In this document: one piece after another, positions 1 through 29,809 of the stretch | How the letters are laid out: each line of letters opens with the position of its first letter | Position numbering within the stretch: position 1 is the first letter of the stretch | NCBI GenBank assembly: GCA_964637935.1 | Contig: CAZWXC010000001.1 | Coordinates: 4,772 to 34,580 of the forward strand | From: an uncultured Flavobacteriales bacterium | GTDB lineage: Bacteria > Bacteroidota > Bacteroidia > Flavobacteriales_G > Salibacteraceae | Length of the DNA stretch: 29,809 bases | Direction of reading: 5' to 3' | Made by a program: the position numbers and the translations under genes | Notes under the pieces: model-generated | Database searches by the model: none | Told to the model about the DNA's origin: nothing | What the model saw: the letters and a program-made list of their open reading frames with translations, nothing else

Positions 1-313
1 AAGCAATCGATTGCATAGAAAGACCAGAAACTGACTCTTTGATTGAATGGTCAGCACTAAAGATACCATTTACAAAGACGATTAGATGCGCTTCTAAATC
101 AGGAATTGTCAATCCTGATAAATCTACTGCAGAAAGTCCGTTTTGATTGTAGCTTGCCGAAACCAACCTAGCCACTCTAGTATATTTCCAATACTCATCA
201 CGCGTAGTTGGAAAGTCAAGTCCATTATGAATGGCTGCGCGCGCATCGCCTTGCAGCGGAAACTGTGCAGGAATATGATCGAACTGTTCTAAAAATGAAA
301 GTTTGTCAGACAT
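1..313 (-). CDS. sufD: Fe-S cluster assembly protein SufD, 5' part (runs off the left edge; not in the ORF track)
   Basis: Hand translation from ATG at 313: MSDKLSFLEQFDHIPAQFPLQGDARAAIHNGLDFPTTRDEYWKYTRVARL...LIVFVNG, open to the window edge. It has the SufD N-terminal motifs PT..E.WKYT and VFVNG and starts 9 nt after the sufC stop. Confidence 0.9.
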   Translation of the reverse strand, partial: MSDKLSFLEQFDHIPAQFPLQGDARAAIHNGLDFPTTRDEYWKYTRVARLVSASYNQNGLSAVDLSGLTIPDLEAHLIVFVNGIFSADHSIKESVSGLSMQSIA

Positions 314-322
314 GTTTTCGCT

Positions 323-1087
323 TTAAACAGATTCTACTTCTTCAATGATCCAATCGTATCCTTTTTCTTCTAGTTCTAGGGCCAACGATTTATCACCAGA
401 TTTCACAATACGGCCATTGTACAAAACATGCACAAAATCTGGAACGATGTAATCTAGCAACCTTTGGTAGTGTGTAATCACAATAAACGAACGATCTGCT
501 GCGCGAAGCTTATTAACTCCGTTTGCAACAATCTTAAGTGCATCAATGTCAAGTCCTGAATCGGTTTCATCTAAGATGCCCAATTTCGGTTCAAGCATCG
601 CCATTTGAAAGATCTCATTGCGCTTCTTTTCACCGCCCGAAAAACCTTCGTTAACCGCGCGATTTGCAAGGTTTTCTTTCAATTCAACCATGGCTTGTTT
701 TTCTCGCACCATCATCATAAAGTCTTTAGCAGAAATATCTTCTTGGCCATGATGCGCGCGCTTGGCATTGATCGCTGCTTTCAAGAAATTGATGTTGCTC
801 ACACCTGGAATTTCAACCGGATATTGAAATGCGAGAAACAAACCCTCACGACTTCTCTCTTCTGGAGCCATCTCCAAAAGGTCTTTTCCTAGAAAAGTTA
901 CTTCACCTGCTTCTACTTCGTATTCTTCGCGGCCAGCCAACACAGACGAAAGCGTGCTTTTACCACTTCCGTTAGGGCCCATAATTGCATGCACCTCGCC
1001 TGGCTTTATTTCAAGGTCAATACCTTTTAGTATTTGATTGCCTTCTATCGAGGCTTTTAATCCGCTGATTTTTAAGAAATCACTCAT
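323..1087 (-). CDS. sufC: Fe-S cluster assembly ATPase SufC
   Basis: Walker A GPNGSGKST, FLAFQYPVEIPGVSN, signature GFSGGEKKRNE, Walker B ILDETDSGLDIDAL; lies between sufB and sufD. Confidence 0.98.
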   Translation of the reverse strand: MSDFLKISGLKASIEGNQILKGIDLEIKPGEVHAIMGPNGSGKSTLSSVLAGREEYEVEAGEVTFLGKDLLEMAPEERSREGLFLAFQYPVEIPGVSNINFLKAAINAKRAHHGQEDISAKDFMMMVREKQAMVELKENLANRAVNEGFSGGEKKRNEIFQMAMLEPKLGILDETDSGLDIDALKIVANGVNKLRAADRSFIVITHYQRLLDYIVPDFVHVLYNGRIVKSGDKSLALELEEKGYDWIIEEVESV

Positions 1088-1132
1088 CTCTAATTATTCT
1101 GAATTGGCCGGTGGCCGAGTTGATGTTTTTAA

Positions 1133-2581
1133 TTAACCTACGCTTCCTTCAAGGGAAATACTCAATAATTTTTGTGCTTCTACTGCAAACTCCATAGGGA
1201 GCTTATTCAATACTTCTTTGGCATATCCGTTCACAATCAAGCTCACGGCCTTTTCTTCATCTATTCCTCTTTGCAGGCAATAGAAAATCTGGTCTTCACC
1301 AATTTTTGAAGTGGTAGCCTCATGCTCAATTTTAGAAGAGCTGTTTTGATTTTCGATGTATGGAAATGTGTGTGCTCCACAATTGCTACCGAGCAATAAA
1401 GAATCGCACTGGCTAAAGTTTCTGGCGTTAGTAGCGTTTGGTAAAACCTTCACTAATCCACGATAGCTATTGTTGCTTTTTCCTGCCGAAATACCTTTTG
1501 AAATAATCGTGCTCTTGGTGTTTTTACCAATATGAATCATCTTGGTTCCTGTGTCTGCTTGCTGATAATTATTAGTTACAGCAACAGAATAAAACTCACC
1601 GACTGAATTATCACCTTTAAGAATACAACTTGGATATTTCCATGTAATAGCGCTTCCGGTTTCTACTTGCGTCCAGCTTATTTTCGAGTTTCTGCCTTCA
1701 CACAAACCTCGTTTTGTAACAAAATTGTAGATACCGCCTTTACCTTCTTCGTTTCCAGGATACCAGTTTTGTACGGTACTGTATTTTATTTCCGCATCAT
1801 CCATGGCAACCAACTCAACCACTGCAGCGTGCAGTTGGTTTTCATCGCGCATTGGCGCAGTGCATCCTTCTAAGTAACTCACATAGCTTCCACTATCAGC
1901 AACTACAAGTGTTCTTTCAAACTGCCCGGTTTGCGCATCGTTGATTCTGAAATAGGTGCTCAACTCCATTGGGCAACGAACGCCTTTTGGTATGTAGCAA
2001 AAAGAACCATCTGTAAATACCGCTGCATTTAATGCCGCATAGAAGTTGTCGTTAGTTGGAACAACAGAACCCATGTATTTTTTAATCAGTTCTGGGTGCT
2101 CTTTTACCGCTTCTGAGAAAGAACAAAAGATGATTCCAAGTTCGCCTAACTTTTCTTTAAAGCTTGTTGCAACGCTGACGCTATCTACAACCACATCTAC
2201 AGCCACTCCAACCAATCGCTTCTGTTCATCCACAGAAATTCCTAGTTTGTCATACATGGATTTCAACTCCGGATCAACTTCATCCAAGCTATTAAGCTGT
2301 TTCTTCGGTTTTGGCGCAGAGTAATAATACAAGTCTTGAAAATCAACTGGTGGATGATGAATATGTGCCCATTTAGGCTCCTTCATTTCTTGCCAAACCT
2401 TGAATGCTTTGAGTCTATAGTCAAGCAACCATTCTGGTTCGTTTTTCTTAGCAGAAATAAGGCGAATGATGTCTTCATTCAATCCTTTTGGCGCTTTGTC
2501 ACTTTCAAAATTTGAAACAAAGCCGAACTCGTATTTCTTACTTTTAAGTTCTTCTGCTAATTCTGTTTCTGTATATGCCAT
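1133..2581 (-). CDS. sufB: Fe-S cluster assembly scaffold SufB
   Basis: Motifs [56 protein letters not shown] and C-terminal LEGSVG. Confidence 0.98.
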
Positions 2582-2586
2582 TGCAT

Positions 2587-2621
2587 CAGTTATTAGTCAC
2601 TAGTAATTAGTTTGTAGTGAT
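2587..2621. repeat. Degenerate heptamer tandem repeat (5 units, YAGTnnn) between iscA and sufB
   Basis: CAGTtat TAGTcac TAGTaat TAGTttg TAGTgat; the core recurs at 2587, 2594, 2601, 2608 and 2615. Confidence 0.6.
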
Positions 2622-2637
2622 CAAATGTTTGGGGTTG

Positions 2638-2964
2638 TTAGATAGAGAAACTTTCGCCACAACCGCATGTGCGGCTGGCGTTTGGATTGATGAAGGAAAA
2701 GCCTTTACCATTGAGGCCGCCTGCAAAATCAAGCTCAGTACCTACCAAGTATAAAAAGCTCTTTTTGTCAACCACGATTTTCACACCCTTGTCTTCAAAC
2801 ACTTTATCGTCATCTTTAAGCTCGGTGTCAAAATCCATCACGTATGACAATCCTGAGCAACCACCGCCCTTCACACCAACGCGAATAAAAGCTTCTTGAG
2901 ACACGGAGTCATCGCCTTTAAGCTTGGCCACTTGTGCTTTTGCATTTTCGCTTACTGTAATCAT
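2638..2964 (-). CDS. iscA: HesB/IscA/SufA family A-type Fe-S carrier
   Basis: Motifs [15 protein letters not shown] and [16 protein letters not shown]; first gene of the suf operon. Confidence 0.95.
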
Positions 2965-3000
2965 TGCGCTAAAACAATTGGTTTATTGATTGAGTTCAAT

Positions 3001-3025
3001 TCTATTTAGATTTAATCTAAATAGA
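3001..3025. promoter_or_regulatory. Perfect 12-1-12 palindrome, probable Fur-type iron box
   Basis: TCTATTTAGATT-T-AATCTAAATAGA, 36 nt upstream of the iscA start. Its core ATTTAGATTTAATCTAAAT differs at 2 of 19 positions from the Fur box I recall for the flavobacterium Riemerella anatipestifer (ATTTAGAATTATTCTAAAT). Confidence 0.75.
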
Positions 3026-3039
3026 TGAAAAATTTTGCG

Positions 3040-3047
3040 CAAAAATA
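3040..3047 (-). promoter_or_regulatory. Bacteroidota housekeeping -7 promoter element for the suf operon
   Basis: The minus strand reads TATTTTTG, matching TAnnTTTG, just upstream of the palindrome and iscA. Confidence 0.6.
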
Positions 3048-3082
3048 CCTGAAAAAGGGGATGTATACAAGTTTTGGATTGA

Positions 3083-3766
3083 TTAATACACCTCAGCTCC
3101 AAACTTGAGTTTGAATCTTCTACGAATAAAGTAGGTTGAGAGATAGAGAAAAGGCGTGTCAAGCAGCGCTATCAAGGCTTTAAAGGTCCAACCTGAAACA
3201 ATATATGCTCCGATGGTTGGCCAAGGCAACTCACCTGCAAAAAGCACAAGAATAACTAGGGTTGTATCAACCAATTGCGACAAAACAGTTGATGCATTGT
3301 TTCGCAGCCACAAGTACTTTCCTTTGGTAAGGTTTTTCCAAAAATGGAAAAGCTTTACATCTACATATTGCGCTAAGGTGTACGCAATCATAGAAGACAT
3401 GATCACTCGCCATGAGTTGCCATAAGCTGTTTGGTAAAGTGAATCTGACACAGGAGATGATTCGGTGGCAGGAAACAAGCTTCCCATCCAGAGAATAAAC
3501 ATAGTAAAGACAAGTGCACCAAAACCAGCAAAAACAACTTTATTGGTCTTTTTCTGTCCGTAGATTTCAGATAAAATATCGGTAATGAGAAAAGTGATGG
3601 GGTATGGCAAAACTCCCGCGCTGATGGTAAAAACAAAGCCAGGAATGCCAAAGTCTACGGTTACGAATTTGTTCGCAATAAGATTGCAAACAACCAACGC
3701 TGTAATAAACAGCGATGCAAGAATTAAATAAAGGTAATCGGCTTCAGCCTTTAAGTTTTTGTTCAT
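3083..3766 (-). CDS. yhhQ: Queuosine precursor transporter (YhhQ/COG1738 family)
   Basis: Multi-TM protein with N.IA.K, G...YP.TFL.TDI..E.YG, Q..DV..F, LWLRNN.ST..SQ..DT and K..IALLDTPF.Y motifs. Confidence 0.9.
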   Translation of the reverse strand: MNKNLKAEADYLYLILASLFITALVVCNLIANKFVTVDFGIPGFVFTISAGVLPYPITFLITDILSEIYGQKKTNKVVFAGFGALVFTMFILWMGSLFPATESSPVSDSLYQTAYGNSWRVIMSSMIAYTLAQYVDVKLFHFWKNLTKGKYLWLRNNASTVLSQLVDTTLVILVLFAGELPWPTIGAYIVSGWTFKALIALLDTPFLYLSTYFIRRRFKLKFGAEVY

Positions 3767-3786
3767 GAATAAGCGAAAGTGCTAAA

Positions 3787-6159
3787 CTAAAGTTTTAGCC
3801 CCATAACACATACATCGTCAACCTGTTCAAGATCTCCTTTCCAACCCACAAAATATTCTGATAAAAAGTCTTTTTGCCCATCTAAAATCATCTGATCTTG
3901 GGCCAAAGTGAGTATTTGCTTGAACAATGAATATTTCATTTTCTTACCGCGCTTACCACCAAATTGATCGGCAAATCCATCACTAAAAATATAAATCACA
4001 TCACCTTGAGTAAGCTGAATACTGTGATTGATAAAAGGCTTGGCGCCACTAAATTGCCCTACAGGTTGCTTATCTCCTTTTACTTCATAAATCGAACAAT
4101 TACTGCCTTCTATCTCGGTTTGTTTGAATTGATCATGATCAATTATCCTGTCCGTAAGCAACCACAATGGGCTTTGTGCGCCAGCAAATTCAAGAACCCT
4201 CGAGTTTTTATCAAACTTACAAAGTGCTATATCCATTCCATCCATAACACTTTCTTCGCCTTGAGCTATTTGTTCAATGACATAAACTCTAGTAAGATCA
4301 AGGAGTTTTGATGGTTCCACATCACCCAATTCGCGAATCGCTCTGTTCAGCGCATTATGACAAATAACACTCATCATCGCCCCAGGAACGCCATGTCCTG
4401 TGCAATCTGCAACAGCGAAGTACAGACATTCGTTCTCTTCTCTAATCCAGAAAAAATCACCCGCAACCACATCTTTAGGTTCGTACATCACAAAAGCCTG
4501 ATCAAAGTAATTCTTAAGCATTGTGGAAGACGGCAACATCGCATTCTGTATGCGTTTTGCGTAGCTTATTGAATCCTGCACTTCAAGATTTCTTTGAAGT
4601 AGTTGCTTCGATTGCTTTTTAATAACTTCTGATTTTTGACTTACTAACTTAGTGAGCGTTCGCTGTCTGAAATATCCGTAAACAGCGAGAAACAGAGATA
4701 GCGTAATACAGCCTAAAGCAATGCCAATCCACAGATTTGTTCGCTTCAAGTTGGTAAGCAAAACATTAGTTTCTTTCAATTTATTTTCAGCTTCTATGAT
4801 TTTATTTGCTGTCAAATCAAGGTTAGTCGAAACTAATTTGTATTCTTTTTCCTTCGACTCAAAACCAGCTTCTAATAATGCAAACGCTTGCTGTTTGTTT
4901 TGCAATTCTTTTCGAGAATGCATAATAGAATCTCGGCTTTGCTTCACCATGGCCTTTAGACTGCTAAGTTGCGCTTTAGAAGAAACGATGGATGCTAAAA
5001 GTAGATCCACTTCATCACTTTTTTCGTTAAGGAGGTTGTCTATTGAATCTTTCGCGAGTAGTAGCCTATCGTTTGCAGCTTTTAATGCGGCTTGCTTTTG
5101 AGTCAGGCTTGCCACTTTGCTTCGCTCTTCAGTGATACTTGCTTGAGCACTTGACATTGCAAGCTGCCATTCGTTTTTATTGGAGGTAATGCTCGCCATG
5201 AGTTTAACTTGATCAGAGACATTAAAGCCTCTTTTACTCATTTCGATTTCATTTATCTCAAACTTTGTTTCACCATCAAGATTTTGGAAATTAATCATCG
5301 TTTCATGAAATCCATAGCCGTTGGTAACGAGAAGCACATTGTCACCAACCATCTTCAATAATCTAGAACCATTTAGTCCAGAATTTTGGTTGACGTATAG
5401 CATGTCAACTTTGTTATTTGCAATTTCTACTAGGGAACTGGTATTCTCCAAAAATGTTAGTCTAGACTTGGCAAACAAAGGATTGACCAATTGCTCATTC
5501 ACTAAATTCACGTAAAGATTATAGTCTTGGTAAACACCAACATCAATTGTATCCTTTAATTCCTTTGGCCATCCAAGTTGATTAGAGAAATCAACGATAT
5601 GTTCAGACATATTTTGAGATAGTTGATTCGCTACAGCCATTCTATACTCTGTTCTCAATGAATCTATTCTAGCCCACTTATTTTTAAGATTCATCTCAGA
5701 ATAAGACATCTCATTTTTGCCATTATCCCAGAATATATTCAAATAACTTGAGTCTTGAATGATAGAAGGCAACAGAAATCTACTCTCAAGCATTGAAATT
5801 GTCAATTCAAAAATTGAGTTTTTCTGATTGACTTTCTTCATGTTAACATCTCGCAAATCAAATTCAATGTATTTGTCTGCGTAGCCCTGCTGACTTGCTT
5901 GAAGCAAATATCTTTTACCAAAAGGTAGCTTAGAGTAAAAAGCGCCAGAAGGACTAACCTTTATCTCCTTGTAAATGGTGTCTTCAGTCCAAACTAACAG
6001 TTTACTTCCTGACGAAGGCTTTTCTACCGCATCAATTAGGCTTTCTGTTGTTACATAACCATTGATAGTGAGGTCAATTTGGGCTTTAAGAACTTGCGTA
6101 AATACCAGTAAAACTGATACCATTACTAGCGTCTTAACTTTGGGGTAAGTGACGTTCAT
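3787..6159 (-). CDS. Membrane sensor phosphatase, paralog 1: signal peptide, beta-sandwich, YfiR(DUF4154)-like domain, coiled coil, 1 TM, SpoIIE/PP2C
   Basis: PP2C motifs PKDVVAGDFFW, AVADCTGHGVPGAMMS, DGMDIA, FSDGFADQFGG and QVDDVCVM. Aa ~180-322 is YfiR-like (F...L.WP, IDVGV, VLLVT..GF...MINF...KFEIN...RGFNVS). Heptad-rich segment precedes the TM WIGIALGCITLSLFLAVYGYF. Confidence 0.85.
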   Translation of the reverse strand: MNVTYPKVKTLVMVSVLLVFTQVLKAQIDLTINGYVTTESLIDAVEKPSSGSKLLVWTEDTIYKEIKVSPSGAFYSKLPFGKRYLLQASQQGYADKYIEFDLRDVNMKKVNQKNSIFELTISMLESRFLLPSIIQDSSYLNIFWDNGKNEMSYSEMNLKNKWARIDSLRTEYRMAVANQLSQNMSEHIVDFSNQLGWPKELKDTIDVGVYQDYNLYVNLVNEQLVNPLFAKSRLTFLENTSSLVEIANNKVDMLYVNQNSGLNGSRLLKMVGDNVLLVTNGYGFHETMINFQNLDGETKFEINEIEMSKRGFNVSDQVKLMASITSNKNEWQLAMSSAQASITEERSKVASLTQKQAALKAANDRLLLAKDSIDNLLNEKSDEVDLLLASIVSSKAQLSSLKAMVKQSRDSIMHSRKELQNKQQAFALLEAGFESKEKEYKLVSTNLDLTANKIIEAENKLKETNVLLTNLKRTNLWIGIALGCITLSLFLAVYGYFRQRTLTKLVSQKSEVIKKQSKQLLQRNLEVQDSISYAKRIQNAMLPSSTMLKNYFDQAFVMYEPKDVVAGDFFWIREENECLYFAVADCTGHGVPGAMMSVICHNALNRAIRELGDVEPSKLLDLTRVYVIEQIAQGEESVMDGMDIALCKFDKNSRVLEFAGAQSPLWLLTDRIIDHDQFKQTEIEGSNCSIYEVKGDKQPVGQFSGAKPFINHSIQLTQGDVIYIFSDGFADQFGGKRGKKMKYSLFKQILTLAQDQMILDGQKDFLSEYFVGWKGDLEQVDDVCVMGLKL

Positions 6160-6402
6160 CGGGGGTGATTTTAATCAAGTAGTCATCAGTTGCAAACCAA
6201 TTTGCTGAAAATGTTACCATTTATCAGCTATTGGGAGGGTCTTGCAAAGTTGATGTGTTCTTAACTTGACAGTCTACTGCAAAACAAAATAAAAGTTGCA
6301 GTGAAATCCTATTTTATTGATGTAGTTCGCATAAGACAAGCGGTCATTCACATCAAAACCCTGATTACTTATCTCCATTCAACTGTTAACAACCATTGAT
6401 TT

Positions 6403-8883
6403 TCAAAGCTTAACAGCCATCACACACACGTCATCTACCTGTTCCAAGTCACCTTTCCAGTTGATGAAATATTCAGATAGAAATTCCCTTTGTTTTTCAA
6501 GTTCATCTTGATCTTGAATCATTCCGATCAATTCCTTAAAAAGCGAGGTCTTCATTTTCTTACCGCGTTTGCCCCCAAATTGATCTGGGAAACCATCACT
6601 AAAGATGTAAATCGTATCTCCTTCCTCTAGTTTGATAGTATGATTGGAAAAGGAAGAGGATGCATAGTATTTACCCACGGGTTGTTTGTCTCCCTTAATT
6701 TCGTGCAGATACTTTCCACCGTTTGCAACACTGGTAACTAGAACTTTGGGATGCTCAATTAGCCGATTAGAAGCAATCCATACAGGATTGTGCGCACCAG
6801 CAAACTGAAGCTCTTTTGTATATTTATTGAAAGCACAGAGTGCGATATCCATTCCATCCATCACATCACCATCGCCCATGGCGATTTGTGCAATCACATA
6901 TTTGCGAGTAAGACTAAGTAACTCGCTAGGAACAGGAAATTCAGCTTCTCTCAGTGCCCTATCTAGCGCATTATGACACAAAATACTCATCATAGCACCA
7001 GGAACACCATGTCCTGTGCAATCAGCCACAGCGAAATAAACAAGCTCATTGAGCTGCTTCATCCAAAAGAAATCTCCCGCTACTACGTCTTTTGGTTCAA
7101 ACAAAATAAAAGATTGATCAAAGTGCTTTTCAAGAGAAGATAATTGCGGCAACATAGCCACTTGTATGCGTTTAGCATAATTTATAGAATCACTCATTTC
7201 TCTGTTTTTTTGTGCGAGTTGGGTACGTTGCATATTTAGCTTCTTAGATTTAAATCCGATTTCATCAGTTAGCACAATTTGCTTTCGATAGCCTCTATAA
7301 ACAAAATAGAGCAACAACAAAATCGCGCCAAGCACAAATGCTATAATGCTACTAAATCTTTTTTGAGTGCTCAGCAAATCATCCATTTCACCCAGTTCGG
7401 TCTCGGCCATTCTAATTTCTTCTGTTTTTCGAAAAAGTGCTTCGTCAAAGGCCACTAGGTCTTGCTCTTTTTCTTCTAATGTTTTATTTGTTTCATCGAG
7501 CCATTTCTGTTTATTACGCAAAGCCATCTGAGTATTTCTTATTGCGTAATTTCTATCATCAAGCTCCAGATTCAATGTTGACAATCTCATTTCCGCTTGC
7601 TCTATACCTGAAGAAAAAGAATCAATTTTCAAATTCTTAAGCGCCAAAAGACTGTCTAAAGCATCCTGAATAGCAAGTAATTCATTGTTCTGTCTTTGAA
7701 GTTCTTCATGTTTACTTCCTATGTCTACAACTTTATCCTTTTCTTCTTTAATACTCAATTGTGCATTCATCAACGCTTTTTGCCACTCGAGCTTGTCAGA
7801 GGTTATATTGGCCATCAATAACACTGGCTCACTGGCATTAAAACCTCTCTTAGCAAGTTCAATCTGGTTTATTTCATAATTAACATGGTTACCATCAATA
7901 GTAAAATTGACCATTGACTCATTAAAACCAAAGTCAGCCGTAACAAGCAATACGTCTTTATCTAGTGAAGGAAGAAAATGTGTACCTGATAATCCTGACT
8001 GTGCATTTAAAAAAAGCACATCGAGTTTGGATTTAGCAGTTGGAACAAATGCACTTTGCGTTGACAAATACGTAACCTGAGAATTAATAAGTAGCGGATT
8101 CGTCTTCCGTTCGCGCACTAAATTGACGAAAAGTGGATAGTCTTTGTAAATACCAATATCGAAAGTATCACCAATGTCTCTTGGCCACTCTATACCTTCT
8201 TTAAAATTGGCAATCTGCTCAGATATTCGTTTGCTGGGCAAACTGTTTACAGCTTTCAAATACTCTTGACCAAGTGAATCTACCTTTTGCCATCTTCGCT
8301 GTAGCTCTTTCTCTGAATACGTTAAGCCATTATAAAAATAATCCCAAAAAACGTCAGACTGCTGTGCCGCTTCAAGCACTTCGTCTATCAGATAATCCAT
8401 CTCAATTAACGAAACTGTAAGATCGAAATACTGATTTGATTTGTCAATGAGATCAGGAGTAACACCCTCTAACAAAAAGCGCACACTTTTAGTAGCATAA
8501 CCCTCTTTCTCGCACCTAAGAACATAGTTCGTGCCCACTTGTAACTTTACAAAGAACGCACCTGACTTACTGATTACTGGAATGCTTTGCAAAGAATCAT
8601 CCGCCCACAGCGTAAGCAATGCCTCAGAAGTTGATTTTGTTTTTTCATCTCCCAATTGTTGAGTAGCAACATAACCTGAAATAGTTATTTCGTTACCAAA
8701 TGTTTGAGCATTGCCTACGCTCAAATTGAGAAGAAAAATGAGTAAAACCAAGATGACAGCTATCATAGCGCTGTTACTGGCGAAAAGCAAAAGCAATCTC
8801 TTTGAATTAATCTCTGGTTTCAAAAGCTGACTATGTTGATGTATTGTTTGGAACAAGCTTTTAGGGCCCATTTGTGCCATCAA
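6403..8883 (-). CDS. Membrane sensor phosphatase, paralog 2 (same architecture); real start probably downstream, e.g. ATG at 8766
   Basis: Same PP2C motifs and the same YfiR-like block (WPRDIGDTFDIGIY...VLLVTADFGFNESMVNF...YEINQIELAKRGFNAS). Starting at 8766 gives a signal peptide ending VGNA|Q. Confidence 0.85.
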   Translation of the reverse strand: MMAQMGPKSLFQTIHQHSQLLKPEINSKRLLLLFASNSAMIAVILVLLIFLLNLSVGNAQTFGNEITISGYVATQQLGDEKTKSTSEALLTLWADDSLQSIPVISKSGAFFVKLQVGTNYVLRCEKEGYATKSVRFLLEGVTPDLIDKSNQYFDLTVSLIEMDYLIDEVLEAAQQSDVFWDYFYNGLTYSEKELQRRWQKVDSLGQEYLKAVNSLPSKRISEQIANFKEGIEWPRDIGDTFDIGIYKDYPLFVNLVRERKTNPLLINSQVTYLSTQSAFVPTAKSKLDVLFLNAQSGLSGTHFLPSLDKDVLLVTADFGFNESMVNFTIDGNHVNYEINQIELAKRGFNASEPVLLMANITSDKLEWQKALMNAQLSIKEEKDKVVDIGSKHEELQRQNNELLAIQDALDSLLALKNLKIDSFSSGIEQAEMRLSTLNLELDDRNYAIRNTQMALRNKQKWLDETNKTLEEKEQDLVAFDEALFRKTEEIRMAETELGEMDDLLSTQKRFSSIIAFVLGAILLLLYFVYRGYRKQIVLTDEIGFKSKKLNMQRTQLAQKNREMSDSINYAKRIQVAMLPQLSSLEKHFDQSFILFEPKDVVAGDFFWMKQLNELVYFAVADCTGHGVPGAMMSILCHNALDRALREAEFPVPSELLSLTRKYVIAQIAMGDGDVMDGMDIALCAFNKYTKELQFAGAHNPVWIASNRLIEHPKVLVTSVANGGKYLHEIKGDKQPVGKYYASSSFSNHTIKLEEGDTIYIFSDGFPDQFGGKRGKKMKTSLFKELIGMIQDQDELEKQREFLSEYFINWKGDLEQVDDVCVMAVKL

Positions 8884-9000
8884 CGAAAAGAGAAATCAAA
8901 GGTTTCCAGTATGGTCTTTTCACATATCAAAATAGGCAAAACACCTATCACCCTTGACATACAGCTAAGTTTAAGCCCAACTAAACGAGCTTATCAATCA

Positions 9001-9285
9001 CTACCTCTTAGAAATTTTGTTGCCTGTAATATGCCGTTGACGCGAACACTTATGACGTGTAACATCATCTTCTCTTAAAGCAACATGTTTGGTTTTTCGG
9101 CCTTGCACACGGGCACGCCACATTTTAAAACTAGATTGCTTCATTTCTTTGCGCATCAACTCAATTACCTCTTGCTCTTTTAAACCAAATTGAAAATGTA
9201 TGGCAGAAAATGGGGTTCGGTCTTCCCATGCCATCTCTATGATTCTATCAATATCTCGCTCAGTAAATGCTCCAGCTTGCTCCAT
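9001..9285 (-). CDS. TIGR03643/DUF2805 family protein
   Basis: IDRIIEMAWEDRTPF.AI.FQFGL.EQEVI.LMRKEMK.SSFKMWR.RV.GRKTKH; this family is usually found next to photolyase genes. Confidence 0.9.
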   Translation of the reverse strand: MEQAGAFTERDIDRIIEMAWEDRTPFSAIHFQFGLKEQEVIELMRKEMKQSSFKMWRARVQGRKTKHVALREDDVTRHKCSRQRHITGNKISKR

Positions 9286-9320
9286 GTTAATGCAAAAATC
9301 AAGTTTCGGTTAGATTGACT

Positions 9321-9345
9321 TAAACCTTGCAACCCACTTTATGTT
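9321..9345 (+). promoter_or_regulatory. Candidate light-regulon promoter/operator motif, copy 1
   Basis: TAAAC-cttgcaacccacttta-TGTT, ending 11 nt before the DUF2256 ATG; similar to 19245-19270 and 23954-23979. Confidence 0.45.
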
Positions 9346-9356
9346 TTATGTACGAA

Positions 9357-9494
9357 ATGAAAAAAGAGCATCTTCCAACTAAAATATGCCTTGTTTGCCA
9401 AAGACCTTTTGCTTGGCGCAAAAAATGGCAACGCGATTGGGAAAATGTAAAATACTGCAGCGATCGATGCAGAAGATCATCTAAAGAATTATGA
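9357..9494 (+). CDS. DUF2256 family small Cys-rich protein (45 aa, not in the ORF track)
   Basis: Hand translation: [45 protein letters not shown]. The stop overlaps the cryptochrome start (ATGA at 9491-9494). Confidence 0.93.
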
Positions 9495-10864
9495 AAAAAA
9501 ATGCCTTAATCTGGATCAGAAACGATCAACGGCTGCATGATAACGAAGCATTGGTATCAGCCTTGGCCAATTATGAAGAAGTGCTTCCCGTTTTTGTTAT
9601 TGACAATAGGCTTTTTGAGCAATCGATCATAAATGAAAAAAGAGCATCAAATCGGAGGCTAAATTTCTTGGGAGAATCATTATTGAATCTTCAGTCAAAT
9701 TATAAAAATATTGGTGGCAACATACTTTGCCTGCAGGGCAAAGTGGCTGAAAAAATTATTTCTGTTTGCAAGCAATTTGAGATTGACACCATTTACACTT
9801 CGGCAGAATATACTGCCGAAGAGCAAAGTGATGAACTCCTAATAATGAAAGCAGGACTTAACCTGAAGCTTTTTCATCAGAATACATTGTTACACATTGA
9901 TGATCTAGATTTTGAAATAGAAAAGCTCCCAAACATATTTACAGAATTTAGAAAGCGAGTAGAAAAAGTTGGGCACTTCAGAACACCACTTCCGAAACCT
10001 TCTAAAATCAGAATTCCTGCTGGCATTGATTTTTCAGCAACGGAATTGAATATAAAAACACACTTGATTACGTCTATAGAAAACGACCCAAGGGCTGCAA
10101 TCACATTTGTTGGCGGAGAAACACAAGCTTTAAAAAGACTGCATTATTATCTGTTCGAATCTAAATCAATTGCCAACTATAAAGAGACAAGAAACGAGCT
10201 GTTAGGGGAAAACTACAGCTCAAAATTCTCAGCTTGGTTGACTTTAGGTAATATTTCAGCAAGGCAAATAAAAGCTGAAATAACAATGTTTGAAGAAAAC
10301 ATCACGAGCAACGAAAGCACTTATTGGCTGGTTTTTGAATTGCTTTGGCGAGACTATTTCAACTTTGTGAGCTTAAAATACGGCAAGAGGATTTTTACAA
10401 AATCTGGCATCAAAAAAGTAATACAAAACAGTGATGGTCAATCTAGCACTCATTTCGAAAACTGGAAAACTGGAAAAACTGGAAATACATTTGTTGATGC
10501 CAATATGGTAGAGCTTGTAAAAACAGGTTTTATGAGTAATCGTGGCCGTCAAAATGTTGCAAGTTATTTGGTGAAAGACCTAAATGTAAACTGGCAACTA
10601 GGAGCGTCTTTTTTCGAGCATCACCTCATTGACTTTGATGCCTCAAGCAACTTTTGTAATTGGCAATACGTAGCAGGCATAGGCAACGACCCAAGAGAAA
10701 ACCGATATTTCAACACCATTACTCAAGCACAGCGATATGATGCCGAAGCCATGTTCATCAAAACGTGGTTGCCCCATTTATCAAAACTTCATCCAAAAGC
10801 AGCAATTTCACCTTGGCTTTTCTATCCAAAAGAATACAAGCAACCTGTCTTTTTAAAGGAATAG
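9491..10864 (+). CDS. Cryptochrome DASH family photolyase-like flavoprotein
   Basis: N-terminal [53 protein letters not shown] and [16 protein letters not shown]. Confidence 0.92.
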
Positions 10865-10917
10865 ACTGCACTATAGTTGGTGTGGCTCAAGTACTTTTGA
10901 CACATCTTCACCCAGCT

Positions 10918-13116
10918 ATGCAACCATTCAGTTATAACTTTTATCGATCGCTCGTGGCCAAAATTTGGCTTTCGGCACTTTTGCTAGCAAGTTTTAATTG
11001 GGCCAATGCACAACAAGCCGAGTTTAAATCCACGGCCTGTGCTCAACACGAAAAATATAGTCGGTTTGTTGAAGCTAGAGAATGTGCTCAAACCATCATA
11101 AAACACTCAAAAGACAGCATTGAACTGGCTTCGGCTTTCGCAGTCTTGGCTCGTGTGGAGGATGAGTACTTCAGTTACGAAAAAGGTGATTCACTCTTTA
11201 CCCTCGCTCTTTCCTATTTCCCGAAAAGGGAAAAAAACACCGTCTTATATGCCGATTTTATTTTTGAAATAGCACAATTTCATAAGGCCTATTACAAATT
11301 TGATACTGCACTTGGTTATTTAAAAGATGCACTGAAGCTCTCGAAAACTAAACATCAAGAGCTATCAAACCAAATGCAAATAGCTTCTGCCTTTGCGCTA
11401 ATTGATGAAAACGACAGCAGCGATCATTATTTAGACTTAGCAAAGCAAGGACTAGCAGAAGCTGGTGAAGATCAGCTATACATGGCAAGGTATTACCTTA
11501 ATTTAGGACAGTTTTATTTTGACAACAACGATTACGTTCGATGCGTTCCGGCTCTGGCTGCGGCCATAGATCATTATAAGCATGTATCTAAAAACTTAGA
11601 AAAAGCAGAAGCCTATTTCTTAATGGGTGATGCTTATTCAGCAGTGAGAAATAATGCGCGCGCAGTAGAACTTTACAAGGATGCACTTCTTCTTTATAAA
11701 ACGCTTTCGCAAGATGAACTGATAAACACCAAAAACACACTTGGCTGGGCATACTATCACTTGAAGCAGCCAGATAGTGCTTATTTATACTTAACATCGG
11801 CTCTGCAAGATTATCAGCAAATAGCGCCAAGTAGTATACTTAGAGCTTACCCTATAGGTAATTTAGGTCTAGTTTACTTAGAGCTTGACAGCTTAGCAAA
11901 AGCAGAAGAATTCTCGAAAAATGCAAGCCTACTATTTGCTCAACTTGGTTTTACCCCAGGTGTGGCAGAAGCGCTCAACAACCTAGGAAGCATTTATTTA
12001 AAGCAAAATAAACTATCCGAAGCAAAAGCAAAATTTACCGAAGCGCTGAATTTGAGTTACGATGTTTGGTATGAGCCCATCGAAGTAATGAACAGCCAAC
12101 TTGGGCTTTCTGAAATAGCACACCAGAGAAACCAACCTGAATTAGCTTTTGATTACCTAAAAAGTGCTACTCACATTAAAGACAGCATTTTCAATGTTGA
12201 AATTGCCACGGAGATTCTTGCCGATGAAATGGATAAGAGCATTTCGAGCGTAGAAAATAAATTGCGTCAAGCCGAAATGGAAAAAAACGAGAAAAATGTG
12301 GCACTCAAAAAGAGCCAGTTTGCGCTTATCGCGATAAGTATTACGTTGATCATTGTAATTATTGCGAGTATTGCGATTTCTGTAAGCTGGCGCCAGAGGC
12401 AAACAGCCATTAAGAAGCAAACCGAAATATTGTCTATCAACCAAGAAATCATAAGGATGATCAGTCATGATTTCAGAGGTCCTATGAATAATATCAGAAG
12501 CTTGATGGAACTCATTCGCGATGAAACCATGAGTATCCAAGATTTTAATGAAGTATCAGAAATCATTTATAGACAAACTTGTGACATCTCTCTTATGTTT
12601 GAAACCTTTGTGGGATGGGCGTTGAGTCAAAGTAACAACTACACTCCCAAAACCGAAAAGACAGATTGGACAGAGAATGTGCAGGGCGTTATCAACTTGC
12701 TTTCTCCGCTTGCAGCAATAAAGCAGATTGAACTTAAACTAGATAATGAACAAGATATAATCATTGATACCGACCGAATTGCGGCACAATTGGTACTTCG
12801 AAATTTAATCTCAAATGCAATAAAGTACTCTTTTGAAAATTCGACTATCGAAATAAATGTGTTTAAATCAGGAAACACATTGATAACAAGGATTCGAGAT
12901 TTTGGTGTAGGAATGGATCGAGAACGAATTGACGAAATTTTCAAATCAGATATTAATTCTAACGCTGGCACCAAAAATGAAATTGGCAGTGGATTAGGAC
13001 TTACCATGGCTTTGAAATTTGCAGAACTAAACGGTGGCAGAATAGAAGTAGAAAGTGAACTTGGCAAAGGCTCAGTGTTCACCTATTTTTTACCTATAAA
13101 GCCCCTGTCAGCTTAA
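10918..13116 (+). CDS. TPR-repeat membrane sensor histidine kinase (start moved from 10765 to ATG 10918)
   Basis: Signal peptide ending WANA|Q, several TPR-like repeats (e.g. AEALNNLGSIYLKQNKLSEAKAKFTEAL), TM FALIAISITLIIVIIASIAISV, H-box SHDFRGP, N-box NLISNAIKYS, G boxes DFGVGM and GSGLGL. The longer ORF start overlaps cry-DASH by 100 nt. Confidence 0.9.
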   Translation: MQPFSYNFYRSLVAKIWLSALLLASFNWANAQQAEFKSTACAQHEKYSRFVEARECAQTIIKHSKDSIELASAFAVLARVEDEYFSYEKGDSLFTLALSYFPKREKNTVLYADFIFEIAQFHKAYYKFDTALGYLKDALKLSKTKHQELSNQMQIASAFALIDENDSSDHYLDLAKQGLAEAGEDQLYMARYYLNLGQFYFDNNDYVRCVPALAAAIDHYKHVSKNLEKAEAYFLMGDAYSAVRNNARAVELYKDALLLYKTLSQDELINTKNTLGWAYYHLKQPDSAYLYLTSALQDYQQIAPSSILRAYPIGNLGLVYLELDSLAKAEEFSKNASLLFAQLGFTPGVAEALNNLGSIYLKQNKLSEAKAKFTEALNLSYDVWYEPIEVMNSQLGLSEIAHQRNQPELAFDYLKSATHIKDSIFNVEIATEILADEMDKSISSVENKLRQAEMEKNEKNVALKKSQFALIAISITLIIVIIASIAISVSWRQRQTAIKKQTEILSINQEIIRMISHDFRGPMNNIRSLMELIRDETMSIQDFNEVSEIIYRQTCDISLMFETFVGWALSQSNNYTPKTEKTDWTENVQGVINLLSPLAAIKQIELKLDNEQDIIIDTDRIAAQLVLRNLISNAIKYSFENSTIEINVFKSGNTLITRIRDFGVGMDRERIDEIFKSDINSNAGTKNEIGSGLGLTMALKFAELNGGRIEVESELGKGSVFTYFLPIKPLSA

Positions 13117-13648
13117 AAAAATCCTTGAGTACTTGCTTTACTGCACTTCTTTCAGATCTGGTATTGAGTATTTGCTTCCACCCTTCACTATCTTTTAAAA
13201 AAAAGCGGCTGCTGTCAGCTAAAATAGCTTGATAGGTATCAAAAGCAGCATTGAGGTTCTCTTGATTATTTGCCAACCCTAGATGATAGATATTACTATC
13301 AAAGCTGAGAATGCAATAACTATAATTCAGCGAATCTTCAACACCCAAAGGTTCAGGCAATATGTAAGCCTGATCGTGGAGCCAGTTACATACTATCGTA
13401 AAATTCAGTGCTGGTACCTGACGGTTCTTTACTCGTTTTTCGAAGCGAAAGAGCTCAAATTTTGCTTCTTCACGCCATTCCCGTTCATAATAATACTGCC
13501 TCAGATTTTTGAAAAACCGCTCGTCAGACTCCAATACACGAAACCCTAATTTCTCTTCTTTCAGCATACTTGCTTCATCATAAAATGCGATCATTAACAC
13601 AACAAGAATTGCCATGGTGGCAAAAAATAGTTTCTGAAGCTTTTTCAT
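13094..13648 (-). CDS. Hypothetical protein with N-terminal membrane anchor (184 aa)
   Basis: Hydrophobic LFFATMAILVVLMIAFY followed by a normal-composition soluble domain; overlaps the kinase 3' end by 23 nt. Confidence 0.7.
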   Translation of the reverse strand: MKKLQKLFFATMAILVVLMIAFYDEASMLKEEKLGFRVLESDERFFKNLRQYYYEREWREEAKFELFRFEKRVKNRQVPALNFTIVCNWLHDQAYILPEPLGVEDSLNYSYCILSFDSNIYHLGLANNQENLNAAFDTYQAILADSSRFFLKDSEGWKQILNTRSERSAVKQVLKDFFKLTGAL

Positions 13649-13899
13649 GAAAAGACAAACACCTAAACCAGGAGATTAGTTGCGAAATGCAGCTTTCATT
13701 TAGTCAAAAAACAGGACTAAAAAGTGCAAACGTGAAAATACGTTAGTGCATAATTTTTGGATTTCAACAATTTAATTAAAATTATAATTCACTGATTATC
13801 AATCTAATTTAATCCGTTTTTTACCTATTCTTAACAACTAATGAAACCTTAAAAAGGTCATGGTAGTAAAAGACCACCAAGAGAAAACAAACAATAACC

Positions 13900-14763
13900 A
13901 TGTTACGCACCCTTATAACGTCCCTAGTTATAGCAACCCAAATAAGCGCATTTGGTAGCGAAGTAAAAATCAGCGAGCTGAACAATGCGCAAGACAACTT
14001 TAAGTATGAAAATGCTGGAGTTGCAGTTTCGCCAGCGCACCTCAGATTCAATGTAGAACCAGGAGGAAGCAAAACGTCTAAAGTGACGATTAACAATGAC
14101 ACTGAAAGACCAGGTTCATTCAAACTATCGTTTAACGATTTTAACATGAATGGCTACGGCAAAAGTGAATTTTTGAAACCTGGAACCGGTGACCACAGTC
14201 TTTCTAAATGGATCAACGTTTCACCATCATTTGTTGAACTTAAGCCAGGCGAGAAAAAAGAAATCGTAGTTACCATAAGCGTTCCGGCTGATGATGCCGA
14301 TGCAAATAAGGCTGCATGGTGTGTGTTACTTGTAGAACAAGCTGAGGAACGTAAGACCATTGATCCGGGGAATAATTCAGAACAAATAGCATTTGGTATC
14401 ATACCAACATTTGCGTTTGGAGTATTTATCTATCAAAATCCACCAAATGTTGAGTCGAACAAAGTAGACATTATAGATTTTGACTTCTTCAGTAGTGAAA
14501 CTGAAAAAACACTTGCCATAGATGTTGAAAATGTGGGTGATGGCATCACTTACTGCAGCATTTATGTTGAACTCACCAACCTAAAAACAGGCGCAAGCGA
14601 GAAAATCGCAATGAAAACATTCACGATCGTGCCTGGCTTAAAAAGGGTATTTAAATTTCCTTTACCAGAAAACTACAGCACCGGAAGCTACTCTGCAGTA
14701 AGCGTGCTAGATTTTGGCAGCGATGAAGAATTGCAAGCTGCTGAAATAGAATTTACACTGTAA
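13900..14763 (+). CDS. Putative periplasmic fimbrial chaperone (two Ig-like domains, PapD/CfaA/DUF916-like)
   Basis: Signal peptide; GVAVSP..LRF, TINN, WINVSP..VELKPGEKKEIVV, and G1-like strand FAFGVFIYQNP; the second domain has IDVENVGDG and GSYSAVSVLDFG. Confidence 0.7.
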   Translation: MLRTLITSLVIATQISAFGSEVKISELNNAQDNFKYENAGVAVSPAHLRFNVEPGGSKTSKVTINNDTERPGSFKLSFNDFNMNGYGKSEFLKPGTGDHSLSKWINVSPSFVELKPGEKKEIVVTISVPADDADANKAAWCVLLVEQAEERKTIDPGNNSEQIAFGIIPTFAFGVFIYQNPPNVESNKVDIIDFDFFSSETEKTLAIDVENVGDGITYCSIYVELTNLKTGASEKIAMKTFTIVPGLKRVFKFPLPENYSTGSYSAVSVLDFGSDEELQAAEIEFTL

Positions 14764-14810
14764 TTAATACACTCAAAATAGTTCGTTAACCTTTCAATTA
14801 TCAATTTCTC

Positions 14811-15587
14811 ATGAAAAAAATCACAGGAACCGCAGCTGCATTTCTAGGACTTGCATTTGCCGCAAACGCTCAGTTAATCGATGAAAAAGATGTTACAGTA
14901 ACCATGGATTTACAGCCAGTACTGCAACTTGAGATGACTACGCCAAACCAAATCGAGTTCACATTCGATGAAATTTCTGAATACTACGCTGGTATTACAC
15001 AATATGCGGCTACCATTCTAAAAGTAAGTTCAACTGTAAGTTGGGATTTGTATGCAGTTGGCCGTTCAAACGGAACAAACGGTGCTGAATTCTGGGATCA
15101 ACAAATTGACTATGGTAACGACAACCCAAACGCAATTCCTGATCTTCCATTGAGCTTATTAGAACTGCGTCAATCTCAAGCAAACAACGGTGATGGTGCT
15201 GCAACAGGCGCATTCACAGATTACAACCAAGCTTTTTCTCCATCAGGAACTCCAAGTGCTGGTAACAGTCTTTATGTAAACGGTGGTACAATCACACCTC
15301 CAACCGCAGATGACAAGTATATTGCTGGTCACTCAGGTACTTCAGGTGTGGCTGGTGATGACTTTATTGCTGGTGGTAGCTACTTAACTCAAACTGGAAA
15401 TACTTCTGATTACTATTACGCAATCGATTACCGTATTCTTCCTGGTTTGCCAGCTATTTTCCCTAACGCTGCTGATGCAGACGGAGCAACATTTGAAGAC
15501 ATCATTACTGTAAATGGCGCTGGTTCTTATGCTGAGCCAGGTGTTTACACTATGTACGTTCAGTATGTTCTTCTTGAAGATCAATAG
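14811..15587 (+). CDS. Putative major fimbrial subunit with N-terminal donor strand
   Basis: Signal peptide ending AANA|Q; mature N-terminus EKDVTVTMDLQPVLQL; C-terminus PGVYTMYVQYVL; G/T/N/D/A-rich and Cys-free; followed by a hairpin. Confidence 0.7.
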   Translation: MKKITGTAAAFLGLAFAANAQLIDEKDVTVTMDLQPVLQLEMTTPNQIEFTFDEISEYYAGITQYAATILKVSSTVSWDLYAVGRSNGTNGAEFWDQQIDYGNDNPNAIPDLPLSLLELRQSQANNGDGAATGAFTDYNQAFSPSGTPSAGNSLYVNGGTITPPTADDKYIAGHSGTSGVAGDDFIAGGSYLTQTGNTSDYYYAIDYRILPGLPAIFPNAADADGATFEDIITVNGAGSYAEPGVYTMYVQYVLLEDQ

Positions 15588-15611
15588 TAGCAAGGCATCA
15601 ATATAATATTG

Positions 15612-15650
15612 AAAAAGCCGATGCTCCATTACCGGGTATCGGCTTTTTTT
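15612..15650 (+). terminator. Intrinsic terminator or mRNA-stabilising hairpin after the major subunit
   Basis: aaaaa-GCCGATGCTC-cattacc-GGGTATCGGC-ttttttt: a 10-bp stem with two G-U pairs and a 7-nt U tract. Confidence 0.85.
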
Positions 15651-15683
15651 GCCTTTACTTGCACACCCTTTCACCCACAACCA

Positions 15684-16292
15684 ATGAAACTGTTTTTTAC
15701 AGTATTTTTTCTGACGCTTTTCCCAGTTTATAACTGGGCTCAGCTGCATTGTGGCACGGTGAACATAGAACCAAACACACCTGTTAATGCCAATTTCACA
15801 TTCGACTCATTTACCGATTATGAAGGTGGAATAACCATTAACAATGTTGCAACCATAAGAGTCAAGGTAGAGCATCAAGCTATACCAGACTTAGATTGTA
15901 AGTGGTTTTTATACATGCAAGTAAACAATAACCCAGGCTCAGGCACCGCAGCTCCTAATTGGGAAAAACTCTCAAACTATGGAAGCACTGGTGGTTCTGA
16001 ACCGTCTATCGACATCTTAGAAATTAAGGTTCGAAACAATTGTCAAACTTCACCTATTGACGGTATTTACCAGAGTTTTACCACCAATGGAGATGTAATT
16101 GACATTATCGCAGATTTGCTTCCACTTACAGCTGCTGGCGCTTGTGCTGCTAACACCAATGGTCCAGGAAGCTTTCTCACGAATTATGACGAATACACCT
16201 TTACGGTAGATATTAGAGTAGCGCCTGGCTACACATTCAACCCAGGCATTTATGAGCTTGATATTCTCTTTCACTTAGAAGAGCAACTTTAA
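15684..16292 (+). CDS. Putative minor/tip fimbrial subunit, 202 aa (start moved from 15609 to ATG 15684)
   Basis: Signal MKLFFTVFFLTLFPVYNWA|Q. It shares FTFD...Y..GIT and the C-terminal PG.Y strand with the major subunit and has 4 Cys. The 15609 start would translate through the terminator. Confidence 0.65.
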   Translation: MKLFFTVFFLTLFPVYNWAQLHCGTVNIEPNTPVNANFTFDSFTDYEGGITINNVATIRVKVEHQAIPDLDCKWFLYMQVNNNPGSGTAAPNWEKLSNYGSTGGSEPSIDILEIKVRNNCQTSPIDGIYQSFTTNGDVIDIIADLLPLTAAGACAANTNGPGSFLTNYDEYTFTVDIRVAPGYTFNPGIYELDILFHLEEQL

Positions 16293-16320
16293 GATCAAAC
16301 CCACCTTTCGCCCAATCATC

Positions 16321-19242
16321 TTGAAAAACCTCCTTACCATACTATTATTGGTGCTTTTAACAGGCTTGAATTGTAGCAACAGCTTTGCTCAGTTGAGGTC
16401 TTTGGATGCATCACAATTTGAGGTAAGTTTCTCAAAAGATGAAATAGAATTCTTAAACACCGAGTTGGTTTCTAACCCTATTAAGGTGGTCAACAAATCG
16501 AAAGAAGATGTGGTGGTTTACCTAGAAGTGGGTGCGCCACCTGCTTGGAAAGCGCTCGGTTCTACTAAGCGAAGCTATTCTTTGCCCGCAGGCGACACAG
16601 CATATATTCCTGTAAGGCTTTTACCAAACGCCAAAGTAGAAGGAAACACCAAGTATGCCATCAACGCTATTCTAAGAGACCAAGATGGTTTTGCCTTGGG
16701 TTTCGGCTCATTTTATTGTTTCACAAAAAAAATTGTTCAATGGGAAATGAGCATATTACCAGAAGATCGAGTTTACCTTAAAAATGGTGAGTCGGAAGGC
16801 GACTTTCAGGTTTCGATGCTCAACGTAGGTAATTACACTGACGAATTTCAACTTTCTATTAAAGGTGGTGAACGAGAAGATGTGTTGTTGATGGATACGC
16901 TTGGCAACATTATTAAGCAACCGAGTTACACATTGGCCCTTGATGCTGGCCAAGACACAACATTGAGTTTTAGGGTAAAACCAACATCCATCAAACGAAA
17001 TTTTAGAACGGTCAGCATGACCAGTCATCGCCCGCAAAGCGAGACTGACGAAAGGAGGTTTAGGCTTTATGCCACCAGCCAAGAAGCAAAAAATATGGAT
17101 AAGACCATACCGAAGCGCGGGGCCAAGGTTGACTTCATAAGCCTCGCAAACGAGGCAGCCGTTTCGCCCTATGGAAGTGATTACTTCCCGCTAATAGCCG
17201 AAGCCCAAATACAGAACATACTAAGTGATTATAGTTACATGTCCGTTAATCTCCGGGGAATAAAACAGTTTCAAGGCGATAAGCGGCTTGTCTATTTTAC
17301 ACAACTGCTCTATTCTCAAAATTATTTCAGCACCAATTTCGCCCAAAACTTGCCTTGGTATTTGGGCTATTTCGATAAAAACTGGGACCTACAACTTGGC
17401 TTAGTAAGTGGCCGAAGTATCGGTATTCCATCAAGTGGAAGAGGAATAAGTTCGAGCTACCGAATCAATGAGCAACATAAAGTGGGCGCACACCTCACCC
17501 GCAGTCCATCCATGTTTGGCCCAAGCCGAATTTTATCGATGGGCGCTTATCACGAATACAGCGGCAACAAGTTTAGGGTTACCTCAAGCCTTACTCGAAA
17601 CCAAGATAGCTTGATCAATGCCAACACAAATGTGCTTAGCACAAGAGCTAGTTTTAGAATTGGCAGAAACCATAATGTAGGCGCACTTATAGCTGGAAGC
17701 AATACCAACTATACCGACACCAATGCCACTCGTTTGGGAATAATCAGCGGTTTGACCTACTCGGGAAATATGCTCAACGAAAAGCTGAGAGCAACATTAA
17801 ATACGCGCTACAGCAGCCGTTCTTTTGGTGTTAGTAATTCAGAGCGTTTTAGTGGAAACTCGCGCATTAGCTACCAGCTCAACAATCGTTGGCAATTGCA
17901 AGGTTTGAATAACCTGAATATAAACAACCGCTTTCAAAGCCAGTTTAGCGATACTGTGTTGAACAAATTCATGACCTCAACCAACCGCGTGAACTTTGTG
18001 TCTAGAGCAAACAAAGGAACGTTGCAAGCAGGTGTTTTCTATGATATCAACAGCCAAACCAATTATAACAATCACTACAGAGGTTTAGCATTTAACTATA
18101 GTAAGTTCGACTTTAGTAAAAACATGCTTTATAACGGAAGTATCAAATTCGGATACAATCGCCCACAAAACATGCCCGAGATTTCAGAATATTTTACTGC
18201 ACAAGTTGCATTGTTGATGCGTATTAAGACAGTTACATTCAATTTCCGCTATTTCTACGGGCCATCAAACCCTCAGGTGTTGATCACAAACGTAACCAGC
18301 ACTTATCCGCAACAGTTTAGAGCTTCAACGCAATATCAATACTTGTTTAAAAACACCCATTTCGTATTACAAACTGGTGGAAACTACACCTATAACAACC
18401 TTATCAACGGGCATTCGGTGAGTGTTTTTCCAGAGTTCTTCTATTTCACAAATGATGGTTGGCGCTTGAGTGTAAATGCTAATTACACCCTGACTTCTTC
18501 TAACTTCCAAAAAGCGACTAGCAACCTAAACATTACTCGAAATTTAGAAGATCCAAACCCCGGACCAACAGTGAGCAATACCATGCGCTTTGGGGTTACC
18601 GTTCGCAAAGAATTCGGTATTCCGGTTCCGTTTTCGAAAAGCAAAAACTATGATCTTGATTTTGTGGCATTTTATGACCTAAACGGCAACGGAGTGCACG
18701 ATAGAGATGAGCCAACCATTGAAAATGTGGTGCTTACGCTAGAAGACAAACAAATAATTACCAACCTGCGTGGCGAAGCCAAATTGAAAAACGTGCCTAG
18801 TGGTTTTTATGGCATTGGTGTGTTGCCGCTCAATAGCATCAACGGCTGGTTTGCTGAGGTTGAAGACAGCTTGTTTATTGGCGAGCACCAAACCGTTTAC
18901 ATCCCATTCATGCGTGGAGTAAAAGTGAGCGGAAAAGTGATGATTGACCTTGACCAACGCACCCGTAGTGAAGATGATGTGTTTGACCTATCTAACATTA
19001 AAATTACTGCTGTAAACGGCAAAGCTTACAACACACTAACCTCGCTTGACGGTAGTTTCGAGTTGTATTTACCAAACGGCACTTACACTATTTCGCTTGA
19101 CGAAAATGTGCTTACAACCAAGTATCAATTGATGCAAAACAACATGGAGGTAACGCTAAGTCGCGACCTCGAAAATATGTTTGTCACCTTCTTTATTGTT
19201 GAAAAGAGAAGGTCCATAAACATTAAAAAATTCGATAAATAA
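16321..19242 (+). CDS. Large outer-membrane protein, usher-like: 2 N-terminal Ig-like domains, beta-strand-rich core, 2 C-terminal prealbumin/SdrD-B-like domains
   Basis: TTG start, signal ending SFA|Q. Aa ~290-765 is an alternating aromatic/polar strand pattern ending RFGVTVRKEF, followed by FYDLNGNGVHDRDE...RGEAKLKNVPSGFY and VSGKV...DGSFELYLPNGTYTISL. Confidence 0.65.
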   Translation: MKNLLTILLLVLLTGLNCSNSFAQLRSLDASQFEVSFSKDEIEFLNTELVSNPIKVVNKSKEDVVVYLEVGAPPAWKALGSTKRSYSLPAGDTAYIPVRLLPNAKVEGNTKYAINAILRDQDGFALGFGSFYCFTKKIVQWEMSILPEDRVYLKNGESEGDFQVSMLNVGNYTDEFQLSIKGGEREDVLLMDTLGNIIKQPSYTLALDAGQDTTLSFRVKPTSIKRNFRTVSMTSHRPQSETDERRFRLYATSQEAKNMDKTIPKRGAKVDFISLANEAAVSPYGSDYFPLIAEAQIQNILSDYSYMSVNLRGIKQFQGDKRLVYFTQLLYSQNYFSTNFAQNLPWYLGYFDKNWDLQLGLVSGRSIGIPSSGRGISSSYRINEQHKVGAHLTRSPSMFGPSRILSMGAYHEYSGNKFRVTSSLTRNQDSLINANTNVLSTRASFRIGRNHNVGALIAGSNTNYTDTNATRLGIISGLTYSGNMLNEKLRATLNTRYSSRSFGVSNSERFSGNSRISYQLNNRWQLQGLNNLNINNRFQSQFSDTVLNKFMTSTNRVNFVSRANKGTLQAGVFYDINSQTNYNNHYRGLAFNYSKFDFSKNMLYNGSIKFGYNRPQNMPEISEYFTAQVALLMRIKTVTFNFRYFYGPSNPQVLITNVTSTYPQQFRASTQYQYLFKNTHFVLQTGGNYTYNNLINGHSVSVFPEFFYFTNDGWRLSVNANYTLTSSNFQKATSNLNITRNLEDPNPGPTVSNTMRFGVTVRKEFGIPVPFSKSKNYDLDFVAFYDLNGNGVHDRDEPTIENVVLTLEDKQIITNLRGEAKLKNVPSGFYGIGVLPLNSINGWFAEVEDSLFIGEHQTVYIPFMRGVKVSGKVMIDLDQRTRSEDDVFDLSNIKITAVNGKAYNTLTSLDGSFELYLPNGTYTISLDENVLTTKYQLMQNNMEVTLSRDLENMFVTFFIVEKRRSINIKKFDK

Positions 19243-19244
19243 GC

Positions 19245-19270
19245 TAAACTTTTCACTTCGTAAGGCTGTT
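19245..19270 (+). promoter_or_regulatory. Candidate light-regulon promoter/operator motif, copy 2
   Basis: TAAAC-ttttcacttcgtaaggc-TGTT in the short gap before crtD. Confidence 0.45.
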
Positions 19271-19292
19271 CATCACACCTTTGGTCACCACC

Positions 19293-20762
19293 ATGAAAAC
19301 AGCCATTATTATCGGTTCAGGAATTGCTGGCTTGGCATCAAGCATAAGACTCAGTTTAGCTGGCTACAGCGTGAAAGTATTTGAAGCAAACAGCTATGCT
19401 GGCGGAAAGCTTCACGCCTTTAGTCTTGGCCAATATCGTTTTGATGGCGGACCATCGCTGTTTACCATGCCCCATTATGTTACCGAGCTTTTTACCCTAG
19501 CGGGGAAAAACCCCAAAGACTATTTCGAGTATGAAAAAGCCGAAACTGCTTGCCATTATTTTTGGGAAGACGGCACCTTTATTCGCGCTTTTGCCGAAAC
19601 TGAAAAATTTGCAGCCGAAGTAGAGCAAAAACTGGGCGTTGAAGCCAAGGTAATAACCGATTACATGGCTCATGCAAAGAACATTTACGATCATTCGGGT
19701 AAGATATTCCTAGAAAAATCGCTTCACAAACCCAGCACTTGGCTTAGCAAAGAAACCTTGATTTCATTGCTCAAAATCAAGCAATTTGATTTAACCAAAA
19801 GCATGCACCGCGCCAACAAAATACGCTTGGGCGAAGACCATTTGGTGCAACTTTTCGATCGATTTGCTACTTATAATGGTTCAAACCCATACAAAGCACC
19901 GGGCATTTTGAATGTGATTCCATGGTTAGAACATGGCTTCGGCACGTTTTTCCCAAAAGGCGGAATAGAACAAATTCCAGAATCACTGTTTAAGCTTGCA
20001 CAGGAACTTGGTGTTACGTTTCACTTTTCTCATAAAGTAGATGAAATAGTGCTTGATAAAAAGCGTGCTATTGGCATAAAAACTGGCGGAAAGTTGCACA
20101 AAGCCGACATCGTAATGAGCAACATGGATGTTCATTTCACTTACAGAAAACTAATGCCTAAGGCTAAAGCTCCCGAACGAATTTTAAACCAAGAACGCTC
20201 TTCTTCTGCCCTTGTTTTTTATTGGGGAATCAAGAAAAACTTTCCTCAATTAGATCTCCACAATATCTTTTTCAGCAAAGAATACAAAGCAGAATTTGAT
20301 GCACTATTTGATCAACAAACTATTGGCAATGATCCAACTGTTTACATCAATGTATCGAGCAAAATTGCACCAGAAGATGCACCCAAAGACAGCGAGAATT
20401 GGTTTGTAATGGTAAATGCGCCCAACCACAACGGGCAACATTGGCCGCAACTCATCCAAAACACAAGATCAGCTGTATTGAAAAAGCTAAGCAAGATTCT
20501 AGGCGAAGACATTGCTCCGCTGATTGAAGAAGAAAAAATTTGGTCGCCACCCGAAATTGAGGCTGATACATTGAGCTATAAAGGCGCACTTTATGGCAAT
20601 AGCTCAAACAGCCAAATGGCTGCTTTTCTGCGACATCCAAACTTTAGCAATCAAATTAACAACCTCTACTTTTGTGGCGGAAGCGTGCATCCTGGTGGCG
20701 GCATTCCGCTTGCATTGCTTAGTGCAAAAATTGCTTGTGAATTTGTAGCATCGCGCAACTAA
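19293..20762 (+). CDS. crtD: 1-hydroxycarotenoid 3,4-desaturase CrtD (ATG 19293; in-frame TTG at 19281 is an alternative)
   Basis: GSGIAGLA dinucleotide-binding motif, FEANSYAGGKL...YRFDGGPSLFTMP, RFATYNGSNPY.APG, LYFCGGSVHPGGGIPL. The pattern fits flavobacterial CrtD rather than CrtI, and the gene is fused by overlap to cruF. Confidence 0.85.
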   Translation: MKTAIIIGSGIAGLASSIRLSLAGYSVKVFEANSYAGGKLHAFSLGQYRFDGGPSLFTMPHYVTELFTLAGKNPKDYFEYEKAETACHYFWEDGTFIRAFAETEKFAAEVEQKLGVEAKVITDYMAHAKNIYDHSGKIFLEKSLHKPSTWLSKETLISLLKIKQFDLTKSMHRANKIRLGEDHLVQLFDRFATYNGSNPYKAPGILNVIPWLEHGFGTFFPKGGIEQIPESLFKLAQELGVTFHFSHKVDEIVLDKKRAIGIKTGGKLHKADIVMSNMDVHFTYRKLMPKAKAPERILNQERSSSALVFYWGIKKNFPQLDLHNIFFSKEYKAEFDALFDQQTIGNDPTVYINVSSKIAPEDAPKDSENWFVMVNAPNHNGQHWPQLIQNTRSAVLKKLSKILGEDIAPLIEEEKIWSPPEIEADTLSYKGALYGNSSNSQMAAFLRHPNFSNQINNLYFCGGSVHPGGGIPLALLSAKIACEFVASRN

Positions 20763-21382
20763 TGGAATGGAATAAAATCAACATATCGATTGCTGTGCTC
20801 ATCATATTTCACATGGTGGGTATCGGTGGCGTGTTGCTGGCAAATCCTATTGAGTTTTTGCGCTTAACGCCTCTCAACTTGCTGCTTACACTCGCTATTG
20901 TTTTAGTAAACCACCAGCAATGGAAGTTCGCATGGGTTTTTATTGTGACTTATGTAGCTGGCTTTTTTGTAGAAGTACTTGGTGTAAATACAGGTTTCCC
21001 TTTCGGGGAATATGAGTACGGCAGCGTACTTGGCCCAAAATTGTTTGAAACGCCATTAATGATTGGCGTAAATTGGTTGATATTGCTCTATGCCAGCAAC
21101 GCCATTTCAAAGCATTTCGGCTTGACCGTAATAACAAAAGCACTGGGCGCTGCAGCGCTAATGGTGGTGCTTGATTATGCCATTGAACCTGTGGCTATTA
21201 AATATGATTTTTGGACTTGGGCGCAAGCCGAACCACCGTTTGAAAATTACATGGCTTGGTTTGTTATTGCCTTCTTGCTTTCGCTGGTTTGGCAATGGAC
21301 AAAAATTGAATTGAACAAGAAAATTGCGATCGCTGTTTACAGCGTAGAACTTGGCTTTTTCGCATTGCTAAATTTGTTTTAG
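20762..21382 (+). CDS. cruF: Carotenoid 1,2-hydratase CruF (DUF422 family)
   Basis: E.LGV.TG.PFGEY.Y...LGP.L...PL.IG.NW, D...EPVA....FW.W and P..NY.AWF; TAATG overlap with crtD. Confidence 0.85.
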   Translation: MEWNKINISIAVLIIFHMVGIGGVLLANPIEFLRLTPLNLLLTLAIVLVNHQQWKFAWVFIVTYVAGFFVEVLGVNTGFPFGEYEYGSVLGPKLFETPLMIGVNWLILLYASNAISKHFGLTVITKALGAAALMVVLDYAIEPVAIKYDFWTWAQAEPPFENYMAWFVIAFLLSLVWQWTKIELNKKIAIAVYSVELGFFALLNLF

Positions 21383-21386
21383 AATT

Positions 21387-21845
21387 ATGATTTTGAATGT
21401 CATTATAACCATCGGCACCTTCTGCATCATGGAGTTTATGGCTTGGGCCACGCACAAATATGTGATGCACGGTTTAGGCTGGTATTTTCACAGAGATCAT
21501 CATCAGCATGAAGCTGGCGTGTTTGAGAAAAACGATGTTTACTTTCTTATTTATGCCATACCAAGTTGGCTGTTTATCATGTTTGGAATGATGGCTGGCA
21601 ACGATTGGCGCACATTTGTAGGTTTTGGCATTTTGCTTTATGGCATTGCCTATTTCTTGGTTCATGAAGTGTTCATACACCAGCGTTTGCCTTGGTTTAA
21701 ACGCACCGACAATGTCTATTTTAGAGCTATAAGAAAAGCACACAAAGTGCATCACAAGCATTTGGGCAAAGAAGAGGGCGAATGTTTCGGAATGCTGATT
21801 GTGCCGTTGAAATATTTTAGAGAAGCCACAAAATCAGTGCGTTAA
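21387..21845 (+). CDS. crtZ: Beta-carotene 3-hydroxylase CrtZ
   Basis: His boxes HKYVMHG, HRDHH, YF.VHE..IHQR and H..HH; also FEKND and E.FG.L. Confidence 0.93.
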   Translation: MILNVIITIGTFCIMEFMAWATHKYVMHGLGWYFHRDHHQHEAGVFEKNDVYFLIYAIPSWLFIMFGMMAGNDWRTFVGFGILLYGIAYFLVHEVFIHQRLPWFKRTDNVYFRAIRKAHKVHHKHLGKEEGECFGMLIVPLKYFREATKSVR

Positions 21846-21870
21846 TTTTATTTGAATAATAACCACCACT

Positions 21871-22569
21871 TTGGATTTCATACCTGATCGATATATTTAT
21901 TTACTCATCAATGTGCTTACCATAGCTTATCCGCTTGCACAGAGCTATGAAAAACGCATCCGATTGCTACAGCATTGGAAAGCCATTTTTACGAGTATTG
22001 CGATCACTGGTGCTGTGTTTTTAGCTTGGGATGAGCTTTTTACGCAGCTCGAAGTGTGGGGTTTTAATGGTCGCTACCTTACAGGTGTTTACATCGGTGC
22101 GTTGCCCATAGAAGAATGGGGCTTTTTCTTGACTGTTCCGTTTGCCTGCATCTTTATATACGAAGTGCTGAATCATTTTATCAAGAAAGACATTTTCGCA
22201 AACAGTCATCAAGCCATCACCTTATTTTTCTTGATGGTAACCACATTTTTAGGTTACTATTTTCATGATAGAATGTACACTTCCACAAGCTTTTTCTTTG
22301 CTGCTATATTGCTTTTAGGGCAATTGATGGTGTTTCGCTACAGCTGGATGGGCCGATTTTACATGATGTACTTTGTGAGTTTAATTCCCTTTCTAATCAT
22401 GAATGGATGGCTTACTGGCAGTTTTACAGACGAACCCATTGTTTGGTACAACAACCTCGAAAACATGGGCTTGCGCATTTTCACCATACCAGCAGAAGAC
22501 ACTATTTATTTGCTGGGTATGCTGCTACTCACCTTTATGGTATACGAGAAGGTGAAAGTGAAGCCTTAA
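21871..22569 (+). CDS. crtY: Lycopene cyclase, membrane-bound two-repeat (CrtYcd/CarR-type) domain protein
   Basis: Hydrophobic with two repeats: W.FN..YL.G......PIEE..FF and V.YN..E....RI.TIP.ED; TTG start; last gene of the crt run. Confidence 0.85.
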   Translation: MDFIPDRYIYLLINVLTIAYPLAQSYEKRIRLLQHWKAIFTSIAITGAVFLAWDELFTQLEVWGFNGRYLTGVYIGALPIEEWGFFLTVPFACIFIYEVLNHFIKKDIFANSHQAITLFFLMVTTFLGYYFHDRMYTSTSFFFAAILLLGQLMVFRYSWMGRFYMMYFVSLIPFLIMNGWLTGSFTDEPIVWYNNLENMGLRIFTIPAEDTIYLLGMLLLTFMVYEKVKVKP

Positions 22570-22600
22570 AAAAAGGCGCTGTAAACAGCGCCTTCACTTT
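22568..22600. terminator. Bidirectional intrinsic terminator between convergent crtY and the Pmp3 gene
   Basis: aaaaaaa-GGCGCTG-taaa-CAGCGCC-ttcacttt. Confidence 0.85.
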
Positions 22601-22619
22601 GTATTATAAATTGCAGTTT

Positions 22620-23243
22620 CTAAATCTCCCCTGCGTCTTTAAGCACCAAATAAGCGGCAAAAATGATTCCTGGCAACCAGAAGAAAATGGTTAGCAACAC
22701 AGAAAGCCAAAATTCACCTGAAAATCCGTATAAAATAAAAACCGCTAGAGGTGGTAGCAAAACACATAGAATGAGCAATAAAATCAATCGGATATCCTCT
22801 TCTTCGCTTGATTCACTTGAAAATTCATTCAATAGCCTATCCAACTCAGCCTTTTGTTGTTGTGTTACTTCTGACGTTTGTAAATTCTTTTTTACGAAGT
22901 GATTTACAAGCACTTTTTCGGTCAACCTAACCTTACTTGCTTTTGATTTTGATTCAGAATTTGAGCTAATCGGTTCTTGACTATTCGATACCGTCTCATC
23001 TACTTGAGATGTAACCTCTGATCTAACTTGATTTTGCTTTGTCTCAACTTCTACAAATACGTCACTGGCAGCCATTTCCAATTCTTTTGGCTTATCCACT
23101 TTTGCGCCCTTGGTTTTCACAAAAAAGGGTTGATACTTACGCTTGTGAAATGCAGTTTGATTGTTTTTAGAACAACTGCCCAACACGATGATTAGCGCTA
23201 GCAAAACATAGTTGAATTTTGAAAAAAGTACTGTTGTTTTCAT
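22620..23243 (-). CDS. Lipoprotein with a C-terminal YqaE/Pmp3 membrane domain
   Basis: Lipobox-like LIIVLGSC at C24, a low-complexity linker, then LILCVLLPPLAVF...EFWLSVLLTIFFWLPGII.A.Y.V (Pmp3 signature). Confidence 0.85.
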   Translation of the reverse strand: MKTTVLFSKFNYVLLALIIVLGSCSKNNQTAFHKRKYQPFFVKTKGAKVDKPKELEMAASDVFVEVETKQNQVRSEVTSQVDETVSNSQEPISSNSESKSKASKVRLTEKVLVNHFVKKNLQTSEVTQQQKAELDRLLNEFSSESSEEEDIRLILLLILCVLLPPLAVFILYGFSGEFWLSVLLTIFFWLPGIIFAAYLVLKDAGEI

Positions 23244-23284
23244 TGTCGAATATTTGGATCGAATGTATGAGATACAATCTATTC

Positions 23285-23614
23285 CTATTCAGAAATTAGC
23301 TTCAAAAGGTTTTCAAGTTCTTTATCCGAAAGACTCTCTTTATCAGACTTGTCAAAAATGGCAAGCAAGTAAACCGTTGTTTCTGCTACAATAATGTGTG
23401 TGATTACTCGTGCTCCACCACTTTTTCCTTTTCCTTTAGATTTGATTCCTAGGCGAATCTTGTAACAATTGTTTCCTAAAGAAACCCCTTGAAATGGATC
23501 ATTTTCTAGGCTTTCTATTAAAACAGCAAAATCAGATTTAAGTGAAGGGTGTTTTTTTGACAACTTCTTCAATTCCTTAGCAAATTTCGGAATAGCTATT
23601 ATGCTATAATTCAT
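23285..23614 (-). CDS. Type II toxin, RelE/ParE superfamily
   Basis: F.KELKKL.KK.PSL..D, LG..CYKIRL.I.SKGKGKSGGARVI and VYLL.IFDKSDKE; overlaps the upstream small gene by 11 nt. Confidence 0.85.
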   Translation of the reverse strand: MNYSIIAIPKFAKELKKLSKKHPSLKSDFAVLIESLENDPFQGVSLGNNCYKIRLGIKSKGKGKSGGARVITHIIVAETTVYLLAIFDKSDKESLSDKELENLLKLISE

Positions 23615-23810
23615 CTAACAGCTCTTTTGCAGAAATAGCCTTCAATTTGCCCTTACGAACCAATTTAAATTCTTGGATTGCTTCAGAAATGTCTGAAATT
23701 TCTTGCTCCTTTTGGGCAGAAATTGGCTTAACTTTCACGAAACTTAAGCTTTCCAAAAGCTCCATTACAAAGGGAACTTTATTCTCTTTTATATCCAATA
23801 TCACTTTCAT
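23604..23810 (-). CDS. Putative cognate antitoxin (68 aa, DUF2683-like)
   Basis: Small gene directly upstream of and overlapping the toxin; N-terminal beta-alpha pattern MKVILDIKENKVPFVMELLESLSFVKV; acidic tail ELLDEL. Confidence 0.7.
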   Translation of the reverse strand: MKVILDIKENKVPFVMELLESLSFVKVKPISAQKEQEISDISEAIQEFKLVRKGKLKAISAKELLDEL

Positions 23811-23870
23811 AATTTCTTAAAAAAAGTAGTTGAAACAATTACAACTAAGTCAATATTTCTACATTTTTTT

Positions 23871-23878
23871 CAAAGTTA
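23871..23878 (-). promoter_or_regulatory. -7 promoter element for the TA operon
   Basis: The minus strand reads TAACTTTG (TAnnTTTG), 60 nt upstream of the antitoxin ATG. Confidence 0.55.
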
Positions 23879-23953
23879 TCCGATTAAAACTAAAAGAGCT
23901 TGGGTTTACTCTTAAACAAGAAGAAAACACATCTCAAAGACTTTATTCTATCA

Positions 23954-23979
23954 AAAACCTTTTTGGCCAAAATACTGTT
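23954..23979 (+). promoter_or_regulatory. Candidate light-regulon promoter/operator motif, copy 3
   Basis: AAAAC-ctttttggccaaaatac-TGTT, ending 8 nt before the photolyase ATG. Confidence 0.45.
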
Positions 23980-23987
23980 TCCTCAAA

Positions 23988-25529
23988 ATGCAACCATTCA
24001 ACACCCTACGCCTCATACTTGGCGATCAGCTCAACGCTTCACATTCTTGGTATAAAACCAAAGACGAATCTGTGCTTTATGTAATGATGGAATTGCGCTC
24101 TGAAACCGACTACGCAACGCATCATATTCAAAAAGTAATTGGATTTTTCGCAGCAATGCGAGGTTTTGCAGATGCTTTGATTAAAGCTGGTCATCAAGTA
24201 ACATACTTGAAAATAAACGATGCTAACAACCGACAGACATTTACTGAAAACCTTAACGTTTTAATAGAACAATATCAGATAGAAAGCTTTGAATATCAAT
24301 TGCCAGACGAGTGGCGATTAGACGAGGAATTATCACGTTTTTGCACAAATGCTGTATTGGAAACCTCAGCGGTTGATTCAGAGCATTTTTACACTTCCCG
24401 CTTTGAACTGAAGCAACAATTTGAGGACAAAAAGCAAATTGTAATGGAAAGCTTTTATCGCGCCATGCGCAAAAAACATGATGTGATGATGGTGGCCGCT
24501 AAACCCATTACTGGCAAGTGGAATTATGATGCCCAAAACCGTAAAAAGCTGCCTAAAAACCATGAGGTTATTGAACCACTACTTTTCAAGCATGACTTAT
24601 CCGAAATAGAACAAGAAATAAAAGCAGCTGGCATAAAAACCATTGGTAACGCAGATAGCACTGCATTTTCTTGGCCCATAAACAGACAAGAATCGCGTCA
24701 AATACTGCAGTTTTTCCTGAAAGAATGCCTGCCGCAATTTGGTGATTTTCAAGATGCTATGCACCGTGAATATTGGAGCATGTATCACGCTCGGCTCTCC
24801 TTTTCTATGAACTTGAAAATGATCAGTCCTAAAGAAGTAGTTGATGCGGCTGTTCAACATTGGTTAGCTCATCAAGACGAAATCCATATTTCGCAAATTG
24901 AAGGTTTTGTAAGGCAGATCTTAGGCTGGCGCGAATACATGCGCGGCCTTTATTGGTGGAAAATGCCTGCATTCAAATCGATGAACTTTTTCGAAAACAA
25001 AGAAAAATTACCTGATTGGTACTGGACTGGAAATACCAAAATGGAATGCCTAAAAACCGCCATCAATCATTCGCTTGATTACAGCTATGCTCATCACATA
25101 CACCGGCTGATGGTCACAGGTAATTTTGCGCTGCTAGCAGGTGTTGACCCTGACCAAGTTGATGCTTGGTATTTGGGAATTTACATTGACGCCATAGAAT
25201 GGGTTGAAATAACCAACACGCGCGGAATGAGCCAATTTGCAGATGGCGGAATTACAGCAACCAAGCCGTATGTTTCTAGCGCGGCTTACATTCAAAAAAT
25301 GAGTCATTATTGTGAAAATTGCCATTACGACTACAAGAAAAAAACAGGTGAAAATGCTTGTCCGTTCAACTCGCTCTATTGGAATTTTTATGATCGAAAC
25401 AGAGCGCTTTTAGGCAAAAATCCCCGCATTGGAATGATGTATAACATTTGGGATAAAATGGATACAGAAATTAAAAAGGAATACTTATTGCAAGCTGAAA
25501 AATATCTTTCTGAAGTTAATTACATTTGA
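23988..25529 (+). CDS. Fe-S bacterial cryptochrome/(6-4) photolyase (CryB/PhrB, COG3046 class)
   Basis: LRLILGDQL, HH.QK...FFAAMR.FA, HHIHRLMVTGNF, TKPYVSS.AYI.KMS.YC..C.YD and ACPFNSLYW; four candidate cluster cysteines (MECL, YCENC, ACPF). Confidence 0.92.
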   Translation: MQPFNTLRLILGDQLNASHSWYKTKDESVLYVMMELRSETDYATHHIQKVIGFFAAMRGFADALIKAGHQVTYLKINDANNRQTFTENLNVLIEQYQIESFEYQLPDEWRLDEELSRFCTNAVLETSAVDSEHFYTSRFELKQQFEDKKQIVMESFYRAMRKKHDVMMVAAKPITGKWNYDAQNRKKLPKNHEVIEPLLFKHDLSEIEQEIKAAGIKTIGNADSTAFSWPINRQESRQILQFFLKECLPQFGDFQDAMHREYWSMYHARLSFSMNLKMISPKEVVDAAVQHWLAHQDEIHISQIEGFVRQILGWREYMRGLYWWKMPAFKSMNFFENKEKLPDWYWTGNTKMECLKTAINHSLDYSYAHHIHRLMVTGNFALLAGVDPDQVDAWYLGIYIDAIEWVEITNTRGMSQFADGGITATKPYVSSAAYIQKMSHYCENCHYDYKKKTGENACPFNSLYWNFYDRNRALLGKNPRIGMMYNIWDKMDTEIKKEYLLQAEKYLSEVNYI

Positions 25530-25551
25530 CAACCCCTTAAAAAGCTTTCGC

Positions 25552-25959
25552 ATGAAATTATTCGCATCTATTGTTGCCCTTTTTATCACTTTATCACTTT
25601 GTGCTCAAGACACGAAAATGGTTTTTCAATCATCAAACCTTGAAATGAACAAAAAAGGCGACAAAGTTCAGGCAAACAATCCTGAAGCAGTTACTACGAT
25701 TACTGTAGACCTGAAAACAAATGTTTTAACAATACAAACCACCAATGCCGACATTATTGAGTTGATGCGAAAAGATCTTGATCGCAAGATTGAAAAACAA
25801 CTGGGAGATGTTACAAAAACTCAATTCAGCCTTCAGCTTGAAGACATGATGTTTGCTCATTTTTACCTTGATAAAAACAAGATTATTTTGACTCGCAGCG
25901 ACATTCATCCATTAAAATGGGGAATACAAATGCGTGATATTATTTTAAGAGATAACTAA
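25552..25959 (+). CDS. Hypothetical exported protein (135 aa)
   Basis: Signal peptide MKLFASIVALFITLSLCA|Q; no recognised domain. Confidence 0.7.
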   Translation: MKLFASIVALFITLSLCAQDTKMVFQSSNLEMNKKGDKVQANNPEAVTTITVDLKTNVLTIQTTNADIIELMRKDLDRKIEKQLGDVTKTQFSLQLEDMMFAHFYLDKNKIILTRSDIHPLKWGIQMRDIILRDN

Positions 25960-25960
25960 G

Positions 25961-26575
25961 TTATCCCCAGCCTAGGTGCAGCGGCAAATAAACTGCACAA
26001 AAACCTATAATCCAACCTAAATAGATTTGTCGCAAATTGTGCGATTCTAGAATGTAACGCGCGCTTCCTACGGCTCCGCTTGCCAAAATACCGGCAATTA
26101 CTAACCAAATTATTGGCAATTGATACACTTGTGCCAAGCCAAAAAGCGAAGCTGTAATGCCACCCATGCCTATCATGTGGATGCTTATTTTGGTAAAGAA
26201 AGTGAAGATCAAAGCCAATCCTACAGCAATGCTACTACCTAGAAATATGGAATGAATGAGTGTTGGTAAAGCCACATCTTGCATCAACCAATAATTGGTA
26301 AGGTAAAAAAGCAACGCAAACGTGAAAGGGATAAGGCGGTCTTCTCTTGTGTGTAATTGAATAGACTTCACCATTCCGCGCCAGCGTAGAAAAAGCGTGA
26401 ATACAAGCGGAATAAGAGCAGTATTCACAAAAATCCAAGCAACTATAAACACTTGCTTAGCAAATGGCGTAGTTTGGCTAATATAGCTATTGAGCCCAAA
26501 AACAAACGCCAATCCAACGGTGGGCAAGAAGATCGGGTGAAAAATGTAAGAAAGTACTTGCGCTATTGCCCTCAT
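25961..26575 (-). CDS. Integral membrane protein, PAP2-like
   Basis: About 6 TM segments; FHP..LP, KISIHM.GMGG and SAR.IL..H...Q.Y.G; ATGA overlap with rpoN. Confidence 0.65.
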   Translation of the reverse strand: MRAIAQVLSYIFHPIFLPTVGLAFVFGLNSYISQTTPFAKQVFIVAWIFVNTALIPLVFTLFLRWRGMVKSIQLHTREDRLIPFTFALLFYLTNYWLMQDVALPTLIHSIFLGSSIAVGLALIFTFFTKISIHMIGMGGITASLFGLAQVYQLPIIWLVIAGILASGAVGSARYILESHNLRQIYLGWIIGFCAVYLPLHLGWG

Positions 26576-28032
26576 AATTCTTTTCTAAGCCTAGCAACCG
26601 GAATGTCAAGTTGTTCTCGGTATTTAGCAACCGTTCTTCTAGCGATATTATATCCTTTGGTTTTTAATTCTTTGGCTAAGTTCTCGTCTGTCCAAGGTTT
26701 GCGCTTGTCTTCAGAACCGATCAAGTCTTGTAAAATCTTCTTTACTTCTCGTGTACTCACTTCTTCACCTTCGTCATTTGTTAATGATTCTGAGAAGAAA
26801 TATTTCAATGGAAACGTGCCATAAGAAGTCTGTACATACTTGCTATTAGAAACGCGACTTACCGTGCTTATATCCATGTTTATACGCTCGGCAATGTCTT
26901 TCAAAATCATGGGTCTAAGCTTGGTTTCGTCACCACTCAAAAAGTATTCTTTTTGGTATTCAACAATGGTTTTCATTGTGGTGATAAGCGTATGCTGGCG
27001 TTGAAGTATGGCATCGACAAACCATTTGGCGCTGTCCAGCTTCTGCTTCACAAACATCATTGCTTCGCGCTGTGCCTTATTTGGCTGCCCTTTGATTTTC
27101 GCAAAATCATCCAACATTTCAGAATACTTTCTGCTTATGCGCAGTTCAGGTGCATTTCTACCATTAAGCAGCACTTGAATTTCGTCTCCTTCGTTTACCA
27201 ATGTAAAATCAGGAATTACCTGTTCTATTGGCCTGCTGGTCTCATTCATAGAGTTACCAGGCTTTGGATTCAAGTGCGTGATTTCTTCAATCGCATCTCT
27301 CAAATCCTCTTCCTCTATCTCTAGTTTATGAATGATTTTATCGTAATGTTTCTTTACAAACTCGTTGTAATGAAACTCTAAAATTTCTTTTGCGGTGCGC
27401 GTTGCGATGGTGTGCGGCTTTCGCCATATCTGAATTACCAAGCATTCTTGCAGATCTCTAGCACCAATGCCCGCAGGATCCATGTCTTGAATCACCTTTT
27501 TTAGTAAATGCTCCACTTCTTCTTCGGTGGTAAGTATGCTTTGGGTAAAGGCCAAATCATCAACAATAGAAGGCACTTCTCTGCGCAGATAACCGCTATC
27601 ATCAAGGCTGCCTATCAAATGCTCGCAAATAGTGAATTGCTTTTCAGTCAAGTTTCTGAGGCTTAACTGAGATGTAAGTCGATCGTGAAAAGTACTGACC
27701 GTGCCAATAGGCATGGTTTTGTCTTCATCATCTTTGCTATAATTGTTTGCTTCGTATTTGTAACCTGGAGTGTCATCATCATCCATGTAATCGCTGAAGT
27801 CAAACTCTTTTTCAGCATCACTTAGCTCATCGCCAAAGTTGTCGTCATCGTAATCTTCGTACTCGTCATCATTGCTCTCCTTGCCTTCTTCTAAGGCAGG
27901 ATTGCTCTCAATTTCGTCCTTTACGCGAGCTTCTAAAGCCAGCGTAGGCAGCTGCAACATCTTCATGAGTTGAATCTGTTGAGGACTCAACTTTTGAAGC
28001 ATTTTTTGCTGCATTGATTGTTTCATTGCCAT
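26572..28032 (-). CDS. rpoN: RNA polymerase sigma-54 factor
   Basis: Gln/Leu-rich region I (QKLSPQQIQLMKMLQLP), DP.GIGARDLQECL, L.P..LKDIA..I.MDISTVSRV and RpoN box ARRTVAKYRE. Confidence 0.98.
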   Translation of the reverse strand: MAMKQSMQQKMLQKLSPQQIQLMKMLQLPTLALEARVKDEIESNPALEEGKESNDDEYEDYDDDNFGDELSDAEKEFDFSDYMDDDDTPGYKYEANNYSKDDEDKTMPIGTVSTFHDRLTSQLSLRNLTEKQFTICEHLIGSLDDSGYLRREVPSIVDDLAFTQSILTTEEEVEHLLKKVIQDMDPAGIGARDLQECLVIQIWRKPHTIATRTAKEILEFHYNEFVKKHYDKIIHKLEIEEEDLRDAIEEITHLNPKPGNSMNETSRPIEQVIPDFTLVNEGDEIQVLLNGRNAPELRISRKYSEMLDDFAKIKGQPNKAQREAMMFVKQKLDSAKWFVDAILQRQHTLITTMKTIVEYQKEYFLSGDETKLRPMILKDIAERINMDISTVSRVSNSKYVQTSYGTFPLKYFFSESLTNDEGEEVSTREVKKILQDLIGSEDKRKPWTDENLAKELKTKGYNIARRTVAKYREQLDIPVARLRKEL

Positions 28033-28077
28033 AAACGAAATCTGATTTAAGCGTTCAAAATAGATGAGAAAGGTAAA

Positions 28078-29499
28078 TTAAAACTCAGCATTTTTTGGCG
28101 TTCTCGGAAAAGGAATTACGTCACGAATATTGGTCATACCCGTTACGAAAAGTATTAAACGCTCAAAACCAAGACCAAAGCCACTGTGAACGCAAGTACC
28201 AAATTTTCTTGTTTCGAGGTACCACCAAAGTGATTCTTCCTCAATTCCAAAATCAGCTACTTTCTGCTTTAGTACATCATAGCGCTCTTCTCTTTGCGAA
28301 CCGCCCACTATTTCGCCAATACCAGGAAATAAGATGTCCATTGCGCGAACGGTTTTTCCATCTTCGTTTAATCGCATATAAAACGCCTTGATTTTAGCTG
28401 GGTAATCGTACAAAATCACTGGCTTACCAAAGTGCTTTTCTACCAAGTAGCGTTCGTGCTCACTTTGCAAATCAGCGCCCCATTCTTCAATCAAGTATTT
28501 GAATTTCTTCTTTTTGTTTGGGTTTGAATTTTTCAAAATTTCGATGGCCTCAGTATAAGTGCATCGTTGAAAATCATTCTTCAATACAAAATCCAACTTC
28601 TCTAACAAAGGCATGCTGCGTTTGTCTTGTGGAAGTGCTTTTTCTTCTTGCTGCTGACGGTCATGTAAAAACTGAAGATCGTCTTTGCAGTTTTCCATGG
28701 CATAGTTGATCACATACTTCAAGCAGTCTTCGGCCAACTCCATGTTATCAAACAAGTCATTGAACGCCACTTCTGGCTCAATCATCCAAAACTCTGCAAG
28801 GTGACGTGTGGTGTTAGAATTTTCGGCTCTAAACGTTGGTCCAAACGTATAAATCTTGCCAAGTGCTGTCGCGAATAGCTCACCTTCAAGCTGGCCAGAA
28901 ACAGTTAGGTTAGTTTCTTTTCCGAAAAAATCTTCTTTATGATTGATGTGTCCATCTTCAGTTAAAGGTGGATTTTTAGGATCGAGTGTGCTTACGCGAA
29001 ACATTTCGCCTGCACCTTCTGCATCACTACCAGTAATAATTGGCGTGTGTGCCATAAAAAAGCCATTGTCATTGAAGTATTTATGAATGGCAAATTGCAT
29101 TGCGTGTCTCAATCTGAAAATGGCTCCAAACGTTTGAGTGCGTGGGCGCAAGTGAGCTATCTCACGCAAAAACTCCATCGAGTGTTTTTTTGGTTGTAGC
29201 GGATACTCATCAGGATGTGCATCGCCCAAAATGGTAATGCTTTCACAGATTAGTTCCACGCTTTGGCCTGCACCTTGAGATTCAACCACTTTGCCCGTGG
29301 CAGCAATACAAGCACCTGTTGTAATGCGCTTGAGTGTAGCTTCCGATTCCTTTTCAAAATCTACAACTACTTGCAAATTCTTTACAGTAGAACCATCGTT
29401 CAAGGCTACAAAACGATTACTTCTAAACGTTCTAACCCATCCTTTTACCGTGATGTTTTCGCCTATTGGCTCTGACTGAATAATTTGCTTGATGTCCAT
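28078..29499 (-). CDS. asnS: Asparagine--tRNA ligase (start moved from 29556 to ATG 29499)
   Basis: V.GWVRT.R...[49 protein letters not shown] and [10 protein letters not shown]. Confidence 0.97.
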
Positions 29500-29607
29500 T
29501 TTTCTAAAAAATTGATAGACTGCAAAAGAACAAAGCAAAACGCACAAAAGCATCATGAAAATAGAGCAAAAAACAGGCTCGTTTTGATACTGTAAATTGG
29601 GATAAAT

Positions 29608-29644
29608 AAAAAAGCCTCACCCTATTTCTAGGATGAGGCTTTTT
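29608..29644 (-). terminator. Intrinsic terminator after the T9SS-cargo gene
   Basis: aaaaaa-GCCTCA-c-CCTA-tttc-TAGG-a-TGAGGC-ttttt. Confidence 0.85.
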
Positions 29645-29666
29645 ACCATTAAAAACTTATTTGAAC

Positions 29667-29809
29667 TTATTGCACAATAAACTCGATGCCGCGGCCTTCC
29701 ATGTTGCTGCTGCGTACAAAGTACACACCTGCTGCCAATGGCTTAACATCTAAGCTGATTGTGTTGATGCCTTCTACGGCTTGAACGCTCAGTGTCTCCA
29801 CTATTTGTC
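29667..29809 (-). CDS. 3' end of a protein with a T9SS type-A C-terminal sorting domain (partial; not in the ORF track)
   Basis: Hand translation: ...QIVETLSVQAVEGINTISLDVKPLAAGVYFVRSSNMEGRGIEFIVQ*, matching the L..GVYFV signature of Por secretion tails. Confidence 0.85.
   Translation of the reverse strand, partial: QIVETLSVQAVEGINTISLDVKPLAAGVYFVRSSNMEGRGIEFIVQ

Follow-up and report, generated by a model that had tools for sequence, protein, structure and literature searches.

A TLP-1-type donor-strand fibre subunit in a four-gene Bacteroidota operon with a chaperone-like protein and a putative usher

Introduction

Bacteroidota have previously been linked to type V (protease-primed) pili and not to chaperone-usher-like ones. 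The window analysed here, the whole 29,809-nucleotide stretch of DNA from an uncultured Flavobacteriales bacterium (GCA_964637935.1, CAZWXC010000001.1:4772-34580; positions are counted from its first letter), carries an open reading frame (ORF) whose product had been read, in an initial annotation, as the major subunit of a class-5 pilus related to the CFA/I pilin CfaB. The locus raises two questions: to which family of fibres this subunit belongs, and what the genes beside it contribute to fibre assembly.

The structures that bear most directly on the first question are those of the TLP-1a/b fibrils (PDB 9IKJ and 9IKK), named for the Tsinghua Lotus Pond and determined by cryo-EM straight from pond water that had been filtered (Wang et al., PNAS 2024, PMC11494351). 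TLP-1 is an 8-nm helical tubule with a 15-Å lumen and long loops pointing outward, built on a four-start lattice with a rise of 11.5-12.3 Å and a twist of 75-78 degrees; strand beta1 of protomer n+4 enters protomer n between beta2a/2b and beta7, completing the Ig-like domain of the latter (PMC11494351). Searches by mass spectrometry and in metagenomes failed to identify an organism, a gene or a machinery; among predicted structures, an unannotated Flavobacteriales protein matched best (PMC11494351). The text of that paper uses neither ‘operon’ nor ‘gene cluster’, and the words ‘chaperone’ and ‘usher’ occur in its reference list only (PMC11494351).

A major subunit of the TLP-1 family

The ORF and its parts are the following:

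14811..15587, + strand: gene 2, major fibre subunit of the TLP-1 family, 258 aa
14811..14870, + strand: signal peptide, residues 1-20, with probable cleavage between ANA and Q21
14883..14930, + strand: donor strand beta1, E25-L40, EKDVTVTMDLQPVLQL, assigned from the TLP-1a/b alignment, family conservation and likeness to CfaB
15537..15572, + strand: C-terminal strand, P243-L254, PGVYTMYVQYVL, equivalent of beta7, lining the acceptor groove, aligned to the C-terminal strand of the TLP-1 chains

The ORF is real and had been placed correctly by the initial annotation, and the donor strand proposed there maps exactly onto E25-L40. In a phmmer search of the PDB, residues 22-256 aligned with chain residues 2-236 of 9IKK_A (E 3.4e-49) and 9IKJ_A (E 6.7e-48), and a profile of 37 family members matched no PDB entries other than these two (E 4.6e-65 and 1.1e-63). 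Identity to TLP-1a/b, counted in the phmmer alignment, is roughly 44% for the subunit and 16 of 19 residues in the donor strand (22-40); the residue identities of the PDB chains are approximate because they were read from 3.2-3.5 Å density with the aid of a predicted homologue (PMC11494351). The signal peptide is missing from the TLP-1 map (PMC11494351), and in the phmmer alignment the TLP-1 chains begin one residue ahead of the position aligned to L22, which is that of Q21.

Across a family alignment of 37 diverse members, the donor strand is highly conserved, the other strands are kept and the loops are rich in indels; within the C-terminal strand, G244, Y246, Y252 and L254 are near-invariant. 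The mature protein (~237 aa) is larger than CfaB (147 aa), as had been noted from the sequence, and the additional length, which had been suggested to decorate the fibre surface, does sit in the variable loops, which by homology to TLP-1 would face outward. The subunit matches no Pfam family, and Fimbrial_CS1 is absent even at E values up to 1; four relatives of 420-457 aa likewise match no Pfam family, and an NCBIfam search with all four proteins of the operon described below returned nothing useful.

The likeness to TLP-1a/b is therefore one of end-to-end homology, equal mature length, a near-identical donor strand, and conserved C-terminal and core strands, and the differences lie in the loop regions. 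Here, in addition, the gene sits in a defined genome and operon, and its fibre is a predicted one. The homology to TLP-1a/b, extending over the full length, supports the mechanism put forward in the initial annotation, namely that an N-terminal donor strand completes a neighbouring subunit's incomplete Ig-like fold; by the same homology, the N-terminal segment would not be packed into the core of its own subunit and the fold would be an incomplete Ig-like one. We consider it probable that, in this Flavobacteriales-like Bacteroidota metagenome-assembled genome, the product of ORF 14811-15587 is the major protomer of a donor-strand-exchange fibre of the TLP-1 type, assembled in a chaperone/usher-like manner. 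Within that reading, we are more confident still that the protein is a donor-strand subunit of this type, and less so of the steps ascribed to a chaperone and an usher.

A conserved four-gene operon

The major gene is the second of four co-oriented genes, in the order chaperone, major subunit, an ORF of ~200 aa and an outer-membrane (OM) protein of ~980 aa. The partners of the major gene in the window are:

13900..14763, + strand: gene 1, periplasmic two-Ig-domain chaperone-like protein, 287 aa, with a signal peptide and a first domain of the DUF916/WxLIP type
15684..16292, + strand: gene 3, paralogous minor subunit, 202 aa from the ATG at 15684, which follows a hairpin; signal peptide; mature start QLHCG
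16321..19242, + strand: gene 4, OM protein and putative usher, 973 aa, assigned from an AF2 model

When one genome per species was scanned, 97 relatives came to light, and 80 loci were kept. The four-gene order is maintained in all 80 wherever the contig is long enough, with an ORF of ~200 aa filling the third position in nearly all of them, and the flanking genes differ. Carriers belong to the Flavobacteriales (Vicingaceae, Salibacteraceae, Crocinitomicaceae and Flavobacteriaceae), Bacteroidales, Chitinophagales and Sphingobacteriales, and include one Chlorobiota metagenome-assembled genome (MAG). The module is rare, being present in 1 of 400 other sampled Bacteroidota genomes, and the genome studied here (a MAG that is 78% complete) has a single copy. 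Homologues of the major subunit number 930 at 90% clustering and form 127 clusters at 50% identity among 1.84 billion representatives. Identity across loci is 62-87% for the major subunit, which is unusually conserved, 43-70% for the chaperone and 29-55% for the OM protein; the minor subunit mostly falls below tblastn detection.

The third gene is a paralogue of the second. BLASTP aligns its product with the major subunit from major residue 38 onward (E 2e-05), and the mature N-terminus, QLHCG, leads straight into the second strand; the protein has no donor strand of its own. The same holds for its relatives: the donor motif is found in 0 of 62 minor orthologues, whereas 50 of them start with Q[ILV]HC, 55 end in a PG.[YF] strand and most contain four Cys. 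Since an acceptor body without a donor strand can only sit at a distal end, the gene 3 product is predicted to be a tip or initiator subunit.

The window and the 80 syntenic loci thereby assign the orphan TLP-1 fibre to a defined four-gene operon of Bacteroidota. In the literature that we searched, no paper assigns a gene cluster to TLP-1 or connects Bacteroidota with DUF916 chaperones, and the four-gene context of a TLP-1-type gene appears to be undescribed in the searchable literature. Because the fibre now has an operon and some of the carriers are cultured, TLP-1 becomes genetically testable. Carriers in culture include Pseudotenacibaculum haliotis KCTC 52127, Wenyingzhuangia heitensis DSM 101599, W. 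aestuarii DSM 105044, Flavicella sediminum/marina and Polaribacter uvawellassae.

Likeness to CfaB and the class-5 pili

The resemblance to CfaB that had suggested a class-5 pilin was examined against the true cfaB of enterotoxigenic Escherichia coli (ETEC) H10407, taken from plasmid p948 (L001:38571-39083) and translated; the mature protein begins with VEKNITVTASVDPVIDL. The gapless N-terminal match proposed in the initial annotation is real, with 8 of 16 identities, although the CfaB string given there was off by one residue (A for V). The ungapped 16-mer E25-L40 scores 45 (BLOSUM62) against CfaB, to be compared with 25.6 +/- 3.6 for the best ungapped 16-mer of shuffled mature sequences; a score of 45 was reached in 0 of 2000 such shuffles and in 0 of 5000 shuffles restricted to the N-termini. 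BLASTP picks up the same N-terminal segment (E 0.004 for this single pair, signal peptide included). The proposed match between the C-terminal strand and CfaB AGNYSGVVSLVM did not hold up: it has 4 of 12 identities and a score of 15, which 423 of 5000 shuffles reach, and, being at the level of chance, it carries no weight.

A profile comparison confines the likeness to the same place. With hhalign, the profile of 37 TLP-1-like sequences and that of 15 class-5 pilins aligned over only 44 columns (probability 69.5%), which cover the signal peptide and the donor strand and end there. Fimbrial_CS1 (PF04449), present in 18 of 18 CfaB homologues fetched, matches 0 of the 37 family members at E values up to 0.1 and nothing in the genome at E values up to 10 (MAG 78% complete), and among PDB sequences the family profile matches no CS/CFA pilin at E values up to 10. 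The major subunit is accordingly not a class-5 pilin as judged from its sequence, and the family assigned in the initial annotation was wrong, while the donor-strand mechanism proposed with it was right because the full-length homologue is TLP-1a/b. We read the donor-strand resemblance to CfaB as real but local, reflecting either a constraint common to donor strands or a very distant common ancestry.

Class-5 pili (CFA/I CfaABCE, CS1 and CS17) do share features with the present system. In each, a four-gene operon encodes a chaperone, a major subunit, an OM assembly protein and a tip lacking a donor strand; the major subunit of either system has an N-terminal donor strand following the pattern EK[ND]-[VI]-T-[VI]-T...P...L; and both systems use donor-strand exchange. 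It could be argued on these grounds that the subunit is a highly diverged, loop-enlarged but true class-5 (alpha, Fimbrial_CS1) pilin assembled like CFA/I. We regard this as very improbable. Besides the silence of PF04449 and the restricted profile match, the partners are of other families: PapD_N matches 0 of 35 gene 1 orthologues and Usher (PF00577) 0 of 29 gene 4 orthologues, the chaperone here being of the DUF916 type. Correspondingly, hhalign gives a probability of 1.1% for the chaperone profile against CfaA and 0.5% for the OM-protein profile against CfaC; the chaperone and CfaA have the two-domain chaperone fold in common and nothing more. The gene order of CFA/I is chaperone, major subunit, usher and tip, and the subunit here is larger by ~90 aa. 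The solved homologue, moreover, takes its donor strand from protomer n+4, in a fibre of four threads, and not from n+1 as in the one-thread, one-start rod of class-5 pili. The nearest named ESM Atlas clusters of the major subunit, finally, are SCPU and WxL, not CS1.

The chaperone-like protein and the WxL systems

The WxL cluster is a lead to a second possible relationship, which also concerns gene 1. The gene 1 product scores 29.3 bits against PF06030 (WxLIP_PGBD, formerly DUF916), for which the curated cut-off is 27.3, and 31 of 35 gene 1 orthologues match the same family (best E 2e-10). The AF2 model (pLDDT 85) has two Ig-like domains, with strands at 139-147 and 172-179, the latter ahead of domain 2, and a long low-confidence loop joining them (148-171). 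Strand 172-179 (FAFGVFIY) shows hydrophobic alternation and lies within a near-invariant PTFAFGV..YQNPPNV block, and we regard it as a candidate G1 donor strand. A Foldseek search with the model returned Enterococcus WxLIP first (9e-14; the best structural matches are 9i25 and 9i1y), followed by CsuC, CfaA, Caf1M and FimC (~1e-10). Against PDB sequences, the profile HMM of gene 1 matched synaptotagmin C2 domains only (E 1e-4), and these matches were judged spurious.

For the complex of the major subunit (41-258) with the chaperone (36-287), structure prediction gave a score of 0.48, the best of three controls giving 0.00; of the solved complexes, 58 of 80 attain the mark used, as do 2 of the 110 mismatched pairs, and at scores of 0.60 or less, as here, it is attained by only 7 of the 80 solved complexes and by both of the mismatches that pass. 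At least 77% of contacts are shared between the runs, and the partner has a pLDDT of at least 71. This is weak support for the gene 1 product acting as a chaperone of the major subunit, into which it may insert strand 172-179.

A functional precedent for a chaperone of this family comes from monoderm bacteria. The DUF916/DUF3324 protein ElrE was described in a preprint of October 2026 as a membrane-anchored, donor-strand-complementing chaperone of a Gram-positive pilus, and the paired DUF916/DUF3324 system was found in Bacillota only; Bacteroidota and TLP-1 are unmentioned there (bioRxiv 10.64898/2026.10.17.759780). The operon might accordingly be a diderm offshoot of a Gram-positive WxL (Elr-type) pilus, its pilin being a diverged WxL relative, its DUF916 chaperone having become soluble and its OM barrel having been added secondarily. 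The Elr/WxL pilus of Enterococcus faecalis (ElrE; WxLIP 9I1Y and 9I25) and the system described here have in common the PF06030 first domain of the chaperone, matched here above the cut-off, and the best structural match of that chaperone. In Elr pilins, too, an N-terminal donor strand goes with an incomplete beta sandwich, and they use a DUF916 chaperone (bioRxiv 10.64898/2026.10.17.759780). The ESM Atlas, furthermore, gives the pilin's own cluster the automatic name ‘putative WxL domain-containing protein’, and a WxL cluster is among its nearest named clusters at 0.90, which is a lead only; the SCPU cluster (archaic chaperone-usher pilins) scores equally.

The two systems nevertheless differ in several respects. 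PF13731 (WxL) matches neither the pilin nor the genome at E values up to 1, and no LPxTG/sortase gene was seen among the four. PF11797 (DUF3324) matches 0 of 35 members of the gene 1 family, and, in contrast to ElrE, which is anchored by a C-terminal transmembrane (TM) helix, the chaperone here is soluble, with a signal peptide only; in the AF2 model its C-terminus is a beta strand (279-286) with neither a helix nor a TM anchor. The operon described here also has an OM barrel protein and a diderm Bacteroidota host, and the paired Elr system is reported from Bacillota only (bioRxiv 10.64898/2026.10.17.759780). Descent from a WxL pilus therefore seems to us somewhat unlikely; it concerns ancestry and is compatible with our best explanation, a TLP-1-type fibre assembled in a chaperone/usher-like manner. 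The archaic (sigma) pili, such as Csu (CsuA/B-CsuC-CsuD) and CupE, differ likewise: the present pilin has no match to PF05229 (SCPU), and an archaic pilus is one thin zigzag thread and not a tubule of four, with an usher that belongs to PF00577.

The outer-membrane protein

Ushers of the PF00577 family have a 24-strand barrel with a plug, an N-terminal domain and two C-terminal domains. The AF2 model of the gene 4 product (pLDDT 84) comprises two N-terminal Ig-like domains (~33-221), a barrel (~285-768) and two C-terminal prealbumin/Ig-like domains (~776-961); the barrel would have ~26 strands and no plug, both of which rest on the DSSP string and a match to MtrB only. A Foldseek search placed the FimD usher first (2e-13 over 816 columns, including the periplasmic Ig-like domains) and PapC next, with low TM scores, and the gene 4 profile had no matches among PDB sequences. 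Because FimD is the top match, the TM scores are low and PF00577 is not matched, we call the protein usher-like by its architecture and position, and a putative usher.

Assembly might alternatively proceed without an usher, gene 4 encoding an anchor, a pore that secretes monomers or an OM protein with a function of its own, with the four threads forming outside the cell, either in the manner of TasA or nucleated by a chaperone in the manner of Elr. This we consider improbable. Gene 4 keeps strict synteny with the pilin gene wherever a locus has enough sequence, and the long match to FimD extends to the periplasmic domains. A diderm cell also needs an OM exit for a folded Ig-like subunit, and the pilin, which has no Pfam domain, stops right after its last strand, so that there is no room for a separate C-terminal secretion-signal domain.

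A proposed assembly pathway

If chaperone/usher-like assembly of the TLP-1-type fibre is taken as the preferred reading, the following sequence of events may be proposed. The major subunit would be exported by Sec and cleaved before Q21. In the periplasm, as in the solved homologue, its body (~41-258) would form an Ig-like sandwich that is incomplete and bears long, variable loops pointing outward, leaving residues ~25-40 as a free beta strand. The soluble gene 1 chaperone would cap the acceptor groove by donating its strand ~172-179, as its fold, Pfam family and gene order suggest together with a weak complex prediction. Subunits would then be handed to the 973-aa gene 4 barrel, which by architecture and synteny could act as the usher. 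There, the N-terminal strand of the next subunit would displace the strand of the chaperone, connecting n+4 to n in the arrangement seen in the homologue, with four threads forming an 8-nm tubule around a 15-Å lumen. The gene 3 paralogue, judging from its sequence, would sit at the distal end as a tip or initiator.

The classical model of one usher and one thread does not explain an n+4 lattice of four independent threads, and the operon raises the mechanistic question of how such a lattice is assembled at an OM pore. The fibre subunit is an additional member of the structurally known TLP-1 family, and the operon is a new form of chaperone-assisted donor-strand pili, its chaperone being soluble and of the DUF916 type, its barrel without a PF00577 match, its host a diderm Bacteroidota and its fibre a tubule of four threads. 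A more far-reaching reading, which we consider somewhat less likely than not, is that the TLP-1 operon represents a third lineage of chaperone-assisted donor-strand-exchange pili beside the classical chaperone-usher and the Gram-positive WxL pili, with a soluble DUF916-type chaperone, an OM barrel of ~26 strands unrelated in sequence to PF00577 and a hollow tubule of four threads, several of which would be started and grown in register from minor subunits that lack a donor strand. The presence of a DUF916-family chaperone in Bacteroidota suggests an evolutionary bridge from monoderm to diderm donor-strand pili.

A stem-loop behind the major gene

A further element of the operon lies between genes 2 and 3:

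15612..15650, + strand: stem-loop behind the major gene, found by folding, with an A-run before it and a T-run after it

Contigs from RNA libraries touch this part of the window. Three aquifer metatranscriptome runs yielded contigs at at least 99% identity, mostly on the major gene (14930-15554), with single pieces at 15608-15776, within the minor gene and within the OM-protein gene. The evidence is weak, since contigs do not allow genes to be ranked and RNA libraries may contain DNA, and the uncovered parts of the operon are uninformative.

Folded with its flanks (15585-15660), the stem-loop has a minimum free energy of -29.5 kcal/mol (z -6.0). A hairpin of at least -13 kcal/mol in strength is found within 70 nt of the stop codon of the major gene in 79 of 79 loci (median -20.4), and the hairpins of the various loci are unrelated in sequence. 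Such a hairpin occurs in 3 of 79 shuffles, and behind the OM-protein gene in 4 of the 68 regions. We read the element as an attenuator/terminator or an mRNA-stabilising hairpin; its position is that expected of an element raising the ratio of the major subunit to the accessory proteins, and in the proposed pathway it would set a high level of expression of the major subunit relative to the minor subunit and the usher. Folding recovered the post-pilin hairpin where a simple terminator scan had passed over it owing to its loop rule.

Rarity and conservation of the pilus module

The pilus module was found in one of 400 other sampled Bacteroidota genomes and is therefore rare. Between orders, the major subunit retains 62–67% identity, whereas identity of the outer-membrane (OM) protein falls to about 30%. 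Together, the rarity of the module and the conservation of its major subunit suggest that the fibre subunit is very strongly constrained, that the module has spread laterally, or both.

The cryptochrome/photolyase-like gene and the carotenoid genes (phytoene desaturase-like, hydroxylase-like, and cyclase-like) that flank the module here do not adjoin it in other loci, except in the related locus L004. They are located as follows:
9491–10864 and 19281–22569, cryptochrome/photolyase-like gene and carotenoid genes on the flanks of the module

Processing and expression

In three proteins out of the four encoded by the operon, a Gln comes immediately after the predicted signal-peptidase site (ANA↓Q, NWA↓Q, and SFA↓Q):
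14868–14873, predicted site preceding Gln, major subunit
15741–15746, predicted site preceding Gln, minor subunit
16386–16391, predicted site preceding Gln, OM protein

An N-terminal pyroglutamate on exported proteins is a habit of Bacteroidota, which such Gln-first cleavage sites fit. In the solved TLP-1 chains, the first residue is at the position equivalent to the Gln-first cleavage site.

A strong stem-loop lies 3′ of the major-subunit gene in all related loci (79/79), and its strength and position, but not its sequence, are kept across them. A comparable hairpin behind the OM-protein gene, at the operon end, is usually absent (present in only 4 of 68).
15612–15650, stem-loop directly 3′ of the major-subunit gene, at the equivalent position in related loci L002–L081

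Contigs from three aquifer metatranscriptome libraries match the operon at 99–100% identity, most of them on the major-subunit gene. Given this identity, the groundwater samples contain either the organism itself or a near-identical strain; for transcription of the operon, the contigs are weak evidence.
14930–16093 and 17965–18115, matches to aquifer RNA-library contigs (99–100% identity)

A conserved loop in the OM protein

In the OM protein, the first of the C-terminal domains contains a conserved loop, located inside the region matched by SdrD_B, in which F784, D786, G789, N790, and E797 are invariant among 29 orthologues. The loop resembles a calcium-binding loop.
18670–18711, loop F.D.NGNG..D..E, OM protein residues 784–797

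Larger relatives and variant operon layouts

In a group of 420–457-aa proteins (P0158, P0164, P0167, P0169, P0176–P0179, P0181, P0183, P0184, P0188, and P0199), the TLP-1 domain, donor-strand region included, occupies the C-terminal half and is preceded by an N-terminal part of about 200 aa. A Pfam scan of four of these proteins matched no family. Members of the group may be adhesin-type subunits with two domains, or pilin domains in tandem.

In four related loci (L062, L069, L070, and L074), the major-subunit and OM-protein genes are 1.4–2.4 kb apart, with additional ORFs between them (in L062, one of 310 aa), and the OM proteins of L038, L041, L046, and L069 are far longer (1140–1384 aa). 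These additional ORFs and longer OM proteins may represent extra subunits or added domains.

Follow-up and report, generated by a model that had tools for sequence, protein, structure and literature searches.

The question raised by this locus is which protein would carry a donor-strand fibre across the outer membrane of an uncultured Flavobacteriales bacterium. Chaperone-usher pili are the textbook system, and, to our knowledge, all ushers described so far form a single family whose barrel has 24 strands and a plug. The window (the whole stretch of DNA that was analysed, 29,809 nucleotides) holds, as the last gene of a four-gene cassette, a candidate outer-membrane pore of 973 aa (16321-19242, plus strand, TTG start). 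The original prediction, made from the letters of the DNA, had called this protein a new usher subfamily. We propose, at a probability of roughly 65%, that the barrel is the outer-membrane export and assembly pore of a chaperone-guided donor-strand pilus system, encoded by these four genes, that builds TLP-1-type fibres.

We confirmed the open reading frame at 16321-19242, which gives 973 aa, and its N-terminus is supported by homologues of equal length. The signal-peptide-like start was read from the sequence (aa 1-23, 16321..16389, plus strand); it has no lipobox and a predicted cleavage site after SFA, and a hydrophobic N-terminus ending in AQ is kept in the consensus of the barrel family. 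The structure was modelled with AlphaFold2 from an 18-sequence alignment (mean pLDDT 80), and the model showed the whole predicted architecture of two Ig domains, a large barrel and two C-terminal domains. The N-terminal Ig-like domains, of the E-set type, are beta-sandwiches at aa 33-134 and 141-221 (16417..16983, plus strand), with the Ig-type motifs at aa 58-102 and 168-221, where they had been placed at first sight. Between them and the barrel lie a linker that is disordered in the model (aa 224-244) and then a hairpin (aa 244-280; together 16990..17166, plus strand, pLDDT 35-78). The hairpin carries the motif F272..L275.N277, conserved in the family comparison, and may, speculatively, be a gating element.

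The beta-barrel spans aa 283-768 (17167..18624, plus strand; AlphaFold2 and DSSP), and the predicted beta-signal RFGVTVRKEF lies at aa 757-766 within its last strand. From residue 288 to residue 768, DSSP of the predicted model counted about 26 long strands, not the 24 of ushers. All inter-strand loops in the model are at most about 22 residues long, the longest being 332-346, 646-664 and 727-750. Therefore, the barrel contains no inserted plug domain in this model, in agreement with the first reading of the sequence, in which no plug could be recognised. The plug domain of PapC has about 75-80 residues, and a plug of the usher type would thus not fit in any of these loops. A plug-less pore of 26 strands would also have to be closed in some way, which weighs against the proposed role.

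Two prealbumin-fold domains follow the barrel, as predicted, and both are beta-sandwiches in the model. CTD1 (aa 776-876, 18646..18948, plus strand) is SdrD_B-like according to its SdrD_B matches and DSSP, and CTD2 (aa 894-961, 19000..19203, plus strand) is CarboxypepD_reg-like according to profile matches and AlphaFold2; the respective matches were seen in 16/18 and 17/18 family members. Judged from the profiles of the two domains (hhalign 92.7%), CTD2 is a duplicate of CTD1. In Pfam, the barrel protein gave sub-threshold matches only, to FixG_C (54-118), SdrD_B (783-833) and CarboxypepD_reg (890-926), and these three recur in 10 to 17 of the 18 family members. The family profile also matched NOMO2 repeats (E 8e-4), and Atlas clusters of relatives bear the automatic name COG1470-type. 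Conservation across the barrel family extends to the Ig pair at the N-terminus and to both of the duplicated domains at the C-terminus.

CTD1 contains an EF-hand-like loop, D-x-N-x-N-G-x-x-D-x-x-E (aa 786-797, 18676..18711, plus strand); the stretch DLNGNGVHDRDE begins at D786, i.e., nt 18676, where the loop had been predicted. We counted its ligand positions over 51 diverse members of the barrel family and found them conserved: D at position 1 and E/D at position 12 each occur in 51/51 members, N/D at positions 3 and 5 in 48/51 each, and D/E at position 9 in 45/51. Within the close family, D786, G789 and E797 are invariant. The loop probably binds Ca2+ and stiffens the domain, and the protein may, as first suggested, be Ca-regulated.

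The orientation of the protein was assessed from its longer relatives. SPOR domains were found in C-terminal tails of relatives, with scores of 31.7 and 24.4 bits where the cutoff is 21; among the long-tailed relatives they were present in P0032 and P0066 and marginal in P0036, and none was detected in the long tails of P0022, P0030 and P0019. We therefore rejected SPOR as a feature general to all long tails. Where it occurs, it places the C-terminal domains, and with them the C-terminus of these relatives, in the periplasm. The longer homologues P0034 and P0037 were considered as fusions with a chaperone or a subunit; however, their N-terminal extensions consist of Lys/Ala/Gln-rich repeats, and this idea was rejected.

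The first gene of the cassette (13900..14763, plus strand) encodes a candidate soluble periplasmic chaperone of 287 aa from the DUF916/WxLIP_PGBD family. Two Ig-like domains accompany its signal peptide; the chain lacks a C-terminal membrane anchor, its last element being a beta-strand and not a hydrophobic tail. It matched DUF916 (PF06030) at 29.3 bits (cutoff 27.3), as did 44/44 of its homologues, and PF11797 (DUF3324) was absent at E <= 0.01 from the 44 chaperone-family members. The protein has a PapD/WxLIP-like two-domain fold, and its best fold match was WxLIP. In Gram-positives, the DUF916/DUF3324 protein ElrE was shown experimentally to be a donor-strand chaperone, and the chaperone of the Elr system alone nucleates polymerisation; the same study reported DUF916 chaperones as disjoint from PapD chaperones and, in October 2026, DUF916 donor-strand pili as confined to Bacillota (preprint 10.64898/2026.10.17.759780). 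Its screen for such systems demanded a nearby WxL gene (preprint 10.64898/2026.10.17.759780); therefore, the Bacteroidota cassette would escape it.

The cassette thus shares with the Elr/WxL systems of Bacillota (PDB 9I1Y, 9I25) a DUF916 first gene with a WxLIP-like fold and the logic of chaperone-guided donor-strand exchange. However, the Elr chaperone is membrane-anchored, whereas the Bacteroidota protein is soluble and periplasmic, without the paired DUF3324 (PF11797) module and the C-terminal anchor. Sortase anchors the pilins of Elr, which are WxL proteins; the subunits here are of the TLP-1 type. Elr has no outer-membrane component at all. We also compared the N-terminal Ig pair of the barrel with the chaperone; hhalign gave only 10-27%, which is not significant, and kinship between them was rejected. 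Complex prediction of the chaperone (35-287) with barrel fragments 28-230 and 772-973, run without controls, gave 0.26 and 0.20, values below the mark of 0.32 and therefore speaking neither for nor against binding.

The two genes between chaperone and barrel encode the fibre subunits. The major subunit (258 aa, 14811..15587, plus strand) is a homologue of the TLP-1a/b fibril protein along its full length: phmmer against the PDB matched 9IKK (E 3.4e-49) and 9IKJ (E 6.7e-48) over residues 22-256, which is the entire mature protein, and no C-terminal sorting domain is removed. The second subunit (15684..16292, plus strand; about 202 aa if read from its ATG at 15684) is a paralogue of the major one (BLASTP E 2e-5), and the two family profiles gave 99.1% in hhalign. 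The N-terminal alignment is offset by about 10-11 residues; the mature N-terminus of the second subunit is shorter than that of the major subunit, and the second subunit may for this reason be a tip or initiator. Pfam gave no match for either subunit, hence none to the T9SS sorting domain (Por_Secre_tail) and none to WxL.

The TLP-1 fibre, built by donor-strand exchange, was recovered from filtered pond water, in which it was found free after passage through 0.22 um; it is an 8-nm tube of four chains, with the donor strand running from n+4 to n (PMC11494351). The best database match of its fibril protein had less than 40% identity, and the paper names neither a producer organism nor assembly genes, the word usher appearing solely in its references and the terms operon and gene cluster nowhere (PMC11494351). 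In our search of the literature, we found no paper that ties TLP-1 or the barrel family to genes or machinery. What ties this fibre to the barrel is gene linkage alone. RNA-library contigs identical to the window span the subunit genes, and one piece of 151 nt lies within the barrel gene, which is a weak hint of expression of the cassette; most of the barrel gene and the whole chaperone gene have no such contig, and contigs of this kind cannot show that expression is absent.

The linkage was counted over the 61 Bacteroidota loci whose upstream sequence reaches 3 kb or more. The order of chaperone-like gene, subunit, subunit and barrel on one strand was found in 61/61 of them, and the median gap from the second subunit to the barrel was 6 nt. 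This order holds down to about 30% barrel identity and across orders of Bacteroidota, and the cassette was found within unrelated flanks. The barrel is the sole outer-membrane component that the cassette encodes. Its conserved neighbours, a chaperone and a homologue of the TLP-1 subunit, strongly suggest a role in pilus assembly. In 400 sampled Bacteroidota genomes besides the window's own, the close-family profile gave one full-length and four partial matches, an undercount since the sampling filter scored two candidates per genome.

Several other candidates around the cassette were rejected or gave no signal. A divergent ORF of 184 aa (13094-13648, minus strand) was conserved in only 1/80 loci and was not retained as a part of the system. 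The motif TAnnTTTG was not found in the 250 nt upstream of 13900 and is not enriched in the window (20 observed vs 38 expected), and sigma-70 and terminator scans at the ends of the cassette did no better than shuffles. A distant member of the barrel family, G083, has no adjoining chaperone gene, which counts against the proposed role. The 186-aa protein next to it was compared with TLP-1-type subunits (hmmsearch E 1e-6 at 16.6 bits; hhalign 2-24%), and these results were too weak and inconsistent to accept it as a remote subunit.

The pathway that we infer, in export through the barrel, docking and the order of subunits as in Ca2+ binding, would run as follows. Sec would carry the subunits over the inner membrane, and the soluble two-domain chaperone of the DUF916 type would cap the open groove of each subunit in the periplasm. 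The chaperone-subunit complexes would then dock at the periplasmic Ig domains, the C-terminal domains of the barrel protein, or both. The donor-strand-linked chain of folded subunits would thread outward through the plug-less 26-strand barrel, and the short second subunit would probably enter first, as the tip. Against this pathway stands the shape of TLP-1: a finished four-chain tube, 8 nm wide, cannot go through a single pore of this kind.

Whether the barrel does more than let a finished chain through was considered next to its closest structural likeness. The best match of the barrel was MtrB, the 26-strand sheath of the MtrCAB electron conduit (PDB 6R2Q), with 432-443 residues aligned vs about 360-370 for PapC and FimD. 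Barrel and MtrB share a plug-less 26-strand geometry, and the lumen of MtrB holds a folded protein of 30 x 35 A, which speaks for the export reading. By this likeness, the barrel could be a passive sheath or anchor: the chaperone alone would polymerise the subunits as in Elr, the barrel would let the chain cross or hold the base of the fibre as MtrB holds MtrA, and the periplasmic domains would tie it to the cell wall. We consider this unlikely. ElrE-type chaperones do nucleate donor-strand polymerisation without any pore, so that a catalytic usher is not demanded by the chemistry, and the SPOR tails of relatives indicate anchoring to peptidoglycan. However, the conserved Ig pair and the duplicated C-terminal domains suggest specific periplasmic contacts rather than a mere hole, and free TLP-1 fibres in filtered water mean that the subunits end up fully outside. 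Moreover, the barrel protein has no MtrB_PioB Pfam match and no sequence membership in that family; no cytochromes lie beside it, its neighbours being the DUF916 protein and the TLP-1-type subunits, and MtrB has neither an N-terminal Ig pair nor C-terminal domains. Equal strand number and shape are the simplest explanation of the likeness to MtrB.

A bolder reading, which we hold only tentatively and regard as doubtful, is that the barrel family arose independently of ushers as an outer-membrane platform for pilus assembly and forms, with DUF916 chaperones, a third chaperone-guided donor-strand pathway that reaches from monoderm Elr/WxL systems to diderms: to Bacteroidota and perhaps to Gemmatimonadota, Acidobacteriota and Synergistota. 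Since the TLP-1 tube has four chains, several pores would here act together as an oligomer, extruding the four chains side by side, with the Ig pair mediating the oligomer and the Ca2+ loop of CTD1 taking part in gating.

Common descent with FimD, PapC and CsuD was weighed against the same features. In this case, the protein would truly belong to the usher superfamily but would have diverged to an extreme degree, with two strands gained, the plug lost and the N-terminal domain swapped. The proposed comparison with PapC and FimD by Foldseek did place these two first in the PDB (E 2.5e-13 to 1e-10, in alignments of about 800 columns), and an annotated usher fragment stands at rank 29 of the AFDB cluster matches. 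The VIA-align alignments with FimD take in both C-terminal domains, pairing model residues 286-960 with chain residues 137-833; this and the Foldseek ranking also speak for the usher-like export role. As in FimD and PapC, two beta-sandwich domains in the periplasm come after a large outer-membrane barrel, CTD1 and CTD2 in the order of ushers, and the cassette encodes a two-domain Ig-like chaperone and donor-strand-exchange subunits, one of them without a donor strand. However, no sequence or profile similarity accompanies this likeness. PF00577, PapC_N and PapC_C did not match the barrel protein at E <= 0.1, a six-frame search of its own genome for PF00577 gave nothing although the E. coli control gave a match, and the family HMM found no usher in the PDB at E <= 10. 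With a 51-sequence family profile against an usher profile of the nine classical ushers of E. coli K-12, archaic and alternate ushers lying outside the latter, hhalign gave 8.7% for the whole protein and <= 1.2% each for the barrel, N-terminal domain, CTD1 and CTD2.

The differences from FimD and PapC extend to the anatomy of the system. A fimbrial usher is defined by a 24-stranded barrel (PMC13721041), whereas the model here has about 26 strands and no inserted plug. The N-terminus consists of two E-set Ig domains, and the N-terminal domain with which ushers recruit chaperone-subunit complexes could not be recognised in it. At the other end stand duplicates of the SdrD_B and CarboxypepD_reg type, which carry an EF-hand-like loop; the chaperone beside the barrel is of the DUF916 type, reported as disjoint from PapD chaperones; and the fibre is a four-chain tube of the TLP-1 type. 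We therefore regard common descent with ushers as quite improbable. Of the predicted new usher subfamily, the usher-like architecture stood and the kinship was not supported (no PF00577 match, hhalign <= 9%, 26 strands, no plug). The model shows neither a small or missing barrel nor a narrow fold of the TonB-receptor or porin kind.

A role that has nothing to do with the fibre, for instance that of a solute channel or envelope tether whose place in the cassette is regulatory or historical, is very improbable: several phyla do have members of the wider barrel fold family, and at least one such locus lacks a chaperone, but the order is fixed with near-zero spacing in every counted locus across Bacteroidota orders, the cassette would otherwise have no outer-membrane route for a fibre known to be extracellular, and Pfam and the window neighbours revealed neither transporter partners nor the N-terminal plug (PF07715) that TonB-dependent receptors hold inside a 22-strand barrel.

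Thus, we return to the barrel as the probable export and assembly pore of the pilus system. It would work in an usher-like manner, yet no membership in the usher family could be detected, and it may be a separate solution. The same task as that of ushers is apparently done by a protein without detectable kinship to them, with another barrel size, no plug and a DUF916 partner. Cultured carriers of the cassette exist, Flavicella marina 2A-7 (locus L059) being one, which makes the question directly testable; homologues of the chaperone also occur in Wenyingzhuangia and Polaribacter species. If export through the barrel is true, it poses the problem of how a four-chain 8-nm tube is made via pores that each pass one chain. 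The orphan TLP-1 fibrils would then gain a producer group and an assembly machine, and chaperone-guided donor-strand assembly would reach Bacteroidota and possibly other diderm phyla.

The barrel gene (16321-19242, + strand) is an ORF of 973 codons with a TTG start, and its product begins with a typical Sec signal peptide without a lipobox, probably cut behind SFA (residue 23). Eighteen clusters of close homologues, one of which bears a name that points to a Salibacteraceae MAG, have the same length as the barrel protein, confirming the gene model. The source genome, a MAG of 3.1 Mb that is 78% complete, contains one copy of the gene, and the window DNA was found again in aquifer and groundwater metagenomes. 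In the AlphaFold2 model (input alignment of 18 sequences; mean pLDDT 80, barrel mostly >85), two N-terminal Ig-like beta-sandwich domains (aa 33-134 and 141-221) were followed by a disordered linker (aa 224-244), a hairpin of moderate confidence (aa 244-280), a barrel of ~26 long antiparallel strands (aa 288-768; pieces 697-702 and 705-709 taken as one kinked strand) and two beta-sandwich domains, CTD1 and CTD2 (aa 776-876 and 894-961). The original prediction of an Ig-Ig, barrel and two-CTD protein was thus confirmed in its ORF of 973 aa, its modelled anatomy and its motifs, all of which lay where it had placed them, with D786 at nt 18676.

Pfam matches in the barrel protein were sub-threshold, and the same families recurred across its homologues: FixG_C or NPCBM_assoc in the N-terminal Ig domains, SdrD_B in CTD1, and CarboxypepD_reg or SpaA in CTD2. 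CTD2 is a duplicate of CTD1 (hhalign 92.7%), and the two Ig domains showed only weak similarity to each other (57%). The CTD1 loop D-x-N-x-N-G-x-x-D-x-x-E (aa 786-797) is spaced like an EF-hand, and each of its ligand positions was conserved in 45-51 of the 51 diverse family members, suggesting a putative metal-binding site. Two longer homologues carry long Lys/Ala/Gln-rich repeat extensions at the N-terminus, after the signal peptide (P0034 residues 1-620, P0037 residues 1-481); other family members have C-terminal linkers of 180-570 residues, some with a terminal SPOR domain.

Three genes upstream share the strand of the barrel gene. Gene 1 (13900-14763, +) encodes a chaperone-like, secreted protein of 287 aa; it and all 44 aligned homologues scored above the Pfam cutoff for DUF916/WxLIP_PGBD, with weaker matches to PapD-clan families. 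Its model (pLDDT 84.6) contains two Ig-like domains, and a C-terminal membrane anchor is absent. Gene 2 (14811-15587, +) encodes the major, TLP-1-type subunit, which matched fibril chains 9IKK (E 3.4e-49) and 9IKJ (E 6.7e-48) over residues 22-256, which is everything behind the predicted cleavage site of the signal peptide. TLP-1a/b are tubular fibrils of 8 nm, recovered from filtered pond water, whose subunits are joined through donor-strand exchange (PMC11494351). Gene 3 (15684-16292, +) encodes a second subunit that is distantly paralogous to the gene 2 product. At the mature N-terminus it is ~10-11 residues shorter, so that most of the donor-strand segment is missing, a pattern that would suit a tip or initiator subunit. 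The longest ORF of gene 3 opens at TTG 15609 (window 15609-15683), and a proper signal peptide appears only from ATG 15684, which is the likelier start.

The four-gene cassette was found again amid unrelated flanks. We collected 80 Bacteroidota loci with a barrel homologue (27-54% identity), and the order chaperone-like, subunit, subunit, barrel on one strand was present in all 61 whose upstream sequence reached 3 kb or more. These loci cover Flavobacteriales, Salibacteraceae, Crocinitomicaceae, Vicingaceae, Bacteroidales, Chitinophagaceae and Lentimicrobiaceae, with Flavicella marina 2A-7 among them as an isolate. A median of 6 nt separates the barrel gene from the second subunit gene. One further locus is permuted (L099 1863-7449), with the barrel first, then chaperone-like, subunit and subunit, on one strand. 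The chaperone-like gene is split in two ORFs in two MAG loci (L070 3405-4290, L098 3500-4379) and the barrel gene is split in one (L098 5962-8946; 756 + 191 aa), which could reflect frameshifts, decay or assembly errors. Genome G083 contains a distant full-length member (924 aa, E 1.4e-80 vs the family profile; locus L008, G083:C1:2950000-2966000). Directly upstream of this barrel gene (L008 7018-9792, -) lies only a 186-aa secreted protein (10003-10563, -), a chaperone-like gene was not found beside it, and the next gene encodes a DapD-type succinyltransferase. There may be a subfamily that lacks the chaperone. An exhaustive sequence search returned 891 cluster representatives, and the fold family reaches Synergistota, Gemmatimonadota and Acidobacteriota, all members being uncharacterised. 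We found no paper in which TLP-1, Bacteroidota DUF916 proteins or the barrel family are linked with a gene cluster or an outer-membrane machine.

The carotenoid genes downstream of the barrel gene (crtD, cruF, a hydroxylase and lycopene cyclase) and an upstream 184-aa ORF are not part of the cassette. Light-protection genes surround it (window 9491-10864, 19281-22569 and 23988-25529), comprising a photolyase, the crtD-cruF-hydroxylase-lycopene cyclase set and a DPRP-type photolyase-related protein; this neighbourhood is kept in the 54%-identical relative L001 and not in more distant relatives. A Bacteroidota-type -7 motif, TATGTTTG, at 19176-19183 (+), within the 3' end of the barrel gene and ~100 nt ahead of the crtD start (19281), may be a promoter of the carotenoid genes. 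In two tandem paralogues of ~800 aa each (3787-6159 and 6403-8883, both -), a YfiR/HmsC-like DUF4154 domain is joined to a SpoIIE/PP2C phosphatase domain at the C-terminus. A 109-aa ORF resembling RelE-family toxins (23285-23614, -; PF06296, E 1e-8) stands where L001 has a ParE-type gene. Contigs from three aquifer metatranscriptome libraries (identity at least 99%) partly covered the major subunit gene in three runs and the second subunit gene in two, and a single run gave 151 nt of the barrel gene; this is a weak hint of cassette expression because RNA libraries can contain DNA.

The reading that the barrel protein works like an usher is the best supported, with a probability of roughly 65%; this function is assigned from genomic context, namely the chaperone-like and TLP-1-type subunit neighbours. 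Longer barrel relatives carry a low-complexity linker followed by SPOR at the C-terminus, which scored 31.7 and 24.4 bits (cutoff 21). SPOR domains bind peptidoglycan; therefore, the C-terminal domains are placed in the periplasm and, the number of strands being even, the Ig pair at the N-terminus would be periplasmic too. Subunits would be exported by Sec, capped by the soluble DUF916-type chaperone and docked onto the periplasmic domains of the barrel protein, and a donor-strand-linked chain of folded subunits would be threaded through the 26-strand pore. The hairpin ahead of the barrel (244-280) is conserved and is a candidate for closing this pore. The subunits had no Pfam matches at all, hence none to Por_Secre_tail, the sorting domain of the T9SS, and the solved TLP-1 fibre holds the entire mature chain, which leaves the cassette barrel as the only evident outer-membrane route. 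The proposed mechanism has literature support in ElrE (DUF916/DUF3324), shown in October 2026 to be a donor-strand chaperone of WxL pili in Enterococcus, in a system reported as limited to Bacillota (10.64898/2026.10.17.759780). In Elr the chaperone by itself nucleates polymerisation, so the barrel here may be a conduit or anchor instead of a catalyst. As a rival reading, a passive sheath or anchor is unlikely.

Working like an usher differs from being one. Barrel protein and ushers share the layout of a barrel followed by two CTDs, and Foldseek ranked FimD and PapC first (E 2.5e-13), with VIA-align FimD alignments spanning both C-terminal domains (model 286-960). However, Usher, PapC_N and PapC_C had no match in the barrel protein at E <= 0.1 (Pfam), and a six-frame PF00577 search of the source genome was empty, with a positive E. 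coli control. A 51-sequence family HMM matched no usher in the PDB even at E <= 10, finding NOMO2 repeats only, via the C-terminal domains, and in hhalign a profile built from nine E. coli K-12 ushers matched the full-length protein at 8.7% and any single domain at <=1.2%. By definition an usher barrel has 24 strands and is occluded by a plug within it (PMC13721041), whereas the modelled barrel has ~26 strands, and none of its internal loops exceeds ~22 residues; therefore no plug-like domain is inserted, as had been anticipated. MtrB is a 26-strand barrel without a plug, and its lumen accommodates a folded protein of 30 x 35 A (PMC7198977). The structural evidence on usher likeness is mixed. 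The barrel protein lacks the sequence, strand-number and plug features that define ushers, the proposed membership in a new usher subfamily fails, and common descent with ushers is quite improbable. A function unrelated to the fibre is highly improbable.

At ~237 residues, the mature TLP-1-type subunit seems to exceed classical pilins in size; speculatively, this might explain why the pore has two strands more than ushers. In TLP-1, each protomer n receives its donor strand from n+4, the rise being 11.5 A and the twist 75.1 degrees (PMC11494351), with ~4.8 protomers per turn (9IKJ/9IKK geometry); therefore, the tube consists of four separate donor-strand chains, whose assembly or export route the TLP-1 paper does not discuss (PMC11494351). 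One pore could pass a single chain, not the 8-nm tube; either several pores would cooperate or the chains would associate extracellularly.
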